Assembly (NCBI GenBank): GCA_029258755.1
Contig: JAPDKC010000020.1
Span: 532 to 64,531, forward strand
Direction of reading: 5' to 3'
Length of the DNA: 64,000 nt
Source: an archaeon
GTDB lineage: Archaea > Iainarchaeota > Iainarchaeia > Iainarchaeales > DTGL01
The first letter of the stretch is position 1. The number at the start of each line of letters is the position of its first letter. A program made the position numbers and the translations under genes. Below, piece after piece: positions 1 through 64,000 of this stretch. The notes under the pieces are model-generated. The model was not told the origin of the DNA, made no database searches, and saw only the letters and a list, made by a program, of their open reading frames with translations.

Positions 1-2
1 CT

Positions 3-179
3 TGCGAAGAAATAGCTGCAAACCCATGGCACAAGAGCACAATAAAGGTGGAAGGCTATAGCAATATAAGGCGCAAGCGCATAGGTAATTTTCGCATCTT
101 ATATATAGTCGACAAGAAGGCCAAAGAGATCGTTATAATAAAAATTGAAAAGCGCAGTGGCAAAACATATAGGTTGTAA
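3..179 (+). CDS. RelE/ParE-family toxin, C-terminal fragment; the 5' end lies outside the window
   Basis: Frame 3 is open from the window edge to TAA at 177-179. Its translation '...NPWHKSTIKVEGYSNIRRKRIGNFRILYIVDKKAKEIVIIKIEKRSGKTYRL*' fits the RelE/ParE C-terminal pattern (basic core, 'R.G.yRiiY.vd', terminal 'R...Y'). This ORF is missing from the supplied track because it is partial. Confidence 0.4.
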   Translation, partial: CEEIAANPWHKSTIKVEGYSNIRRKRIGNFRILYIVDKKAKEIVIIKIEKRSGKTYRL

Positions 180-327
180 AGCTGCAAAAAGTTCCAACAT
201 TCTTTTTTAATCCTTTTTCTCAAGAAATTATAATTGAGGAGCTTGCAAATAAAACAAAAAGGTTTTAAACCATTTTTAGGGGAAAATTGTTTAGGAGGTA
301 ATTTTTTAACTGAAAAGGGGGATTTTA

Positions 328-1455
328 ATGGAATCAATAGTTAGAAAGGCTATTAGAAGAGCTCAAGCAGCTGAAGAAGGAAGGAAAAAAGCAAAGCCAA
401 AAAAGCTTCCAGATGATGAAGAGATTACTAAAATCCTCGAAAAAGCAAGGGCAAGGATAAAGGTCGTTGGCATAGGTGGCGGTGGTTGCAATACTATTGA
501 GCGAATGCACGAGGTTGGCATTGTTGGAGCTGAAACCTATGCTGTTAATACAGATGCTCAAGACCTGCTAAACACAAACGCTGACAAGCGCATTCTTATT
601 GGTAGGGAAACTACCCGAGGCTTAGGTTCAGGCTCTGATCCGCAAATAGGGGAAGCATCCGCTAGGGAAAGCATAGATGAGCTTACAGAATTGCTTCGCG
701 ACTCAGACCTCATATTTATTACTTGTGGCCTTGGCGGCGGCACAGGGACTGGAGCTAGCCCAGTGATAGCTGAGATAGGCAAAGAGCTAGGTGCACTAAC
801 AGTGGCTGTCGTTACATTGCCTTTTACAGTTGAAGGTAAACGCAGGGCTGAGAACGCTTTAGAAGGTTTGGCAAGGTTAAGAGAGCATGCTGATACAATC
901 ATAGTCATACCAAATGACAAGATACTTGAGATAGCTCCCGATTTGCCTGTAAATGCGGCTTTTAAGGTTGCTGATGAAGTGCTTACAAATGCTGTCAAAG
1001 GCATAACCGAGATGGTAACGAAGCCAGGGCTTATAAACCTTGACTTCGCTGACCTAAAAACGATTTTAAAGCGCGGCGGTGCAGCAATGATTGGCTTAGG
1101 CGAGTCGCAGAGTGAGGATGCTAGCGATGCTCGCGCTTTAGAAGCAGTAGAAAATGCTTTAAACTCACCGCTCTTAGATGTTGATATAAGCCAATCAAAG
1201 CGTGCTTTAGTGAATGTCGTTGGCGGTGCAGATATGACGCTTAGGGAAGCGGAGATGGTTGTTGAAACAGTAAGCTCAAGGATAGATCCAGATGCGCATA
1301 TAATTTGGGGCGCAATGATTGACAAAGAGATGGCAAAGAACAGAATACAAGCAATGGTTGTTGTTGCTGGCGGAAGGTTCCCTTACTTAGATGATTTCGA
1401 AAAGATTCACAAAGAGAAGGGAGTCCTTGACTTAGGTATAGAGTTTACGGGGTAA
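328..1455 (+). CDS. ftsZ: Cell division GTPase FtsZ
   Basis: Tubulin/FtsZ signature 'GGGTGTG' and 'VVGIGGGGCNTI' with an N-terminal GTPase domain. A purine-rich SD-like 'aaggggga' sits about 8 nt upstream of the ATG. Confidence 0.9.
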   Translation: MESIVRKAIRRAQAAEEGRKKAKPKKLPDDEEITKILEKARARIKVVGIGGGGCNTIERMHEVGIVGAETYAVNTDAQDLLNTNADKRILIGRETTRGLGSGSDPQIGEASARESIDELTELLRDSDLIFITCGLGGGTGTGASPVIAEIGKELGALTVAVVTLPFTVEGKRRAENALEGLARLREHADTIIVIPNDKILEIAPDLPVNAAFKVADEVLTNAVKGITEMVTKPGLINLDFADLKTILKRGGAAMIGLGESQSEDASDARALEAVENALNSPLLDVDISQSKRALVNVVGGADMTLREAEMVVETVSSRIDPDAHIIWGAMIDKEMAKNRIQAMVVVAGGRFPYLDDFEKIHKEKGVLDLGIEFTG

Positions 1456-1457
1456 AT

Positions 1458-1625
1458 ATGAGCTTGACTGAATTTATAGAATCTGTAAGAAGAGTGCTTA
1501 TAGTAGCTAAGAAACCAAACTGGCAGGAATACAAGCTTATGCTAAAGGTTACATTGCTTGGCGTAACACTTATAGGGGTCTTAGGATTCCTAGTGAAGCT
1601 CATATTTACGCTTCTATCTCCCTAA
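1458..1625 (+). CDS. secE: Protein translocase subunit SecE/Sec61-gamma (55 aa)
   Basis: Small ORF absent from the track: 'MSLTEFIESVRRVLIVAKKPNWQEYKLMLKVTLLGVTLIGVLGFLVKLIFTLLSP*'. It has a single C-terminal TM helix and the conserved position immediately upstream of spt5/nusG. Confidence 0.7.
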   Translation: MSLTEFIESVRRVLIVAKKPNWQEYKLMLKVTLLGVTLIGVLGFLVKLIFTLLSP

Positions 1626-1692
1626 GCAAAACCTTTTAACCCTTTGGTTTTTATCATTTTTTATTATTCCTTATTTTCTATTAGGTGGTTTT

Positions 1693-2130
1693 ATGATCCT
1701 AACCGTGAGAACAACAGCAGGTCAAGAAAGCTTAGTTGCTGATATGCTCAAAATGAAGCTCGAAGCGGAAAACCCTGGCATATATGCAATACTAGTGGTG
1801 CCGGACTTTAAAGGTTACATCCTTATTGAAGGTGCTTCGGAAGAAGCTGTAAAGCGTGCAATAATTGATGTGCCTCATATAAAAGCAAAAGGTATAGTTG
1901 GCGGTGAAATCAAGATAGAGGAGCTAGCATCATTGCTTGAAGCACATCCTTTAATGGAAGCAATAAAAGAGGGTGATAAGGTTAAGATTGTTTCTGGCCC
2001 ATTTAAAGGCGAAGTAGGCAGAGTTTTACGAGTTAATCCTGCTAAGGAAGAAGTTACCGTTGAGCTGATAGATGCTGCTGTAAAGATTCCAGTAACCATC
2101 AAGGCAGAGAATATGCGATTGGTTAAGTGA
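1693..2130 (+). CDS. spt5: Transcription elongation factor Spt5 (NusG homolog)
   Basis: NGN domain followed by a KOW motif 'GDKVKIVSGPFKGEVGRVLRVN'. Sits in the conserved secE-spt5-L11 arrangement. Confidence 0.85.
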   Translation: MILTVRTTAGQESLVADMLKMKLEAENPGIYAILVVPDFKGYILIEGASEEAVKRAIIDVPHIKAKGIVGGEIKIEELASLLEAHPLMEAIKEGDKVKIVSGPFKGEVGRVLRVNPAKEEVTVELIDAAVKIPVTIKAENMRLVK

Positions 2131-2141
2131 GGTGTTTTGAA

Positions 2142-2636
2142 ATGCCAACCATCAATGTATTGGTTGAAGGTGGTAAGGCAAGTGCTGGCGCTCCTTTAGG
2201 CCCGGCTTTGGGCCCTTTAGGGGTTAATATTGCAGAAGTTGTTGCAAAAATAAATGAAAAGACAAAGAAGTATGAAGGAATGAAGGTTCCGGTAAAAGTG
2301 ATAGTTGATTCCTCAACAAAGAGTGTTGAGATAGAGGTTGGTTCACCACCTGTAAGTGCTCTTATAAAGAAGGAGCTTAATCTGCAAAAAGGAGCAAGCA
2401 ATCCAAAAACAGAAAAGATAGCAAACCTAAGCATGCAGCAAGTGGCATCTATAGCAATTAAGAAATTCAGCCCTAATAACTTCAAGGAGCTAAAAGGCGC
2501 TATCAAGCAGGTTTTAGGCACATGCAATTCTATGGGCGTGCACGTAGAAGGCAAAAGGGCTGCTGAACTAGTAAAAGCTGTTGATAGCGGTGCTTATGAT
2601 GGGCTTATAAAAAGTGCACTCTCTGAGCAGGAGTAA
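2142..2636 (+). CDS. rpl11: 50S ribosomal protein L11 (uL11)
   Basis: 'MPTINVLVEGGKASAGAPLGPALGPLGVNI' is canonical uL11. The start is placed at the ATG after 'gaggtg', not at the longer track ORF that begins at 2127 and overlaps the spt5 stop. Confidence 0.9.
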   Translation: MPTINVLVEGGKASAGAPLGPALGPLGVNIAEVVAKINEKTKKYEGMKVPVKVIVDSSTKSVEIEVGSPPVSALIKKELNLQKGASNPKTEKIANLSMQQVASIAIKKFSPNNFKELKGAIKQVLGTCNSMGVHVEGKRAAELVKAVDSGAYDGLIKSALSEQE

Positions 2637-2722
2637 CAAATGTATTTTAAAATATTTCATTGCACAAAAGATATAATCGGCTTCTAGGGCCGCTAGCACT
2701 GCTTCATGCAGGAGGTCTTAAG

Positions 2723-3370
2723 ATGCGTAAGGAAGATGTGCTTAATGCATTAAAAACGCTTGAGGAGAAATCCAAAAAGAGGAATTTTGTTCAGACAGTT
2801 GAACTAATTATAAATTTTCGCGATTTAGATGTAAGAAAGCCAGAAAACCTCATTGACATAAAAGTAAACATGCCTCATCCGACTGGCAGGGAGCAGGCAA
2901 AAGCACTTCTTTTTGCGAGAAGCTTACAATTCGCATCTAGCGTCAAGAATCTTTTCGATAAGATAATAATGGAAGAAAATATTCCAAATCTATCTAAAAA
3001 AGAGATACAAGAGATTTTAAACTATGATGTTTTGCTTGCTGAAGGGCCTGTAATGATAACTGTTGGTAAACACCTTGGTCAAACACTTGCACCAAAAGGC
3101 AAGATGCCAAAGCCTGTTAATCCAGATAAGGAAGAAGTAGAGCGCTTGCTTTCTAGTATGAAATCTGCGATGCGTATTACGAATAAGAAGGGAAAAGGGC
3201 TTCCTTATGTGCAGGTTGTTGTTGGCAAGGAAAATATGCCTGCTGAACACATAGCAGAAAATGTGATGGAAGTATTCGATGAAGTTGTTCGTGCACTTCC
3301 AAGGCATTCGCAAAATATAAAGTCGGTTTACATAAAGAAGACGATGAGCCCAGCGGTGAGAATTATTTAG
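2723..3370 (+). CDS. rpl1: 50S ribosomal protein L1 (uL1)
   Basis: uL1 family sequence in the conserved position. The start is placed at the ATG at 2723, preceded by 'ggaggt'; the track ORF beginning at 2660 is probably over-extended. Confidence 0.88.
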   Translation: MRKEDVLNALKTLEEKSKKRNFVQTVELIINFRDLDVRKPENLIDIKVNMPHPTGREQAKALLFARSLQFASSVKNLFDKIIMEENIPNLSKKEIQEILNYDVLLAEGPVMITVGKHLGQTLAPKGKMPKPVNPDKEEVERLLSSMKSAMRITNKKGKGLPYVQVVVGKENMPAEHIAENVMEVFDEVVRALPRHSQNIKSVYIKKTMSPAVRII

Positions 3371-3380
3371 GTGAGCTTAG

Positions 3381-4403
3381 ATGACATCACACACTAGAAA
3401 GTGGAAGGAAAAGCAAGTAGAGGAAATAAAAAAGATGTTGGATGAAAGCAAGATTGTTGCGATAGCTAGCTTAGAGCGTTTTCCAGCTTCCCACTTGCAG
3501 GAGTTAAAGAAAAAGTTAGCTTCTAAGGCAAAGATAAAGGTCTCGAAAACAAAAGTTATTGCGAGAGCTTTGGCAGAATCCAAGTACAAAGATATTGACT
3601 TCTCAAAATATTTGAGAGGTTCTATAGCGATTATAGTTTCTACTATGGATCCTTTCGAGCTTTACGCTACAATCAAAAAGAACAAAGCAAGTGCGTATGC
3701 GAAAGCAGGCATGGTTGCTGAGCAAGATATAGTGGTGCCAGCTGGCGACACCGGTTTGCCGCCAGGCCCAGATTTGAGCATACTAAAAGCAGCTGGCTTG
3801 CCAGCAATAATGAAAGGCTCTAGCATACAAATTGCAAAAGATACTGTTGTTGCTCGTAAAGGAGAAGTGATAAGTGAGGAAGTAGCAAGCGCATTAGCTA
3901 AACTAGATATAAAGCCCATACAACTAATGTTAAAAGTTTTGGTTGCATGTGATGGAAAATATCTTTATGATGCTAGCGTTCTTGATATAGATACGGAAAA
4001 GTTTGAAAGCGATTTAATAAGCTGCTATCAAAAAGCGTTTAACTTAGCTTTCAATATTGGTTATATAACACCGCAAAACATAGAGCTTTTCATCCAAAAG
4101 GCATTTAGAGAAGCAAAGCAGCTTGCATTGGACGCTAACTATATATCGCCATTAACTCTTCCAGAATTCATAGCTAAAGCCTATAATGCCGCAAACTCCT
4201 TAAGTTCTGTAGTGAAGGTAGATGCTAAGGAAACAGAGCAGCAGCAAGCTGAAGAAAGCACTCAAAACCAGCAAGAGCAAGCAGAAGAACAAAGCAATGC
4301 TAAGCAGACCAACGGGCAGCAAGAGACAAAGGATAAGCAAGCTGAAGAGAATAAGGAACAAGGTGGTTTAGAAGATTCAAACGCTGAAGCACAATCCAAA
4401 TAA
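3381..4403 (+). CDS. rpl10: 50S ribosomal stalk protein L10/P0 (uL10)
   Basis: P0-type L10 with a long acidic Q/E-rich C-terminus and the conserved L1-L10-L12 order. Confidence 0.88.
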   Translation: MTSHTRKWKEKQVEEIKKMLDESKIVAIASLERFPASHLQELKKKLASKAKIKVSKTKVIARALAESKYKDIDFSKYLRGSIAIIVSTMDPFELYATIKKNKASAYAKAGMVAEQDIVVPAGDTGLPPGPDLSILKAAGLPAIMKGSSIQIAKDTVVARKGEVISEEVASALAKLDIKPIQLMLKVLVACDGKYLYDASVLDIDTEKFESDLISCYQKAFNLAFNIGYITPQNIELFIQKAFREAKQLALDANYISPLTLPEFIAKAYNAANSLSSVVKVDAKETEQQQAEESTQNQQEQAEEQSNAKQTNGQQETKDKQAEENKEQGGLEDSNAEAQSK

Positions 4404-4414
4404 AATAAAATGTT

Positions 4415-4753
4415 TTGAATGAAAAAAATATTAAAGAGGTGAAAGAAGTGGAGTACATATATTCTGCATTGCTTCTCCATTCTGCTGGGAAAGAGATTAC
4501 AGAGGAAGCCGTAACAAACGTCCTTAAGGCAGCTGGCATAGAGCCAGATCCGGCAAAAGTAAAGTCGCTAATAGCTTCCCTTAAGGAGGTAAATATTGAG
4601 GAAGCAATCCAAAAAGCAGCAACAGTGCAAGTAGCCCCAGCTGCACCAAGTGCTGAAGCAAAAGAAGAGGAAAAGAAAGAAGAAAAGAAGGAAGAGGAGG
4701 AAAAGAAGACAGAGGAAGAAGCGGCAAGCGGCTTAAGCGCACTCTTTGGCTAA
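4415..4753 (+). CDS. rpl12: 50S ribosomal stalk protein L12/P1
   Basis: '[19 protein letters not shown]', an acidic [12 protein letters not shown] hinge and the archaeal/eukaryotic stalk terminus 'GLSALFG'. The true start may instead be the GTG at 4448 (VEYIYS..), which follows 'agaggtga'. Confidence 0.85.
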
Positions 4754-4756
4754 AAC

Positions 4757-4775
4757 CCATTTTTTTTATTTTTCC
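4757..4775 (+). terminator. Oligo-T tract (T8/T5), candidate archaeal intrinsic terminator after the ribosomal protein operon
   Basis: 'cccattttttttatttttcc' lies immediately after the L12 stop. Archaeal termination commonly occurs at oligo-T runs. Confidence 0.3.
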
Positions 4776-5971
4776 AGCAATTCAGCTATTTTACTTACTT
4801 CCTCAACTAAAATGTTTATTTCATCCATTTGATTGTAGAGGAAAGTAGAGGCACGTACGCAACCACTTTTACAATACTTGTTAAACCATGCATGCGCACA
4901 ATGCTTGCCAGACCTAACAGCTATGCTATGCGCTTCATCGAGCATTAATGCAACATCATGCGGAGAGAATCCCTCTATATTAAAACTTACTATGCTTGTG
5001 CATTTTCTCCAGTCATTTACGCCCACTATTGTTACACCGTTTATATCTACTAACCTTTTCATAAGTTTCTTTGTAAGCGTTCTATCGTGCTGCTCTATCT
5101 TTTCCATTCCGATTTTATTTAGATACTTGCATGCCTCGCCAAAGCCAATAATACTTGCGTAATCTTGGAGCCCTGCTTCAAACCTTTCGTGCTTTGCAAG
5201 AAGCTCAAACGAGTTTAGCGTAGCATTTGCTACGGTGCCGCCACCATACATTAAAGGTTTTACCTGCTCTAAAAGCTCTTCTTTTATCAGAAGGCACCCA
5301 ATAATAGGCCCGCAAGCTTTGTGAGAGCTAGCCGCAAAAAAGTCAGCATCAAGCTTTTTTAGATTTAGTGGTATATGCCCTGCACTTTGAGCACCATCAA
5401 TTAACACTTTAGCGCCAAAGTCATGGGAAAGCTTTATAATTTCCTTAATGGGAAGCTCATAGCCATCGATATTGCTTATATGCACTACAGATACAATTTT
5501 AACCTTTTTACTCATAGCTTCATGCATTGCCTCTAAATCAAATTCAAAGTTTTCTGTACTTGGTACTGCTATATGCTTTATGCCGCGTTTTTTCAGCACT
5601 AACCAAGGAATAAGGTTTGAGTTATGCTCGCGGTCGCTTGTAACAACAAGATCGCCTCTTCTAAGGTTAAAACCAAAGGCAACAGTGTTTATTCCCTCAG
5701 TAGTGTTTTTTGTAAAAACTATTTCATGAGACTTGCTTGCTTTAAAGAATCCCTTTATAGTTTCTCTTGCTTTTGCAACACGCTCATTTAGTTCTTCACT
5801 TTGCTTATGAAAGGAACGCCCGGCACAGGCACAGTTAGTTTTATAATACCAATTTATTGCTTCTATAACCTGTTTGGGTCTAAGCGTCATGCAAGCATTG
5901 TCTAAATAGATAATCTTACTTCTCTTAAGCACGGGGAAATCATTTCTTAAGGAAGAACTTAGAATCGGCAT
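4766..5971 (-). CDS. Cysteine desulfurase (class V aminotransferase, SufS/NifS-like)
   Basis: PLP-lysine motif 'SSHKACGP'. The C-terminal active-site loop 'RSGKHCAHAW' resembles the SufS 'RxGHHCA' motif. Length 401 aa. Confidence 0.8.
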   Translation of the reverse strand: MPILSSSLRNDFPVLKRSKIIYLDNACMTLRPKQVIEAINWYYKTNCACAGRSFHKQSEELNERVAKARETIKGFFKASKSHEIVFTKNTTEGINTVAFGFNLRRGDLVVTSDREHNSNLIPWLVLKKRGIKHIAVPSTENFEFDLEAMHEAMSKKVKIVSVVHISNIDGYELPIKEIIKLSHDFGAKVLIDGAQSAGHIPLNLKKLDADFFAASSHKACGPIIGCLLIKEELLEQVKPLMYGGGTVANATLNSFELLAKHERFEAGLQDYASIIGFGEACKYLNKIGMEKIEQHDRTLTKKLMKRLVDINGVTIVGVNDWRKCTSIVSFNIEGFSPHDVALMLDEAHSIAVRSGKHCAHAWFNKYCKSGCVRASTFLYNQMDEINILVEEVSKIAELLEK

Positions 5972-6050
5972 TCAATTCATCTAGAATAAAAATTATTTAA
6001 ACACTTTTGCATTATTTCTTAAATGTTTAATCAAATTTAGGTGATTTTTT

Positions 6051-8459
6051 ATGCTTTCTAGAAAACTTCTGTTAGCTTTTTTCCTTCTTCTAACGCTTAC
6101 TAGGTGCTTTGCAGTAATTGAGGAAGCGTCCATCCCTATATTCGCTGTTACAGAGTCGGAAGATAGAGCAGTAAGAGCGGAACTTACTATTAAGATAGTT
6201 CCTGGAAGCGGAAAAATTTGGAGCTCTGTAGGTCCTTTAGTAGGAACCTCAACCCAACATACGGAAAAGATTGCTGTGGAGCTTGCGAAAAATTACTCTG
6301 ACGAGGTAGAGAAGTACGATTATATGTTCGATATAAATTCTACTGCCAGCGTTGTTGAGGGCCCAAGCGCGGGAGCAGCGATGGCATTGCTTTTAATCAC
6401 AATGCTTCAGGACAAAAAGCTGCCTGGGTATGTTGCGATAACAGGGCAAATAAGTGAAGATGGCTCAATAGGTTCTGTTGGAGGAATATTCCTAAAAGCA
6501 GAAAAAGCTGCTCAAACAGGAATAAAGCTCTTTATGATTCCCAAAGGAGATGCTTATCAAACACATCGTTTTCCAGATGGTATAAAGACAGTTAACCTCG
6601 TTGAATACGCTCCTAAAGAATGGGGGATGAAGGTTGTAGAGGTATCAAACATAGATGAAGCATTGGCTTATGCTTTTACTCCTTTGGAGAAGATAGATAT
6701 AAATACTCAAGTTAAGGAGCAAAAACCTTTCGCTCCAGAAGTAATACCGCTTAAAGACAAACTTAAACCAATGAAATCACTTACTTCAAAATACATTGAA
6801 AAAGCAGAGGAAACAATTGATGCCGCAAAAGATGCCCTAAACAACAGCAAGCTTTTGGATCAGCAGGTAATATCCGTACTGCTTCAATCTCTTACAAATT
6901 CCCAAAAAAATATAGAAAAAGCCAAACTTCTGTATGAGGCCAATTATTTGTATTCAGCAGCAAACTATGCTTTTGTTTCCCTAGTTAATGCACGTCTTGT
7001 TAAGGATTTGGCAGAGAACCCTTCGTTGCTAAAATCAGATTCGGTATTGCTAAAAAGCTTAGTATCGCAGCTTGGTGAGAAGATTGAAGAACTTTCTAAA
7101 CAGCTCGATAAGTTCTACACTATTGAGCGATTTGAATGGCTTGTTGCTGCAAAGGAAAGGATCTCTTGGGCAGAACTCAACTTAAACAAAATAAAAAATA
7201 TAAAAACAGTAATAATCACCAACACCGGCATAACTGAGGGCATATCTGTGCCTCTGAAGAATTTGCAGGACTATGAATTCGCTTTGGGGTGGTATGAAAT
7301 AGCAAGCGATTTTTATAACATAGCGAAAGAAGCTAATGACAAATTCCAGGCGGAGCCATTCCTTGAAGAAGAGGCAAGAATGTATATAATAAAAGCAGAA
7401 AATTGTGTAGCGACATTATACGAGGAAGATGAGGACATAAGCAGACGCTTAGAAGCTGCAAGATTCGAATTTAAAAAGGAATGGTATGACGCAGCTCTTT
7501 TCGATGCAGCTAGCGCGTATGGGCTGTGCTCCTCTCATGAGGAAACTAAAGGCAAATCTCTATCGGAGCTTATCTCTACACTGGAAGAAAAAATAACCGC
7601 AGTCAAAAACAAATTGCTACATGATAAGGGTGCTGTCTGGCCAGAGCTTTACATAACCCATGCAGAATATTTCCTAAAATCAGCAAAGCATTACAAAGAA
7701 GAAAAAGCTTTTTCTAAAGCGATAGAAGATGCTAAAGCAGGTATAAGTTTGGCCCTATTTGCAAAAGAACTCTTAGATGCCTCTTTGGATGCGAGAAACA
7801 AACTTGTAAAAATCTCACGCAAACCATTTGCTGAAGAGCTACCTGAAATAACTCCAGAGTTGCCATCACCAGGCGAACAAGAAAGCCCGATTAATAAGTT
7901 TGCCATGAATGTGGGCATTGTAATTTCGATCCTGATACTTCTGTGCTTTTTAGTAGCAATACTTATTCTATTTATCAAAAGGCAGGATTACGAAAAAGCA
8001 GCAGGCGAGAAAGAAGTGTTAAAAGGAAAAATAAACACGATAGAAAATATGTTAAAAGAACTCGATAAAAGATTCATGCGCAATAAAATAACAAAGCAAG
8101 AGTACCTTTCAAGGAAAAATGTTTATGAGAAGCAGCTTCGCGCCTTAAAGGAAGAACTCTCAAGAAAATCAAAACATCTGCTTGAGATAGATAGAATTAG
8201 GGCACAGCTGAAGGAAGTCCAATTTATGTTGGATCAAATAAAAGCCCAGTATGAAGCAGGCGAACTTCTCGAGGAGGATTACCGAAAAGCATTTTCAAAA
8301 TATCTCAGCAAACTAGAGAAACTCAAAGAGGAGCTTGCAGTTGAGGAGCAAGAACTAGCGCAAGAAAAGAAAAAGATAGAAAAACTTGCAAACTTTCCGA
8401 AGAGAGGGAAACAAAAGGTACTTAGCAAAGCCTACAAAAGTAGAAGTAAAAGGCGTTAA
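6051..8459 (+). CDS. Secreted, membrane-anchored protein with an N-terminal Lon-type S16 peptidase domain, a long helical region, a single TM helix and a C-terminal coiled-coil basic tail; it has no AAA+ module
   Basis: Signal-peptide-like 'MLSRKLLLAFFLLLTLTRCFA'. Lon proteolytic-domain motifs 'VVEGPSAGAAMALLLITML' (catalytic Ser context) and 'ITGQISEDGSIGSVGGIFLKAEKAAQTGIKLFMIPKGD' (catalytic Lys context). TM helix 'MNVGIVISILILLCFLVAILILFI' is encoded at about 7907-7978. No Walker motifs are present. Confidence 0.6.
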   Translation: MLSRKLLLAFFLLLTLTRCFAVIEEASIPIFAVTESEDRAVRAELTIKIVPGSGKIWSSVGPLVGTSTQHTEKIAVELAKNYSDEVEKYDYMFDINSTASVVEGPSAGAAMALLLITMLQDKKLPGYVAITGQISEDGSIGSVGGIFLKAEKAAQTGIKLFMIPKGDAYQTHRFPDGIKTVNLVEYAPKEWGMKVVEVSNIDEALAYAFTPLEKIDINTQVKEQKPFAPEVIPLKDKLKPMKSLTSKYIEKAEETIDAAKDALNNSKLLDQQVISVLLQSLTNSQKNIEKAKLLYEANYLYSAANYAFVSLVNARLVKDLAENPSLLKSDSVLLKSLVSQLGEKIEELSKQLDKFYTIERFEWLVAAKERISWAELNLNKIKNIKTVIITNTGITEGISVPLKNLQDYEFALGWYEIASDFYNIAKEANDKFQAEPFLEEEARMYIIKAENCVATLYEEDEDISRRLEAARFEFKKEWYDAALFDAASAYGLCSSHEETKGKSLSELISTLEEKITAVKNKLLHDKGAVWPELYITHAEYFLKSAKHYKEEKAFSKAIEDAKAGISLALFAKELLDASLDARNKLVKISRKPFAEELPEITPELPSPGEQESPINKFAMNVGIVISILILLCFLVAILILFIKRQDYEKAAGEKEVLKGKINTIENMLKELDKRFMRNKITKQEYLSRKNVYEKQLRALKEELSRKSKHLLEIDRIRAQLKEVQFMLDQIKAQYEAGELLEEDYRKAFSKYLSKLEKLKEELAVEEQELAQEKKKIEKLANFPKRGKQKVLSKAYKSRSKRR

Positions 8460-11419
8460 GCACCTTCTAAAATCTTCTGTTCCAAATCTAGCCCTATAAC
8501 GCTTGATTTATCCTTGCTCATAGTCACGCCGATTATTTGGTCAGCTTTCTTTATAACAGCCTGGTTGTGGGTTATAACAATAATCTGGGCTTTTTTCGAG
8601 AATTCTTTCAAAGCGCTAGCTACTTTTTCAGAATTTATCTCATCCAGAGCTGCATCGGCTTCATCCAAAACATAGAGAGGTGCTGGCTTGTAGAGGAGTA
8701 TTGCGAAAATAAATGTAAGTGCTGTAAGAGTTTTTTCGCCACCGCTCATGCTATCTATAGATTGAAGCGCTTTGCCTTTATGTTTCGCCTCTATTATAAG
8801 GCCTGCGGAGGTGGGCTCATTATAATCGGTAAGCTTTAGTTCTGCATAACCTCCAAAAAATTTGTAAAACATGTTTGAAAAATTCTTTCTAATAGCGTTA
8901 AAGCATTCCATAAAAACCTCATTTCTTTTTATCTCTATCTTCCTTATCATATCAAGCACAGCTTCTCTTTCTTCCTCGAGTTTTTGTATCTTTTCCTTCA
9001 CCTCGAGCAGGGAAGCTTCTTCTTCCTTTATTGCCTCCGCTGCTTTTAGATTCACAGGCCCTATCGCTGCAAGCTCCTTTTCAACTTTTGCAAGCTCTTT
9101 CTTCAATTCCTTCGCGGTTAGTTCTGTTAGCAATTGTGTTTTTGGAAGATTTTTCAATTCCTCCTCCAAATCGGTAAGCCTTACCTCACTCTTCCCTATT
9201 TCCAAGCGAGCATTGTTTATCTCTTTTTCAATGAGCTTTTTCTCATTTTCCAAAGATTCCAGTTCGCTGCTCAATTTTTCAGCATGGATAAGCATGTTCT
9301 CCTTCTTATTGATAAGTCCTTTTATCGATTCTGCCCTTTCATTCCTCTTTATCTCAAGCTTTGCCAATCTTTCTTTAAACTTTTGTAGTGCCTTATTCCT
9401 TTCCTCGATGAATGTTTCGTTTTCCCTCTTTTCTTCAGCCAGCTTTTGTATCTTCGTCCTTATTTTTTTAATCTCTTCATCTAAAGATTTGATACGCTGC
9501 TCAGATGATGTGAGATTGTGCTCTAAAAGCTCTTTTTTGTGCTTTAGTTCCGCAAGCCTTTCTCTTAACAGTGTTGCCTCATCGCTTTTAAGTTTTCCTA
9601 ATTCTTCGAGCAAAAGTGCTTTTCTTTCCTTTATTTTGATCCTCTCGTTTTCGAGTTTATTTAGCTCTGCTTTGATAGATTCCAAATCAATTAGAGAGTG
9701 TTTTTCCTTCTCTAAAAGAATTGAAAGTTCCTTAAGTTCTTTTGTCAGTTCCTTGTAAGCTGAGCATTCCCTGCTAAGCTCATTTAGCTTTTCCAAATCA
9801 GCTTCAGCAGAAGCTATCTTCTCAGAAAGTTCTCGCAAAGCTTTCTTGGTTTCATTAAGCTTTTGCTCTAAGAACACTAAACCCTTCTTTTTCTTCTCCA
9901 GCAATGACTTTCTTTTAGCTTCGTCCAAAGTACTTTCGCATAGAGGGCATTTGGTTTTAACCTTCTCAAGACTGCTTAACGCTTCTTTTGTTTGCTCAAT
10001 CTTTGTTAGTATTTCCCTTTCATTCCCTATTAGCTCTTTTTCTCGGGCTTTTAAGGAACGCAATAATGAATCCAAATTTTTTCCCTCTAAAACCTGCATT
10101 TGCTCCTTTAGTTTGCTTAGCTTATCTCTCTGTTTTGTTAGTTCCTCTATTCTTCTTTCAAGCTCCGCTATTCTTTCTTTCCTCATTTCATTTTCTTTTT
10201 CCGCACTACTCAGCAATTTTTGTTTTTTAACCAATTCTCTGTTTATTTCCTCGATTTGTTCCTCAAGAGCCTTAAGCTTGTTTTCAATTCCTAACGCTTT
10301 TTCCTCAGAATCTTTTGCTGCTTCCTCTACTTCAATAAGCTTGCTTTCCACCTCTTCGAGCTCTTTTCCTATAGATGCAATCTTTTGCTTGTATTCCTCT
10401 ATCTTTTTTTCCTCAACCTTTTTTTGTTCGAGCGCGTTTTTAAGTTCTTCTGCCAACTCTTCCTCCTGCTGATCCAATCTCTCAATAAGCTCTTTTCTTG
10501 CGATTATCTGTTGTTCTGTAACCTTAAGCTTGCTGTTTAACTCCTCTATTTGCTTTCCATACTCTTCGAATAGCTTACTTTGCTCTTCCATTATTTTATT
10601 CGCTAAAGCATCGATCTTTTCCTTGAGCTCCTTAATCCTTTTCTTTATTTTATTCGCTAAGCCCTCTTTTTTCTCAAGAAGCTCTAAACTTTTTTTCAGC
10701 TTTTGCTTGTTTCGCTCAATCTCAGCATTTATAGAATCTATTTCTTTCTTAAGCATTGTTGCTTTAATCGCATCCCTGCGCTTAACAAGCTTTTGGTATC
10801 GCTCTGCCTGTTCGCGTTCCCTTTGAAGCTCCTCCAAGCGCTTTAATCTTTCTCCCAGAACCAGATTTACATCCTTTATCTTTTCATTCACCTTGTCCAA
10901 ATTTTTTTGCGCTTCTTCGCGTTTCAATTCAAATTCTTTTATGCCTGCAAGCTCATCTATTATTGTTCTCCTCTGCTCAGGGCTCATTTCGATTATTCTT
11001 GTAACATCGCCTTGAGCTATAAAATTATGGGCATTCCTTAAGCCGAGCTCTTTAACAAGCGAGACAAGCTCGCTAAGAGATTTTTGCTCATCGTTAATTC
11101 TACAAATGCTCTTTCCTTTCATATCTATAGTTCTGCTCAATGTAATTGTTTCCTTCCCTCTTTTTATTTTAAGTTCCACTTTTCCGTATTTTTCTCTAGC
11201 GTTGCTGTTAATCAAATCCGTTATTCGCGATGCGCGCAAGCTTCTCATAGATGTTTCGCCGAGAACAAAAAGCAGAGAATCGAGTATATTGCTTTTTCCT
11301 GAGCCGTTGGGTCCCACTATTACAGTAAACCCTTTCCTAAATGGTATATTTGCTTTTTTAAATGATTTAAAGTTCTTAAGCTTCAGCTCCTTAAGCTCTA
11401 CCATAGGAATCGCTGTCAT
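8456..11419 (-). CDS. smc: SMC-like chromosome-organisation ATPase with a central CxxC (zinc-hook-like) motif in place of a hinge domain
   Basis: N-terminal 'FRKGFTVIVGPNGSGKSNILDSLLFVLG' (SMC-type Walker A). C-terminal 'MSGGEKTLTALTFIFAILLYKPAPLYVLDEADAALDE' plus 'QIIVITHNQAVIKKADQIIGVTM' (SMC-type signature, Walker B and D-loop). The roughly 650 aa between them is predicted to be continuous coiled coil with no globular hinge. Mid-protein 'KVKTKCPLCESTLDE' is encoded at about 9935-9949. Confidence 0.75.
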   Translation of the reverse strand: MTAIPMVELKELKLKNFKSFKKANIPFRKGFTVIVGPNGSGKSNILDSLLFVLGETSMRSLRASRITDLINSNAREKYGKVELKIKRGKETITLSRTIDMKGKSICRINDEQKSLSELVSLVKELGLRNAHNFIAQGDVTRIIEMSPEQRRTIIDELAGIKEFELKREEAQKNLDKVNEKIKDVNLVLGERLKRLEELQREREQAERYQKLVKRRDAIKATMLKKEIDSINAEIERNKQKLKKSLELLEKKEGLANKIKKRIKELKEKIDALANKIMEEQSKLFEEYGKQIEELNSKLKVTEQQIIARKELIERLDQQEEELAEELKNALEQKKVEEKKIEEYKQKIASIGKELEEVESKLIEVEEAAKDSEEKALGIENKLKALEEQIEEINRELVKKQKLLSSAEKENEMRKERIAELERRIEELTKQRDKLSKLKEQMQVLEGKNLDSLLRSLKAREKELIGNEREILTKIEQTKEALSSLEKVKTKCPLCESTLDEAKRKSLLEKKKKGLVFLEQKLNETKKALRELSEKIASAEADLEKLNELSRECSAYKELTKELKELSILLEKEKHSLIDLESIKAELNKLENERIKIKERKALLLEELGKLKSDEATLLRERLAELKHKKELLEHNLTSSEQRIKSLDEEIKKIRTKIQKLAEEKRENETFIEERNKALQKFKERLAKLEIKRNERAESIKGLINKKENMLIHAEKLSSELESLENEKKLIEKEINNARLEIGKSEVRLTDLEEELKNLPKTQLLTELTAKELKKELAKVEKELAAIGPVNLKAAEAIKEEEASLLEVKEKIQKLEEEREAVLDMIRKIEIKRNEVFMECFNAIRKNFSNMFYKFFGGYAELKLTDYNEPTSAGLIIEAKHKGKALQSIDSMSGGEKTLTALTFIFAILLYKPAPLYVLDEADAALDEINSEKVASALKEFSKKAQIIVITHNQAVIKKADQIIGVTMSKDKSSVIGLDLEQKILEGA

Positions 11420-12210
11420 CTGGCTTTAGAGAAAGTAAGATAGTAATCAGTTATCGTTCCTAGGGAAAATGCAAAAATGAAGGTATTAAAAGCAGCATAT
11501 AGCAAGAGCACAGCAAGTGTATTTTCAAACATACTTAATACAAAGTATTGAAGAGCAACTATTACTAGTGTTATAAGCGCTAATACCAAACCTAGCGCTA
11601 TGGACTGCCAGAAAAATTTTCCTGTAAAATGCCAGCTGGCTTGTAGGGCTTTTCTTACATTGGCCTTTTGAGCAATCGCCGGCAAAGAAAACATAAACAG
11701 GCGCATAGCGGCTATAGAGATAAAGAGGGCAAAAAATATCAAAGCAAGGAAACCAAAGAAGAAATTAAAACCAAAGAGGTTGATAAGCGCTAAACTAATA
11801 ATCCCAGCTGCAGCAAAGAAAACGCCAAGAACGATTAAAAGCCCCAAAGAGCTTCCTATAGAGCTCAAAACAAAGCCAAGGGCTTTGCTTAGGTTCTTTC
11901 GTTTTCTTTCTAAAATAACACACTTTGAGTAATAGATCCCGATAAGAATGCTAAACCATAAATTAATTAATGAGGCAGAGAACATAACCAGAAGATTCTG
12001 GAATTTCGCCTTTATAAGAAACAATAATGTTGCAATAAAATCTGCTTCGATAATATTGGAGTAAAGAATTTTGTCGGCTATAGCCTCAACAAATGCTTGC
12101 AAGAAGAAAAAGAATAAGAACGCGCTTATAATTGCTCCTACAAACGGCACTATCAGAATGTATGGTTTTTTTGCTATAAGTTTTAGGGAATTGAGTATAG
12201 AGGCCAGCAT
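11416..12210 (-). CDS. Polytopic membrane protein, uncharacterised; its stop overlaps the downstream smc-like start by 4 nt
   Basis: Six to seven hydrophobic helices. Translationally coupled to the SMC-like gene (ATGA-type overlap at 11416-11419). Confidence 0.5.
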   Translation of the reverse strand: MLASILNSLKLIAKKPYILIVPFVGAIISAFLFFFFLQAFVEAIADKILYSNIIEADFIATLLFLIKAKFQNLLVMFSASLINLWFSILIGIYYSKCVILERKRKNLSKALGFVLSSIGSSLGLLIVLGVFFAAAGIISLALINLFGFNFFFGFLALIFFALFISIAAMRLFMFSLPAIAQKANVRKALQASWHFTGKFFWQSIALGLVLALITLVIVALQYFVLSMFENTLAVLLLYAAFNTFIFAFSLGTITDYYLTFSKAR

Positions 12211-12275
12211 GCAACCACTTTTTAATATAGGTAACGAGCTTTTTTATTCTTTTTCATTCCTTTTTTGCTTATCTG

Positions 12276-13241
12276 TTATTCCAAGATCTCCACATGGTCT
12301 ATCAAGCCATCGCTGTCCAAATCTAGGCCTTCGACAACATGAGCGCAGCTACGCTTGTTAAACCTATTCGGCTTTATTATCTCCTCTGTGTTTTGAATTA
12401 AAGCCAAAACAGCCGCTTTTGTTCCAGCATTCCTTTTTCCCGCTATAAACAATATAGCCTTATCCTCGAAGTAAGGGTGCTTTATCTTCTCTATTATCCC
12501 AACAGCGTCTTCCGTGTATTCTTTCTCGGAGTTCTCGCTTATTATGAGCCAGTGAGCGTTCTTCTGCTCAAACCTTATGGAAAGATGTTCGTTCACTTCA
12601 GCGCTTGTTTTATTTGTTATTGGACCTCCGATAACTATAATATTATCATTTACTTTGCTTATATGGGGAAGCATCGTATCTAAAAACACGTAAGGGTAAC
12701 GAATGCTTCTGCAGAGGGTTCCGAGAAAGCCAGCAAGTTCTGTAGCTATGTGAGCATCTCTGGCCCTTGCTTTAAATACGCCGTGCGAATCTGGGGCGCC
12801 AACAACAATCTTCGCGTTGAGCTCGTTGTTTTCTATAAATGGATGGAAGAATTCTTGCAAGGGCTTTGGCATCCCTTTTTCCATGCCCTGAAGCTTTGAT
12901 ATGCTTGCAGAATCAAGTTGAGGAACAAAAGCAAAGCAGCTAACGTTTGCTTTGTAGTATTTCGCTAAGCCGCCTCTTTTTTCCTCGCGCTTTGTAAGCT
13001 TCACTAAGCCAGCGTTTTTGAGTTTATTTATATAATAATAAACCTCTTGTTGCTGCAATCCAAGTTTCTTTGCGATGTCTGCAGGATAGCTTTCCTTTTT
13101 GGAGAGCTCTTTAAATATAAGCCAGCATTTTTCATTTAGCAATGGTTTCAGCTTTTCTGTTGATTCTAGTACTTCAGCATCACACACGAAATACCTATTA
13201 TCTTTTTGAAAGGATAAACGAGCAAGCAATCTTACCACCAT
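12276..13241 (-). CDS. Winged-helix (ArsR/MarR-like) domain protein with an uncharacterised C-terminal domain
   Basis: 'SYPADIAKKLGLQQQEVYYYINKLKNAGLVKLTKRE' is a wHTH recognition helix plus wing. The C-terminal roughly 200 aa has no recognised motifs. Same strand as, and upstream of, the membrane-protein/SMC-like pair. Confidence 0.5.
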   Translation of the reverse strand: MVVRLLARLSFQKDNRYFVCDAEVLESTEKLKPLLNEKCWLIFKELSKKESYPADIAKKLGLQQQEVYYYINKLKNAGLVKLTKREEKRGGLAKYYKANVSCFAFVPQLDSASISKLQGMEKGMPKPLQEFFHPFIENNELNAKIVVGAPDSHGVFKARARDAHIATELAGFLGTLCRSIRYPYVFLDTMLPHISKVNDNIIVIGGPITNKTSAEVNEHLSIRFEQKNAHWLIISENSEKEYTEDAVGIIEKIKHPYFEDKAILFIAGKRNAGTKAAVLALIQNTEEIIKPNRFNKRSCAHVVEGLDLDSDGLIDHVEILE

Positions 13242-13415
13242 AATGCAATTTTTACCACTTTGAAATAATTTTTAATAATAGTGGGAATGTTTTTTATTTA
13301 TAACGCCTTATTCCTGCAAAAGCACTAAGAATTGTTTATTAATGGTACCAAAATGCTTCCAGCGGGATTTAAAAAGCACGGAGCAAAATTACTTTTACGT
13401 TTTCTAGGGATTGCT

Positions 13416-15164
13416 ATGTGCGGAATAATAGGTGTGCTTACTAAAGAGGGAAATGCTGGTAAATTGGCTTATGAGGGCATAAAAAGGCTAGATTATAGGG
13501 GCTATGATAGCTGGGGGATAGCGGTAAAAGGAAGTGGTTTAAGTATCTACAAGCGCACAGGCAAGATAGGAAGCATTCCTAATAAGCTCCTTCAAGGTAG
13601 TATTGCTATTGCCCATACAAGATGGGCGACCCATGGCAAGATCTCTGTAAGAAATGCCCATCCACATCTATCCCAAAATGGAAAGATTGCTGTTGTACAC
13701 AATGGCGTGATTGAAAACTTTCAGGAGCTTAGGGATTTCTTAGCGGAAAAAGGTTTTGTTTTCAAAAGTGACACAGACAGCGAGGTAATACCAATGCTCA
13801 TAGAGATGTACTTAGAAGAGGGCTGCAGCTTCAGAGAAGCTGTAAGAAAAGCACTATTGCACCTCAAGGGAAGCTATGCCATAGTTGCAATATATGAGCC
13901 AGAGCATATAATGATAGGTGCAAAGAACGCTAGCCCCTTGGTTGTTGGTCTGAGCGATGGAAGGGTTTTGTTCGCTAGCGATTTACAAGCAATAGCTCCT
14001 TATGCTGAAGAAGCAATTTTCCTCTCAGACCTCGAGCTTGTTGAAGCAAGCCCCGAAATTAAAATCTACAACATAGAAAGCGGTCTTTCTATAAAAAAGC
14101 TCCCGAAGAAAATAGACATTAACCTGTGTTATGCTGACAAGAAGGGATTTGAACATTATATGCTCAAAGAGATTTATGAGCAAGAGCAAGCAATAATTAA
14201 TGCTTCAGCTCAAAACGAATCATTGCTGAATAAGGTTGTTGAATCCATTAAAAGTGCTAATAAAGTTTTCATAATTGGCTGTGGAACAAGCAGGCATGCT
14301 GCAATGCTTGCCAGCTATATGTTTGCTAAAATTTCTAAATTGAATGCAAGCGCTTTGCTCGCATCCGAGTTTCCAAACTTTGCAAACCTTATTGATGAAA
14401 AAACGGTTATCATCGCTTTGTCTCAGAGTGGTGAAACTGCAGACGTTCTTGAGGCTGTAAGAGCGGCTAAAAGGAAAGGTGCAAAGATAATAAGCATAGT
14501 GAATGTTATGGGTTCCAGTTTGATGCAGATAAGCGATATAAACCTAATGATGAACGCTGGTCCAGAAGTATGCGTTCTTGCAACAAAAAGCTATTTAGCA
14601 CAGCTCGCAATACTTTACCTAATTGCCAACCATTTAATTGGCAATACTGAGCAAGCTAAAAAAGAGCTTGCAGAAGCAGCAAAAAAAGTGCCAATAATCA
14701 TAAAAAAGAACGAAAGAAAGGCAAAGCTGCTTGCGTCCAAACTCAAAAACACAAGCAGCATTTTTGTTATAGGGAAAAACGCATGCAGCATAACAGCTCT
14801 TGAAGGCGCTCTCAAAATAAAGGAAGTAAGCTATATTCATGCTGAAGGTTATGCTTCGGCAGAATTAAAGCATGGACCAATAGCGTTAATCGAAAAAAAC
14901 GTGCCTGTTATAGTTTTTGCACCGGATGCGAGCGACGAAAGCATAACTAATGCGATAGAGGCTAAGTCGCGAGGAGCACTTATCATCGGGGTCTCTACTG
15001 AAAGAGCAAAGTGTTTTGACTATTTTTTCAATGTGCCTTGCAAAGAACTATTTCCGATCCTTTCCATCATACCGATCCAATTGCTTGCATACTATCTCGC
15101 TTTAGAAAGAGGCTTAGATCCTGACAAACCAAGAAATTTAGCAAAATCTGTTACGGTGAAATGA
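13416..15164 (+). CDS. glmS: Glutamine--fructose-6-phosphate aminotransferase (isomerising), GlmS
   Basis: Starts 'MCGIIGV' (Ntn Cys1 of the class II amidotransferase) and has two SIS domains. The start is set at the ATG at 13416; the track ORF from 13332 is over-extended. Confidence 0.9.
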   Translation: MCGIIGVLTKEGNAGKLAYEGIKRLDYRGYDSWGIAVKGSGLSIYKRTGKIGSIPNKLLQGSIAIAHTRWATHGKISVRNAHPHLSQNGKIAVVHNGVIENFQELRDFLAEKGFVFKSDTDSEVIPMLIEMYLEEGCSFREAVRKALLHLKGSYAIVAIYEPEHIMIGAKNASPLVVGLSDGRVLFASDLQAIAPYAEEAIFLSDLELVEASPEIKIYNIESGLSIKKLPKKIDINLCYADKKGFEHYMLKEIYEQEQAIINASAQNESLLNKVVESIKSANKVFIIGCGTSRHAAMLASYMFAKISKLNASALLASEFPNFANLIDEKTVIIALSQSGETADVLEAVRAAKRKGAKIISIVNVMGSSLMQISDINLMMNAGPEVCVLATKSYLAQLAILYLIANHLIGNTEQAKKELAEAAKKVPIIIKKNERKAKLLASKLKNTSSIFVIGKNACSITALEGALKIKEVSYIHAEGYASAELKHGPIALIEKNVPVIVFAPDASDESITNAIEAKSRGALIIGVSTERAKCFDYFFNVPCKELFPILSIIPIQLLAYYLALERGLDPDKPRNLAKSVTVK

Positions 15165-16508
15165 ATGGCTACGCTAAAACTTTTTGGTACAGACGGGATA
15201 AGAGGAATTGCTAACCATTATCCAATAGAGCCAGCGACGATAGTTAAGATAGGCAAAGCATTGGGTTTGTTTCTAAAGAAGAAGGAAAAGAAAGCAAGCG
15301 TTGTCTTAGGCAAGGATACGAGGCTTAGCGGTTATATGGTAGAATATGCTTTAACCTCAGGTCTTCTCTCTGCAGGCATAGATGTTCTGCTTGTTGGACC
15401 TATGCCTACTCCAGCGATATCTCACCTAACAAAATCCCTGAACTGCAGTGCAGGCGTTGTTGTAAGCGCTTCTCATAATCCTGCCGAGCATAACGGAATA
15501 AAGATATTTTCAGCGAATGGCTATAAGTTAGATAAGCAAGCGGAGTGCAAGATAGAAGAAATATTTCTGAAGCTAGATTCTTATGCTAGTGAAGATGTTG
15601 GAAAAGCTTACCGAATAGATGATGCAAGAGGCCGTTACATAGAGTTTGTTAAGAGCACCATAGATAATTTTTCACTTGATGGAATGCGCATTGCTATTGA
15701 TTGCGCTAATGGCGCTAGCTATTCGATAGCTCCGAAAGTTTTCTCTGAATTGGGAGCTGAAGTTTTTGCTATTAATAATGCTCCAGATGGGCTGAATATA
15801 AATAGAAATTGTGGTGCTTTATACCCTGAAGCAATACAGAGCGAAGTCAAAAAAAGGAAAGCAGACATTGGCATAGCGTTTGATGGTGACGCTGATCGCT
15901 TGCTTGTTTGTGATGAAAAAGGCAGAGTATTAGCAGGAGATATTCTCATAGCAATTTTTGCAACCCATCTTTTAGAACAAGATACACTTTCAAGAAATGC
16001 AATAGTAGTCACTAAAATGAGTAATATGGCTTTAGACAAATTTTTGAATGAGAAAGGCATAGAAGTAATACGCACAGATGTCGGTGATAAAAACGTTATG
16101 CAAGCGATGCGCGAGCATAACACAAACTTTGGTGCTGAACAATCAGGACATATAATATTTGCCGATTATTGTGTAACTCCGGATGCTATAATAGCAGCAT
16201 TGCAGCTTGCAAGAATATTGAAGGAAAAAGGCAAAAAGCTGAGCAAGTTAGCGGAACTTTTCACACTTTATCCACAAATCCTTATAAACGTTCCAGTTAA
16301 AGAGAAGATACCGTTTGAAAATATCCCTTCAGTAAGGAGTGCTATTGAAAGGGCTAAAGATGAGCTTGGGGATGAAGGCAGAGTATTTGTTAGATATTCG
16401 GGAACGGAGCAGCTTGCAAGGGTTATGGTGGAAGGTAAAAATAAACAGAAAATAAAACTGCTTGCAGAAGAGATAGCCGGTGCTATAAGAAAGGAGTTGG
16501 GAGCATGA
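15165..16508 (+). CDS. glmM: Phosphoglucosamine mutase / phosphohexomutase (GlmM-like)
   Basis: Phosphoserine loop 'SASHNPAEHNGIK' and Mg-binding 'FDGDADR'. Directly downstream of glmS. Confidence 0.85.
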   Translation: MATLKLFGTDGIRGIANHYPIEPATIVKIGKALGLFLKKKEKKASVVLGKDTRLSGYMVEYALTSGLLSAGIDVLLVGPMPTPAISHLTKSLNCSAGVVVSASHNPAEHNGIKIFSANGYKLDKQAECKIEEIFLKLDSYASEDVGKAYRIDDARGRYIEFVKSTIDNFSLDGMRIAIDCANGASYSIAPKVFSELGAEVFAINNAPDGLNINRNCGALYPEAIQSEVKKRKADIGIAFDGDADRLLVCDEKGRVLAGDILIAIFATHLLEQDTLSRNAIVVTKMSNMALDKFLNEKGIEVIRTDVGDKNVMQAMREHNTNFGAEQSGHIIFADYCVTPDAIIAALQLARILKEKGKKLSKLAELFTLYPQILINVPVKEKIPFENIPSVRSAIERAKDELGDEGRVFVRYSGTEQLARVMVEGKNKQKIKLLAEEIAGAIRKELGA

Positions 16509-17131
16509 AAATAACTATTGAGAGTATTCTTGAGGAGGCTAAAAAGCTTATTGATGACCCCGAGCCAAAATTCTGGGAACTTATAAACAAGCTGGAAAAG
16601 GTTGAGATAAAAACAGAACTCCTTGGCGAAATAGAGGATAACGTTGTAATAAAAGGTGATCTTTACTTAGGTAAAAATTCTGTGATAAAATCTGGAACGA
16701 GGATAGAAGGAAATGTATATATAGGTGAAAACTGCACCATAGGACCAAATGCTTATTTTCGTGGCAATGTTATCATTGCCAACAACTGCAAAATCTCGTA
16801 CTCGGAAATAAAAAACTCCATAATACTTTCACATACAAATGTTCCGCATTTCTCTTATGTAGGAGATTCTATATTGGGGGAAGATGTAAATCTCGGTGCA
16901 GGTACGAAGATAGCAAACCTGCGCTTAGATGAAAAAAATATTCAAGTAGAGATTTGCGGAAAAAAGTTTGACAGCAATAGAAGAAAGCTGGGTGCCCTTA
17001 TAAAATCCGGCACAAAAACTGGAATAAACGTTTCCATAAACTGTGGCGTTGTAATTGGAAAAAATTGCTTTATATATCCAGGGGCATTTGTTAAAGAAAG
17101 CATAGCCGATAATACTATTTTTACGCGCTAA
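16505..17131 (+). CDS. Hexapeptide-repeat (left-handed beta-helix) acetyltransferase, resembling the GlmU C-terminal domain
   Basis: Repeated [LIV]G-x4 hexapeptides ('IGENCTIGPNAYFRGNVIIANNCKI'). No N-terminal nucleotidyltransferase domain. Translationally coupled to glmM. Confidence 0.7.
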   Translation: MKITIESILEEAKKLIDDPEPKFWELINKLEKVEIKTELLGEIEDNVVIKGDLYLGKNSVIKSGTRIEGNVYIGENCTIGPNAYFRGNVIIANNCKISYSEIKNSIILSHTNVPHFSYVGDSILGEDVNLGAGTKIANLRLDEKNIQVEICGKKFDSNRRKLGALIKSGTKTGINVSINCGVVIGKNCFIYPGAFVKESIADNTIFTR

Positions 17132-19850
17132 GAAATTCAAGCTCTTTTCCAGTAAAACCATCGATAAAAATGCGCCTTTTCTTCCCGGTTTTTATATTCT
17201 CCACAATTCCTTCATAGACAGGCCAGTAAATCTCTTTTATAGATGTTACCACGAGCTTCTTCCATATCTTTTGTAGAAGTTCACGCACCTCTCTTTTCGA
17301 ATATCTTTCTTTTTCCTTCATGATAGCTTGTGCAGTAACCAAAGGAAGTTTTTGCAGAGAAAGATGCAGGCTGTGCAAAGGTGTTCTTGGCAGGTCAAAC
17401 TTCTTTTTTATACAATAAAGGATAACACCATTTTTCTCCATCTTTTTAACAAGATCGTTTTCAATAAGCTTCTTTAATATTCTTTTTACCTTGTTTTCAT
17501 CCATAAACGCCTTCTTGCTTACCTGGGATGCACTTAGCGGGGTTGTCAAAAAGTTCAGTACCTTTATCTCATTATCGCTTAAACCATAGAGATCCTTAAG
17601 CCCCTTGGATTCTACAAAGCCTTCTTTAAAATGGAGAAATTCTCCAGTGTAAGAATTTACAAAAAGCACACTTTGCCTAAACATATTCTTTTCGTTAAAA
17701 TAGTTGAATTCGACCTTATAAACAGGTATATACTTGAGGTTAGTTTCTATTAATCGCTCGCTTCCGGGAAGCAAACCAAAGAGCTTGCTAACCTTTTTCC
17801 TAATTTTAGATTCAGCCTTTTCTTTTGCATATCTTATTGGAAAGGCTAAAAGCTCAAGTTTTTCTTCTGCCTCCTTTTCAGGGATTTCAACGGGCTTTTC
17901 TTCCTCAACTTTTTTCATTTCCGGTTCTGACACAGCAGCAGGCTTCTTTTCCTCCAGAAAAACCATGCCTTCTTCCTCATTAACTTTGGCTCCCTTGTTT
18001 TCTAATTCTAATAGCACATCCTGAAGCTCAAGGTTTGAGCTATACTTGGTATTTAACGAGTTCAACGTTCTGCTTATTTCCGCAAGCTTTGCCCTTCCGT
18101 CCCTCTTCAATCTTGCCCAGTACATAGAGCTTATAAGCTTTAGCACTTGCTCATCGCTTAGCTCAACTTTTGTTTCGATTGTTTCGGTTTCCCTGCCTTC
18201 GTGCTGGCTCATTCTAGGCCTTACCTTCATTATGAAAGCCCTGCTTGTTTCTTCTCTGCGGTCACCAACCAAAGCAACGCCTGTAGGCAAAGTCCTTATA
18301 AAAGCCCCTGCCTTGAATTTGTGCGGAATTATTGCAGGTGTTCGCTTATAAACAGCCTTTATATCATCGTTGAAAACAAGCTTGTGAACAATTATTATAT
18401 CAAGCTGGCTTAGTACCTTAGTATCTATTGCCGATGGCTGCTGTGTTGCAAAAACCAGAGAGCAGCCAGGCCTGCGACCCTGCTTTACATATTCTATTAA
18501 AGCATCGCTTGCTGCTGTTTTGATATTTCCACTCGGAATGAGCGTATGTGCTTCATCTATAAAAAGCCACGTTGGCGGAATTTGGATCTCGAGAAGCTCT
18601 TCTGCTGAGCTTTCAAACCGCTTAGCAGCTTCTTTCCTTGTAGCTATCTTTCTTGCAGCTAATATGCGTCTGGCCAGAATTCCTATTACAAGTGCAGTAA
18701 CATTATCATCCAAAAAACTTGTGTCTATAATTGTAAGCTGACCTTCTCTGCTAAGTTCGCTAAGCGGTGTGCCTTCTATATCAAAAATGCCCCATGATTT
18801 AGCAGCCTCAAACCTACTTGTTAGAGCTCTTATAGAATCCACTTTATAGCCGCGGTCTCTAGAATTAAGTTCAGCATCATTTTCTAGGCAGAATATGATA
18901 TCATCAAGTGAATAATCCTTAGTGCCTTTAATTCGCTCTTTATCTATGGTAATATATCCTTTCTCAACTTTCTCTAAAGCTTTTTCTAGCAGCAAACCCG
19001 TTGGGCTAAAGCGATCTATTCCAAATGTTAGGCACCAATCCTGAGCTGTAAGCATTGAGGGCTTTATGGAGAATGTTGCATCATAGGTGCCTTTAGGCGT
19101 CTGAGACTCCATCCCCTTTGGAATAAAAACAACTATATTATCAAGCCCTTTTGGCTCAAGCCCCCATTTTTTTAGCTCCTCAACCTCTTTTTCTTCGCGA
19201 TTGGCATATCTCATGCTCCAGAAGACGCCGACAGGATCAACAACAATTATGCCAACATCGGGGTTTTTTAGCGCTAGCTCCTCAGCAATCACGCCAAGCA
19301 CATAACTTTTTCCGCTGCCACGAGCACCGCAAACAAAAACAACATGAGGATTTAAACTATCTAACAAGATATCCTTTTCTTTATAGCCAGGTTCGTGTAC
19401 GCGGCCTATAAAAAGAGCTGCTTGTGATCCATACTTTTCATATACGGATTTTTTTCTGCCAATAAACGCTCGGCCTTCCTCATCTTCAAGGAATTTTAGT
19501 TCAGGAAGTATAATATCGCTTCCCTCCGCAACTACAACCTTCCCTTTATCCTCCTTCTTAGCTTTTTTCTTATCTCCTTCTTTTTTCTCCCCTTTTTTAT
19601 CTTCCTTAATTTCTTCTCCCCTTTCCTCTTCAAGAACGGCTTCCTCTTTTATGTTTTTTTCTTTTTCCGGCTCAGCGTATATGCTTTCGCTTTCTTTACT
19701 TTCCTTTTCTATTTTTTCTTTTTCCTTTTTTGCAATCTCACTCAGCTTTTTCCTAGCTTCTTTCAGCTCCTCATCTAAGCCAAACACTTCCTCAAATAAG
19801 TCCTGCTCTTCACTATCCTTCTCTATAACAACCCTTTTCTTCTCGGCCAT
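17121..19850 (-). CDS. HerA/FtsK-superfamily P-loop ATPase (DUF87-like) with a K/E-rich disordered N-terminus and a C-terminal extension of about 340 aa containing a winged-helix-like segment
   Basis: Walker A 'VFVCGARGSGKSYVLGV' and Walker B 'WLFIDEAHTLIP'. HerA-type 'SLVFATQQPSAIDTKVLSQLDIIIVHKLVFNDD'. The N-terminal 110 aa is KE low-complexity. Confidence 0.65.
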   Translation of the reverse strand: MAEKKRVVIEKDSEEQDLFEEVFGLDEELKEARKKLSEIAKKEKEKIEKESKESESIYAEPEKEKNIKEEAVLEEERGEEIKEDKKGEKKEGDKKKAKKEDKGKVVVAEGSDIILPELKFLEDEEGRAFIGRKKSVYEKYGSQAALFIGRVHEPGYKEKDILLDSLNPHVVFVCGARGSGKSYVLGVIAEELALKNPDVGIIVVDPVGVFWSMRYANREEKEVEELKKWGLEPKGLDNIVVFIPKGMESQTPKGTYDATFSIKPSMLTAQDWCLTFGIDRFSPTGLLLEKALEKVEKGYITIDKERIKGTKDYSLDDIIFCLENDAELNSRDRGYKVDSIRALTSRFEAAKSWGIFDIEGTPLSELSREGQLTIIDTSFLDDNVTALVIGILARRILAARKIATRKEAAKRFESSAEELLEIQIPPTWLFIDEAHTLIPSGNIKTAASDALIEYVKQGRRPGCSLVFATQQPSAIDTKVLSQLDIIIVHKLVFNDDIKAVYKRTPAIIPHKFKAGAFIRTLPTGVALVGDRREETSRAFIMKVRPRMSQHEGRETETIETKVELSDEQVLKLISSMYWARLKRDGRAKLAEISRTLNSLNTKYSSNLELQDVLLELENKGAKVNEEEGMVFLEEKKPAAVSEPEMKKVEEEKPVEIPEKEAEEKLELLAFPIRYAKEKAESKIRKKVSKLFGLLPGSERLIETNLKYIPVYKVEFNYFNEKNMFRQSVLFVNSYTGEFLHFKEGFVESKGLKDLYGLSDNEIKVLNFLTTPLSASQVSKKAFMDENKVKRILKKLIENDLVKKMEKNGVILYCIKKKFDLPRTPLHSLHLSLQKLPLVTAQAIMKEKERYSKREVRELLQKIWKKLVVTSIKEIYWPVYEGIVENIKTGKKRRIFIDGFTGKELEFLSA

Positions 19851-19949
19851 GCAAAACCCTTAATCATTTTCAACAAGCTCTATATTAAGAATAATTTTGA
19901 TAATTAAATTACTTTCGATTCAAGTGCTTTTACCCAAAAATTTTGCATT

Positions 19950-19960
19950 AAATTTTATAA
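19950..19960 (+). promoter_or_regulatory. TATA-box-like element about 30 nt upstream of the HIT gene ATG
   Basis: 'aattttataa' lies in the divergent intergenic region; the spacing suits a leaderless or short-leader archaeal promoter. Confidence 0.3.
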
Positions 19961-19985
19961 CTGTTATTGCGCATTATTTCCTTTT

Positions 19986-20441
19986 ATGGAGTGCGTGTTT
20001 TGTAAGATCGCTAACGGTGAGCTGCCAGCTGCAAAGATATGGGAAAGCCCCGAGTATATAGCAATTCTAGATATAAATCCGAACACAAAAGGCACGACTC
20101 TTGTTATACCAAAGAAGCACATAAGCTCTTACATCTTTGACGCTAGCGATGAGGAATATACAAAGCTTTTGTTAGCGGCAAAACAAGTGGCAAAGATTCT
20201 TGAGAAAGGGCTTTGCTTGGAAAGGGTTGCTATGGTTATGGAAGGCACAGGCATAGACCATGCTCACATAAAGCTTATTCCGTTACATGGTATTTCTAAG
20301 CTTGCAAGCGGAATAGAAAGCAAAGAGCGCGTTTATTTCGAAAAATACCCTGGTTATATAACCACACAACTAGGCCCTCAGGCAGATATTGCAGAACTGG
20401 AAAAGCTTGCTGAAGAAATCAGGAAGAAAGTGCAAGCATAG
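19986..20441 (+). CDS. HIT-family (histidine triad) nucleotide hydrolase
   Basis: 'DHAHIKLIP' HIT motif and N-terminal 'CVFCKI' typical of HINT proteins. Confidence 0.85.
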   Translation: MECVFCKIANGELPAAKIWESPEYIAILDINPNTKGTTLVIPKKHISSYIFDASDEEYTKLLLAAKQVAKILEKGLCLERVAMVMEGTGIDHAHIKLIPLHGISKLASGIESKERVYFEKYPGYITTQLGPQADIAELEKLAEEIRKKVQA

Positions 20442-20556
20442 CTACTTGTGGCTGGAAAAAGGACAGGTCAAGTTATAGTTAACCTATACGGTTTGTAATA
20501 CTTGACAGCAACAAACCTACGATACCTTTAAATTTAGAGAAAAATTCAACTTAGGT

Positions 20557-21456
20557 ATGCCTTTTCTTAGAAGAGCCATAATAAAATTAGGGCTAGGTAA
20601 AGGGAAGCGTAGGAAAGCTGCTTCAAAGAAAAGGCAGTGGCTCATACCAGATGAAAGGGAAATCTATGAAAGCATGCGAGAGCAAGGTTGGGGCTATTCA
20701 GATTTGGGAAAGCAAGCACTCGTGCCCAAGAGCAAAGACATATCTGAAAAATTGGGCATAGCCAAAGGTTCGCGAATTTTGTTTTTTGCAGGATGTTATG
20801 GGGACTGGGCAAATGCTTTAGCAAGAGATGGAAATCGCGTTGTTTACTCCGATGTATCTGCTGATATGGTAAGAGGTATAAGAAGCTCTGTAAAAGGCGC
20901 ATCTTTTGAAAGAACAAGAGTACTTGAGGCCTCTCAATGGCCTAGAAGGCCTAATGAATACGACTGGAGCGTTTCCTTTGAGCCGATACCGTTACAGGAT
21001 GAGGCGCTTCATTTAGTGCTAATGCGTTCTTTGTTGAACAAAAAAGGGGCAAAAATTATATACAGCAGAGCTTACCTATTCGAAATAAAAAACTACATAT
21101 ACAAAGTTGCTAAGGGAATTGCAAAACTATACGGAGCGAGAAGTAGGAAAAAAAGCGTTGAAATTGAAAATATTGGGAATCGTGGAAAACGTATTGAAAG
21201 AGTAACTGTCATAACACTCGAAACAAATGAACAGGCAAGAAGAAAAGCGTGGATTGATATGCAAGTATTGAAAGCCGTTAGATCAGAAAGAGATAAAAAA
21301 AGGAGCAAGAAAATAAAGCTTAATGATCTGTTAAAAAATGAGAGGATAAAGCGCCTTAAGCTTTCTAAGGAAGAACTTACAGAAAGTCTCCGCAGATTGG
21401 AAGCACTGTCCAAATTAGCAAGTTATTCATTAACAGTGGTTATACAAAGCGAATAA
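20557..21456 (+). CDS. Hypothetical protein, possibly a Rossmann-fold SAM-methyltransferase-like protein, with a K/R-rich coiled-coil C-terminus
   Basis: 'SRILFFAGCYGDWANALARDGNRVVYSDVS' resembles MTase motif I followed by the acidic residue of beta-2. No other motifs were recognised. Confidence 0.35.
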   Translation: MPFLRRAIIKLGLGKGKRRKAASKKRQWLIPDEREIYESMREQGWGYSDLGKQALVPKSKDISEKLGIAKGSRILFFAGCYGDWANALARDGNRVVYSDVSADMVRGIRSSVKGASFERTRVLEASQWPRRPNEYDWSVSFEPIPLQDEALHLVLMRSLLNKKGAKIIYSRAYLFEIKNYIYKVAKGIAKLYGARSRKKSVEIENIGNRGKRIERVTVITLETNEQARRKAWIDMQVLKAVRSERDKKRSKKIKLNDLLKNERIKRLKLSKEELTESLRRLEALSKLASYSLTVVIQSE

Positions 21457-21638
21457 TACTCGCTTTTACTCTGGCTTTGCGTCATAATTATTTTCCCCAA
21501 CAAATTTCCAGTTACATTTTATCTCTATAAATGCAAATATTTAATTTTTATCTAAGAGGGGCCGCGCGTAGCGATAATTTTGATACAAAACTCCAGCAAT
21601 AAAAAATATAAAAAGGAGCCGAAAACATTATTTTTACT

Positions 21639-22925
21639 ATGCACGCTGGCGAAAAATTTTTTATTGCTTTTATAGGAGTCGCTGCTCTATTGTTTTTTAT
21701 AAGCATTATTCTTCTTTATTTACCGGCAGAAACCGGACAAACAAACAAGAGCATAAGTGGTTCTGCTGAAAAACCTTCGCAAGATATTTCACAAGATATA
21801 CTTAAAGAGATTGAAGAAAAAACTGGCATAAAGATACCTGAAGAGGTTAAAGAAGCTGCTAAAGACGCTTCCGTTTGCGAGAGGATATCTAAAGGACTGG
21901 GCAGGGATATGTGTTATGAGAATTATGCTACACTATATAAAAACCCCGCCCTTTGCGAAAAGATAGAGAATGAAACATATAGAAACCAATGCTATTCGCA
22001 TACAAGTGAGTTTTCTTCAGATCCAGCGCTATGTGAAAAGATAACTTCTGATGTTGAGAGGGATAGGTGCTATAAAAATATTGCACTAAATAAAAAAGAT
22101 GTTTCGCTATGCGACAAGATTTCTGGAAATGTGGAATACATAAAAAAGTGGGACTGCTATAAGGATGTTGCCATAGCGAAAAAGGACCCAACAATTTGCG
22201 ATATGATGGAAGAACAGCGTGAAGTATGCTACTCCGATTTAGCAACCGCTCTTAATGATGCATCTCTTTGCAGCAAGAGTTCAAATCCGGAGTATTGCTA
22301 TTACACTATTGCATTAAACACATTGGACCCAGCTCCTTGCAAGAATAGTGGTGATTGGAAACAGAAATGTTACGAAGAGATTGCATTAACTAAGAAGGAT
22401 TATTCAATTTGTGAAAAATTAGAGCTGCGCAAAGCAGATTGTTTTTATAAAATTGCTTTGGACAAAAAAGATCCTTCGATTTGTGGTAAAGCTTCAGAGG
22501 AAAGCGTTGCAGGTAACTGCTATTACCTCCTTTCCATAGATATGAACAACCCTTCTCTTTGCGATGAGATTCTAGATACAACCTATAAAAATCGTTGTTA
22601 TAGCACGTTTGCTTATGCATTGAATGATACTTCATTTTGTGAGAAGATGGAAACTAGTGAAGGGGAAAAAGATTGTTATATTACACTTGCGAAAAAACTT
22701 AATGACAGCAGCATATGCGGCAAAGCCACAGAGGTTGAGATTAAAGACAAGTGCTATCATGAAATGGCTGTAAAAGCCAAAGATGGTTCTTTATGTGCTT
22801 ATATTCAAAGCACGGAAGAGAAGGATTCCTGCTATTTAGAGGTCGCCCTAAATATAGATGATCCTACCTTATGTGATAACATTCAAGATTCCGGAAAGAG
22901 GGAGTTTTGCCTTAAGTATAGCTGA
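21639..22925 (+). CDS. Membrane-anchored, cysteine-pair tandem-repeat protein (about 14 degenerate repeats of 24-29 aa)
   Basis: N-terminal TM 'FFIAFIGVAALLFFISIILLYL'. From about 21870 onward the unit is C-x2-[IL]-x5-9-C-[YF]-x3-[AL]-x3-4-[DN]-x-[ST]-[LIF], for example 'CEKITSDVERDRCYKNIALNKKDVSL' and 'CEKLELRKADCFYKIALDKKDPSI'. Confidence 0.6.
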   Translation: MHAGEKFFIAFIGVAALLFFISIILLYLPAETGQTNKSISGSAEKPSQDISQDILKEIEEKTGIKIPEEVKEAAKDASVCERISKGLGRDMCYENYATLYKNPALCEKIENETYRNQCYSHTSEFSSDPALCEKITSDVERDRCYKNIALNKKDVSLCDKISGNVEYIKKWDCYKDVAIAKKDPTICDMMEEQREVCYSDLATALNDASLCSKSSNPEYCYYTIALNTLDPAPCKNSGDWKQKCYEEIALTKKDYSICEKLELRKADCFYKIALDKKDPSICGKASEESVAGNCYYLLSIDMNNPSLCDEILDTTYKNRCYSTFAYALNDTSFCEKMETSEGEKDCYITLAKKLNDSSICGKATEVEIKDKCYHEMAVKAKDGSLCAYIQSTEEKDSCYLEVALNIDDPTLCDNIQDSGKREFCLKYS

Positions 22926-22939
22926 CAGATTTCCTCAGC

Positions 22940-23431
22940 TTATTCTTTTTTGAAAATCACGTGCTCTGTGTAAGGATCCCCTTTCCATAAATGTTTTGTG
23001 GTTTTGTAATCCCAGTTATCGCCAAGCAAATAGTGCACCTTAAAGCGCATATACGTTGCATCAAGCTTCTCTGGTTCTACATGACCTTTTAGGTTTGGAA
23101 AGGGGTCTGTATGAAACTGATAAACTATCCTGTTCTCTGAAACTTCTGGAAATTCAACATGCAGGCCAACACTTTCGTCTCTGGTGCGCAAAACCCTTGC
23201 GAAATCCCGCGGATCGCCTTTTTTAAATCCCATCGCGTCATAGGCCTTTTTCAAGCCCCGTTCCATAATTTTTGTGAATATCTCCAGAGCTTTTTCTTCG
23301 CCAAATTCTTCCTTTAAAACAAGAAAAGTATTCTCATACAAGGCAAAGAATGGAGCATTATATTCTTTCATGAACCATAACAATAACCAAAAATAATAAA
23401 TTTCTTTTCGATCTTTTAAAAGAGTAAGCAT
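22940..23431 (-). CDS. Hypothetical protein
   Basis: Intact 163-aa ORF filling the gap between flanking genes. No recognised motifs. Confidence 0.4.
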   Translation of the reverse strand: MLTLLKDRKEIYYFWLLLWFMKEYNAPFFALYENTFLVLKEEFGEEKALEIFTKIMERGLKKAYDAMGFKKGDPRDFARVLRTRDESVGLHVEFPEVSENRIVYQFHTDPFPNLKGHVEPEKLDATYMRFKVHYLLGDNWDYKTTKHLWKGDPYTEHVIFKKE

Positions 23432-24821
23432 GATAGATGAGTATGAGCAGTCACGAAAAATAAAATTTATTATGGTATTGGGGCTTTTTCTAGCCTTCTT
23501 TTTGATTTTTAGTTTATGGTTAGTGACATATTTTCAACCAAAAAAAGCACCCGACGAAAAAACTCAGAGCGAGGATATAACACAAGCACCACCAAACAAA
23601 TACAACCAAGTTCAAAAGTCTAATAAAATAGATCTAGATCCATCTCAACTGCCAGAAAAATGGAGGAATTTATATGAAAAAATAAGGACTATAAGCGTTA
23701 CATGTAACGAAATCACTTCAAATATTCTTTCATCTATTGATGGTGTTTTAAATGGTAATATTGCCAAAGAAGAATTTTGTGCAGGTCCTGGAAAACAGCT
23801 GAGAGAGAAGTTGGCCCAGCTGATAGAGGACGTCAACAGTTTAAGAAAAATCAAAGAAAGTAAAGATTATAATAAAATGGATTCTTGGGAAAAGGACATT
23901 GTAAAGAAGGTGGTGAAATACTCTGTTGGTCCTTCAGATTGGAAAAAATGGAGCTCATATATCAAAAAATATTGTGAAGGGGTTTTTACAGAAGAGTCTC
24001 TGCAACTTATAAAGAAAGAGATAGAAAAATATAGCAAGTATGGTGGTTCTTGCTCAATGTGGGAGGATTATAGCGAACGTGTGCTAAAGTATGAACTAGC
24101 AAAAGAAGAGGGGGTTATGAATGCATATCAATTAGGCACAGTAGTAGAGCCAATTAACAAGGATTTGAATGTTTCTATAAAAAGCATAAAGATTGTAAAG
24201 GCGCCTGTGGTTAGATACCTTTCGGAAAGAGACTTTAATTCAGAGGAGTTAATTGAAATAAAAAGAAAAGTTAGAGATTTTTATCTTAACGGTGGTTGTG
24301 AAGAATACGACCTTCCTTCATATTATATGGAAAAATGCGAAGAATATGAAAAAAATTATAAGGAAATTGTGGATAAATACAGAAATAGACTGCCTGAGCT
24401 TATCTCCATAAAATGCGAGTATACTTACAAGTATATTTATACAGATTACGGAGAGTATGTGACACCGACAACCTATATGGTCGATATTTTAATATATGAT
24501 AAACGTAAAGATAAATTTTACCATGGGAGCATTCTTCCTCCCTACACAAATTTCAGTGATAACGTCCAGTCCTTATCTTATTTAACGCCACACATAGTAA
24601 TAAGAGAATTTTTCGATAAAAATTTAGCAGAAATAAAATATCCGTTATATATTATCTGTGTACATGAAAAGGTCTTGGGTCGCACGAAATTTAACAAAGA
24701 ATCATTCGAGGTTATGGTACTAGATGATATGTATTATTGGATATATTTTAAGGATGAATCATATTATAGTCCTTCTATCACAATATTTGAGTTTATTCCT
24801 TCCCAAGTGTTTCAAAAATAG
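23430..24821 (+). CDS. Hypothetical membrane-anchored protein (N-terminal TM; Y/K/E-rich, Cys-containing ectodomain)
   Basis: TM 'FIMVLGLFLAFFLIFSLWLVTYF' followed by about 430 aa with no recognised motifs. Confidence 0.45.
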   Translation: MIDEYEQSRKIKFIMVLGLFLAFFLIFSLWLVTYFQPKKAPDEKTQSEDITQAPPNKYNQVQKSNKIDLDPSQLPEKWRNLYEKIRTISVTCNEITSNILSSIDGVLNGNIAKEEFCAGPGKQLREKLAQLIEDVNSLRKIKESKDYNKMDSWEKDIVKKVVKYSVGPSDWKKWSSYIKKYCEGVFTEESLQLIKKEIEKYSKYGGSCSMWEDYSERVLKYELAKEEGVMNAYQLGTVVEPINKDLNVSIKSIKIVKAPVVRYLSERDFNSEELIEIKRKVRDFYLNGGCEEYDLPSYYMEKCEEYEKNYKEIVDKYRNRLPELISIKCEYTYKYIYTDYGEYVTPTTYMVDILIYDKRKDKFYHGSILPPYTNFSDNVQSLSYLTPHIVIREFFDKNLAEIKYPLYIICVHEKVLGRTKFNKESFEVMVLDDMYYWIYFKDESYYSPSITIFEFIPSQVFQK

Positions 24822-24876
24822 GAGGCTTACAGTAAAACTTATAAATGATTTTATGCTCCTTTTACAGTGATGTGCT

Positions 24877-25446
24877 ATGTCTGAGGAAAAGGTTTTGTAT
24901 GAGGGAAAGCCGAGCAAGAAGCTTTTTCTTGCCTGGCTACTATCTCCAAGGGTTCTTGGCATCATTATACTTGCTTTAGGAATAGCCACTATTTATTATT
25001 CTCTGATGGTGGCAAAAACCTTCTATGAAATAGCTTCCAAGGGGCCTAAGGAAGTGCTACACGGGCAGGAATATAGTTATGATAATCCCTTCTATGTTGG
25101 CGCATTTTGTTTTGCAATAGCTTTTTTGCTGTACCTTACATATCTCTACTTTTTAATGAGAACATACCAATATAGAATTACAAGCAAAGGCATTTACTTT
25201 AGCGGAGGCATCTTTATAAGGAAATCAAAGTTTGTGCCATTTTACAAGGTTACAAATATTGAGATAACGCAAACAATTGTTGAAAGAGCTTTTGGTATAG
25301 CAACAATCAATATACAAACTGCTGGCATGGGCATGCACATTCCAGAAATCCGGTTTGAAGGACTTGAAGATGTAGAAAAGCCTTATGGAATAATAAAAGA
25401 GGCTATGGGAAAGCTCCAGAAGCAAGCCAAGCTTCACAGCGAATAG
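24877..25446 (+). CDS. Membrane protein with a bacterial-type PH domain (YdbS/YdbT, DUF304-like)
   Basis: Two N-terminal TM helices, then 'YRITSKGIYFSGGIFIRKSKFVPFYKVTNIEITQTIVERAFGIATINI', which is typical of bPH_2. Confidence 0.6.
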   Translation: MSEEKVLYEGKPSKKLFLAWLLSPRVLGIIILALGIATIYYSLMVAKTFYEIASKGPKEVLHGQEYSYDNPFYVGAFCFAIAFLLYLTYLYFLMRTYQYRITSKGIYFSGGIFIRKSKFVPFYKVTNIEITQTIVERAFGIATINIQTAGMGMHIPEIRFEGLEDVEKPYGIIKEAMGKLQKQAKLHSE

Positions 25447-25498
25447 TAGCAGCTTTTTTAATTTTGTTTCTGCCAAATTTTAACATAGAGATGCCTAT

Positions 25499-25570
25499 GG
25501 GCCGGTAGCTCAATGGAAGAGCGCTGCCTTCGCACGGCAGAGGCTCCGGGTTCAAGTCCCGGCCGGTCCA
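25499..25570 (+). tRNA. tRNA-Ala (anticodon CGC), no encoded CCA
   Basis: Cloverleaf folded by hand. Acceptor GGGCCGG/CCGGTCC with a G3:U70 wobble, the Ala identity element. D-arm GCTC/GAGC. Anticodon arm CTGCC-TTCGCAC-GGCAG. T-arm CCGGG-TTCAAGT-CCCGG. Discriminator A. Confidence 0.85.
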
Positions 25571-25617
25571 TGCCAAACAATTTTAACTTCTTTTGTTTCT
25601 ATCTATATGGGGGCAGG

Positions 25618-26424
25618 ATGGTAATAATCTATAAAAAGGGAAGCAATTTCCAGCTTTCCCTAACAGATTCGAATGCTGCAAAGCTTGGCTTAAAGCCACA
25701 GGCGGAATACGAGTTGGTTAAGCTAAGCGATGATGTTTTCGCTTTGGTTGAGAAGAGGGTTTCGCAAAGGACTGAAGAACTCGATAAGCGAATTTTTTCG
25801 CTTCTTAAGCGCAAAAAGCTTTCTGAAAGGGTTGAAGGCAAATTCGAGAAGTTATTAAATAGCGCCGAGCTCAAAAGATTTAAGGAATTGATAAGGCAGG
25901 GCAAGATAATCCCATTCAAGCTTTCAGCAAAATATAAGAGAGCGGTATATAAAACTCCCGAAGAGATAAAAGGCGTGGAAAAGAAGGAAAGAAAACAAGA
26001 GCTTCCTTACACCGAAGGAAAAGAAGCAAAGGGCATAACAGAACCTGTAGGGGAAGAGCTAACCCCGATTGTTGCACCGCGCATTGATCAAACAAAGCAG
26101 TTTGAAAAGCATTCATATGCGATAATAAGGGATGAGGCACTTGCAAAGGAGCTCTCTTCGCGACTAAGCTCGGATATAAAGCGCAGAGAAGTTTTGGGCA
26201 TAAAGACCTTCGATGGTGAATATTATATTATAAAGAGAGAGCTTTACGAGAAGTATAGCCCTGTAATATTAAAGTATATTCAGGATAATTCTCCAATAAG
26301 TGCTGACAGGATCGCTAGCGATTTGCGCATAGATAAAAAGCTTGTGAAAATCGTCTGTGAGTTTTTGCGCGAAGAAGGCGAGATTGTAGAGAGACGCAGA
26401 GAGCTTTACGAATACGTCAAGTGA
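25618..26424 (+). CDS. Hypothetical K/E-rich protein, probably with a C-terminal winged-helix domain
   Basis: The track ORF at 25513 begins inside the tRNA. The start is reassigned to the internal Met 'MVIIYKKGSN' at 25618. Confidence 0.45.
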   Translation: MVIIYKKGSNFQLSLTDSNAAKLGLKPQAEYELVKLSDDVFALVEKRVSQRTEELDKRIFSLLKRKKLSERVEGKFEKLLNSAELKRFKELIRQGKIIPFKLSAKYKRAVYKTPEEIKGVEKKERKQELPYTEGKEAKGITEPVGEELTPIVAPRIDQTKQFEKHSYAIIRDEALAKELSSRLSSDIKRREVLGIKTFDGEYYIIKRELYEKYSPVILKYIQDNSPISADRIASDLRIDKKLVKIVCEFLREEGEIVERRRELYEYVK

Positions 26425-26813
26425 GTAAGATGCACGTGCTTTTGCCTCTTCTCTCGGGAAGAGAAAGCAATGAAAGATTTTTAGAAAAAGCAACCAAAGG
26501 TGTTCGCAAGGTAACAGTCCTTATTGTTGTTGACACCTCGCTGCAGGAAACGTTTGGTGTTACCGCTAGCTCTCTAGCTCAAGCTCAACGGATTGCTTCT
26601 ACAATAAAAGCATATCTCAGTAAAAAGCGCAAATCATGCGAAATATTGCTTGAATGGGGCCCAACAGCAGAAACTATTGATAGGATAGCAAAGCTTAAAA
26701 GCGTGAATAAAATAGTGCTTGTCAAAGAGAAAAATGCATTCTTCAAGCAGATTGCCAAAAAACTTTCGAGGAGCTCTGCGTACAAATTAGAGCTTATTGA
26801 TGCTTCTATCTAA
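26421..26813 (+). CDS. Hypothetical protein (possible USP-like alpha/beta fold)
   Basis: Translationally coupled to the upstream gene (ATGA-type overlap). 'VTVLIVVDTS' looks like a beta-strand plus Asp motif. Only weak evidence. Confidence 0.35.
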   Translation: MSKMHVLLPLLSGRESNERFLEKATKGVRKVTVLIVVDTSLQETFGVTASSLAQAQRIASTIKAYLSKKRKSCEILLEWGPTAETIDRIAKLKSVNKIVLVKEKNAFFKQIAKKLSRSSAYKLELIDASI

Positions 26814-26868
26814 AACATTTGCATTCTTATACAAATGTTTTTAAACTTTATTGACTTAAATTTGCGTA

Positions 26869-27984
26869 GTGATGCAAATGTTAGAATTCGATGGTTTTGG
26901 ACCGGAGAAGGTTCTCATTGTGCATAACCCGAAAATAGGTTTGAGGGGTTTTGTTGTAATAGATAATACTGCTTTGGGTCCCGGGAAAGGTGGAATAAGA
27001 TTAACGAAGACAGTTACGCTTGAAGAGGTAGCTAAGCTTGCCAGAGCAATGACTTGGAAGAACGCATTAGCAGAGCTTCCGTTTGGCGGAGCAAAAGCGG
27101 GAATTGTTGCCGATACAGATATCCCTTCTAAGGAAAGAAAAGCAGAGCTTATCAGAGCGTTTGCTCAAGCCGTAAAACCACTTGTTCCTGAGTATTATGT
27201 TGCAGGGCCCGATATGAATGTTTCACAGGAAGAGATGCGTATATTTGCAGAAACTATAGGTGATAATAAAGCATGCACAGGAAAGCCAAAGGAGCTTGGT
27301 GGCTTGCCACATGAATTGGGAAGCACAGGCTTTGGAGTTTTTCACGCAACAAAAGTTGCAGCTGATTTTTTAGGATTGGATTTGAATGGTGCAAAAGTAG
27401 CGATAGAAGGCTTTGGAAATGTCGGGGGCTTCGCCGGAAAATTCCTCAGCGAAGCTGGCGCTAAACTTATAGGTGTCTCTGATATAAAAGGGCTCGTTTA
27501 CAACAAGAATGGACTTGATTATGAGAAGCTTATTGAAGCCAGGGATAAGAAGGGTTCAGTAATTGCTTACGATGGCGAAAAACAAATTTTGCCAAACCAC
27601 GATATAATAAAACTTGATGTAGATATTTTAGTTACCGCGGCAATTCCGAACTTAATTCAGGCACATGAGGTTAATCTAGTAAAAGCAAAGCTTATAGTTG
27701 AAGGAAGCAATATTCCAATGACGCAGGAAGTAGAGGAAATGCTCGCACAAAAAGGCACTCTTATAATACCAGACTTTGTAGCTAACGCGGGCGGCGTGAT
27801 TTCAAGCTATGTGGAGTATATTGGCGGTACTGAACAAGAGATGTTTAAACTTGTTGAGGAAAAAATAACCAGAAATACAAAGCTTGTGCTTGAGAAAGCC
27901 AAAGATACGCTGTATACAAGAGCAGCTGCATTAACGATAGCTCGTGAACGAGTTTTAGAAAAATGCGAATGGTGCAAGCCCTAG
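26869..27984 (+). CDS. Amino-acid dehydrogenase of the Glu/Leu/Phe/Val dehydrogenase family
   Basis: 'LGPGKGGIRL' and 'LPFGGAKAGI' catalytic glycine-rich motifs. Rossmann motif 'IEGFGNVGGFAGKFL'. Its 371 aa is closer to Leu/Phe/Val dehydrogenases than to GDH. Confidence 0.8.
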   Translation: MMQMLEFDGFGPEKVLIVHNPKIGLRGFVVIDNTALGPGKGGIRLTKTVTLEEVAKLARAMTWKNALAELPFGGAKAGIVADTDIPSKERKAELIRAFAQAVKPLVPEYYVAGPDMNVSQEEMRIFAETIGDNKACTGKPKELGGLPHELGSTGFGVFHATKVAADFLGLDLNGAKVAIEGFGNVGGFAGKFLSEAGAKLIGVSDIKGLVYNKNGLDYEKLIEARDKKGSVIAYDGEKQILPNHDIIKLDVDILVTAAIPNLIQAHEVNLVKAKLIVEGSNIPMTQEVEEMLAQKGTLIIPDFVANAGGVISSYVEYIGGTEQEMFKLVEEKITRNTKLVLEKAKDTLYTRAAALTIARERVLEKCEWCKP

Positions 27985-27995
27985 GCTAGCGCATA

Positions 27996-29072
27996 TTATT
28001 TTCCATAAACAATTCTTCTTGCAAGTTTCTCCTTCTTTTTTACTCTCTTCTGGTGCTTTTTTAGAAGCTTTATCAGAAATTCGGTCACGAATTGCTTTGT
28101 TTCACCGCACAAGCGCTTGCCTTTCTTGCATTCTTCCATTATACGCAGCACTTCTGCTGAGTCAGGATAATGAAAACGCAGTATTTCACAAACTTTACAT
28201 ATCTCCGGTTTCCCGCCAAGCTTTCTTTGCAAGCTTGCTGTTTCTCTGCCACCTGTAAAAGCATTGCTGACCTTTTGCCTTATCTGCTCTGGGCTATCAT
28301 CGAGAAAGATCGCGCTTGCAGGTTCTGAGCTGCTCATCTTGCTTCCTTTAAGCAAGCCAGATTGATGCCTGAAATAAATAAAAGAAGGCATTTCTAGCTC
28401 GTAAGGTAAGCGTTTTACAATGTCTCGGGTCAATCTAGCATGTGGATCTTGATCTAGACCTATGGGCGTTATGCTTGGCATCTTTCCTTCAAATTCAGGC
28501 AGTTGGGCATGCAAAATATCTGCATACTGAAGCAATGCTGCACTAATCTTGCCCAAATCTACATGTCCATATGTAGCTTCAAACATATTGCGGGTTATCT
28601 TCTTACTTATCTCAAAGGCAAACGCATAGTAGCGAGTTTTATAATTACTTTGCACATAAACATCCTTTTTACTCAAACCAAAAGCTAACACATGGGCAAG
28701 GTTATTTACCGCTATCTCCTTAGCTTGTTCCAATGTTTTTATCTGAGGCCGGCTTGTGTAACCTTCTATGTCCGCTATGCAAAAATAGCTTTTAGCTCCA
28801 AAGGATTTGAAAAGCAAAAACATATCTATTACTACCTTATGGCCCAGGTGCAAGTTGCCACTAGAGGCTATGCCTGTCATATTTATGAAAGGTCTTCCTT
28901 CCTTTATGCATCGCATTACTTTTTCGAAATCCCTGTGTGCTATAACCATTCTTTCAACTAGGTAATGATTGAGCTCTTTTTTCCACTTCTCTGGAAAAGG
29001 CTTCAGACCAAATTCTGCAAAAGCTCTTTCATATTTTATCTCTTTCGAGGACCAAGGGTTTATTGCCTGCAT
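27996..29072 (-). CDS. trpS: Tryptophanyl-tRNA synthetase (archaeal/eukaryotic type)
   Basis: HIGH-like motif 'SGNLHLGH', 'KMSSS' and the TrpRS-type 'GLDQDPHARLTRD'. Carries a basic C-terminal tail. Confidence 0.8.
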   Translation of the reverse strand: MQAINPWSSKEIKYERAFAEFGLKPFPEKWKKELNHYLVERMVIAHRDFEKVMRCIKEGRPFINMTGIASSGNLHLGHKVVIDMFLLFKSFGAKSYFCIADIEGYTSRPQIKTLEQAKEIAVNNLAHVLAFGLSKKDVYVQSNYKTRYYAFAFEISKKITRNMFEATYGHVDLGKISAALLQYADILHAQLPEFEGKMPSITPIGLDQDPHARLTRDIVKRLPYELEMPSFIYFRHQSGLLKGSKMSSSEPASAIFLDDSPEQIRQKVSNAFTGGRETASLQRKLGGKPEICKVCEILRFHYPDSAEVLRIMEECKKGKRLCGETKQFVTEFLIKLLKKHQKRVKKKEKLARRIVYGK

Positions 29073-29128
29073 AATATCACTTTTAATATAATTTTTGCCA
29101 CTTATTTTAATTTAAAATTACCTTTTAG

Positions 29129-29665
29129 GTGTTTTCTATGGCAAAGCTGACCGAAAGATATTCTCAACTTATAGGTGACAAAGTGATTGTAAGCAATCGC
29201 AGGCTTCGCGATCAGCTGAGCCAGAAAGGTTTTGGCGAACGCATAGAAAAAACACTGGTTTTAGATCTTAAAGAAGCGCTTTTCCTTCTCGAAAAAGGGA
29301 AGATAGAAATAAAAAAAGGAAGGAAAAAGCTGACCGCAAAAGAACTTTTAGCGCTCGCAGAAGCAAGCGATAAAAAGTTTTATTTAAAATACTTAGTATT
29401 CAAAGATTTGCGTGAAAAGGGCTATGTAGTTAAAACAGGTTATAAATTTGGTTTTGATCTGCGTGTCTATCCAAAAGGAAAAAAGCCTGGCGAAGCACAT
29501 ACGCAGTGGGTAATAAATGTATGTTCGCAAGATGAAACTTTTTCGATGCCTGAGATAAGCAGAATGGTTCGCTTAAGCGGCAATATAAACACTATTCTTG
29601 TGCAAGCGGTTGTCGATGGAGAAAATGGCATCAATTATTATGAAATAAAGCGCCTGGTTCCTTAA
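29129..29665 (+). CDS. endA: tRNA-splicing endonuclease EndA
   Basis: Catalytic-domain motif 'GYKFGFDLRVYPKGKKPGEAHTQWVINV'. Confidence 0.8.
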   Translation: MFSMAKLTERYSQLIGDKVIVSNRRLRDQLSQKGFGERIEKTLVLDLKEALFLLEKGKIEIKKGRKKLTAKELLALAEASDKKFYLKYLVFKDLREKGYVVKTGYKFGFDLRVYPKGKKPGEAHTQWVINVCSQDETFSMPEISRMVRLSGNINTILVQAVVDGENGINYYEIKRLVP

Positions 29666-29718
29666 CAAACTGGAAAAGAAAAAGAAAAAGGGAAAGAACA
29701 CTGCTTTTAATGTAAACT

Positions 29719-29892
29719 TTATAGGTCGAAACCTCTAAGCGTTTTTCTGCCGTTTGCTGTAGCCCTCTCAATCGCTTTATCGAGCTTCCACTTTACTACC
29801 TTATTGAGCGCCTCGAAGAAGTCGCCAGAAACTCTAATATCCTTCTTCTTGATGTATTCCTTTACCTTGGATTTAACCACCAAATCCTCCAT
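29719..29892 (-). CDS. Small histone-fold-like protein of the DUF1931 type (57 aa)
   Basis: Not in the ORF track (below 60 aa). Minus-strand translation: 'MEDLVVKSKVKEYIKKKDIRVSGDFFEALNKVVKWKLDKAIERATANGRKTLRGFDL*'. The pattern 'vKeyik...rvs.d..eaLn.kv...l..Aiera.anGRKT.r..D' matches DUF1931 as I recall it. Confidence 0.45.
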   Translation of the reverse strand: MEDLVVKSKVKEYIKKKDIRVSGDFFEALNKVVKWKLDKAIERATANGRKTLRGFDL

Positions 29893-30017
29893 CCAGCTAC
29901 CTCCTTTGCCTTTTTAACGGGTTTTCTGCTTAAAAAAATGAGGCAAACTTATTTAAAACAATGCCTAAGAAATAGCATTTTTTGCCCAAAATTTGCGCTT
30001 TTTAGGCATATTTTAGG

Positions 30018-30449
30018 TTATTTGATCCCTGCTTTTTTCTTGGTGTAATGCTCTATTGCCTTAAGCAATGCGTTTCTGAGCTCTTCATCTCTTTTTTCCT
30101 CGGCATTTTTTATTAGGACCAAAAAACTTTTTGGAACCTTGCTTTCAAGCCATTTTGAAAAGTCATGGTGCTCTGCATGGTGGTTGAGAGATTCTAAAGG
30201 AACTCTTTGTAAAGCGCTTGCAAATTCTGCAATGCTCGAAGCTTTTTCGTTGCAGTACCAAAAGTAAAAGGTTGGAAGCGGCTTTGTTAGTAGCTTTTCG
30301 GTCCTTTCAATCCTTCGCAATTCTTTTTTTAGTTCTTTAATTTTTTGTTCTTCTTTACTTAACGCTCCTATGGCTTTCTTTAATTCCTTCTTCCTCCTTT
30401 CTAAATCAGCTTTCTTTATAAAAGGAAGTATAAGATTTTCAATGACCAT
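30018..30449 (-). CDS. Hypothetical protein (N-terminal coiled coil)
   Basis: Intact 143-aa ORF. No recognised motifs. Confidence 0.4.
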   Translation of the reverse strand: MVIENLILPFIKKADLERRKKELKKAIGALSKEEQKIKELKKELRRIERTEKLLTKPLPTFYFWYCNEKASSIAEFASALQRVPLESLNHHAEHHDFSKWLESKVPKSFLVLIKNAEEKRDEELRNALLKAIEHYTKKKAGIK

Positions 30450-30484
30450 CTATAATCACCAAGCATACATATAATACTTCTTTT

Positions 30485-31234
30485 CTATTTAAATTTTTCT
30501 TGTTGTAATAACTTGGGTATAATCTCTTCCAACCACTTTGCAAATTCTGTTTTGCTGATCTTTTCTACGCTGCTTAAAGAATCTTCCAAGCCAGGGTCAA
30601 ATTTAATCGCACCCAAATATCTTATGCCTAAATCTTTAGCATTTCTTTTTATAAAATCGGAATCTTTTTGCTTCATGTTTTCGATAATTCCTATAACCGG
30701 AATGCTTTGTTGCTTTAACATCTTTATCATTCTTTCCACACTTTCCCAAGCAAGCTTCGATTGCGTACTTACAAGTAAGAATTCTAATCTTTTTATCGCT
30801 CTTATTATTTCAAGCGTTGCATCTCCAATGCCTGGGGGCATATCAATAATGAGAAAATCAAGCTCTTTCCAAATTGTTATAGCAAGCAATTCTATTATTG
30901 CGTTTGAAACATCAATGCCGCGCAAAGGTGCTGGCTTATCCTCAATAAAGTATATAATCGACATAAATTTTATTCCGTAAATTGTAGGAGGCAAAAGCCC
31001 TTTTTCTTCTTGGGGAAAAGCAGGCTTTATGCCAAGTATCATGTGATCTGAAGGGCTGAAAAAATCCAAATCCAATAAGCCGACTTTGTAGCCCCTCTCC
31101 GCCAACTTTAAAGCAAGCGAGCAAGAGATAACGCTTTTTCCCACGCCCCCTTTGCATGCAGAAACAGCAATAATTCTTTTGACACCTTTTAACCTATCTT
31201 CTATAACACTAAACCTTGCATCTATGCCTAACAT
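30485..31234 (-). CDS. Mrp/MinD-family P-loop ATPase, probably the ATPase-type HypB (Ni-insertion partner of HypA)
   Basis: Deviant Walker A 'AVSACKGGVGKS'. Length 249 aa. Its start abuts the hypA stop at 31234. In Thermococcales an Mrp/MinD ATPase replaces the GTPase HypB. Confidence 0.65.
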   Translation of the reverse strand: MLGIDARFSVIEDRLKGVKRIIAVSACKGGVGKSVISCSLALKLAERGYKVGLLDLDFFSPSDHMILGIKPAFPQEEKGLLPPTIYGIKFMSIIYFIEDKPAPLRGIDVSNAIIELLAITIWKELDFLIIDMPPGIGDATLEIIRAIKRLEFLLVSTQSKLAWESVERMIKMLKQQSIPVIGIIENMKQKDSDFIKRNAKDLGIRYLGAIKFDPGLEDSLSSVEKISKTEFAKWLEEIIPKLLQQEKFK

Positions 31235-31638
31235 TAAATCTCCTCTACAGAAGCTATGGAAAGGCCTCGGCCTTTTTTAATCTCAAAGTCAACGCTTTTA
31301 CAATTTGGACATTGCATATAGCTATGTGCTATATCTGGAATAAAATGTATAAATTCCGCTTGCTTTTCGCTTAGCCTTTTTTTTGTTTCGCTAAGATTCC
31401 ATTCGAAGCCGCAAGTCCGGCATTTTAATTTGGCCTTTTCCTCCTTTATTTCATAGGTTATATGCCAATCTTTAAGCTCTTTTGTTATTTCTTCAAGCGC
31501 ATGTGTGAATATTTCTTTATCTATTTGCTGTAGTTCGCCAAGAAGCACGCTTACCTTTATCCGCTTTTTAAAACCATTCTTGTTTGCAAAATCTGTTGCT
31601 GCTTTTACTACTGCTTGTGCTAAAGACCACTCGTGCAT
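31234..31638 (-). CDS. hypA: Hydrogenase nickel-incorporation protein HypA
   Basis: N-terminal 'MHEWSLAQAVV' and zinc site 'CRTCGFEW...CPNCKS'. Confidence 0.8.
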   Translation of the reverse strand: MHEWSLAQAVVKAATDFANKNGFKKRIKVSVLLGELQQIDKEIFTHALEEITKELKDWHITYEIKEEKAKLKCRTCGFEWNLSETKKRLSEKQAEFIHFIPDIAHSYMQCPNCKSVDFEIKKGRGLSIASVEEI

Positions 31639-31721
31639 ATAAAATCACAAAAATAATAAAACCAAACATTTTTAATTTTGGTCAATAATGTATTATTATT
31701 TCGCTTTTTAGAGGTGAAAAT

Positions 31722-33320
31722 ATGCCAAATAAAAAGACGATTAAAGAATTTTTAAAACCAGATTGGAAAAAGATTGTTCTGAGCTTTTTGCTGCTTTTAG
31801 CTTGTTTTTTGTTTTTCGTTTCAGTAACTGCTTTGCCCATGCCAGTCTCCATGATTCCTGTTATTACAGGCTTGTTCTTGGCACTCCTTTTGCCCTTTGC
31901 CGTGGTTTATAATCTGTTGTCTTTTGGTATTCCGGATATTGTTGCATTAATTATAGCTTTTAGTTTGCATGTTTTCTATTTTTATGTCGTTTCCTGCTTT
32001 TTAGTGTGCTTATTGGCACGCCTAAAGAATTTGATAGTGTCCATAAAATGGAGTAAATGGGATGCAAAAACACTTGGTGTTCTGGCGAGTATAGCAGTGA
32101 TTGGAATCGCTGTTTATGGCTTTCTAAATCTTGGTTGGACCGACATATTTATTCCGACTGCTGATGACAGCGGAGCAACGCCAGAAGGGATTACAGAGGT
32201 GGTTAAGGCAAATAACCAGTTTGCTATCAAGCTTTACTCGGAAATAAGCAAAGATTCTAATGGAAACATATTTTTCTCTCCTTGGAGTGTATCAACTGCA
32301 ATGGCAATGGTGTATGAAGGTGCTCGGGGCCGGACGGCAGATGAAATAAGATCCGTTTTTCAGTTTCCTGAAGATAATGACAGAAGAAGGTTTTCCTTTG
32401 CGAGACTACTGAATACAGTGAACAAGACTAGCGGAAGATACGAATTTCATGTTGCGAATGCAATATGGTTGCAGAAGGAATATCCTTTTTTAGAGGAATA
32501 CAAAAATATAATATGGAGATATTATTTAGGTGAAATCAGGAATGTAGATTTTGTAAATGATGCTGCCAGCTCAAGTAATGAGATAAATAACTGGGTTGCA
32601 GACCATACAAATAACAAAATAAGAGAAATTGTGCGTCCAGAGATGTTCAACGAACTTACCCGTGCTGTGCTTACGAATGCGATATATTTCAAAGGAAAAT
32701 GGAAATACCAGTTTGATAAGCAACACACAAAACCGGAGGATTTTATCCTTGGTTCTGGAGAAAAGGTTAAGGTTCCAATGATGCAGCTTATGGATTCAGA
32801 TTTGGAATTCAATTATGCGGAAATGGATGGTGTGCAGATACTTGAAATAAAATATCAGGGTGACAAAATATCAATGCTGGTTCTCCTGCCAAGAACTAAC
32901 ATACACTACTTAGAATCAATACTGACTGAAGAAAGGCTTCAGAAGTGGCGAAACAGCCTTAAACCCGAAATAGTTTACATATACATGCCCAAATATAAAT
33001 TTGAAACCTCTTACTCATTAACAGACTATTTAAAAGATATGGGAATGCATTCACCTTTTGAATGGCCTGGTGCAGATTTCTCTGGAATTGATGGAACAAA
33101 GACGCTTTACATTAGCGATATCTTGCATAAAGCATACGTAGATGTCTGTGAGGAAGGCACAGAGGCAGCAGCGGCAACTACCATTCTTGTTACGAAAGGA
33201 GCAGCACCCAAGCACCCAGTAGTATTTAGAGCAGACCGTCCGTTTATATTCATAATACAGGAAAGCAAAACGGGAAACATTCTTTTCATTGGCAGGGTAA
33301 TGCAGCCTGTAGGTTATTGA
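31722..33320 (+). CDS. Serpin (serine protease inhibitor) with an N-terminal multi-TM membrane anchor
   Basis: About 140 aa with 3-4 hydrophobic helices, then a serpin core 'NIFFSPWSVSTAMAMVYEGARGRT', hinge/RCL 'EEGTEAAAATTILV' and C-terminal 'FRADRPFIFIIQESKTGNILFIGRV'. Confidence 0.8.
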   Translation: MPNKKTIKEFLKPDWKKIVLSFLLLLACFLFFVSVTALPMPVSMIPVITGLFLALLLPFAVVYNLLSFGIPDIVALIIAFSLHVFYFYVVSCFLVCLLARLKNLIVSIKWSKWDAKTLGVLASIAVIGIAVYGFLNLGWTDIFIPTADDSGATPEGITEVVKANNQFAIKLYSEISKDSNGNIFFSPWSVSTAMAMVYEGARGRTADEIRSVFQFPEDNDRRRFSFARLLNTVNKTSGRYEFHVANAIWLQKEYPFLEEYKNIIWRYYLGEIRNVDFVNDAASSSNEINNWVADHTNNKIREIVRPEMFNELTRAVLTNAIYFKGKWKYQFDKQHTKPEDFILGSGEKVKVPMMQLMDSDLEFNYAEMDGVQILEIKYQGDKISMLVLLPRTNIHYLESILTEERLQKWRNSLKPEIVYIYMPKYKFETSYSLTDYLKDMGMHSPFEWPGADFSGIDGTKTLYISDILHKAYVDVCEEGTEAAAATTILVTKGAAPKHPVVFRADRPFIFIIQESKTGNILFIGRVMQPVGY

Positions 33321-33563
33321 GTAGTGTTGTGCCAGCAACGTTTACAAAAAACTTTTAATAGTTCTTCCCACTACATACATATAATTCTGAGAAGTAAGAA
33401 AATGCTAAAGAGAAACCTTATTAGAAGCAAACCAAGCGATGAAAAAAGCAGCCTGTTGTTAAAGATGGACTTTCCAAAGAAGTAAAATTATTGGGCTTAA
33501 ATGGTTTCGGACAAGCAATGCTTTCTACAAGCTTCAAGCACAAAAATAGGTCTGTGATCAAAA

Positions 33564-34001
33564 TTGAAAATGCTTCTTGGAATTGGTAACGAACTTCTTG
33601 CTGATGATAGCATCGGCTGCTACATAGCTGAGAAGTTTAAGGATGAAAATTGGTTTGTGCAAAACTGTGGCACAGTGCCAGAGAACTACCTTGGGCTAGT
33701 TATCAGAGTAAGACCAGAGCTGCTTGTTATAGTGGACGCAGCACATATGAATCTTAAACCAGGTGAAATAAGAAGGTTAAGGAAGGAGCAAGCATGTTCT
33801 GCTTTTATAAGCACGCACAGCTTGCCCTTAAAGGAATTCATAACCATCGCAAGCAAGTATGCTAAGCAGGTTGTTTTGATAGGAATACAACCAAAAAATA
33901 TTTCTTTTGCTCAGCCTATGAGTGCTGAAGCAAAACAAGCAGCAAGGAAACTTATGAATGTATTGAAGCTTAATAAGTTGGAAGAAATAGAAAGGCTTTA
34001 G
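33564..34001 (+). CDS. [NiFe] hydrogenase maturation endopeptidase (HycI/HybD family)
   Basis: 'MLLGIGNELLADDSIGCYIAEKF' is the canonical N-terminus. Length 145 aa. Confidence 0.8.
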   Translation: MKMLLGIGNELLADDSIGCYIAEKFKDENWFVQNCGTVPENYLGLVIRVRPELLVIVDAAHMNLKPGEIRRLRKEQACSAFISTHSLPLKEFITIASKYAKQVVLIGIQPKNISFAQPMSAEAKQAARKLMNVLKLNKLEEIERL

Positions 34002-34409
34002 CTATTGCTTCTTTTCAGGTATCAAGAAGCCAGCATCTTTATTATAATCTGCTAGCAGAAACTCATCGCTTTGTTCAAGTGCCTTTACAGGGCATATATC
34101 GACACATTGACCGCAAAAAGTGCATCTGCTTACATAATGCTTAATTCGATTGTTTTTTTCATCAAACTCTAACGCTTTAGCTGGACATACGCGAATGCAT
34201 TGCTTGCACCTTATGCATTTATCCTCGTGATAAATTAAGCGTCCTCTAAACCTTGGCGGTGTTTTTATGGGCTTATTTATTTTTGCTTTTCCTTTTTCCA
34301 CTTCTTCCATTAAATGTGTAAAACTTTTTGGCACATGTTTACATGGAAAAGGATTTGTGGAAGGTTTTTTGAAAAGCTGCTTTACTAATTGTTTCACAAA
34401 GGATAACAT
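34002..34409 (-). CDS. mbhN: Membrane-bound hydrogenase subunit N (2x[4Fe-4S] ferredoxin, NuoI-like)
   Basis: Two 'CxxCxxCxxxCP' motifs ('CIRCKQCIRVCP', 'CTFCGQCVDICP'). Last gene of the colinear cluster. Confidence 0.8.
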   Translation of the reverse strand: MLSFVKQLVKQLFKKPSTNPFPCKHVPKSFTHLMEEVEKGKAKINKPIKTPPRFRGRLIYHEDKCIRCKQCIRVCPAKALEFDEKNNRIKHYVSRCTFCGQCVDICPVKALEQSDEFLLADYNKDAGFLIPEKKQ

Positions 34410-34410
34410 G

Positions 34411-35409
34411 CTACATCACCAAGAGCCTATCCAAACCTATAAAAGCTAAACCAAAAAGGGCTAGCAAAAACACATAGTAGATGTAAATCCTTGCAGCTTG
34501 ATCAACCTTTAAGCGAGCAGTAGCAGCGCTTACCAATATCAAGCTAGCAAACATAATAGCAAATGTTTTAACAAGGAAGAAAATAAAATCGGCAATTAAA
34601 GCAAAAATGCTTGGTAACGCTAAAAATGCGCTTATGTTCCATGGGAAGAAAAGAGCTACTATTAAGCTTGCAAATGCAAGTGCTTGCACAGCTTGTGCCA
34701 TAAGAAGCAGAGCCAAATTTCTGCCGCTATACTCTACAAGCACACCTTCAGCTATTTCTGTTTTAGCTTCGCTTATGTCTGCAGGAAGCTTAGCGACCTT
34801 TGCTGGGAATACTGCCAAAGCACTGACTAAAAGAAGAGCAACGCCAAGCTTGCCAATCCCATCAACAAGATTCCAAATAGGATATGCTGTTAAGGTATCA
34901 AATGAGAATGCATATGCACCCGCATGACTAAAAGAAAGGAGCCAAGCAAAAGCGATTACAACAACAGAAAGCACAAATTCATAGCTCATCATGAGCACTA
35001 TTTCGCGTTGAGCGCCTATGCTTGCATAGGGAGATGCAGAAGCAAAAGCGCCGATAGCTAGAGCTAAAGGTGGTATAATAAACAAATAAAGCACTAGGAT
35101 TAGATCACCATGTGCTTGCAAAAGAGGGGGCATGCCCGCAAATGGCATATAAAGAAACAAAAGAAGAGCGCTAGCTAGAGCAACAAGGGGCATAGCGTTA
35201 AAAAGCCATTTTATGGAGTTTGCTGGCACTATATTTTCTTTTATAAATAGCTTTTTTATGTCAAGAAAAGGCTGGATTATTGGCGGTCCTATGCGCGCTT
35301 GCATCCTTGCAATTAGCTTTCTTTCCAAACCGTTAAATAGTAATGAAAGTAAGAGAGCTAGTGTTATTATGAAAATGGAATGCGCTGCTACATGCAGGAT
35401 GTTAAACAT
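34411..35409 (-). CDS. mbhM: Membrane-bound hydrogenase subunit M (NuoH/complex I subunit 1-like)
   Basis: Polytopic 332-aa protein in the NuoH-equivalent position, between the large subunit and the ferredoxin subunit. Confidence 0.7.
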   Translation of the reverse strand: MFNILHVAAHSIFIITLALLLSLLFNGLERKLIARMQARIGPPIIQPFLDIKKLFIKENIVPANSIKWLFNAMPLVALASALLLFLYMPFAGMPPLLQAHGDLILVLYLFIIPPLALAIGAFASASPYASIGAQREIVLMMSYEFVLSVVVIAFAWLLSFSHAGAYAFSFDTLTAYPIWNLVDGIGKLGVALLLVSALAVFPAKVAKLPADISEAKTEIAEGVLVEYSGRNLALLLMAQAVQALAFASLIVALFFPWNISAFLALPSIFALIADFIFFLVKTFAIMFASLILVSAATARLKVDQAARIYIYYVFLLALFGLAFIGLDRLLVM

Positions 35410-36649
35410 GCTCCCACCTTTTCAACCTTTCTTTAATTTTTAAGGTTTTTTTAACACACAATTCATGAATTTTTTCCTGAGCTATTATGGCTTCTTTGTC
35501 CGCTAACACTGCCCTATTTGCACATGACAGGCAGGGATCGATGGATGCAACTATTATTGGCACATCTGCAAGCTCGGAATCTTTAAGCATAGGTACAATA
35601 GTATGCATATTTGCATATGTAGGGGCCCTTATTTTCCATGCAAAGAGGGTTTCGCTATTTTGCATTCTCAAATAATGTATAAGCTCGCCTCTAGGTGCTT
35701 CTACTAAAGCTATGCCCTCATTATCTACCTTTTTCAAATCCACCAGAAGTTTTTGTAAAACCGGTTCATATAGGGTAGGTCCTTCCGGAAGCTCCTTAAT
35801 GCATTTTTCAATTAATTCTAATGATTGCTTTATCTCAAGCAAGCGCACAATTATACGATCGAAAACATCGCCTCTAATTTCGCCAAGAAGCACATCTGGC
35901 GTTATTGCTTCCACATCAAGGTCTGCGTAAGCGGCATAAGGAAAGTCTTGCCTAGTATCCTTTTTAACACCGGAAGCTCTTGCGGTTGGCCCAACAGCAC
36001 AAAGCTTTAATGCCTCTTCCTTGCTTAGCACACCTATGTCTCTAGTTCTTAACTTTATGGTTGGATCATCTAAAAGTATTTCGCACAGCTTTTCATAAGC
36101 TTTTTTGTAGTAAGCGAGCATCTCCTTGATTTTTGGAATTTGCTTTTTGCTTATATCTCTGCGCACGCCACCTATCATAAGTACGGCTTTTGTAATTCGG
36201 TTACCTGTTAGATATTCTATAACGTCTAGCACCTTTTCCCTTATGAGCCATATATAATGCAGGATTGAATCAAAGCCAAGTTCGTGAGCGGCAACACCTA
36301 AAAATAGCAGATGCGAATGAATTCTTTCTAGCTCAGCATATATAGTGCGCAAATATTCTGCTCTTTCAGGTACTCTTATGTTTGCCGCATTCTCAACAGC
36401 GATGCAAAACGCTAGTGGATGGGAAATATTACATATTCCGCAAACGCGTTCCGCAAGGTATATGATTTGAATAGGATTCCTCCGCAAGCCCATCCATTCT
36501 ATCCCTCTATGGACATGCCCTAAGGAAAAGCTAGCGTCTTTTACTCGTTCACCTTCTACAAGCACCTCTATCTGAATAGGTTCTTTCAGAGCTGGATGTA
36601 TTGGACCTATTGAAATGCTGCATTTTTTACTTTTGTTCAATTCGCTCAC
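35402..36649 (-). CDS. mbhL: Group 4 [NiFe] hydrogenase large (catalytic) subunit
   Basis: N-terminal Ni-Fe ligand motif 'RVCGICNISH' and C-terminal 'DPCLSCANR'. Length 415 aa. Confidence 0.9.
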   Translation of the reverse strand: MSELNKSKKCSISIGPIHPALKEPIQIEVLVEGERVKDASFSLGHVHRGIEWMGLRRNPIQIIYLAERVCGICNISHPLAFCIAVENAANIRVPERAEYLRTIYAELERIHSHLLFLGVAAHELGFDSILHYIWLIREKVLDVIEYLTGNRITKAVLMIGGVRRDISKKQIPKIKEMLAYYKKAYEKLCEILLDDPTIKLRTRDIGVLSKEEALKLCAVGPTARASGVKKDTRQDFPYAAYADLDVEAITPDVLLGEIRGDVFDRIIVRLLEIKQSLELIEKCIKELPEGPTLYEPVLQKLLVDLKKVDNEGIALVEAPRGELIHYLRMQNSETLFAWKIRAPTYANMHTIVPMLKDSELADVPIIVASIDPCLSCANRAVLADKEAIIAQEKIHELCVKKTLKIKERLKRWEHV

Positions 36650-37154
36650 CTGTGTGCAAATTTTTTGCTATTTTATTAGCTCCTTTTTTATCTTTTCTCC
36701 AAGGGAATACACCAGCTAGTGAATCATCAAGGAATGCTCTTCCGGGGGCAAGCCCTTTTATTTCTATTCCTAAGAACTCTCTTTTTTCCTTCTCAGAGAT
36801 CAGCGCTCCTGGAATAAGGTCTGTAATTGTCTCCATAACAGGCCTTTTCTTTGGCAATTTAACTCTTAATGTAAGCAAAACCTGTTCTTTTGGCGCGGCA
36901 TAATTCAAAGTGAAATGCAACAATATCTCAATGTTTTGCCCGGTATCAACTCCTGAAGATACTGAGAAATGAGGATACTCTTGCAAGGAGAATAGCTTTT
37001 TCACAACATCTTTTAGCTTTTTGTTGCTGACCTCGGCCCAAACACGGTAAGCCCTATTTTTCTTTAAACCATGTTCAGTTGTAACAATCCTGAAATCGCT
37101 AATATCCTTTGCAAGCGTTTCCTTAAGCTTCTCTATAAGTTCTGTTGCTTGCAT
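36627..37154 (-). CDS. mbhK: Membrane-bound hydrogenase subunit K (NuoC-like)
   Basis: Positional and size match (about 175 aa from the internal Met 'MQATELIEKL'). The track ORF extends to 37226 and overlaps mbhJ. Confidence 0.65.
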   Translation of the reverse strand: MQATELIEKLKETLAKDISDFRIVTTEHGLKKNRAYRVWAEVSNKKLKDVVKKLFSLQEYPHFSVSSGVDTGQNIEILLHFTLNYAAPKEQVLLTLRVKLPKKRPVMETITDLIPGALISEKEKREFLGIEIKGLAPGRAFLDDSLAGVFPWRKDKKGANKIAKNLHTGERIEQK

Positions 37155-37573
37155 TTTTTCATCCCCTCTAGCTTTTCCCAAGCTTTTGCTAGGCCATGGA
37201 TTATAGCTTCTGGCCTTGGCGGGCATCCAGGTACGTAAATATCCACAGGTATGATTTTATCTATAGGGCCTTCAAGATTATACGATTCATAGAATACGCC
37301 ACCTGTTGAGCCGCAATTGCCGACAACAACCACAATCTTTGGTTCTGGCATTTGTTCATAAGCTCTAATTAACCTTTCCTTCATCTTTCTCGTAACAGGT
37401 CCTGTAACAAGCAATACATCAGCGTGCCTTGGACTGCCAACAAGCTTTACGCCAAACCGTTCAGCATCGTAGCGCGGTGTTAGCGCGGCTATTATCTCTA
37501 TATCGCAGCCATTGCATGAACCTGTGTTAATATGAAAAACCCAAAGGGACCTTTTCAAAGCATCTAAGCCCAT
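37133..37573 (-). CDS. mbhJ: Group 4 [NiFe] hydrogenase small subunit (NuoB-like, [4Fe-4S])
   Basis: 'GSCNGCDIEI', 'GNCGSTGG' and 'VPGCPPRPE' cysteine motifs. The start is set at the internal Met 'MGLDALKR'. Confidence 0.85.
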   Translation of the reverse strand: MGLDALKRSLWVFHINTGSCNGCDIEIIAALTPRYDAERFGVKLVGSPRHADVLLVTGPVTRKMKERLIRAYEQMPEPKIVVVVGNCGSTGGVFYESYNLEGPIDKIIPVDIYVPGCPPRPEAIIHGLAKAWEKLEGMKKCKQQNL

Positions 37574-37914
37574 TGCAACACCCCTAAAGTAAGCACAGTT
37601 AACAGCAAGGATGCTACAATAACATACCAAAGTGCATAATCGTTAATTATTCCTGTATGTATCTTTGTTATAAGGTTGTAGTAGGGTTTCATCGCCTCAA
37701 AAAAGCCCCAGAAAAGATCACTTGCTTTAACCCTTGATGCTTCGCTTGCAATATTTCCCGAGAAAAATACATCGGCTTTGTATTTACTCGGCTTAAAATC
37801 CTTTTTTCCGAAAGCTCTAAGGATAAAAATAATGATGCATACACCTATAAAAAACGCAACAAACGCTAAGGGATTCCAAAAGCCACTAGCAGTTTTCAAT
37901 ATTGCGAGTGTCAT
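37564..37914 (-). CDS. mbhI: Membrane-bound hydrogenase subunit I (small membrane subunit)
   Basis: 116 aa with two TM helices. Position and size match MbhI. Confidence 0.5.
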   Translation of the reverse strand: MTLAILKTASGFWNPLAFVAFFIGVCIIIFILRAFGKKDFKPSKYKADVFFSGNIASEASRVKASDLFWGFFEAMKPYYNLITKIHTGIINDYALWYVIVASLLLTVLTLGVLQWA

Positions 37915-39446
37915 CCCAAAGCACCTATATATGCTTTTTGGTTAAGCAAAGCCATGGCTGCGGGCTCAACTATAGTATTTAATACAATATCTGGAAATAA
38001 TCCAAAAATTATAATAAAGAAGCTCAGCATTCCCATTGCAAAAAGCATTGGCTTAGGCACTTCTTTTACGTTTGATAGTGCTTTTAGCTCTGGACCTAAA
38101 AATGCTGAACAAAACACCTTTACGAATGAAACTAATGTAAGAATGCTTACAATCATAGCTATAATAGAAAATAAGGGATTAAAGATATAAGAGGACTCAT
38201 AGATTAAGAGTTTTGAGGCAAACCCGTTTGTTGGCGGCAGGCCAGCGATTGCGGCAGCACCTGTAATAAAGAATATTGTTGTTGCTGGCATCCTTCTTGC
38301 TAGGCCGCTTAGCTCATCAAGATTTCTTTTACCGGTGCTATAAATTATTGCGCCAGCTGTTAGGAAAAGCAAGCCTTTATATAAGGCATGATTTATTATG
38401 TGAAAGATTCCGCCTTCCATAGCTTTCAACGCATAAATGTTTGCGGTATTGCCAACCAGCAAACCTATGCCAACACCAAGAAGCATGTAGCCAGTTTGCG
38501 ATATCGCATGATATGCCATTAAGCGCTTTATATCCTTTTGAGGTAAAGCCATAGTTACACCAATAAACATTGAAAGAATTCCAAGTAAGATTATAGCATA
38601 CGCGATTATATGGATTAACGGAAATGCTCCAAATAAGCTGAATGATACTCTAAAGAGAGCATACAAACAAGATTGGCTTGCAACAACAAGCGTAGCGGTA
38701 ATAGCCGCTGGTGCTCTACTGTAAGCGTCCGGCACCCAGAAATGCATTGGCACAGAGCCGGCTTTCATGGCTAAGGCGGAAACAAGCAATGCTAAAGCGA
38801 TAATGTCCACAAACGAAAACCTAAGCACTTTGGCTAAAGCAGCGATATTAAGCATATCGTATTGTGCATACAAAATCCCAACAGCTAGTAAGACCATGAG
38901 CGATGCAAGCGAGCTTACGATTAGGTATTTATAGGAAGCTTCACTAGCTTTAAAATCGACAAAGAAGGCAATAAGTGCAGCTGAGCTTATTGAAAGCACC
39001 TCTAAAAATACAAAAAGATTGAATAGGTCTGCTGTGCAAGCCAATCCAAACATTCCAGCAAGCATCAAGAACAGCAACGAGTAATACTTTGCTTGCGCTT
39101 CGCGAATAAAGCTTGCGGAATATAGAAATGCCGCAGTAGCAACAATAGAGCTAAGCAGTAGCATAAATGCAGAGAAAGCATCAACTATGAATACTATTCT
39201 TATTGGAATAGCTAGTTTTGCAGGCATTGTGATGCTGGGCAGCTCAGCGCCCATTGTATAAACCTTAGTTCCATTAGCAAATACATCCACAGATGTTAGG
39301 AAAGCGGTACAAACAACTGAAAGCATCCCTACAGGCACAACAATATTTTTTACTTTTGCACTAAGCTTTTCAGTAATTGCTGTAAGAAAAGCAAACGCTA
39401 GCGGAAATGCTATTAGTAAAGCAACGCTGTGCTGAAGTAAGCTCAT
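37911..39446 (-). CDS. mbhH: Membrane-bound hydrogenase subunit H (MrpD/NuoL-type antiporter-like subunit)
   Basis: 511 aa with 14 or more TM helices. The proton-pump family motif region 'WVPDAYSRAPAAITA' is present. Confidence 0.8.
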   Translation of the reverse strand: MSLLQHSVALLIAFPLAFAFLTAITEKLSAKVKNIVVPVGMLSVVCTAFLTSVDVFANGTKVYTMGAELPSITMPAKLAIPIRIVFIVDAFSAFMLLLSSIVATAAFLYSASFIREAQAKYYSLLFLMLAGMFGLACTADLFNLFVFLEVLSISSAALIAFFVDFKASEASYKYLIVSSLASLMVLLAVGILYAQYDMLNIAALAKVLRFSFVDIIALALLVSALAMKAGSVPMHFWVPDAYSRAPAAITATLVVASQSCLYALFRVSFSLFGAFPLIHIIAYAIILLGILSMFIGVTMALPQKDIKRLMAYHAISQTGYMLLGVGIGLLVGNTANIYALKAMEGGIFHIINHALYKGLLFLTAGAIIYSTGKRNLDELSGLARRMPATTIFFITGAAAIAGLPPTNGFASKLLIYESSYIFNPLFSIIAMIVSILTLVSFVKVFCSAFLGPELKALSNVKEVPKPMLFAMGMLSFFIIIFGLFPDIVLNTIVEPAAMALLNQKAYIGALG

Positions 39447-39865
39447 AGCTCATCTAACCTCCCTAGTTTTGTAGCATCCAAAGTGCCAGTTTGCTGATAG
39501 ATTCTAATTGCTAACGAAAGCATAAGGGCTGTTACAGCTAAACTTATTACTATATTTGTCAGAGTTAGTGCTTGCGGGGTTGGAAGCACCATTCTTGTTT
39601 CCGCTTCGCTTGCTTTAATGGTAGCTTCTGTAAATATGGGAGCAACACCCCCTTTTCTGTAACCTGCGGATATAAGAAATAAGTTTATCCCGCTGGCGAT
39701 AATAGCAATGCCTATAGCCATCTTTATCAGATTCTTTTTGAATAAAAGCGCATATAGCCCAAAAAGAACTAAGCAAATCGCAACTAAAAAGTTGGCATTT
39801 TGCAGTATTAGTAGAGCAAACAATAGAGCTTTTTTATTTTCCAGCATGTTTGGACACCTTTTCAT
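39443..39865 (-). CDS. mbhG: Mbh Mrp-module subunit G (MrpC-like)
   Basis: Small polytopic membrane protein, coupled by a 4-nt overlap. Assigned by synteny. Confidence 0.55.
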   Translation of the reverse strand: MKRCPNMLENKKALLFALLILQNANFLVAICLVLFGLYALLFKKNLIKMAIGIAIIASGINLFLISAGYRKGGVAPIFTEATIKASEAETRMVLPTPQALTLTNIVISLAVTALMLSLAIRIYQQTGTLDATKLGRLDEL

Positions 39866-40301
39866 TCAGCATTAAAAGCATAATAATAGTAAGCGCGCAG
39901 CTTACCTCTAAGCCAATAAGAATATTCATTAAAGGTATAGTGCCAGCGGTATTTATGTAAGCTTCTTTTGTCCCGAAAGGAACGCTTGCCCCAAACATTG
40001 CCCCGGAATTTGCCAAAAAATTGTTGAGGAAGCTTTTTCTGAGCCCAAGAAGGGCTAAAAAAACAAATCCAAATAGAGCCAAGCTTTCTGCAACACTTAG
40101 CAGTTCTTTGTTAAGCATATGCTTGCTTTGTTTACCAAAAGCTATAAAGAGCAAAGCAAAGCAGCTTGCTATAATAACACCGCCTTGAAATCCTCCGCCC
40201 GGTGTAAGATGGCCGTGTGCGATTATATAAAGCCCGAATGTTATCAAAGGCGCTAAAACAACAAGTGCTGTTATCTTTACAATTTTCGACATATCTCTCA
40301 T
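39834..40301 (-). CDS. mbhF: Mbh Mrp-module subunit F (MrpB-like)
   Basis: Synteny and TM content. Confidence 0.55.
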   Translation of the reverse strand: MRDMSKIVKITALVVLAPLITFGLYIIAHGHLTPGGGFQGGVIIASCFALLFIAFGKQSKHMLNKELLSVAESLALFGFVFLALLGLRKSFLNNFLANSGAMFGASVPFGTKEAYINTAGTIPLMNILIGLEVSCALTIIMLLMLNEKVSKHAGK

Positions 40302-40564
40302 TTTGGCACACCACCTCTAAAAAGAAGAATGACTCCGCTTACGGCAGCAAAAAGCACTGTAGCTTCGCCTAAGGTGTCAAGTCCCCTATAGTCAAAAACT
40401 ATGGAAGCGACAACATTATTGCTTGCTGTTTCTATTTGTGCATTTTTTATAAAATATTCGTCCATTGTAGTTTCTGTTGGGCTGCCAAATGGTCTAAGTA
40501 GTAAAGCACATGCTATCAAAAAATACGCAAAAATTATTACAAATATTATTTTAGCTGCTTTCAT
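40298..40564 (-). CDS. mbhE: Mbh Mrp-module subunit E
   Basis: Synteny; 88 aa with two TM helices. Confidence 0.5.
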   Translation of the reverse strand: MKAAKIIFVIIFAYFLIACALLLRPFGSPTETTMDEYFIKNAQIETASNNVVASIVFDYRGLDTLGEATVLFAAVSGVILLFRGGVPK

Positions 40565-40802
40565 CTTCCAACCTCCTAGTCTTCTTAATCGCTAGCACAA
40601 AAATGGCTGTAGTTAAGCAGCCGCCAACAGCAGCTTCGGTTATGGCAACATCCGGTGCCTGAAGCAAGAAGAATTCTAGTGAAAGTAGAAAGCTCATTGC
40701 TGCCAACATAACTACGCTGACTAAAAGGTCTTTGGCTTCTATCGCTAGCAAAGCGCTTGCAAGTATTGCAATTAACGTTATGATGTGTAGCACTATTCTC
40801 AC
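40551..40802 (-). CDS. mbhD: Mbh Mrp-module subunit D
   Basis: Synteny; 83 aa with two to three TM helices. Confidence 0.5.
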   Translation of the reverse strand: MRIVLHIITLIAILASALLAIEAKDLLVSVVMLAAMSFLLSLEFFLLQAPDVAITEAAVGGCLTTAIFVLAIKKTRRLEDESS

Positions 40803-41122
40803 CTTTTCAAAGCATTAACTACAAGCTTTTCTGGTTTTATCCCTGCTTTGTATGAAGCTCTTGCTATCGCATGCGATGCTACAGCGTTTGTTATCATAAG
40901 GAATATAAGAGCCACTATTGCATGCAACCCTATTTGTATTTTTGAAATTGCAATGGAATAAATCACTATGGAAAGCACGATGGCAATAGAACCAAAAGTT
41001 GTGCATAGTGTGCTACCATGAAGCCTTGTATATGGATCAAAAAATCTATGCAAAGCAAGAACTCCTATAAGGTGAAATGCCATGCCAAATATTAACAGTC
41101 CGTATATGAGCAAGTAAATCAT
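40799..41122 (-). CDS. mbhC: Mbh Mrp-module subunit C (MrpG-like)
   Basis: Synteny; 107-aa TM protein. Confidence 0.5.
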   Translation of the reverse strand: MIYLLIYGLLIFGMAFHLIGVLALHRFFDPYTRLHGSTLCTTFGSIAIVLSIVIYSIAISKIQIGLHAIVALIFLMITNAVASHAIARASYKAGIKPEKLVVNALKR

Positions 41123-41412
41123 TTCTTCCCCTCCAAATAATGGGCAAGATACAAAGTGCCTGCAAAGGATATCATAGCATAAACTATGCCAATATCAATC
41201 AAAAAAGCCTGCTTGTAAAAGGCACCAAGAACAATGAAAACGCTCACTACTATAGTTCCCATAGTGTCTACAGCCACTATTCTATCAGCAATAGTTGGCC
41301 CTATAGCAGCTCTGAGCAACGCTATTGCTATGCATGCTACTAGCACAAATGCGGAAGCTACAAGTATGCTCATTCTGTTATCCTCCTTATCCAGTCTGCA
41401 AAGCTTGAGCAA
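41119..41412 (-). CDS. mbhB: Mbh Mrp-module subunit B (MrpF-like)
   Basis: Synteny; 97-aa TM protein. Confidence 0.5.
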   Translation of the reverse strand: MLKLCRLDKEDNRMSILVASAFVLVACIAIALLRAAIGPTIADRIVAVDTMGTIVVSVFIVLGAFYKQAFLIDIGIVYAMISFAGTLYLAHYLEGKK

Positions 41413-41945
41413 ACGTCTTTAATTCTAGGTCTTTCTTTTTTCGCATAAAGCCAATGAATATACAGCTTACGGTTTTTTTCTTCTAAAGTAAGCGTTCCTG
41501 GTGTCAGTGTTATTGAATTTGCTAGCATAGCTATGCCCAAATCACTTTTTATCTTGGGGTTTATTTCCACAATAGCTGGCTTAATATTCCCAGAAAGTAC
41601 GCGAAATGCAACCTCGAAATTTGCCTTTATAAGCGAAAAGGCGAAAGGTCCAAAAATATAAGCGAGAAACAATAGCCAACGCTTCGGATTTAATGCCTTC
41701 GCGCCAATTTCTATTCCAAGCTTCGAGGTTATGAATATTGTAATAGACGCAACAATAAAACCTACAATTATGCTTAGGCACAACTCCTCAAAGCTCCATA
41801 GCAAAAAAGTGCCAGAGCCCGCGGTAAGCAACAGATATAGAACTAAAGATAGTAAAAAAGCAATCACAAATGTTGCCAAACCTTTCACCTCTAAGCGTAT
41901 TGCAAATAATATGAATAATGTTTTTATTAGTTTTTTGCCTTCCAT
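41370..41945 (-). CDS. mbhA: Mbh Mrp-module subunit A (MrpE-like)
   Basis: First gene of the minus-strand cluster; 191 aa. Confidence 0.5.
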   Translation of the reverse strand: MEGKKLIKTLFILFAIRLEVKGLATFVIAFLLSLVLYLLLTAGSGTFLLWSFEELCLSIIVGFIVASITIFITSKLGIEIGAKALNPKRWLLFLAYIFGPFAFSLIKANFEVAFRVLSGNIKPAIVEINPKIKSDLGIAMLANSITLTPGTLTLEEKNRKLYIHWLYAKKERPRIKDVCSSFADWIRRITE

Positions 41946-41954
41946 AGATTTGCT

Positions 41955-42875
41955 ATGAACAAAGGTATTATTCTAGTGCTTTTCACGGCATTTGTTAGTG
42001 GGTTCAGTATTTTCATAAATGCATTTGCAGTTAAAGGAATGAACCCTTTCTTATTTACAACCGCAAAAAATAGCTTAGTTGCTTTTCTGCTTTTTTCAAT
42101 ATTGTTTCTTGTAGAGAAAAAAGAGTTTGGAAAGGTTTTCAGTAAAAATTTGCTACCAAAACTTTTAGCAATAGGGTTTATTGGTGGCAGCATACCATTC
42201 TTGCTTTTCTTTTATGCTCTTTCACTTTTGAAAAGTCCGGCAATAGCGGGTTTTATCCATAAAACCCTTTTTTTGTGGGCCACTTTGTTTGCAGTTATTT
42301 TTATTAAAGAAAAAGTAAGCGTGCGCTTTATGTTTGCAGCATTCCTCTTGCTTTTAGGAAACTACCTTTTCTTCCTCCCTCAAACTGAGCTTAGCTTGCC
42401 CGTAGTTTTAGTGCTAATTGCAACAATTTTTTGGGCTGCTGAAAATGTGTTGGCAAAACATGTGCTTAAGGATGTTTCTGGCACTTGCGTAGCATTTGCC
42501 AGGATGTTCTTCGGCTCAATCTTTATGCTTATAGCTCTCTCAATATTTATGCCTGATGCTTTTATAGGGATTCTTTCCTTCAGCTTTGAGCAAGTTGCTT
42601 GGATTGGCATAACAGCTTGCTTCCTTTTCCTTTACGTCTTCACCTATTATAACGGATTAAAATATTTGCCGGTTCACAAGGCAACAAGCATGCTGCTTTT
42701 GGCTCAGCCAATAACGGCTTTTCTTTCAGCATCTTTTCTTGGAAAAGCACTAACGCTTGAAAAAGCACTTGGTGCTTTATTAATCGTTTGCGGTGTTGTT
42801 TTGCTTATTGGCTTTTCTTACGTATTGAGTTGGCTTGGCAGGAAGGTGCCTTTTTGGGCTCAGCAGAGGGCTTAG
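41955..42875 (+). CDS. EamA/DMT-family transporter (10 TM helices)
   Basis: Duplicated 5-TM EamA-like halves; polytopic throughout. Confidence 0.7.
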   Translation: MNKGIILVLFTAFVSGFSIFINAFAVKGMNPFLFTTAKNSLVAFLLFSILFLVEKKEFGKVFSKNLLPKLLAIGFIGGSIPFLLFFYALSLLKSPAIAGFIHKTLFLWATLFAVIFIKEKVSVRFMFAAFLLLLGNYLFFLPQTELSLPVVLVLIATIFWAAENVLAKHVLKDVSGTCVAFARMFFGSIFMLIALSIFMPDAFIGILSFSFEQVAWIGITACFLFLYVFTYYNGLKYLPVHKATSMLLLAQPITAFLSASFLGKALTLEKALGALLIVCGVVLLIGFSYVLSWLGRKVPFWAQQRA

Positions 42876-43588
42876 TAAAAGCATGCAAATATGCTTTTGT
42901 TCCTAATGAGCTCGGGTATTGTGGAGCAAGAAATTTTAATGAGCTGTTTAAGCGCTTTATAAGCTCGCCTTCAGAGAAGCTAAAAGTTGAGGTGAAAAAA
43001 GCATTAAGAAGCTTCACAGCGCTTTATTCCTACCTTTCCCTAATCTCCGAATACGCCTCTAAAGATGTATTTGATGAAAGTGTTGTAGAAGCGTATTGGT
43101 TAGGAAATTCTTTATTGGAAAAGATTCCTGTGCAAGCGGTCAAAGAACTCATAAGCGAAAAATTTGTTGTTTTGCCATCAAAGATAAGAAAAGAAAAAGC
43201 ATCTTTTTTGGCTAGAAAGGTTTACATTCACCATTCCTTTCACGTGCTTTTTATTCAGTTCTTGACTCCGAAACTTAAGCCGCTTTTAACCAATATGGAT
43301 AAGTGCATAGTTAAGTGGGGGAAAATCTTAGAGATAAAAAATGATAAGCTTAGGGTCAAAAGTGTTTCTCTATTATATGAAGGAGCAGAGCTTAAGCTAA
43401 AGGAAAACTACTTCTTTATAAAAAAAGGATTCATCGAAGAACCATACAAAGGCATGCTTATTTCTATTCACTGGGAAAACGCTATTGAAGAAATCTCTAG
43501 AGCTCAAGCAAAGGAAGTCGAGAAGTACTTGCTTGCCAACATCTCGCTTGCAAATTCATATGCCATTCAAAAAACTAATAAAAAATAA
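42788..43588 (+). CDS. Hypothetical protein with an uncertain start: the track ORF overlaps the EamA gene's 3' end by 88 nt
   Basis: There is no in-frame ATG between 42788 and far downstream. The true start may be the TTG at 42830 or may lie after 42875. The C-terminal part 'CIVKWGKILEI...YKGMLISIHWENAIEEI' faintly resembles a HypC-like beta-barrel. Confidence 0.35.
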   Translation: MRCCFAYWLFLRIELAWQEGAFLGSAEGLVKACKYAFVPNELGYCGARNFNELFKRFISSPSEKLKVEVKKALRSFTALYSYLSLISEYASKDVFDESVVEAYWLGNSLLEKIPVQAVKELISEKFVVLPSKIRKEKASFLARKVYIHHSFHVLFIQFLTPKLKPLLTNMDKCIVKWGKILEIKNDKLRVKSVSLLYEGAELKLKENYFFIKKGFIEEPYKGMLISIHWENAIEEISRAQAKEVEKYLLANISLANSYAIQKTNKK

Positions 43589-43614
43589 AAATAATAGATT
43601 CTTTTTATTTACTG

Positions 43615-44058
43615 GTGGTTTGCGTGGGTAAGCTGCAAACAATTCGCGATATTTTTGCGATAGTAAGAGATTTTCTTCTCATAATTTTCTTAATAGCTTT
43701 AATATTTGCTGCGCTTGCCGTATATAACTTTGTTTCAAGTATAGACCCTTCAATGGTCCTTGCAGCGCTAAGCATGGGATCAGCAGATATCGGCTTTGGT
43801 GCTGTTAAGCAGGAGCAACTTTATGAAGCAGATACGGAAATAAAAGCAACTTTGCAGGAGATTGAATCAAAGGCGTTAGCACAAGATATTGCTGGAGTTT
43901 CACAAGAGCTGGATAAGCTTCGCGGTATGCTAAAAGAAAAAGGTATGAGTGAAGCTGTCACTCTTGTCGATGAAATCAAGCAGAAAGCACTACAAAATGA
44001 TTTGCCAGGAGCTATAGAGGCATACTTCCGCTTAAAGCAGATGCTTGGTGTAAAATAA
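43615..44058 (+). CDS. Hypothetical membrane-anchored coiled-coil protein
   Basis: N-terminal TM 'FLLIIFLIALIFAALAVYNFV' followed by a helical region. Confidence 0.4.
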   Translation: MVCVGKLQTIRDIFAIVRDFLLIIFLIALIFAALAVYNFVSSIDPSMVLAALSMGSADIGFGAVKQEQLYEADTEIKATLQEIESKALAQDIAGVSQELDKLRGMLKEKGMSEAVTLVDEIKQKALQNDLPGAIEAYFRLKQMLGVK

Positions 44059-44059
44059 G

Positions 44060-44611
44060 TTAGCGCTTTCTTTCCTCCTTTTTCTTTCGCTTCTCTAGAC
44101 GCCAATACCTTCTCATGCAGTATTTGATCCGTTTTAAAGCTTGCTTCTTGTTCTTGAATCCCTTAACTTTGACCCATTTCTTTGGTTCAAGCTCTTTATA
44201 GGTTTCGAAGAAATGGGCTATACGCCTTAGAACATGGTCATCTAAATCCTTTATATCTTTTATTTTGCCGTATGTTGGATCTATCTTTTCGGTAGGTACC
44301 GCAATAATCTTGTTGTCTATACCATTTTCGTCTTCTGTAACAAGCATCCCTATAGGCCTAACCTCGATTATGCTTCCAGGCATTACTGCTTCATCACTTA
44401 TAACCATCACATCTATAGGATCATTATCGTTTTCCAGCGTCTCTGGAATGAAGCCATAGTTGTAGGGATAAGTCATTGCAGTATACAGGAATCTGCTCAC
44501 TGAGATAACGCCGCTTTTCTTGTGTACTTCGTATTTCACATTGCTGTTCTTTGGAATCTCGATAACCGCATTTACTATTCTTGGCGCCTTTTCACCTATT
44601 TCAAATGCCAT
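44060..44611 (-). CDS. ppa: Inorganic pyrophosphatase (family I) with an unusual basic C-terminal tail
   Basis: 'DPIDVMVI', 'DENGIDNKIIAVP' and 'HFFETYKELE' are family I PPase motifs. An extra roughly 30 aa, 'KKQALKRIKYCMRRYWRLEKRKKKEERKR', follows. Confidence 0.88.
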   Translation of the reverse strand: MAFEIGEKAPRIVNAVIEIPKNSNVKYEVHKKSGVISVSRFLYTAMTYPYNYGFIPETLENDNDPIDVMVISDEAVMPGSIIEVRPIGMLVTEDENGIDNKIIAVPTEKIDPTYGKIKDIKDLDDHVLRRIAHFFETYKELEPKKWVKVKGFKNKKQALKRIKYCMRRYWRLEKRKKKEERKR

Positions 44612-44752
44612 TTCTTATCACCATAATGAAAAGTGCGGTTCTTAGGCTGCCCATCATTCCTCATCGCTTAGCTCAGTATCATCGTCAGCTCCTCATCGAA
44701 CCGCATAAATATTTATGCATGGTTTTATATTTAAAAATAGTTTTCAGAAATT

Positions 44753-44962
44753 CTATGCTTCCTTTAGCGCAGAAAGCATCTCTTTCGCTTCTTCCTCACT
44801 TAACTTTTCAACAACAGTGCCAAACTGCACAATCACCCAGTCGCCTGGTTTTGCATTTGCAAGCGAGTTATTGGCTTCTCTGAGCTCTGAACCATAATCA
44901 ACAACAGCTACCTTACCTTTGCCCTTTAGCTCAACAACCTTGCCAGGTATCGCAAGGCACAT
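44753..44962 (-). CDS. hypC: Hydrogenase assembly chaperone HypC/HupF
   Basis: N-terminal 'MCLAIPGKVVEL' with the essential Cys2. Length 69 aa. Confidence 0.8.
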   Translation of the reverse strand: MCLAIPGKVVELKGKGKVAVVDYGSELREANNSLANAKPGDWVIVQFGTVVEKLSEEEAKEMLSALKEA

Positions 44963-45011
44963 TTTGCCAACCTATCTTTCTTTTTAATGATTTCCGTTCC
45001 GAAATCTTTAA

Positions 45012-46616
45012 ATGAAGCTCTCTAAAGAAATAAAGCCAAGTTACATAGTTTTTATCGTTCTTGTTTTCTTTTGGTCGTTGTGTTTGCTATCTGTGCTGAA
45101 CAAATACCTTACAGTGGATGAATCAGTGTATATAGTTGCTGGCTATTCCTATCTTAAAGAGTTGGATTTTAGGATGAATCAGGAGCATCCAATATTTGCA
45201 AAGCTTCTTTATGGAATTCCGCTTTTGTTTATAAATCCCAAATTGCCTACGAAAAGCGAGAACTGGGAAAGAATGGGTCAAAGAATAGATGTGGGCGCTA
45301 GCTATAATTTTGCTGCAGATTTTTACAATGAAAATAAGGATGAATTTAGAGCAATAGTACTTTCCGCTCGTGTAGTTGTAATAACGCTTGCAGCACTGCT
45401 GGCTTTCTTTGTGTTCCGCTGGACTTACGAACTTTTTGGTTTTAGAGCTGCTATGCTTGCACTCCTCATCTTTTGTTTTGAGCCAAATATTATAGCACAT
45501 GCGAGGTTAGCTACATTAGACATGCCTCTAACCTTTTTCGTTTTTGTGAGCTTCTACTTCTTCTGGAAATATGCTCAATCATCGAAGCAAATATTTCTTT
45601 GGGTTTCAGCTATTGCGTTATCTTTAGCGATACTTACTAAATATACGGCTTTACTTTTCTTTCCCTTGCTTTTCCTGTTTGCTTTATCGCAATATAAAGC
45701 TTTGCGCATAGCTCAACCGAGCTTCTTTAAAAAGCATAGCGAGCTTCTCCATTACGCATCCATTTTTCTAGTATTCCTTTTCATTCCTATAGTAATAGCA
45801 AATCTCTTGTATGCTTTTGAGAGCTATAAGCCCAATTACTACCTTTTCATTCCTGCACGAATGCTTGAAGGTTTTGATTTTATAAGCAGATGGGTTTCAG
45901 CCGGTAGAGAAGGTTATTTGCTTGGTGAGTTCCGCACTTTCATACCAGAGTATTTCCTTATAGCTTTCCTTATAAAAAGCACCTTGCCTTTTCTTATCCT
46001 TCTTGCCCTTTCCATCTACCTTTTCCTAAAAAACCGCAATAAAGAAGCATTTAGTATCTTAATGCCAGCACTCCTCTTCTTTATTCTTGTTTCTCTTTTC
46101 AGCAGGTTCTATCTGGGTTTGCGCTACATATTACCAGCATATCCTTTCCTGTGCGTCTTTATTTCTGGCTCTTTGGCTTCTGAGCTTAAAGATGCAAACA
46201 AGCGCAAACTAAGTATTGCTATTGTTGCTCTGCTTGTTTGGCACATTTATTCGTCTCTTTCTATATTCCCTCATTATCTCGCTTACTTCAATGAGCTTGT
46301 AGGCGGTCCTGCAAATGGACCAAAGTATCTGAGCGATTCGAATATTGACTGGGGCCAGGATTTATTCTACTTTATCGAATTTGCAAGGGAAAACAGCTTA
46401 GAAAATCCAAATTTTATCTATTTTGGTTGGCCATATGCAACCATGTTTTTGCAAGCACGTTACGAGCCAATATGCAAGCCTACTAATACAAAAATTGCTG
46501 TAAGCGTTACGAGAATAATCGGGCTTACAAAGGACGACAACTGCCTGCGCTGGCTGCTTAACTATGAGCCAAAAGCAAGAATCGGATGGAGCATTTATTA
46601 TTATGAGATAGAATAA
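45012..46616 (+). CDS. Family 39/83-type (PMT_2/ArnT-like) membrane glycosyltransferase
   Basis: Polytopic 534-aa protein with an N-terminal luminal-loop motif region 'YIVAGYSYLKELDFRMNQEHPIFAKLLYGIPLL' typical of dolichyl/undecaprenyl-phosphate-sugar-dependent GT-C enzymes. Confidence 0.6.
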   Translation: MKLSKEIKPSYIVFIVLVFFWSLCLLSVLNKYLTVDESVYIVAGYSYLKELDFRMNQEHPIFAKLLYGIPLLFINPKLPTKSENWERMGQRIDVGASYNFAADFYNENKDEFRAIVLSARVVVITLAALLAFFVFRWTYELFGFRAAMLALLIFCFEPNIIAHARLATLDMPLTFFVFVSFYFFWKYAQSSKQIFLWVSAIALSLAILTKYTALLFFPLLFLFALSQYKALRIAQPSFFKKHSELLHYASIFLVFLFIPIVIANLLYAFESYKPNYYLFIPARMLEGFDFISRWVSAGREGYLLGEFRTFIPEYFLIAFLIKSTLPFLILLALSIYLFLKNRNKEAFSILMPALLFFILVSLFSRFYLGLRYILPAYPFLCVFISGSLASELKDANKRKLSIAIVALLVWHIYSSLSIFPHYLAYFNELVGGPANGPKYLSDSNIDWGQDLFYFIEFARENSLENPNFIYFGWPYATMFLQARYEPICKPTNTKIAVSVTRIIGLTKDDNCLRWLLNYEPKARIGWSIYYYEIE

Positions 46617-46620
46617 AAAA

Positions 46621-47106
46621 TTAATGCAATAGTAATTTCCCCCTTGCTAATCTTCGAGCTACTTCTTCTGCTATTTTTCTAATGTCCTTTTCCCATTGTT
46701 CTGAAAAGTATCTCCTTAGCACATCTTTTGGATATTTCTGAGCATCTGCTTTAAGCCCACGCTTTTCAACAAACCTGCGAACATGCTTAGCGATAAGCCA
46801 TGAAGCATAGCCTTCTCCAAACATTCCCCTGATGATACCACTTAAACCTCTTTTTTCTTTAGCAGCCTTTTCAATTAGCGTGCAGAGAAACCTTCCCTTT
46901 AATATATCTGGAATCTCTAATGATTTATCAGCGGTTAATTGTCTTCCCCAATCAACCAACGCTGAAAAAAGCGAGCTTCTTTTTCCAAGCCGTATTTTTA
47001 CATTTCTGCCAATGGGCCTTCTGGGCTCTTTTCCTGGAAGGCCTGGAACTCTGGCAGAGAGCTGTTTTATCATTTTCTTATATGTTTTTCCTCCTCTTCT
47101 CGGCAT
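46621..47106 (-). CDS. Hypothetical basic protein
   Basis: Intact 161-aa ORF. No recognised motifs. Confidence 0.4.
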   Translation of the reverse strand: MPRRGGKTYKKMIKQLSARVPGLPGKEPRRPIGRNVKIRLGKRSSLFSALVDWGRQLTADKSLEIPDILKGRFLCTLIEKAAKEKRGLSGIIRGMFGEGYASWLIAKHVRRFVEKRGLKADAQKYPKDVLRRYFSEQWEKDIRKIAEEVARRLARGKLLLH

Positions 47107-47419
47107 GCAAGTTCAATAAAATTATCCAATTGTATTTTAAAAATTTTCTGTAAAAGTCGGTTTTTTGGGAAAGGTTTTAAAGGTCATTTTCGCTATATTT
47201 AAAGAAATATGTAAAAATTTGTTCCTTTCTTACATTAGTTATATCTTTGTCCACAAGTAGGTTTTAATTTGGTGGGTGATTCACTATGCCGGCAAGAAAG
47301 CCGAAAAGGAACGTAGTTCCAAAAGAGGTTTCTAGACGGAATGTACATGCCAACAGAAGGCAAAATCTAAGAATTAGGAGCTTAAGAAGGACAGGAAACA
47401 GGTAGTTTTTGCTTAACTA

Positions 47420-47890
47420 CTATCTTCCATATATAAACAATATTTTGAGCTTCCTTGTGTCTATTCCTTCTTGTTTTGCAAGTCGCTTCGCTAAACCTTC
47501 CAATTTTGGCCTTTCTCTATCAAACGCTTCCCTTTGCATACTGCTTGTTATGTTTCCTATTCTTACAACTCCTCCGGATTTTTTTATTTCTTCTATTCGG
47601 GGCGCTATAAAAATAATAGCACGTGTTATTCCCTCTCCTTCTCGAAAAGTAATGCCTACAATCATAGGCACTCTTTGTTTGCCTATTGCTCCATGTTTGA
47701 ATTTCACTACCTTTCTAAAGAGATGCACTTTATCGCCTTCATAATCAACAAGTTTTTTCATTCCTAATGTTTCAGCGGCAATTGGTTGCCAGCCTCTAAA
47801 GAATACATTCTTATAAATTCGCCTAATAAAATTTCTTAATTTAGGAAGCATCCCTCCTGCCTTTTTTCTTAAAATTCCTTTTTTCACCAT
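47420..47890 (-). CDS. Hypothetical basic protein
   Basis: Intact 156-aa ORF. No recognised motifs. Confidence 0.4.
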   Translation of the reverse strand: MVKKGILRKKAGGMLPKLRNFIRRIYKNVFFRGWQPIAAETLGMKKLVDYEGDKVHLFRKVVKFKHGAIGKQRVPMIVGITFREGEGITRAIIFIAPRIEEIKKSGGVVRIGNITSSMQREAFDRERPKLEGLAKRLAKQEGIDTRKLKILFIYGR

Positions 47891-47949
47891 AAAGATATCT
47901 TTGTTTAATTTTTAATACAAATGTTTTTCCTCTCTTATATCATTTACTT

Positions 47950-48771
47950 TTACTTTCTTTTTCTGGGTTTTTGTTTCTTCCATCTTTTATCTTTGTGCAT
48001 AAGCTCTTTCAATCTTCTTACGGTTTCCCTTTTTGCCCTTCGATATTTTTCTCCAAACCTCCTAAGCATTTGCTCGTATCTGCGCATTGCTTCCGGTTTT
48101 TCTATAAACATTGCTGCGTTTTTAGCGTGCTCTATACCGCAAAGCACAACAACATTTTCCCCTTCTTTTAACCTTCTCGCAACTGATGTTGCAGATTTTG
48201 CTATTAAAAAATCTAGAAATTTTTGTTCGGGCATACGCTCTTTTAATTTATTTAATGCTTTTAGGTACCTTCTAAAGTTTAGCATTACAGGAACATTATA
48301 AATCCTGCTGAGAGCATCGCTTTTAGCAATGAGGGCTCCGACACGTGTCTCTAATAGCAGCTCAAATAACAGGTGCATTCTTAATGCTCGGACAAACTTC
48401 TTGTATAGCTTTGCATCCTTTTTGCCTAATGCCTCTTCAAGTTTTTTGTTTAAATGGTTCCTAATAGCGGCAGTTTCTGCTGGGGGAAAAACATTCGCTG
48501 CTTCGTATCTAAGTAGCTCAGAGAAAAGTAGTGTATAAGCCCACTCTCCAAGAGATATTGTATCAGATTCTGAAGAAGGTTCAACAAGAATTACAGTGTT
48601 GTTAGGATAGAGTCCGTTCTTCGAGAAATAGTTCTTTATCCTTTCCCTATCCCTTTTGGAAGGAGTGCCAATTCTAACAACACGATCCTTTGTCCTTTTT
48701 CTTTTTCCATGAGCAATTCCTATTATATGAATTCTTCTTCCCTTATAATCTAATTCCTTTATTTCGATCAT
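47950..48771 (-). CDS. Hypothetical protein, possibly TraB/GumN-family-like
   Basis: N-terminal 'RRIHIIGIAHG' and C-terminal 'ENVVVLCGIEHAKNAAMF' resemble the two conserved G-x-A-H blocks of the TraB family. Weak evidence. Confidence 0.35.
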   Translation of the reverse strand: MIEIKELDYKGRRIHIIGIAHGKRKRTKDRVVRIGTPSKRDRERIKNYFSKNGLYPNNTVILVEPSSESDTISLGEWAYTLLFSELLRYEAANVFPPAETAAIRNHLNKKLEEALGKKDAKLYKKFVRALRMHLLFELLLETRVGALIAKSDALSRIYNVPVMLNFRRYLKALNKLKERMPEQKFLDFLIAKSATSVARRLKEGENVVVLCGIEHAKNAAMFIEKPEAMRRYEQMLRRFGEKYRRAKRETVRRLKELMHKDKRWKKQKPRKRK

Positions 48772-48843
48772 TATTATCGCTACAGCAAATCTTCTCTTGT
48801 TTTATAGAAAAATAATATAAATAACCAATTTTTATTTTTAGGC

Positions 48844-49623
48844 ATGGGCAGGCCTAAAAAGATTAGAAAGAGGATCCCTGATAAAGATATGGAAAGACGC
48901 GTAGAACGCACTATAATGGAAGGGCTTCCATGGAGTATAGATGATGGCATTTGGGGCGAAAAGCAGCGCAAGTATAGAGCTATACTTGAAAGGATAAAAA
49001 GAACAGAAGGCATCGAAGCAATGAAAGCATTTATTGAGACACGTAGAAGGCTTTACAGGGCAAGAAAGGAAACTCTTAAAGCTTTGCGCTCCTGGGTTAT
49101 GAAACGCGTTGAAAGATACCCAGATTTCTATGGTGTTTTTGTACATGGAAGCTTTGCTTATGGAAAAGCAGAGCCAAGGGATATAGACCTTATCCCCTTA
49201 GTGCATCCAAAAGCAGATAAAAACCGTTTAACACAGATATTTTTGGGGCCCGATGGTATTACAAATGTTCCTTTGGGTGAGCGCAGAATTCCTTTGGATC
49301 CTTTTGCGTGGGGAGGTTCTATAAAAGATAGATCTCTCAAGCTTGGCTTTGATGTTTTTCTTAGGATTTGGAGTAGCTTTAGGTTTTCTCCTACGGCAGA
49401 ATGGTTTGAGGAGAGAGGCATACATATAAAAGAGTTCTATGTCGGAGTTACTCCCGATCTTTTTATAGGTGACCCAGCCGTTCATACAATACTACGCGAA
49501 ATGGTAGATCTGATCAAAAAATATAACCCTGCAGGTGAATCTCAACTCAAAGAAATTTATGAAAAACACTTAAAAAATAAGATAGAAGAATACATGAAAA
49601 AGCGAGGACAGAAAATGCAATAG
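48844..49623 (+). CDS. Minimal nucleotidyltransferase (Pol-beta superfamily) domain protein
   Basis: 'VFVHGSFAYGKAEPRDIDLIPLV' fits the hG[GS]...G...DxD NTase motif. The N-terminus is basic. Confidence 0.55.
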   Translation: MGRPKKIRKRIPDKDMERRVERTIMEGLPWSIDDGIWGEKQRKYRAILERIKRTEGIEAMKAFIETRRRLYRARKETLKALRSWVMKRVERYPDFYGVFVHGSFAYGKAEPRDIDLIPLVHPKADKNRLTQIFLGPDGITNVPLGERRIPLDPFAWGGSIKDRSLKLGFDVFLRIWSSFRFSPTAEWFEERGIHIKEFYVGVTPDLFIGDPAVHTILREMVDLIKKYNPAGESQLKEIYEKHLKNKIEEYMKKRGQKMQ

Positions 49624-49684
49624 TAATCGCAGGTATCTTAATTATTTATTCAATATGAACTCACTAGCCAATCCGCCATTCGGA

Positions 49685-50221
49685 TTATTTTACTTTCACA
49701 CGTTTTCTTCCAAACAATTTTCGATTTACGTTTGTAAAGATAATGTTACCTTTCCTATCAACTATCACATAACTGTAGCGCTTGCGCAATCTTTGTATCT
49801 TGGGATTTTTAGAATTTTTAATTGAATCTCCCAACTCTTCTAATGCTTTGCGAACTTTTTTAGCGCCTTCGAAAACACTTATCACAGAGGCGCCAAAGCT
49901 AGCACCTGTAAAGCCAGCAAGAAGTCTTGTAGAGCGAGTTTCTGGTGTTCTTCCTTTCATCGAGCTGGTAATTAAATATAGAAGTCCTCCTGCGGATAGT
50001 GAAAGAAGCACCCCAGCAACATTGCGCTCAAATCGCGCTGTTTTTATCTTATCAACGTGTTTCCTAATCTCATCTGGAAGCTCTTCGTAGTTAAAGCCCC
50101 TTTCTTTAATTACAACTCTTTTAGCGGCTTTCGGATTGCGAATTGTTCGAACAGCCCTTTTTAAAGAAATTTTCGTTCTCCTAATAGGATTTCTCTTTTT
50201 TGGCATTATATCACCATTCAT
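49685..50221 (-). CDS. Hypothetical basic membrane protein
   Basis: 178 aa with a central hydrophobic stretch 'VAGVLLSLSAGGLLYLITS'. Confidence 0.4.
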   Translation of the reverse strand: MNGDIMPKKRNPIRRTKISLKRAVRTIRNPKAAKRVVIKERGFNYEELPDEIRKHVDKIKTARFERNVAGVLLSLSAGGLLYLITSSMKGRTPETRSTRLLAGFTGASFGASVISVFEGAKKVRKALEELGDSIKNSKNPKIQRLRKRYSYVIVDRKGNIIFTNVNRKLFGRKRVKVK

Positions 50222-50399
50222 TGGCTAACTATATATCCAACTTAAAAAACGTTTTCTTCTATAAAAACATTTCGTTCACTAAAAAGGTAAAAAAGCTTTC
50301 ATAAATTTTATTTCACTATGCTATTAGGGGTAAGAAAATGAAAAGACCTTGGTACTATTTTTATTTTACCGAATGGATTGAGATATAAGTGATTTTAAT

Positions 50400-51329
50400 A
50401 TGAAAAAGCGTAGAGTTGTGCCAAAGAGAGCCGAGCTTTTGAAGCGCTTGAAAGAAGGAGAAAGGAAAAAGATCAAAAGTTCTGCACTTTTGCAGAAATT
50501 TGAACAGCTCGTAAAATGGCTTGCGTACCAGCAATATGGTAGAGAAGTGTTAACAGAACAGGAAATGTTAAAAGTTTGTAGAAGAGCTGCAAAAATACTT
50601 CTAGAGAAACCTTTTGTACCAAGGGAAACAAAGTTAGATGCCCTTAAAGGTTCTCGCTTTATTTATGTTGCAGGATTAGATTCACTCAATAAAAGGTGCT
50701 TTAAGAAATTTCCTTATAGGTGGAAGAGCTTTTTGCGCACAGGGCTTAGAGTAGAAATTCACACAATTATAGGCAGCCCTCTATATGGCCCTTTGCTTCG
50801 AGGATCTGTCGCGAGAGTTAAAGTAGTTCCTGACAGGGAAAAATGGCTTAAAGTTCCAGAGATCGCAAACGCATTGCGGTACCGCAGAATTCGTGATTAT
50901 TCCTCACATGTGAAGGATTCAATAGGATACGTAGCATGCAAATTTCACAAGGTATCTAATAACAATTACGCGTTAGTTATCTGGAATATTCAGCACCGCG
51001 GCCAATCTCTGCCAAGATGGTTTGCTAGCCGCTGCAAGAACTGGGAAGTTGATCTAATTGAAATGCTCGAAACGCTTGCGAAAAAAGCCGGCGCAAAATA
51101 CGTGGCTGTGCCTAAAGGAGATCTATTCTTGCGCTTCTTCAAGGATTTTTATCCAGAAGATAAATTGAAAAAGCTTGCAGAAGAGTACAGAAGATTCGAA
51201 AATAAATTCAGGGAGATGGGCTACAAAAGTGCAGATATAGCACTAAAAGTTCCGTTCTTCAAAATACCTCTTACTCAACCCACTGAAGTGAATGTAACCG
51301 ACTACATGCTCTGGAAGGAGTTAAAATAA
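50400..51329 (+). CDS. Hypothetical protein
   Basis: Intact 309-aa ORF. No recognised motifs. Confidence 0.4.
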   Translation: MKKRRVVPKRAELLKRLKEGERKKIKSSALLQKFEQLVKWLAYQQYGREVLTEQEMLKVCRRAAKILLEKPFVPRETKLDALKGSRFIYVAGLDSLNKRCFKKFPYRWKSFLRTGLRVEIHTIIGSPLYGPLLRGSVARVKVVPDREKWLKVPEIANALRYRRIRDYSSHVKDSIGYVACKFHKVSNNNYALVIWNIQHRGQSLPRWFASRCKNWEVDLIEMLETLAKKAGAKYVAVPKGDLFLRFFKDFYPEDKLKKLAEEYRRFENKFREMGYKSADIALKVPFFKIPLTQPTEVNVTDYMLWKELK

Positions 51330-51561
51330 ATTTCAGGTTGGATGTGAAAAAGAAGAGCAATTTACCATAATTGTTATAATATTGCAACAAGCCCCAATTA
51401 CTCCTACTATAGCCTGATTCTAACTATTTCTCTTTTTCCAATGTAAGCAGTGTATGAGCCTGCCCAAATTTCAATCCTACCATAGTCCGATTCTAACTTG
51501 CTTGTTATATAGTAATTCGTTTTCATTAAATTAAAATTTCTTCAATAAAATTTAAATTCCC

Positions 51562-52188
51562 CTATTTCTTTTTGTGCCGAAAATGTCTTTGCGATATTTC
51601 TCTAATCTCCTTTCTTAGCTCATCGATTTTCCTTCTATGATGCCTTATATGATCTTTATATTCTTTTCCTCCAAAACGTCGCAGTGTAAGCGCTCTCATA
51701 AGATGCCTTTTTCTGACCCCGTGGAAAAATGGTGCCCTGCCAAAAACATGAGCCACAAAATCAGCCCTCTTTTTACCTCTTTCGGTAGCAAATAAAGCTG
51801 CAGTTAAAACATTTTTAAATTCAAGCTTTTGAAGCGATTTTTTTATGTTTTCTACTGTTTTCCCAGTTGAAATGAATTCTTCCAAAATAAGTGCATTTTG
51901 CCCTTTTTTATGTTTAAGCGAAGGAAAAAGATGTGCAAGCTTCTTTGCGATCTTTTCCGGGCTCAAGAGATAAGCACTTGGCATTGTTCCGAGAGCATAA
52001 AAAGTTGGCATGGGCTTTTTAGGAAAAAGCTCGCGCCAAAAATGCCTAAAAAGCCAAGCTACTGGCTGCGCACTAGAGCCCGCAACAATAACAACTCTTA
52101 CGTTATTTTTTTCCGCAAATTTTACGATCTCAGAAACCCCTTCTGCAATAAGCTTTTTTTCCTCTTCTGTAAGCTCGATTTTTTCCAT
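51562..52188 (-). CDS. PRTase-fold-like protein with a basic C-terminal tail; paralog 1 of a tandem pair
   Basis: 'VRVVIVAGSSAQPVAWLF...MPTFYALG' and 'ALILEEFISTGKTVENI' resemble a type I phosphoribosyltransferase PRPP-binding loop. The tail is R/K/H-rich. Confidence 0.45.
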   Translation of the reverse strand: MEKIELTEEEKKLIAEGVSEIVKFAEKNNVRVVIVAGSSAQPVAWLFRHFWRELFPKKPMPTFYALGTMPSAYLLSPEKIAKKLAHLFPSLKHKKGQNALILEEFISTGKTVENIKKSLQKLEFKNVLTAALFATERGKKRADFVAHVFGRAPFFHGVRKRHLMRALTLRRFGGKEYKDHIRHHRRKIDELRKEIREISQRHFRHKKK

Positions 52189-52192
52189 AGGA

Positions 52193-52816
52193 TCACTTCA
52201 AGAACTTTCTTCTCAATACTCTAAGGTTTTGCTTATCGACCATAGACATTCTTTTTATTCGTAGCCGTAGATGCTGAAGCTCTTTTAAGACCTCTTTCCT
52301 ACTTTTTCTTCCCTCGCGAAGAGCACGCTCTATAGCATTTCTCCTTGCTTTATAGAAAAATGGCGGCAGTGATTCTTCAAAGGAGTAAAAATCGCAAAAA
52401 GCTTGGCCCATAGGTTTGGCAAAGAGGGCGGCTTTGTAAACTCTTTTCTTTCCAACCCCTTTTAATATTCTTTCTATTGCTTGCATTGTTTGGCCTAATT
52501 CAACGAACTCATCCATTATTACTATCGGTTCATTAATCTTATTGATATCAAAATTGTCTGATATCATCTTTTTCATAACATCTTCTTTTCTTTTAGATTC
52601 TAGAGGGATCCTCCCGAGAGCGTAAAATTTTGGCATCTTTTCATTTGGAAAAAGTCTGCGCCAAAGAGCTCTAAATAACTTTGCTAATGGTTGCGCACTG
52701 GAACCAGCAACAATTATGCTCTTGGCCTTCTTTTTCCGAACAAAGCCAATGAGCTTTAATGTTCCTATAATTATTTTTTGTTCCTCTCCATCAAATCTTT
52801 CAAAAGGAACTTCCAT
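52193..52816 (-). CDS. PRTase-fold-like protein with a basic C-terminal tail; paralog 2 of the tandem pair
   Basis: Aligns with the neighbouring gene: 'SIIVAGSSAQPLAKLFRALWRRLFPNEKMPKFYALG' and 'IVIMDEFVELGQTMQAI'. Confidence 0.45.
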   Translation of the reverse strand: MEVPFERFDGEEQKIIIGTLKLIGFVRKKKAKSIIVAGSSAQPLAKLFRALWRRLFPNEKMPKFYALGRIPLESKRKEDVMKKMISDNFDINKINEPIVIMDEFVELGQTMQAIERILKGVGKKRVYKAALFAKPMGQAFCDFYSFEESLPPFFYKARRNAIERALREGRKSRKEVLKELQHLRLRIKRMSMVDKQNLRVLRRKFLK

Positions 52817-52879
52817 CCTACCACATAGTTTTTTATATCAAAAACAAAATTATTTAAATGCTCTAAAATTATTATACTT

Positions 52880-53860
52880 TTGGTCTTTATGCCCGTGCCC
52901 AAAAGAAGAAAAGCGGCTAGAAAAGAAAGAATCAGAAGATTTCTTGGCACTCTTTCCAGAAAGAAGAGGGCAAAACTAATAAAGACATTTCAGAAGGTGG
53001 ATGTAGAAAAGATTCAAGAAGAGATGGCTAAGCGCATAAACGAAAATATCGCTAAGCTTAAAGAAGAAAGCAAAGGGTTTTTATTAGAAAAACGCGGAAT
53101 GGTTTTTAAAAATGAAGGAGCAATGAATAGAGCTAAAAGAAGGTTTGAAAGAAGTTTAATAGGGTTCATAGATGAGAAGATAAAGAATGCGCCTCCTCTG
53201 GAAAGAGCTAAAATTTTGCAAGCAATGCAAGAGGTCTTGTTTGAAGGAGGCATTGTTGTTGTTATCCCAAAATCTTCAGATAGAATTCCTACTATAGCGG
53301 AAACCTATGCTGAGCTCACAGCAGATGTTGTGCATGAAGCACTAATTTCTGCAAGGAAACATGTATTAAAACGTTTTTCTGAGCTTCCAAAAGAGCAAAG
53401 GCATTTCTTTTTTCTTGCCCCATTCACACCTAAAAACGTCAGCATTGCAATAATAAACTTCCCTGAAACAAGGGAAGCAACTCACAAAAGCTTAAATTAT
53501 CTTAAGGGTGCTGTAAAGGTTAAAGATGGAAGGCTCGTATTTAGTAGCTCTCTCGTTGAGAAAGCTAAAGAAACAATGAAAAGAGTCCTTTTAAAATGGT
53601 TCCATGAAAACTACTCGGATGTGCCGAAAGAATACAGGAGAAAATTTTGCCAAACGGTTGTGGAAAGCGTTCGAAAAAGGGAACTTAAATTACTCAAACT
53701 CCCTTCACAAACCAAGGCTCTTATGAAAACATTGTTTGACCTCTCTCCAGAACAAATAAAGATTTTAGATGCTTATCATGCAAAAATAGAGGAGGTAATG
53801 TTAGATGCTGCAAAAGCTCTTGAGAAAGAGGCAAGAAAAAAGATGCAAGAAAATGTCTAA
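52880..53860 (+). CDS. Hypothetical K/R-rich protein
   Basis: Intact 326-aa ORF. No recognised motifs. Confidence 0.4.
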   Translation: MVFMPVPKRRKAARKERIRRFLGTLSRKKRAKLIKTFQKVDVEKIQEEMAKRINENIAKLKEESKGFLLEKRGMVFKNEGAMNRAKRRFERSLIGFIDEKIKNAPPLERAKILQAMQEVLFEGGIVVVIPKSSDRIPTIAETYAELTADVVHEALISARKHVLKRFSELPKEQRHFFFLAPFTPKNVSIAIINFPETREATHKSLNYLKGAVKVKDGRLVFSSSLVEKAKETMKRVLLKWFHENYSDVPKEYRRKFCQTVVESVRKRELKLLKLPSQTKALMKTLFDLSPEQIKILDAYHAKIEEVMLDAAKALEKEARKKMQENV

Positions 53861-53866
53861 GCATTA

Positions 53867-54754
53867 TTAAGGGTAGATGCCTTCATAAAGCTCCTTTCTG
53901 TGTGCTTCTAGCATTTCTATCGGCTTGTTTGCGAGCTCTGCTGCAGTAATTAATTTTACTCCGCAGTTTTCAGCTTCTTCAAAGACGCTAGCAATTCTTT
54001 CTTTCCATTGAAGATCCCTTAAAAAGTGATGGTCCACAACTAGAGTTTTTAAAGAATCCATGCTCACAATCTTTAGCATATTTTCTATTGCAAGTTCTAA
54101 GCTTTTATGGCTATATCTGTAGCCAAGCATATAAGAAAGCGGACCATCGAGTATCACTAAGTTTGGTTCGTTCTGCAGAATAAATTCAGCTTGCTCCGCT
54201 GTGCTTGGGCCTTCAACATCGCTTGTATGGACAAGCTTGTAGCCGTCATCTATCAAAACCTCGGTTACATAGCCAAGCTTTGAGTTAGTGCCGTGAAATA
54301 CCGCTTGCGAAAACTTTATCTTCGTGTTTTCGAACACAAACTCTTTGCCATCGGAGTATTCTATTTTTTCTGGAAGATTGGAAAGCTGTTCCAGAAAATA
54401 AGCAGCTCTTCTTTTTTGGCTATAATTTATATTCTCTTTAGGGTGCTTTAAGAATACTATTTTTCCTTTATAAATCTCCAGATTTTCGTTGGGGTTGTGA
54501 TGATCATAGTGATAATGTGTGACTATGAGCACATCCGCTTGCATCGCATGTTTAACTATCGCTTTCCAGTGCTCTTGCGTCCTTTCTATCTCTATCGGAT
54601 GCGGAGCCAAACCATAGCGCAGAGGTCCTAAAGCAACACCAGGATCTATGAATATTTTTACATCCTTAGTTTTCACAAAGGTGGCCATACTTCTTGTTCC
54701 AAGGGAGTCAAAGGCAATAGGCGATATTTTCATTAAAAAGATTAGAAGCGACAC
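53867..54754 (-). CDS. Metallo-beta-lactamase-fold hydrolase
   Basis: 'VLIVTHYHYDHHNP' is the HxHxDH zinc-binding motif. Confidence 0.75.
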   Translation of the reverse strand: MSLLIFLMKISPIAFDSLGTRSMATFVKTKDVKIFIDPGVALGPLRYGLAPHPIEIERTQEHWKAIVKHAMQADVLIVTHYHYDHHNPNENLEIYKGKIVFLKHPKENINYSQKRRAAYFLEQLSNLPEKIEYSDGKEFVFENTKIKFSQAVFHGTNSKLGYVTEVLIDDGYKLVHTSDVEGPSTAEQAEFILQNEPNLVILDGPLSYMLGYRYSHKSLELAIENMLKIVSMDSLKTLVVDHHFLRDLQWKERIASVFEEAENCGVKLITAAELANKPIEMLEAHRKELYEGIYP

Positions 54755-54766
54755 GTTTTTAAGCTT

Positions 54767-55000
54767 TTGTATACAGAAATTGTATACATGAAACGAACTA
54801 CAGTAATTAGTGTCAGGTTACCTGAAGAGATCGCCAAAGAACTTAAAGAAGCAGGTATAGAACCATCTAGAGCAATAAAAAAAGCACTTCGCGAAGTATA
54901 CAGAGACATTCTTCTCCAAAGGTTGAAAAAGCAATCTGCTAAACTTAAAGGAATAACTGATAGAGAGGTTGTAGAGGCCATTAAGGAGGGCAGGGCTTGA
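54767..55000 (+). CDS. vapB: Ribbon-helix-helix (CopG/VapB-like) antitoxin
   Basis: 'TTVISVRLPEEIAKELKE' is an RHH beta-strand plus helix. The stop overlaps the start of the downstream PIN gene (ATGA-type). Confidence 0.6.
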   Translation: MYTEIVYMKRTTVISVRLPEEIAKELKEAGIEPSRAIKKALREVYRDILLQRLKKQSAKLKGITDREVVEAIKEGRA

Positions 55001-55368
55001 TTGTTGATGCAAGTGGTTTTATTAAGGCGATCAAGCTAAGAAAGGTTGAAAAGCTCCATGAGCCAAAGACAACAAAGCTTATTTTCTACGAGCTTGGCAA
55101 TGTACTGTGGAAAGAATCCAGAATTTTTAAAAGATTTTCCTCTGCTGAGGCCCAAGCAATGCTTAAAGATTGGATTCTTTGGATTGAATGCAACTTCGAT
55201 ATATACGAGCCCGATTGGCATGCCACATTAGCTATTGCATTAGAAACTGGTTTAAGTTATTATGATGCTTCTTATCTATGGCTTGCTAAAAAGGTAAATG
55301 AGCCCATAGTAACAGCAGATAAGGACCTAAAAAAACACTGGAAAGCAATTGACTTCAAGAAGCTTTGA
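54997..55368 (+). CDS. vapC: PIN-domain toxin VapC
   Basis: 'MIVDASGFI' and 'IVTADKDL' PIN acidic residues. Length 123 aa. Confidence 0.7.
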   Translation: MIVDASGFIKAIKLRKVEKLHEPKTTKLIFYELGNVLWKESRIFKRFSSAEAQAMLKDWILWIECNFDIYEPDWHATLAIALETGLSYYDASYLWLAKKVNEPIVTADKDLKKHWKAIDFKKL

Positions 55369-55393
55369 TATTAACGAAAGCAACAAGGAGCTG

Positions 55394-55975
55394 TTAGCGG
55401 CTTTTTAGCAGGTTTCCTATGCTTTTCCAATCCTCTTCAATTGTTCTGCGTAGAGCACCGTTGCGCAGAGCAGCGGCAGGATGGTACATGGGAATTATAA
55501 GCACCTTTCCCCAAAATGCTTTTGCTTGCATAGGTTTTGCATGCGCTTCACTTATTTTACCTATTTCAAGCGCAAATTCTTTTTCCACGTATTTCGCGGC
55601 AACACTACCTAAAGGAATTATGAGATTTGGCTTTATTATTGCAAGCTGCTTATCTAAGTAGGGCTTGCATGCTTTTATCTGTTGCAGAGTTGCTTTATTT
55701 TCTGGTAGGTAGCATTTAAGAACGCTTGTTATATAAACTCTTTTGCGCTCTATGCCAGCAAGCTTAAGCAACTTATTTAGAAATTTTCCTGCTGGACCAA
55801 CAAAGGGTTTGCCTTGAATATTTTCTTCTTTTCCAGGGCCCAAACCAATTAGAAATATTTTTGCGTTAATTGGCCCTTCGCCAAAAACCGCTTTGTTGCG
55901 TGTTTTCCAAAGAGAGCATCGCTTGCAGTTTTCCACATTCTCGCGTAAATCTTCAAGTTCAGCTAATTTCGACAT
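55394..55975 (-). CDS. udg: Uracil-DNA glycosylase, family 4 ([4Fe-4S] type)
   Basis: 'CKRCSLWKTRNKAVFGEGPINAKIFLIGLGPGKEE' and 'GKPFVGPAGKFLNKLL'. Confidence 0.85.
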   Translation of the reverse strand: MSKLAELEDLRENVENCKRCSLWKTRNKAVFGEGPINAKIFLIGLGPGKEENIQGKPFVGPAGKFLNKLLKLAGIERKRVYITSVLKCYLPENKATLQQIKACKPYLDKQLAIIKPNLIIPLGSVAAKYVEKEFALEIGKISEAHAKPMQAKAFWGKVLIIPMYHPAAALRNGALRRTIEEDWKSIGNLLKSR

Positions 55976-56038
55976 ACAAAACTGAAATGAAAAATAGTTT
56001 AAATTAATTTTTGCCTTTATATTGCCTTAGGTGATCGG

Positions 56039-56212
56039 TTGACAGCTCTTTCCAGAGAGTTGTTGGAAATACTCGCTTGTCCGAAATGCAAAGGGGAGCT
56101 TGAATATAAAGAAAAAGAGCAGAAACTTATTTGTCACAAATGCAAGCTAGCATACAGAATAGAGGGTGGCATTCCTATAATGCTAATTGAAGAAGCGGAA
56201 AAATTGCATTAG
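56039..56212 (+). CDS. Trm112-like zinc-ribbon protein (DUF343/UPF0434-like)
   Basis: Not in the track. It has a TTG start: '(M)TALSRELLEILACPKCKGELEYKEKEQKLICHKCKLAYRIEGGIPIMLIEEAEKLH*'. This matches the Trm112 pattern 'LL.iLaCP.CKg.L........L.C..C...Y.I.dGIP.ML.dEA'. Confidence 0.5.
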   Translation: MTALSRELLEILACPKCKGELEYKEKEQKLICHKCKLAYRIEGGIPIMLIEEAEKLH

Positions 56213-56439
56213 CTATTTCCTTGTTTTTTCACTTTATGGCGTTGTCTGCCTCTGTAAGCACCCACTTTTGGATAAAAGCTTGGCTGCTTTGTGCGCAATA
56301 CAGCGCTAATGCTGGCGTTTTTTCTTTCTCTAGAAGCGCTGCTCACAGAACCTTTTACAGGCTTCCTTGGCATTATCTCACCCTTAAATTGTTCGCATAC
56401 CCTCTATTTATTTCTTTCTTTTAATTAAAATTATTTTGG

Positions 56440-57225
56440 ATGAAGCTTTGCGAGCTTAGGAAGGAGAGGATTATAACAACAGAACTCAGCTTCTGGCTTA
56501 CCATGCAAGAAATTGAAAAAATAGCAAAATGCGTAGATGCTATAGCAGTTCCAGCACTCAAAAAAACATGCATTAGCTATGATCCGAAGGCAGCATGCCT
56601 TTCTAATGCTGTTGCCTTAAAGCGCAAACACATAGAGCCAATAGTAACTGTTACATGCAGGGATTTTAGGAAAAAAGATGCAAGCTTTTTAGATAAACTT
56701 TTGGCTTACGGAATAAAAAACCTTTTAGTTGTTTATGGCGACAAGCATGCGATTGGCAGAACTTGTTATGGGTTTAAAAGCACAGCTGAGCTAATTAAAT
56801 GGATTAAAAATTATAGTAAAGAGTTCTGCTTTTTAGTTGCATGTGACCCTAATAAAGATGCCGATAAAGAACTCGAAAAAATTTTAGTGAAGGAAAAAGC
56901 TGGCGCAAACATAATTGTTACGCAGCCAATTTTTAATCTCAAGAAAGCAAGAATTTTATTTGAGATGATTTCAAGTGAAACAAACCTGAAAATTATTGCA
57001 GGCTTAGCTTTTCCGAACGTTCCCGAGCAGATAGAATTTTTGAGAAATAGGCTTGCTATAGATGTGCCTGAGCATGTGGTTTCAAAGCTTGCTAAGAAGC
57101 CCACAAAACAGCATATATTAAAATTTGTAGACAAATTGAGCGAGTTGGTAAGCGGTTTCCACATTTATCCCGTGGGAAACAAAGAAAGCTTTATGGAAGC
57201 AATAGAAGCGCTTTCAAAGCACTAG
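56440..57225 (+). CDS. Methylenetetrahydrofolate reductase-like protein (short MetF-type TIM barrel)
   Basis: 'PIVTVTCRDFRKKDASFLDKLLAYGIKNLLVVYGD', 'KEKAGANIIVTQPIFN' and 'SGFHIYPVGNKES' align with the MetF blocks 'PHLTCID..', 'DAGANRAITQFFFD' and 'FHFYTLN'. Confidence 0.55.
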   Translation: MKLCELRKERIITTELSFWLTMQEIEKIAKCVDAIAVPALKKTCISYDPKAACLSNAVALKRKHIEPIVTVTCRDFRKKDASFLDKLLAYGIKNLLVVYGDKHAIGRTCYGFKSTAELIKWIKNYSKEFCFLVACDPNKDADKELEKILVKEKAGANIIVTQPIFNLKKARILFEMISSETNLKIIAGLAFPNVPEQIEFLRNRLAIDVPEHVVSKLAKKPTKQHILKFVDKLSELVSGFHIYPVGNKESFMEAIEALSKH

Positions 57226-57276
57226 CGATTGTAATGATTTTTAAAAATTTCTTATTTTACTTCTTAGCGGGTTTTA

Positions 57277-58185
57277 TTGCTAGCGATAGAGCTTTGTGGA
57301 ATAAAGCTGAAAAACCCTCTGATTCTAGCTTCCGGCGTTTTAGGATTAAATAAAAACAACTTGCTTAGAGCCCAAAAAGGCGGTGCTGGTGCTCTTACTA
57401 TAAAAAGCATTTCTTTGGAAGAACGCTTCGGGCATGAAACGCCAAATGTTGCCTTTTTCGAGGCAGGCATGCTCAATGCGTTTGGTTACTGCAATCCTGG
57501 TTTGGAAGAAGCTTTGCGAGAATTCGCTGATTTGAGCTGTTTTAGCGTTCCGGTTATAGCTAGCTGTACTGCAAGCAATGCTAGCGATTTTGTAAAGCTT
57601 GTAAGTGCATTAGATAAGCTTGATTTTGCAGCAATAGAGCTTCCTTTGTCCTGCCCGCATACTCCCGGCCATGGGTTGCTTGCGGGCCAAGGCACAGTGG
57701 AAGCAACTAAGGAAATAGTAAAGGCCTGCAGGAAGAAAACTAAGAAGCCCCTATGGGTTAAAATTAACGCTAGCTTACCGAACGCTGTTGATATTGCATT
57801 AGCTGCTGAGCAAGCAGGTGCTGATGCAATAACATGCTCAAATACTTTAGGTCCTGGAATGGTGATAAATATAGCTTCTGCTAAGCCTGTGCTAGCTTTC
57901 AAAGTGGGTGGTGTTTCAGGACCAGCGATAAGGCCCATTATTGTAAGAACAATTTACGATCTTTACAAAAGGCTTAAGATTCCAATAATTGCCTTAGGCG
58001 GCGTTCTTAGGGGCGAGCATGCCATAGAGATGCTAATGGCTGGCGCAAGCGCTGTTGGTATAGCAACTGGCATAGCTATAAGAGGTCCTGACATATTCAA
58101 AAAATGTTGCGATGAAATGTCGGAATGGTTGAAAAAGCATGATTACAAAAGCGTAACAGAACTTATAGGTGTCGCGCATGAATGA
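57277..58185 (+). CDS. pyrD: Dihydroorotate dehydrogenase catalytic subunit (class 1B PyrD)
   Basis: 'LAIELCGIKLKNPLILASGVLG' N-terminus and FMN-binding 'ALGGV..G'. Overlaps pyrK by 17 nt. Confidence 0.85.
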   Translation: MLAIELCGIKLKNPLILASGVLGLNKNNLLRAQKGGAGALTIKSISLEERFGHETPNVAFFEAGMLNAFGYCNPGLEEALREFADLSCFSVPVIASCTASNASDFVKLVSALDKLDFAAIELPLSCPHTPGHGLLAGQGTVEATKEIVKACRKKTKKPLWVKINASLPNAVDIALAAEQAGADAITCSNTLGPGMVINIASAKPVLAFKVGGVSGPAIRPIIVRTIYDLYKRLKIPIIALGGVLRGEHAIEMLMAGASAVGIATGIAIRGPDIFKKCCDEMSEWLKKHDYKSVTELIGVAHE

Positions 58186-58981
58186 GTTTGCAAAGCACAT
58201 GATTAAAACAGGCAGAATAACAAAAATAGTGGAAGAGGCCCCCAACATAAAAACGTTTGAGTTAAGCATCGCAATGCATGCTGAACCAGGACAATTTGTG
58301 ATGGCTTTCTTGCCACAGGTTGGCGAAAGACCATTTGCGTTGACGCAAGCAGGTAAAAAGATTGCAATCACAGTAAAGAAGAGAGGGCCATTTACAGAAA
58401 AGCTTTTTTCTCTGAAAGAAGGTTCTTTTTTAGGAATTCGCGGGCCTTATGGAAAGGGTTTCTCTTTACAAAATGTTGGTAAAGCATGCTTAGTTGCAGC
58501 TGGCATTGGGATTGCTGCATTGATCAGGCTTGCAGAAGAGCTTGCAAAAGAAGGGGCTAGCGTAACTCTTATTTTTGCTTGCAAGAGTGCTAACGAAATT
58601 ATTTTCAAGGAAAGATTGGAAAAAGTTGCAAGCTTGCATATAGCAACAGAAGATGGTTCGGCTGGCTTCAAAGGGGATTGTATAGAGCTTTTAGAAAAGG
58701 TTTTAAAAAAGCAAAGTTATGATAAGCTTTACTGCTGCGGTCCTGAAGCCATGATGGTCAGCGTGCTTAAACTGTGCGAAAAGTATGCGATAGATGCGGA
58801 GTTTGCTGTGGAGCGCTATATGAAATGTGCTGTCGGTTTATGCGGACATTGCTGCTTAGATGAATGGCTTGTCTGCACAGATGGTCCTGTTTTTAGCAAA
58901 GAACAACTTTTAGCATCGAAAGAGTTTGGAAGGATTTATTATTCAAAAAGTGGAAAACGCATGCGTTTTGGAGGTGATTAG
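58169..58981 (+). CDS. pyrK: Dihydroorotate dehydrogenase electron-transfer subunit PyrK (FAD/[2Fe-2S])
   Basis: FNR-like fold with C-terminal 'CAVGLCGHCCLDEWLVCTDGPVF' cluster ligands. Confidence 0.85.
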   Translation: MSRMNEFAKHMIKTGRITKIVEEAPNIKTFELSIAMHAEPGQFVMAFLPQVGERPFALTQAGKKIAITVKKRGPFTEKLFSLKEGSFLGIRGPYGKGFSLQNVGKACLVAAGIGIAALIRLAEELAKEGASVTLIFACKSANEIIFKERLEKVASLHIATEDGSAGFKGDCIELLEKVLKKQSYDKLYCCGPEAMMVSVLKLCEKYAIDAEFAVERYMKCAVGLCGHCCLDEWLVCTDGPVFSKEQLLASKEFGRIYYSKSGKRMRFGGD

Positions 58982-59932
58982 ATGAACGCTGAAGAAAAGA
59001 TAGAGGGGGTCATAAAAAAATGCAAGGATATTATGGAAAGAGGAATGGATGAAAAGTTGCAAGAAAGCGAAATAGCTCATGTGCTTGCAACATTTCTCTT
59101 TGAATTCACAAAACTTTTGGGGCAAAAACTTATCGAGGTAAGAAGCTATAAAGAGATAGAAGAGAAAGGCACCTTTAAGTATGCAGGCCAAATAGATACC
59201 TTACATGAAGAAGGCATCTTTCCAGATAGTCTTTTTAAAGAATTTAAGGCATTGGGTTTAAGCAATCACATAGGCCCTTCTTATCTTAGGGTTAAGGGTT
59301 TGCTTACTCACAGTAAGATACGCGGCTTCTTCGCAAGACAATTGTATTTTACGATAGAGCATGCCTTAGATAAACAGGAGCTAAAAGAGGGCTTTATCCT
59401 CTTTTTACCGAATATGACTGGCGGTGCTTGGATAGGCGATGAAACAAGAAGGCATGCTGAAGAACTTTCAAAATATTCAATATGGAAAGCAACGCCTTAT
59501 GTAAGGGGAATGCGAAAAATAACGGAAGTGGTAGCTAAAGAAACAATAACGAACTATATAGAAGGTTTGCTCCCTCCGCCTGAGGAAACCGCCTGCGTAA
59601 TAAACTTCGAGGAGCTCAGAACTACAGCTGAAACCACGCAAAATGCCATACAAATACTCAGAAGCTTTGGCTATAACGAAACTAACGGAGTAAAGCTTAT
59701 GGCAGCGTGCGTTTTTGATTATAGGCACAAAGCTTGCGTAGCAAGGTTTGAAAGACTCGGCATAGAGCCAATATACTTAGTAGATGGGCTTACCTTCTTT
59801 AAGAAAGCAAGGGAGCTGGGCTACATAAATGAAGAACAATATACTACCGTAAGTGAATGGCTTGCAGACCCTTGGAAATTCACGGAAAAGGTTTTACCAG
59901 CAATAAAAGCCCTGGTGAAAAGCGATGGTTGA
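58982..59932 (+). CDS. Protein with a C-terminal PRTase-like domain (possible orotate phosphoribosyltransferase-like) and an N-terminal extension of about 150 aa
   Basis: 'LFLPNMTGGAWIGDETRRH', 'KATPYVRGMRK' and 'ETACVINFEELRTTAETTQNAIQILRSFG' resemble OPRTase/PRTase blocks. It lies between pyrK and a pyrF-like gene. Confidence 0.4.
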   Translation: MNAEEKIEGVIKKCKDIMERGMDEKLQESEIAHVLATFLFEFTKLLGQKLIEVRSYKEIEEKGTFKYAGQIDTLHEEGIFPDSLFKEFKALGLSNHIGPSYLRVKGLLTHSKIRGFFARQLYFTIEHALDKQELKEGFILFLPNMTGGAWIGDETRRHAEELSKYSIWKATPYVRGMRKITEVVAKETITNYIEGLLPPPEETACVINFEELRTTAETTQNAIQILRSFGYNETNGVKLMAACVFDYRHKACVARFERLGIEPIYLVDGLTFFKKARELGYINEEQYTTVSEWLADPWKFTEKVLPAIKALVKSDG

Positions 59933-60629
59933 GAAATATTTTTTAGCATTGGATTTTGACACTGAAAAAATAGAAAGCATAGGCAATAATGCTTTAGATG
60001 TGCTTGAAAATGAATTCGGAAGCGATTTTGTTAGAAGGAAGCTTGGTGTAAAGCTAAATGATTATGCCCTTAGAGGGGATTTTTCCAGTTATGCGGTATT
60101 CAACGAGCGCTGCGAAATATTCGCAGATATAAAAATTTTTCATGGTGCAGGCACAGGATACAAAATTATAGAAGAAGTAACTAAAAGGCTTCCAATAAAC
60201 TATGTTACAGTTTCAAGCTACCTTGGCGAGCGCATCTTAAGCGAATACGTAAAAAGAGCAAACAGGGATGGAATAAAGATAATAGCATTTACTGCTCATA
60301 CAAAGATAGACGCAAGCGAAATAGAAGCAATCCACAATGCAGAGGCAAACGAAGTTATTTATAAGCTGGCAAAAATAGCTTACAATGCTGGCTGTGATGC
60401 TGTTGTTTTAGATGTAAGCGCTCTCAGAGATAAAAGGATAGAAAAGCTACCAATAAAGAAGCTTGTTACTGGAATTAGGATTGAAGCTGATACGAAAGGA
60501 GAGCAAGCAAGGGTAAGCTTTCTTAACGATGTGCTTAAACTAAAGGAGAAAATTCACTATGTGGTTATAAGCAGCAGATATGTACAGAATCCTCGAAAAA
60601 TGGTAGAAATAGTGGGAAAATTGGAATAA
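59925..60629 (+). CDS. Orotidine-5'-phosphate decarboxylase-like protein (PyrF-like)
   Basis: 'YFLALDFDTEKIESIG' and 'IFADIKIFHGAGT' resemble the OMPdecase 'LALD' start and 'DxKxxDIxxT' motif. Length 234 aa. Confidence 0.45.
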   Translation: MVEKYFLALDFDTEKIESIGNNALDVLENEFGSDFVRRKLGVKLNDYALRGDFSSYAVFNERCEIFADIKIFHGAGTGYKIIEEVTKRLPINYVTVSSYLGERILSEYVKRANRDGIKIIAFTAHTKIDASEIEAIHNAEANEVIYKLAKIAYNAGCDAVVLDVSALRDKRIEKLPIKKLVTGIRIEADTKGEQARVSFLNDVLKLKEKIHYVVISSRYVQNPRKMVEIVGKLE

Positions 60630-60648
60630 CCTATTCTTTTAAATTATA

Positions 60649-61074
60649 ATGCCCGCACAAATTATATACTCTTTTTGTTTCATTTTTCTCTTGTGGGGTG
60701 GTATTGTGGCTGAAAAGAACGAATCGAAAGCTCAAGAGGAAAGCTTGCCTTTCCCAAACTCAGTTGTTGTTAGGCTTATGCGCCAGCATTTAGACCCTGG
60801 AAAGCAGATAAAAAAGCGCGTTAAGATCGAGATGAATAGATGGCTAGCGGAAATGCTTGCAAAAGTAACTGAAGAGATGAATAAGCTTCCCTACACTTAT
60901 GTGGATTATGCCATGTTCAAGGAAGCTGTTGCGAAATATACAAAGCTTGAGGAGATTGCTGAAGAACGCGAACGCTTGCTAAAATATATAGAAAAAATAA
61001 AATCTGATTGTGAATTCTTGGAAAATGAGATAAAGAGAAAGTATTCTTTGCCAGAAGATGAGTTTTTAGATTAG
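60649..61074 (+). CDS. Hypothetical membrane-anchored protein
   Basis: N-terminal TM 'IIYSFCFIFLLWGGIVA' followed by a helical domain. Confidence 0.35.
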   Translation: MPAQIIYSFCFIFLLWGGIVAEKNESKAQEESLPFPNSVVVRLMRQHLDPGKQIKKRVKIEMNRWLAEMLAKVTEEMNKLPYTYVDYAMFKEAVAKYTKLEEIAEERERLLKYIEKIKSDCEFLENEIKRKYSLPEDEFLD

Positions 61075-61673
61075 TTTTTTTCCTTAGCTTGTAATATTTG
61101 CCAAACTCTGGCACATATACGGGATTTCTTATTTATCAAAAGGTATGCAAGAAGTTTCGAAAAGTTGTGTGGTTTTCTTTTCTGAGAAGCTTTTTCAAAA
61201 TCGATAATTACAGGCAAGCCATCTCTCACCAAAATGTTTACGCCTCTTCCCGCTAGTTGTCCATGGTCTAAACCAGCGTTATCCAAAGTAATTGCTTGCC
61301 TAAATAATTCAGCCAAAAACCTAATGAGCTCAGCGCGCTTTCTTTTTTCAAACAGCCATTCATTGAAAGTTTTGCCCTCTATATACTCCATTAGTATTAT
61401 TTTCCTTTTTTTATCAAAGCCATAAAGTTTTGGCCCAACATTTAAAGAATTCGCCTTCTTTAGGTTTGCTACCTCCTTTTCTATCATTCCTTCTCTTGTT
61501 GAATCCTTACGCTCAAGTTTTGCCACAAGCTTTTTGTCTCCTTTTCTCACTAAAAATACGAATGAAGAATGGCCTTTTGCGATAAGCTTAACTAGCGTTA
61601 GCTTGTGTTCTTTGAGGAATTCCCTAAGCCTTTTCATCTCTGTTTCATAGGGCATGCGCCTCATTTTAAACAC
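61071..61673 (-). CDS. Atypical small protein kinase (Bud32/RIO-like)
   Basis: Gly-loop-like 'IAKGHSSFVF', 'VAKLER' lysine, 'LDHGQLAGRGVNILV' catalytic-loop analogue and 'VIIDFEKA' (DFG-like). Length 200 aa. Confidence 0.55.
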   Translation of the reverse strand: MFKMRRMPYETEMKRLREFLKEHKLTLVKLIAKGHSSFVFLVRKGDKKLVAKLERKDSTREGMIEKEVANLKKANSLNVGPKLYGFDKKRKIILMEYIEGKTFNEWLFEKRKRAELIRFLAELFRQAITLDNAGLDHGQLAGRGVNILVRDGLPVIIDFEKASQKRKPHNFSKLLAYLLINKKSRICARVWQILQAKEKN

Positions 61674-62253
61674 TTACACCTAGTTCTCGTAAAAATAGAA
61701 CAAGCTCATTGGTAGGCAAACCTGTGTAAAAAGCTGTGCTCCCGCAAATCTCTTCGGCATACATAAGCACAAAGTTTCCATCAAATGCTCCAGAAAAATT
61801 GAGCACAGGGTATTTTTGCACATACCTGTTGATCTCTTCCTCTTCGAGTTTCCTAAACTTTACATCGCACTTCTTTACTGTTGATAAAAGTTTTCCAGAG
61901 CTTGAATCCATAACTGCAAGTGCAGCGATTATAGTAACGGTGTTTCCCGAAAATTCTTTTAGCATCTCTTTTGCTTCTTCAATGCTTTCTGGCTTTTCAT
62001 AAAGCTTTCCGTCAAACACTACAACGAGATCAGCTGCAATAATTATAGCATCGTTTAGCTTTTTGCCTATTTCTTTGGCCTTCATCACAGCAAGCTTTTC
62101 AGCCCTTTTTTCAGGATCCTTTTCTTTTAGCTTCTTTTCATCAATGTCTGCCGGCATTACTTCAAATTTAAGCCCTAAGAGCTCTAGCGTCCTTCTTCTG
62201 GAGCTTGAGCGCGAAGCTAGCACAATCTTTCTTTCACTCATCAGTGAGAACAC
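61666..62253 (-). CDS. maf: Maf-family nucleoside triphosphate pyrophosphatase
   Basis: 'IVLASRSSSRRRTLELLGLKFEVMPADIDE' Maf N-terminal motif. Length 195 aa. Confidence 0.8.
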   Translation of the reverse strand: MFSLMSERKIVLASRSSSRRRTLELLGLKFEVMPADIDEKKLKEKDPEKRAEKLAVMKAKEIGKKLNDAIIIAADLVVVFDGKLYEKPESIEEAKEMLKEFSGNTVTIIAALAVMDSSSGKLLSTVKKCDVKFRKLEEEEINRYVQKYPVLNFSGAFDGNFVLMYAEEICGSTAFYTGLPTNELVLFLRELGVSV

Positions 62254-62348
62254 CTCTTAGCCAAAAAGTGAAATTTGCCAAAAATTGGCAAAGTTTTTTT
62301 AAAACTTTCAGCCTTACTTAATATCATAAATAACTTATTTTAACAATG

Positions 62349-62357
62349 TTTAAAAAT
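62349..62357 (+). promoter_or_regulatory. TATA-box-like element upstream of the thermosome gene; an SD-like 'ggaggtga' lies at 62391-62398
   Basis: 'tttaaaaat' sits about 55 nt upstream of the ATG. A strong purine-rich RBS is located 5 nt before the start. Confidence 0.3.
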
Positions 62358-62403
62358 GCTGGAGATATAAGAAGGTTGCCTATGGAATTTGGAGGTGAAT
62401 TAA

Positions 62404-64000
62404 ATGGCTACTCAAGATATATCCCAAAAGCCCGTGATTTTTTTGGCAGAGGGTACAAAGCGTACAAGGGGCAGGGACGCACAATCAATAAACATACTGG
62501 TTGCTAAAGCAGTTGCAGAAGCAGTAAAAACCACGCTAGGTCCTAAGGGCATGGACAAGATGATAGTAAATGAGCTAGGGGATGTAATAATAAGCAATGA
62601 CGGCGCAACAATTCTTGATGAAATGGATGTCGAGCACCCAGCAGCAAAAATGCTAGTGGAGATAGCAAAGGCACAGGACGAGGAAGTGGGCGATGGCACT
62701 ACTACTGCAGTAGTGCTTGCAGGCGCCTTGCTCGAGCGTGCGGAGAGCTTGCTTGATGATGGCATCCACCCGAGCATAATAATAAAGGGCTATAAGCTTG
62801 CAGCGAAAAAAGCGAAAGAGATAGCAGAGGCAGTAGCCGATACAATTGATCGCGAGGATAAAACAGCTTTGAAGCGCATAGCGATGACATCAATGACGGG
62901 CAAGAGCGGTGCTGAAGCAGAGGAATCGCTAGCAAGCATAGTTGTTGATGCAATACTTCAGGTTGCAGAGCGTACTGATAAGGAGATAATAATAGATACA
63001 GACATGATAAAGGTTGAAAAGAAAGCTGGCGGCTCACTAAGCGACAGTCAGCTGATAAATGGCATAGTGATAGACAAAGAGATAGTGCATGCGGGCATGC
63101 CTAAGCGCATCGAAAATGCAAAGATAGCTCTCATAGATTCTGCGCTTGAAATCAAGGAAACAGAGACCGATGCAGAGATAAGCATCTCTGATCCTGAGCA
63201 GCTGCAGGCATTCATAGACAAAGAAGAATCCATGCTAAGAGAGATGGTAGAGCACATAAAGAAAGCAGGTGCAAACGTTGTATTCTGCCAGAAAGGCATA
63301 GATGACATAGCACAGCACTTCCTAGCTAAAGAAGGCATTGCTGCTGTGCGCAGGGTTAAAAAATCCGATATGGAGAAGCTTTCTAAAGCAACAGGTGCAA
63401 GAATAGTCACAAGGATAAAAGACCTAAGCAAGGAAGACCTTGGCTATGCAAAGCTTGTCTATGAAAAGAAGATTGCAGGCGACGAGATGGTCTTTGTAGA
63501 GGGTTGCAAGAATCCGAAGTCAGTAACAATACTGATAAGGGGTGGCTCAGAGCACATAGTTGATGAGGCAGAGAGAGCTGTCAATGATGCCATTGGTACA
63601 GTAAGTGCTGCAATAAGAGATGGAAAGATAGTTACGGGCGGTGGCAGTATAGAGATGGAGATTGCAATGAAGCTAAGAGACTATGCTACTACTATTGGCG
63701 GTCGCGAGCAGCTTGCAATAGAAGCATTTGCAGATGCCCTCGAGGTTATTCCGCGAGCGCTTGCAGAAACAGCTGGTATGGACCCAATAGATACAATAGT
63801 TGACTTGAGGGCAAGGCACAGAGGCAAGGACGGCAAATACATAGGCGTAGATGTCTACAAGGCAAAGCTTGCAGATATGAGCAAGCTTAAGGTAATGGAG
63901 CCTTTGCGTGTAAAGACGCAAGCGATAGCTTCTGGTGCAGAGGTTGCAGAGATGATCTTGCGCATAGACGATATAATCGCTGGTGCTTCCAAAGGTAAGG
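62404..64000 (+). CDS. Thermosome (group II chaperonin) subunit, 5' portion; the gene continues past the window end
   Basis: '[42 protein letters not shown]', '[15 protein letters not shown]' and '[12 protein letters not shown]' are group II chaperonin signatures. The ORF is not in the track because there is no stop codon inside the window. Confidence 0.9.

Follow-up and report, generated by a model that had tools for sequence, protein, structure and literature searches.

Several described helical repeat proteins resemble the protein reported here. The Helicobacter cysteine-rich proteins HcpB and HcpC are built from Sel1-like repeats (SLR) of 36–44 aa, each with one disulfide. TPR and HAT solenoids are right-handed stacks of antiparallel helix pairs that serve as binding scaffolds; the TPR has a period of 34 residues and lacks an invariant Cys pair. 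The repeat region of CagY of Helicobacter pylori is a surface-exposed, K/E-rich α-helical array with regularly spaced conserved cysteines, and disulfide stabilisation has been proposed for it (PMC2581425). The A motif of CagY measures 38–39 aa, and its motifs vary by DNA-level recombination.

The repeat protein described here, 428 aa in length according to the ORF list, shares some features with each of these systems. Its likeness to HcpB and HcpC lies in the SLR protein c5321 (4bwr), which is among its weak Foldseek matches. In contrast to the Hcp proteins, it is archaeal and membrane-anchored, its unit comprises 26 aa with a first helix of six residues, its cysteines are spaced by 9–17 residues within a unit and 14 between units, it has neither a Sel1 Pfam match nor a PDB sequence or profile match, and its disulfides are ones that we infer rather than demonstrate. 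TPR and HAT proteins likewise consist of stacked helix pairs and provide the best structural matches in the PDB, but the similarity is weak (E-values of 2e-3 or worse, TM-scores ≤0.28), the TPR period exceeds that found here, and TPR units have no counterpart of the cysteine pair. With CagY the protein shares a K/E-rich helical surface array with regular conserved cysteines, whereas its units are old and diverged, without a DNA repeat, and fixed in number among orthologues; we detected no similarity to CagY at the sequence level.

The initial annotation of this DNA had proposed about 14 degenerate repeats with two cysteines in a fixed register behind a single N-terminal TM helix. Our analysis bears this out, as we find 14 tandem units (residues 76–428, nt 21864–22922), of which the full ones measure 23–29 aa and the last is shortened to 21 aa. 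The 28 cysteines, between residues 80 and 424, make up 6.5% of the protein, and their spacings strictly alternate between 9–15 residues and 14. The distance from the second cysteine of one unit (Cys2) to the first of the next (Cys1) is exactly 14 residues in 13 of 13 gaps; when the residues of the repeat region were shuffled 100,000 times, no shuffle reached 13 such gaps (maximum 7). The array begins with Cys1, and the protein ends four residues after the last Cys2. A repeat HMM detected all 14 units here and none in the other ORFs of the window, the whole 64-kb stretch of DNA that was analysed.

The family consensus, DPSLCEKIEDEEYKDSCYYEIAIAKK, was derived from 1,629 units with a period of 26 residues and agrees with the motif noted initially. 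Cys1 is present in 98% and Cys2 in 99% of these units, and the other conserved positions (D1, S3, I/L4, K7, I8, K/R14, D15, Y18, V/I21, and A22) are mostly structural or capping-type residues. Arrays run from Cys1 to Cys2 in 113 cases and have the opposite register in 6, and the query likewise runs from Cys1 to Cys2, indicating that both cysteines of a pair belong to every whole unit. Unit numbers in relatives can be odd or even. A co-loss comparison of the cysteines showed that true single-Cys units are very rare, most apparently missing cysteines being alignment truncations.

Features of the repeat-protein gene and its upstream region, in positions of the window.
Feature	Coordinates	Strand	Basis
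A/T-rich TATA-like element aaaaatataaaaagg	21603–21617	+	read directly in sequence
Whole gene, membrane-anchored Cys-pair helical repeat protein	21639–22925	+	ORF list; stop codon 22923–22925
N-terminal signal-anchor TM helix, residues 2–27	21642–21719	+	Kyte-Doolittle, AF2, family members
S/Q/E-rich stalk, residues 30–49, poorly conserved, modelled unstructured	21726–21785	+	AF2, orthologues
Conserved helical cap N-terminal to the array, residues 50–75	21786–21863	+	AF2, orthologues
Repeat units 1–8, residues 76–277, slower-evolving solenoid half	21864–22469	+	Cys spacing, repeat HMM
Repeat units 9–14, residues 278–428, faster-evolving half	22470–22922	+	orthologue comparison

A single-protein scan of genome contigs recovered only two orthologues, from two Candidatus Iainarchaeum MAGs; they are 65% and 61% identical to the query and share its start. 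An exact look-up of the repeat protein in the contig index gave no match, and the alignment contains no conserved run of 7–10 columns. The dN/dS relative to these orthologues is about 0.1–0.2 (0.09–0.18), which argues that the repeat gene is real and under purifying selection. The TATA-like element lies about 25–35 nt 5′ of the ATG and is a possible archaeal promoter, in which case the transcript would be near-leaderless. At the N-terminus, the Kyte-Doolittle profile gives a hydrophobic segment at roughly residues 2–33 and AF2 a helix at residues 2–27, matching the single TM helix of the initial annotation. The stalk that follows has a pLDDT below 50 across residues 32–47, and residues 1–49 are 10–22% identical among the orthologues. 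The cap consists of helices at residues 50–62 and 68–74 in the AF2 model and is 81% identical to both orthologues. Within the array, units 1–8 show 77–83% identity (dN 0.10–0.13, computed over residues 76–281), compared to 35–62% for units 9–13 and a dN of 0.34–0.40 over residues 282–428. Loop insertions in the orthologues fall into units 10 and 11, where the Cys1–Cys2 loop is extended from 12 to 17 residues (units 10 and 11 in the orthologue at L002, the closest syntenic locus, and unit 11 in the other orthologue, L003).

Structure prediction with a 68-sequence alignment yielded an all-helical AF2 model (pLDDT 86.8, pTM 0.73) in which short and long helices alternate, each unit comprising a 6-residue helix with Cys1 and a 13–15-residue helix with Cys2. 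The pLDDT of units 1–8 is mostly above 90 and drops over unit 6 and the beginning of unit 7 (blocks of ten residues over 211–240 average 73, 49, and 58, with residues 221–227 below 50). The protein is thus predicted with high confidence to form an α-α solenoid behind a single membrane anchor, as the solenoid proposed initially would have it. A helical hairpin of 26 residues with one disulfide would rank among the smallest α-solenoid units, and may as such interest repeat-protein designers.

The repeats could not be assigned to any named class in the initial annotation, and this holds. Pfam returned no match for the query repeats and none over the repeats of 78 relatives (68 plus 10 large ones), NCBIfam and a PDB sequence search gave no match, and a profile-based search across the PDB sequences as a whole, a set that includes the SLR structure c5321/4bwr, gave 0 matches at E≤10. 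As far as Pfam, NCBIfam, and the PDB go, the repeat family therefore appears to be undescribed. With a period of 23–29 residues and no Pfam TPR match the repeat falls outside the TPR clan as defined by the 34-residue profile, although the α-α solenoid architecture of that clan is present in the AF2 model, its Foldseek matches being weak; a 26-residue unit without a Sel1 Pfam match likewise places it outside the Sel1-like repeat (PF08238, 36–44 residues).

One alternative is that the repeat is a highly divergent offshoot of the TPR/SLR superfamily, homologous but with shortened helices, and hence a new member rather than a separate class. The overall solenoid architecture is shared; moreover, the best Foldseek matches in the PDB are TPR (LGN, OGT), HAT (spliceosome), and SLR (c5321, 4bwr) solenoids with reported probabilities of up to 0.99, and the Hcp proteins also carry one disulfide per repeat. 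However, these matches have E-values of at least 2e-3, TM-scores of only 0.07–0.28, and an rmsd of 15–34 Å, and the period of 26 residues is shorter than that of either TPR or SLR. The TPR and Sel1 Pfam models found nothing in the query at E≤1, in the 68 relatives at E≤0.01, or in the 10 large relatives at E≤1e-3, and the PDB profile search was equally empty. The hhalign comparison of the family profile with one bona fide TPR protein gave a probability of 0.1%. We therefore regard descent from the TPR/SLR superfamily as unlikely.

The family itself is very large, with 14,997 clusters at 50% identity at E≤1e-3, 7,559 at E≤1e-10, and 1,548 at E≤1e-30, and every source name returned for its members is "hypothetical protein". 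In a small labelled sample of about 15–20 members with taxon names, on which the distribution rests, only DPANN archaea (counting Altiarchaeota) and CPR bacteria are represented. We found no description of the repeat in the DPANN or CPR literature. An N-terminal hydrophobic segment is present in 210 of 242 family members, 73 of which also have a lipobox-like motif. An extracellular location, as placed by the initial annotation, is thus well founded, because a signal anchor or lipobox at the N-terminus is the overwhelming rule among the relatives. Fusions to extracellular modules (CARDB, PKD, PF18884, PsbP-like, and DUF5667) occur in some relatives, and secreted proteins are often encoded next to relatives, such as a Kazal protein, a VWA/VIT protein, a DUF5667-SurA-type PPIase, and an α-2-macroglobulin. 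The contexts of five relatives revealed no shared partner gene, nor a binding partner or conserved neighbour that would suggest a specific ligand.

Both DPANN archaea and CPR bacteria are believed to rely in large part on touching their host cells, and annotation is still lacking for the majority of the surface proteins predicted in them. Naming the repeat as a family whose fold is confidently predicted would bring annotation to a considerable share of this dark matter, and would also give candidates for adhesion or envelope-organisation experiments. As a tentative and rather doubtful extension, the 26-residue Cys-pair hairpin might constitute a previously unnamed class, a disulfide-stapled mini α-solenoid with thousands of members that occurs only in the DPANN and CPR lineages, which are ultra-small and largely episymbiotic, has spread by cross-domain gene transfer, and provides a shared scaffold for attachment or recognition outside the cell in the episymbiotic way of life.

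For the protein itself, we favour with moderate confidence a scaffold for binding outside the cytoplasm in which one disulfide staples each unit; the staple and the binding role are both inferred. In this reading, a DPANN archaeon related to Candidatus Iainarchaeum would carry the protein on its surface with type-II topology (signal-anchored). Once the protein is inserted in the membrane, a flexible stalk of ∼20–45 residues would hold the α-α solenoid outside the cell, where 14 mini-hairpins would stack, each with a helix A of 6 residues carrying Cys1, a variable loop, and a helix B of 13–15 residues carrying Cys2. Cys1 and Cys2 of each unit would form one disulfide, and this staple would make up for how little hydrophobic core a hairpin of 26 residues has, giving a rigid rod or superhelix. 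Its variable loops and helix surfaces would bind a partner, possibly a protein or a glycan, on the envelope of the organism itself or on a host cell.

The near-invariance of the cysteine pair and the predominance of arrays bounded by Cys1 and Cys2 (113 against 6) lend the intra-unit disulfide indirect support. The Cα distance between Cys1 and Cys2, taken from DSSP boundaries alone, is plausible for a disulfide but not clearly within range. Thiol-oxidoreductase/VKOR pairs have been reported to be encoded by CPR bacteria (bioRxiv 10.1101/335083). Among the Pfam-scanned ORFs of the window up to ∼56 kb, which as a whole covers only part of the genome, no Dsb/VKOR-type gene was found. The window also encodes an Mbh/Mrp-type [NiFe]-hydrogenase-like membrane complex, which suggests an anaerobic lifestyle and thereby makes extracellular disulfides less certain.

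The cysteines could instead be unbonded and act as free thiols or as ligands of metal or metal-sulfide sites (e.g., Zn, Fe, or Cu), within a unit or between adjacent units, so that the protein would be an extracellular metal-binding or redox-buffering solenoid of an anaerobe. The high cysteine content with two nearly invariant cysteines per unit would fit this, as would the anaerobiosis suggested by the hydrogenase-like complex and the lack of a Dsb-type gene among the scanned ORFs. However, no conserved His, Asp, or extra Cys would complete a metal site, the occurrence of both odd and even unit numbers speaks against obligatory two-unit sites with four cysteines, the arrays are bounded as complete Cys1...Cys2 units, and the Hcp proteins provide a precedent for disulfide stapling. 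Together these observations render unbonded cysteines distinctly unlikely, and we retain the stapled scaffold as the preferred reading.

The initial annotation had further suggested that the repeat protein leads a cluster of membrane-anchored or secreted proteins and that orthologues with variable repeat number might reveal a contingency or surface-variation locus. All three orthologues, the query included, have 14 units and 28 cysteines, TRF found no DNA-level tandem repeat in the repeat gene, and with this dN/dS neither suggestion of variability is supported; the near-identical DNA repeats and variable unit number of a phase-variable surface repeat locus are not found here. The cluster fares no better. 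A minus-strand gene (22940–23431), overlooked initially, lies between the repeat gene and the gene for a 463-aa protein and is convergent on the former, its 3′ end being 14 bp from the repeat-gene stop codon. L002, the syntenic locus with the 65% identical orthologue, lacks the 463-aa and bPH genes, and its 143-aa minus-strand gene is directly followed by tRNA-Ala. That the four genes in 21639–25446 form a functional surface/membrane cluster around a repeat protein of varying unit number is therefore very improbable and largely refuted, even though three of the four proteins have TM segments and a repeat array might in theory gain or lose units, since the minus-strand gene interrupts the set, two members are absent from L002, the 463-aa protein is without homologues, the gene contexts of five relatives have no partner in common, and the unit number, the DNA of the gene, and the dN/dS of 0.09–0.18 give no sign of variation. 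The repeat gene is not part of a conserved gene cluster or of an operon with its neighbours; it is one member of the family standing alone within a housekeeping region, and not part of a surface gene cluster.

The 463-aa and bPH genes are carried by a 2-kb insert; a search around it for mobile-element signatures revealed neither direct repeats at its flanks nor a duplicated tRNA fragment. Among 5.8 billion sequences the 463-aa protein had no homologue besides itself, and its single-sequence AF2 model (pLDDT 52.4) was too poor for a fold search. The individual descriptions of both neighbours proved correct: a single TM segment lies at the N-terminus of the 463-aa protein, whose sequence abounds in K (11.4%), E (9.7%), and Y (8.4%), and the 189-aa bPH protein (24877–25446) is a membrane protein with two TM/hydrophobic segments (residues 15–48 and 71–95) N-terminal to a bPH_2 domain (PF03703; residues 95–168, 59.5 bits versus a cutoff of 22, E=4e-16).

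The repeat protein carries 28 cysteines (residues 80–424), all C-terminal to a hydrophobic segment at residues 2–33, and their spacings alternate strictly from the start (12, 14, 12, 14, 12, 14, 15, 14, 10, 14, 9, 14, 10, 14, 10, 14, 12, 14...). Unit boundaries were set four residues ahead of each odd-numbered cysteine, which gives full units of 23–29 aa and a truncated last unit of 21 aa with the alignment consensus D-p-S-[LI]-C-e-K-I-x(5-10)-[KR]-D-x-C-Y-x-x-[VI]-A-x(4); the array opens with the first cysteine of a unit (Cys1) and closes four residues past the second (Cys2). The gap from Cys2 to the next Cys1 is exactly 14 residues in 13 of 13 cases, whereas 100,000 shuffles of the repeat region yielded at most seven such gaps, and a profile HMM of the units recovers all 14. 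Thus, the coordinates, unit count and motif of the initial annotation are correct. The HMM had no further match in a six-frame translation of the whole window, and TRF detected no DNA tandem repeat within the gene; these units are old and diverged. An A/T box ~25–35 nt upstream of the ATG could represent a TATA-like element.

AlphaFold2 modelling with an alignment of 68 relatives as input (mean pLDDT 86.8, pTM 0.73; 299 residues with pLDDT of at least 90) shows a 6-residue helix with Cys1 regularly alternating with a 13–15-residue helix with Cys2. The protein is thereby predicted to form an alpha-alpha solenoid whose hairpin, at 26 residues, is unusually short. Parts of units 6–7 and 11–12 are modelled weakly, with ten-residue blocks at pLDDT 49–77.

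Features of the repeat gene, its protein and the surrounding window
Feature	Position	Strand	Description
Repeat gene	21639-22925	+	ORF, 428 aa
14 repeat units	residues 76-428, nt 21864-22922	+	cut by odd cysteines
TM helix	residues 2-27		AlphaFold2 model
Segment without regular structure	residues 32-47		pLDDT below 50 in AlphaFold2 model
Two cap helices	residues 50-62 and 68-74		AlphaFold2 model
Minus-strand gene	22940-23431	-	next after repeat gene, convergent, 14 bp between stop codons
Mbh/Mrp-type membrane-bound complex gene run	34411-41945	-	NuoH-like, NiFe-hydrogenase/49-kDa-like, 30-kDa, 20-kDa, antiporter M-type, MnhB, MnhE

Comparison with known families returned no Pfam match within the repeat region at E<=1, no Pfam family covering the repeats in the 68 relatives or in ten long relatives, and nothing in NCBIfam. 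A phmmer search against all PDB sequences gave two non-significant matches (E 1.1), confined to the stalk and cap (residues 38–74) with none in the repeats, and the 68-sequence profile had zero matches to PDB sequences at E<=10. Foldseek against the PDB detected only generic solenoids, namely TPR (LGN, OGT), HAT (spliceosome) and SLR (4bwr) proteins, with E-values of at least 2.3e-3 and TM-scores of 0.07–0.28, and hhalign of the family profile with a genuine TPR protein from the neighbourhood of a relative gave a probability of 0.1%. Hcp/SLR proteins are the closest functional and structural analogy, but their membership tests do not place the repeat protein among them. In kind, it adds a new variant to the known alpha-alpha solenoid repeat proteins.

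A word-indexed search identified 113 relatives, all unnamed or "hypothetical", and when 1.84 billion cluster representatives were searched exhaustively with the profile, 14,997 proteins were retrieved at E<=1e-3, with 7,559 left at E<=1e-10 and 1,548 at E<=1e-30. The repeat gene by itself is ordinary; what gives it value is the very large family, lacking annotation, that it represents. In a small organism-labelled sample, members bear names of DPANN archaea, counting Altiarchaeota (Candidatus Diapherotrites, Iainarchaeum/"ainarchaeum", Woesearchaeota, Altiarchaeota/Altiarchaeales), and of CPR bacteria (Parcubacteria, Nealsonbacteria), and one is an unclassified "bacterium". The relatives have about 6 to 16 units. 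Two members, P0041 and P0068, have locus tags from one Diapherotrites MAG and lie on the same 269,610-bp contig, indicating that paralogues can co-occur within a genome.

An N-terminal hydrophobic segment is present in 210 of 242 family members, and in 73 of these 210 a lipobox-like [..][GAS]C motif comes directly after it. Fusions to CARDB (PF07705), PKD (PF00801/PF18911), PF18884, PsbP-like, DUF5667 or arylsulfotransferase-like propeller modules, which are typical of extracellular proteins, occur in some members, and genes adjoining relatives often encode secreted proteins (a 953-aa Kazal protein, a VIT/VWA protein, a DUF5667-SurA-type PPIase, alpha-2-macroglobulin, and a TPR protein beside a PrsW protease). 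No recurring partner gene was found around five relatives. Based on these features, an extracytoplasmic location is well supported. The 719-aa member P0056 has a precomputed CARDB (PF07705) match, and past its short Cys-pair array the C-terminal region is type IV pilin/pseudopilin-like by eye (…ARDSARIADVKQIQTALEMYYNDMGKYP…), an arrangement that would point to the incorporation of some members of the family into proteins of surface appendages.

Among 1,629 family units, Cys1 is present in 98% and Cys2 in 99%. Calling the register from the Cys spacing, we found that 113 arrays run from an initial Cys1 to a final Cys2 and that 6 have the opposite register; 75 arrays were of mixed register and 134 not assignable. 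Arrays bounded in this way consist of whole units bearing whole pairs, which favours one Cys1–Cys2 bond per unit over inter-unit Cys2–Cys1' bonds. DSSP helix limits place Cys1 in the middle of helix A and Cys2 some six residues past the start of helix B, which is compatible with a putative intra-hairpin bridge. Hcp proteins are a direct precedent for disulfide-stapled repeat units, and in CPR bacteria a thiol-oxidoreductase family is reportedly paired with VKOR (bioRxiv 10.1101/335083). Cysteines free of disulfides would fit the Mbh/Mrp-type hydrogenase-like complex encoded in the window, which suggests anaerobiosis, and the lack of a Dsb-like gene among its Pfam-scanned ORFs; both count against disulfides. 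The initial proposal of an extracellular solenoid that is stabilised by disulfides and belongs to an undescribed family is supported as regards fold, location and lack of annotation, with disulfides and function inferential. A signal-anchored, stalked, disulfide-stapled alpha-solenoid serving as a putative surface binding scaffold is the most likely mechanism, which we favour with moderate confidence.

Orthologues with 65% and 61% identity are encoded on two Candidatus Iainarchaeum MAG contigs, JAGGVE010000034 (L002, the closest syntenic locus) and JAGHBI010000041 (L003). All three proteins have 28 cysteines and 14 units, and length differences are due to Cys1–Cys2 loop insertions in units 10 and 11. 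Synonymous sites are near saturation, with an overall dN/dS of 0.09–0.18. Units 1–8 are 77–83% identical (dN 0.10–0.13) and units 9–13 35–62% (dN 0.34–0.40 over residues 282–428); purifying selection acts on the gene, whose distal half is more plastic. The constant unit number, the lack of a DNA tandem repeat and the low dN/dS speak against the suggested surface-variation locus, and this comparison gave no sign of a contingency or hypervariable locus.

The convergent minus-strand gene is retained in the two orthologous loci, where its product has 143 aa; Met21 (nt 23371), giving the same length as in L002, is therefore its probable start in the window. Pfam gave nothing significant for it, the ATC_hydrolase match being weak (E 0.01). 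In L002, tRNA-Ala(CGC) comes directly after this gene, and the wHTH, Usp-like, glutamate dehydrogenase and TrpRS genes that also occur in the window lie beyond. The genes for the 463-aa and bPH proteins (about 23.4–25.45 kb; ~2-kb span 23372–25497) are missing there, so that this segment is an indel particular to the lineage of the window; neither flanking direct repeats nor a tRNA-fragment duplication was found. Among 5.8 billion sequences, the 463-aa TM protein has no match other than itself, and its single-sequence model is poor (pLDDT 52.4), being moderately confident only for the TM helix and helical residues 70–225. The bPH_2 assignment (Pfam) of the 189-aa membrane protein is solid. Upstream of the repeat gene lies a methyltransferase-like ORF, versus a multi-TM protein in L002 and L003, and the surrounding region is housekeeping (FtsZ, L11/L1/L10, Rad50, HerA-like, GlmS, EndA, TrpRS). 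The initially annotated cluster led by the repeat gene is therefore not supported, since a convergent gene intervenes, the 463-aa protein is an orphan and both further genes are absent from L002; the repeat gene stands alone among these housekeeping genes.

The 303-aa ORF at 25513–26424, with only weak, C-terminal winged-helix matches, begins as listed inside the tRNA-Ala(CGC) gene (25498–25571); its 278-aa L002 orthologue starts MVIIYKKGS, which makes Met36 (about nt 25618) the probable true start. The Mbh/Mrp-type run suggests an anaerobic, H2-linked energy metabolism. The stretch 46621–54754 is a local "dark matter" island: of its nine ORFs of at least 150 aa, seven lack any Pfam family at E<=1e-4 and two gave marginal matches below threshold (DUF6932, 25.1 bits versus a cutoff of 27; Pribosyltran, 24.5 versus 26.3). 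A full-length serpin (31722–33320, +; PF00079, E 5e-122) with an N-terminal extension of ~160 residues is encoded here, on a segment of a DPANN-type archaeal genome. The 909-aa HerA/DUF87-type ATPase (17121–19850, -) combines a long E/K-rich N-terminal region, in which its 987-aa L002 orthologue has its added length, with a C-terminal TrmB-like wHTH. An odd domain pairing occurs in a 321-aa protein (12276–13241, -), whose N-terminal HTH is TrmB/ArsR-like and whose C-terminal domain is "S-layer like family, outer domain" (PF05124, E 3e-12).

Follow-up and report, generated by a model that had tools for sequence, protein, structure and literature searches.

A probable operon for a complete Mbh-type (group 4d) membrane-bound [NiFe] hydrogenase in an archaeon of the Iainarchaeota/Diapherotrites

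The region 34002..41945 of the 64,000-nucleotide stretch analysed here (the window) very probably forms a single operon for a complete membrane-bound [NiFe] hydrogenase of the Mbh type (group 4d, Mrp-linked), carried by an archaeon of the Iainarchaeota/Diapherotrites (DPANN). The ORF list places 14 successive ORFs on the minus strand of this region (Table 1). Because each gene either overlaps the next by 4-23 nt or is separated from it by 1 nt, the genes are considered to form a single operon, and the overlapping starts and stops together with Shine-Dalgarno-like (SD) motifs are a further sign of this. The G+C content is even within the cluster (0.39-0.40) and similar to that of the flanks.

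Table 1. The 14 hydrogenase genes and the nearby maturation genes, in window coordinates (E-values refer to Pfam models and to chains of PDB entry 6CFW)
Gene	Coordinates	Strand	Longest ORF (aa)	Probable start and product	Basis
mbhA (MrpE-like)	41370..41945	-	191	TTG 41879, 169 aa	Pfam MNHE, E=8e-32; 6cfw_A, E=2e-29
mbhB (MrpF-like)	41119..41412	-	97	ATG 41373, 84 aa	Pfam MrpF_PhaF; 6cfw_B, E=7e-18; GGAGG motif before 41373
mbhC (MrpG-like)	40799..41122	-	107		Pfam PhaG_MnhG_YufB; 6cfw_C, E=4e-23
mbhD	40551..40802	-	83	80-83 aa	Pfam MbhD, E=1e-20; 6cfw_D, E=2e-17
mbhE	40298..40564	-	88		Pfam MbhE, E=7e-11; 6cfw_E, E=4e-11
mbhF (MrpB-like)	39834..40301	-	155		Pfam MnhB; 6cfw_F, E=3.5e-22
mbhG (MrpC/NuoK-like)	39443..39865	-	140	ATG 39847, 134 aa or shorter	Pfam Oxidored_q2; 6cfw_G, E=1e-22
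mbhH (MrpD/NuoL-like antiporter subunit)	37911..39446	-	511		Pfam Proton_antipo_M; 6cfw_H, E=6e-99, 41% identity
mbhI	37564..37914	-	116		6cfw_I, E=3e-5
mbhJ (small subunit, NuoB-like)	37133..37630	-	165	ATG 37573, 146 aa	Pfam Oxidored_q6; 6cfw_J, E=4e-63
mbhK (NuoC-like)	36627..37226	-	199	ATG 37154, 175 aa	Pfam Complex1_30kDa; 6cfw_K, E=7.5e-16, the sole PDB match
mbhL ([NiFe] catalytic large subunit)	35402..36649	-	415		Pfam Complex1_49kDa and NiFeSe_Hases; 6cfw_L, E=5e-114, 48% identity
mbhM (NuoH-like membrane anchor)	34411..35409	-	332		Pfam NADHdh; 6cfw_M, E=7e-52
mbhN (NuoI-like, 2x[4Fe-4S])	34002..34409	-	135		Pfam Fer4 x2; 6cfw_N, E=3e-27
hycI-type maturation endopeptidase	33564..34001	+			Pfam HycI; convergent with mbhN, 0 nt gap
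hypA (Ni metallochaperone)	31234..31638	-			Pfam HypA; NCBIfam NF003008, 163.5 bits (cut-off 125)
Mrp/MinD-family ATPase	30485..31234	-			Pfam ParA (NUBPL-type)
hypC	44753..44962	-		69 aa	N-terminus MCLAIPGKV; 78% identity to its counterpart in relative L082, which Pfam annotates as HupF_HypC

When the subunits were aligned to P. furiosus MbhA-N, all 14 corresponded in the same order, and for each the best match, or the best single-domain match, was the equivalent chain of the solved Mbh structure 6CFW, with scores far above chance, as for L and H. The order proposed in a sequence-only reading of this DNA (Mrp-like A-H, then I, J, K, L, M and N) is thus borne out. Pfam placed 13 of the 14 subunits in the expected families, the exception being I, which had no Pfam match and passed the curated cut-off of the NCBIfam MbhI equivalog (97.5 against 95 bits).

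The gene sizes given in that reading agree with the ORF list; for J and K, it had given about 147 and about 175 aa in place of the longest ORFs. The true products of A, B and G are probably shorter than it stated. Starts were revised using SD-like motifs before the start codon and the gene calls of close relatives, and these suggest that the products of A, B, G, J and K are shorter than the longest ORFs. The start of mbhA is preceded by GAGGTG, and the calls in relatives are 169-179 aa; the public call for mbhJ is likewise 146 aa; the start of mbhG is SD-supported, and the calls in relatives (119-124 aa) begin further in. The revised sizes are even nearer to those of P. furiosus (A 167, B 84 and K 173 aa) than the longest ORFs are.

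From the sequence, one plus two [4Fe-4S] clusters and a complete Ni-Fe site can be assigned to the peripheral arm J-K-L-N. The Ni-Fe cysteines of MbhL, which the sequence-only reading held to be intact, are C70, C73, C373 and C376, and all four align with C68, C71, C374 and C377 of P. furiosus. E23, which corresponds to the proton donor Glu21 of P. furiosus, is retained together with H77, R320 and D371, and the protein has a 36-aa C-terminal extension past Arg379. All four cluster cysteines of MbhJ align with 6cfw_J, and in MbhN two CxxCxxCxxxCP motifs, CIRCKQCIRVCP and CTFCGQCVDICP, are both intact, as expected of the 2x[4Fe-4S] subunit that had been proposed. The motifs quoted earlier for J (SCNGCDIEII and PGCPPRPE) and L (RVCGICNISH and DPCLSCANR) were found in the translations as well. 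Every Ni-Fe, Fe-S and proton-donor residue is shared with P. furiosus; the cluster-binding core of J is nearly identical, and the identity of M is 37%. Differences in L are Glu20 to Lys and the ending of the L2 motif, which is CANR here and CTDR in P. furiosus; the G+C content of the host (~39%) was also counted as a difference.

Genes for HycI, HypA, a probable ATPase-type HypB and HypC were all found within 3.5 kb of the operon. The hycI product scored 121.6 bits with NCBIfam TIGR00142 (cut-off 119.1), and among the 85 loci fetched, 35 had a detected homologue, which usually lies immediately downstream of mbhN on the other strand. The top PDB matches of the ATPase at 30485..31234 were 3vx3_A and the 5aun-5auq series (265 bits, E=5e-78), and the next match gave 115 bits. 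Entries 3VX3 and 5AUN are HypB and the HypB-HypA complex of T. kodakarensis, and the ATPase is probably the ATPase-type HypB partner of HypA. Judging from these sequences, HypA, HypB and HypC would serve assembly of the metal centre, and the HycI protease would cleave off the C-terminal extension of MbhL.

A ribosomal protein and the hydrogenase agree in grouping the contig with Iainarchaeota/Diapherotrites, whose close members have the same operon and the same neighbour genes; their large subunits are 69-79% identical to MbhL of the window, and close relatives (76% identity) are labelled 'membrane-bound hydrogenase subunit alpha' by JGI. In a neighbour-joining tree, the L of the window fell within the MbhL family, in a separate, monophyletic Iainarchaeota subclade, and HycE was a distant outgroup. 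Of 80 related loci, drawn from many archaeal and bacterial phyla, about 45 have the genes in the order A-N, and the enzyme is accordingly assigned to the known group 4d; on gene content, PDB comparison and the literature, subtypes 4b, 4c, 4e, 4f and 4g are improbable.

Two other classes were considered. A sulfane-sulfur reductase of the Mbs/Mbx type, or a complex-I/Fpo-like oxidoreductase no longer capable of hydrogenase chemistry, would have the same subunit set in outline, and the top NCBIfam models for L are NuoD/FpoD, yet all scored under their cut-offs. Four of four Ni-Fe cysteines and the equivalent of Glu21 are present and the maturation genes are close by; the Mbs/Mbx type is not known to have a complete Ni-Fe cysteine set. 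Mbs of P. furiosus (6U8Y) also combines an Mrp-like module with a NuoB/C/D/H/I-like core, but there a single fused subunit (235 aa) stands for E and F and the antiporter-like subunits are two in number, whereas E and F are separate here and H is single. MbhL was the best PDB match of L (385 bits), above HycE (261), Nqo4 (190) and MbsL (141). An Mbs/Mbx- or Fpo-like identity is the least probable of those considered, and the sequence alone already refutes it, in agreement with the earlier claim of a true hydrogenase. A hydrogenase coupled to formate or CO in place of ferredoxin (group 4a FHL, 4b Mfh or 4c Coo/Mch) is also highly improbable, although HycE is the second-best solved homologue and Mrp linkage also occurs in group 4b complexes (PMC5037454). 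E. coli formate hydrogenlyase (7Z0S) shares the group 4 [NiFe] catalytic core, HycE, G, F, D and C being homologues of L, J, N, M and H; its NuoC-D-type fused HycE, its formate dehydrogenase partner and its lack of MrpE/F/G/B/C-like subunits do not apply to the present cluster. Here K and L are separate genes, and the cluster follows the order of mbhA-N, starting with the Mrp module. Neither the Pfam-scanned ORFs of the window nor four related loci contained a gene for formate dehydrogenase or CO dehydrogenase; together with the HycE score, these points speak against groups 4a, 4b and 4c.

The membrane module A-H is homologous to MrpE, F, G, the C-terminus of MrpA, B, C and D of the Mrp Na+/H+ antiporters (6Z16, 7QRU, 7D3U), but is without the MrpA antiporter-like subunit and is joined operonically to the hydrogenase arm. 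Many residues of the P. furiosus enzyme are retained: E143 and K225 (a pair), H346, H350, K354 and K409 in H; Asp35, Thr39, Asp59 and Ser68 in B; Thr42, His75, Thr86 and Asn87 in C; Glu56, Asp64 and Glu69 in D; Tyr26 in F; and Glu141 in M, as Glu144. In contrast, Lys256 of H is Ser, Asp37 (the TM2 carboxylate) and His41 of G are Ala and Asn, Asn38 of B is Gly, in the sequence of the window only, and Pro88 of C is Ala. Position 256 of H is non-Lys throughout the non-Thermococcales clade, with Ser/Thr-Gln in its place. This replacement and the clade signatures HPALKEP and C.SC[TA]NR are shared with the 14-subunit group 4d MBH of Thermoprofundales and other mesophiles (PMC9585477), which belong to the same broad MbhL clade and have the A-N order; identity of L to Thermoplasmatota sequences is 55-60%. 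Unlike these, the Iainarchaeota subclade has lost the TM2 carboxylate of MbhG, with Ala in common, whereas it is kept as Glu in 40 of 51 other members. Since the changes in H and G affect three residues that are central to the published model of ion coupling in the P. furiosus enzyme, the ion-translocating part is less certain than the hydrogenase part, and stoichiometry or ion specificity may differ. The losses of proposed ion-coupling residues in G (Asp37) and B (Asn38) could also be taken as signs that the cluster is decaying or non-functional, within the reduced genome of a DPANN archaeon; this is most unlikely, even less probable than formate or CO coupling, as none of the 14 ORFs is broken and their translation is coupled, the catalytic residues are intact, and relatives have kept the operon together with its neighbours and the Ala substitution, which indicates purifying selection.

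By analogy with the P. furiosus enzyme (6CFW; PMC8679088; PMC11228991), from which both the direction (H2 evolution) and the ion transported are taken, the Ni-Fe site in L would receive electrons, by way of N and J, from reduced ferredoxin derived from fermentation, and would use them to reduce protons arriving through Glu23 to H2. M and I would relay the small free energy to H, the antiporter-like subunit, and to the Mrp-like module A-G, which would export H+ and/or Na+ and build an ion gradient usable by ATP synthase. The window contains neither the ferredoxin-reducing enzymes nor the ATP synthase that this physiology would require. The related Thermoprofundales MBH evolves H2 in vitro, and its membrane arm confers Na+ tolerance (PMC9585477). 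Conversely, the complex might run in reverse, oxidising H2 (supplied, for instance, by a partner organism), with the ion gradient driving ferredoxin reduction for biosynthesis as proposed for methanogen Eha/Ech-type enzymes. The HydDB table (PMC5037454) describes group 4 enzymes of the Ech type as reversible in their physiology, and the family also occurs in hydrogenotrophic Methanomicrobiales, where a role in H2 evolution would not be expected. However, characterised family members produce H2 (PMC9585477), most DPANN archaea are described as fermenters needing reductant disposal (PMC11216029), and the window holds no pointer to autotrophy; the reverse direction is therefore regarded as unlikely, though less so than the other alternatives.

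The H2-evolving group 4d enzyme proposed here is a typical representative of its widespread family, and its chief point of note is the host, a small DPANN archaeon.

Inspection of the ORF listing of the window gave 14 minus-strand ORFs in a row. The sequence-only reading had taken them for a complete gene cluster in the order mbhA-N, and the ORF listing, the Pfam families and the matches to the chains of 6CFW, the solved P. furiosus Mbh, all agree with this. Subunit-by-subunit alignment to P. furiosus MbhA-N, which that reading had called for, matched all 14 products to their 6CFW chains, and for every subunit the corresponding chain was the top PDB match (for N, the best single-domain match). 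The Mrp-derived membrane module is complete, with homologues of MrpE, MrpF, MrpG, MrpB, MrpC and MrpD in addition to MbhD, MbhE and MbhI, as assigned by Pfam and, for I, by NCBIfam. The motifs that had been quoted were all found in the ORF translations, SCNGCDIEII and PGCPPRPE in J and RVCGICNISH and DPCLSCANR in L, and the translation of subunit N contains CIRCKQCIRVCP and CTFCGQCVDICP.

Features of the mbh operon, its maturation genes and other parts of the window (sizes of A-N are those of the longest ORFs)
Feature	Coordinates	Strand	Size (aa)	Family match	6CFW chain, E value	Remark
mbhA-N cluster	34002..41945	-				
A			191	Pfam MNHE	A, 2e-29	
B			97	Pfam MrpF_PhaF	B, 7e-18	
C			107	Pfam PhaG_MnhG_YufB	C, 4e-23	
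D			83	Pfam MbhD	D, 2e-17	
E			88	Pfam MbhE	E, 4e-11	
F			155	Pfam MnhB	F, 3.5e-22	
G	39443..39865 (39443..39847 for the 134-aa start)	-	140	Pfam Oxidored_q2	G, 1e-22	
H	37911..39446	-	511	Pfam Proton_antipo_M	H, 6e-99	
I			116	NCBIfam MbhI equivalog, 97.5 bits (cut-off 95)	I, 3e-5	no Pfam family
J			165	Pfam Oxidored_q6	J, 4e-63	
K			199	Pfam Complex1_30kDa	K, 7.5e-16	sole PDB match
L			415	Pfam Complex1_49kDa and NiFeSe_Hases	L, 5e-114	
M			332	Pfam NADHdh	M, 7e-52	
N			135	Pfam Fer4 x2	N, 3e-27	
hycI	33564..34001	+		above NCBIfam TIGR00142 cut-off		tail to tail with mbhN, abutting
hypA	31234..31638	-		passes NCBIfam NF003008		
Mrp/MinD ATPase	30485..31234	-				overlaps end of hypA
hypC	44753..44962	-				located via Pfam-annotated HypC of a relative
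Serpin	31722..33320	+	532			between hypA/ATPase pair and hycI
EamA, DUF6390, soluble pyrophosphatase	41955..44611					conserved block, divergent from adjoining mbhA
Lon_C protein	6051..8459	+	802			
Rad50-like	8456..11419	-				
HerA-type ATPase	17121..19850	-	909			
tRNA-Ala(CGC)	25498..25571	+				sole RNA gene in window
ORF beside the tRNA	25513..26424					longest form
Region of ten ORFs	46621..54754					
ORFs with no Pfam match	46621..47106, 47420..47890, 47950..48771, 49685..50221, 50400..51329, 52880..53860					six ORFs
ORFs with weak, below-cut-off Pfam match only	48844..49623, 51562..52188, 52193..52816, 53867..54754					four ORFs

Neighbouring genes from A to N overlap by 4-23 nt or sit 1 nt apart, and therefore we regard them as one operon of about 7.9 kb, over which G+C is uniform (0.39-0.40). 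Shorter starts than those of the longest ORFs are favoured for A (169 aa, TTG at 41879), B (84 aa), J (146 aa) and K (175 aa), on the basis of a GGAGG- or GAGGTG-like motif before the codon and of the gene calls of close relatives, and the G product is at most 134 aa long, the gene calls in relatives being 119-124 aa. Because A is shortened to 169 aa, the divergent gap to the EamA transporter gene becomes 75 bp, not 9 bp. EamA and the DUF6390 protein were present in all five Iainarchaeota relatives (L002 and L082-L085, the last four being close relatives found by protein look-up), and the pyrophosphatase was detected in L082-L085.

Alignment of L to the L chain of 6CFW placed both CxxC pairs of the Ni-Fe site and the proton-donor Glu (C70, C73, C373, C376 and E23) at C68, C71, C374, C377 and E21 of P. 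furiosus, and other MbhL residues (His75, Arg320 and Asp372 in P. furiosus, Pfu, numbering) are kept as well. The earlier claim that the Ni-Fe cysteines are intact thus holds, all four being aligned to MbhL and loss of Ni ligands not being seen. In J, the four Cys that would hold the proximal [4Fe-4S] cluster align to the J chain of 6CFW, and N is NuoI-like with two [4Fe-4S] motifs; by sequence, the hydrogenase arm is complete.

Among solved structures, L scored highest with MbhL (385 bits), followed by HycE, the E. coli formate hydrogenlyase large subunit (261), T. thermophilus Nqo4 (190) and MbsL (141). The formate-hydrogenlyase type, against which the large subunit was to be checked, therefore falls below MbhL. 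Groups 4a/4b/4c, the formate and CO complexes, are very improbable, because neither the window ORFs scanned with Pfam nor the four related loci L082-L085 showed a formate dehydrogenase or CODH gene, and because K and L are separate genes, whereas the large subunit of group 4a is a fused NuoC-NuoD. A derivative of the sulfane-sulfur reductase type (Mbs/Mbx) has a degenerate set of Ni-Fe Cys, a fused MrpB-like E subunit and two antiporter-like subunits. The window has none of these, and its four Ni-Fe Cys, separate E and F, single H and the low score of MbsL rule out this type, bearing out the reading of a hydrogenase. Ech (group 4e) was set aside also, as it consists of six subunits without an Mrp module, whereas the window has eight extra Mrp/Mbh-specific subunits, A-G and I.

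According to HydDB, group 4d comprises ferredoxin-coupled, Mrp-linked complexes (PMC5037454), and Thermoplasmatota relatives of the window MbhL have been placed in this group (PMC9585477). The predicted complex is most probably an Mbh of group 4d, an assignment made from PDB bit scores, the neighbour-joining (NJ) tree, gene content and literature. Both the observation and the interpretation of the sequence-only reading are correct. If the complex works like its homologue, P. furiosus Mbh (PMC8679088, PMC11228991), electrons of reduced ferredoxin would pass via N and J and reduce protons to H2 at the Ni-Fe site, and the energy would serve to move ions in H and the Mrp-like module; by this analogy we infer that the complex would evolve H2 from ferredoxin and couple this to ion translocation.

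L runs 36 aa beyond Arg379, and the mature L chain of 6CFW stops at the aligned Arg380. A HycI-type endopeptidase would be expected to cleave off this 36-aa extension. Of the 85 loci that were fetched, 35 gave a HycI homologue, which in most cases lies just downstream of mbhN on the opposite strand. The top solved relatives of the Mrp/MinD ATPase were 3vx3_A and the 5aun-5auq series (265 bits, the next match having 115), which we take to be the ATPase-type HypB of T. kodakarensis and its HypA complex. The Pfam scan of ORFs in the 64-kb window found no hypD, hypE or hypF. The serpin has a long hydrophobic N-terminal region, and a 90% identical copy occupies the same place in L083 (Diapherotrites GCA_021163505) and is absent from L082, L084 and L085. 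A small, very basic ORF of 92-98 aa is located just upstream of hycI in L082-L084, and no counterpart is recognizable in the 243-bp gap of the window (33321..33563).

An archaeal Spt5-uL11-uL1-uL10(P0) cluster is present in the window, together with tRNA intron endonuclease, FtsZ, Rad50 and HerA. All of the closest named relatives of uL10 bear the name 'Candidatus Diapherotrites archaeon', and those of MbhL are likewise Candidatus Diapherotrites, with 64-79% identity; since the nearest relatives of both proteins are Diapherotrites, the contig is ascribed to Iainarchaeota/Diapherotrites (DPANN). Identical copies of uL10 and MbhL lie on an NCBI contig of 65,558 bp, and an identical MbhL is also present in the Logan assembly of run SRR22214790.

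Elsewhere in the window, the Rad50-like gene is located between the genes of two proteins with unusual domain combinations, one joining a Lon_C protease domain to a weak CdvA-like coiled-coil match and the other a HerA-type ATPase with a C-terminal TrmB-like winged helix. The region of ten ORFs with weak Pfam matches or none may be lineage-specific content. The longest form of the ORF beside the tRNA gene overlaps it, and therefore the true start is probably further downstream.

Relatives of L were confirmed in GTDB species representatives in at least 591 cases, with a best match of 71%, and the best 80 loci (L001-L080), which did not include the window's own genome, were fetched. When the 14 window proteins were searched against these loci by tblastn, the full A-N order was found in about 45 of the 80, and a contig end truncates most of the others. 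Among the lineages represented are Iainarchaeum, Thermoplasmatota, Aciduliprofundum, Methanomicrobiales, ANME-1, Atribacterota, Dehalococcoidia, Thermotogae, Bipolaricaulota and Caldisericota. About ten Thermoplasmatales loci (L004, L007, L008, L011, L013, L015, L016, L037, L047 and L077) have JKLN only, without the membrane genes, and L028 has JKLN, then A-I and M; the split JKLN arrangement is already known from Thermoprofundales subgroup E (PMC9585477). The four close relatives L082-L085 have both the operon and its flanks, where pyrophosphatase/DUF6390/EamA border one end and HycI the opposite end, and the HypA/ATPase pair also adjoins the operon in L082 and L083. The NJ tree, whose references P. 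furiosus MbhL and E. coli HycE were both rebuilt from alignments, placed the window in a monophyletic group with L082, L083, L084, L001, L085, L002 and L003. This Iainarchaeota group nests in a broad MbhL family, to which P. furiosus MbhL also belongs, with HycE as a distant outgroup. The monophyletic group and the shared flanks indicate that the operon looks vertically maintained within an Iainarchaeota subclade.

We compared the residues of the ion-coupling path proposed for P. furiosus, which come from a simulation-based model and not from the family definition (PMC8679088). Ten of the 14 path residues are kept, and the changed ones are H K256 to Ser, G D37 to Ala, G H41 to Asn and B N38 to Gly. 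Residues kept are E143, K225, H346, H350, K354 and K409 in H; E141 in M; E56, D64 and E69 in D; D35, T39, D59 and S68 in B; T42, H75, T86 and N87 in C; and Y26 in F. At H Lys256 the window has Ser-Gln (Ser257), and no basic residue occurs in the helix segment for either placing of a 2-residue gap. At this position, the central lysine of TM8 in the antiporter-like subunit, each of the 54 related H proteins from L001-L080 has Ser, Thr or Gly; L078 (ANME-1) alone has Lys, one residue off Pfu Lys256, and groups with P. furiosus in the NJ tree. Two co-varying variants of H were observed, Ser with His350/Lys354, to which the window belongs, and Thr with Asp350 and Ile or Val at 354. The change at H Lys256 and the 'CANR' L2 motif were therefore rejected as peculiarities of the window, both being clade-wide.

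In G, 50 of 51 relatives have Asn at the position of His41. The buried TM2 carboxylate (Pfu Asp37) is Glu in 40 of 51; the window, with TM2 'IIASGIN', has Ala here, as do L001 and L082-L085, and L002 and L003 have Gly. No gap interrupts the alignment around this position, from the conserved NLIK motif to LISxGYR. The change of B Asn38, part of the proposed Na+ entry site in the P. furiosus model (PMC8679088), to Gly is found in the window only. No replacement carboxylate was obvious in G, D or H, and a search of A-I and M for subclade-specific charged or compensating residues yielded just M Lys216 (where 55 of 59 others have Glu), M Glu29 (Asp in others) and H Cys446 (His in others). With these substitutions, ion specificity and stoichiometry may differ from those of the P. 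furiosus enzyme; the hydrogenase assignment is unaffected. If the lost residues are essential, as the simulation-based model says, the Iainarchaeota Mbh could couple differently from that of P. furiosus: it could translocate purely H+ or purely Na+, at another stoichiometry, or act as a largely uncoupled ferredoxin:H+ oxidoreductase. We consider such altered coupling rather improbable; were it true, it would provide a natural mutant series to test the Mbh/Mrp/complex I coupling model.

Fourteen-subunit group 4d MBH clusters are known from mesophilic Thermoplasmatota, where MbhL evolves H2 in vitro and the membrane arm confers Na+ tolerance (PMC9585477). For Diapherotrites/Iainarchaeota, group 3b [NiFe] and small [FeFe] hydrogenases are reported (PMC8561730; PMC11216029), and elsewhere a group 4e hydrogenase in one Micrarchaeote (PMC8561730) and, in Aenigmarchaeota of non-thermal origin, membrane-bound enzymes of group 4 that are not further specified (PMC8407114); respiratory reductases are described as missing from most DPANN (PMC11216029). 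No description of an Mbh operon in Iainarchaeota was found in a limited literature search, and homologous proteins are already deposited, annotated as nickel-dependent hydrogenase large subunits. Because the enzyme type, the gene order and the wide distribution (6CFW; PMC9585477) as well as the Diapherotrites proteins were already known, the finding is confirmatory, not surprising.

In sum, a DPANN host has here a textbook Mbh operon and maturation genes, and some of the proposed coupling residues carry clade-specific substitutions. Mbh, a relative of complex I, is regarded as one of the simplest systems of respiration. The natural substitutions at the proposed coupling residues could help tests of Mbh/Mrp mechanisms. 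The intact Mbh and its maturation genes indicate that a membrane-bound energy-converting complex is retained in at least one subclade of DPANN, a group generally described as lacking respiratory reductases (PMC11216029), which bears on whether such DPANN organisms can conserve energy on their own.
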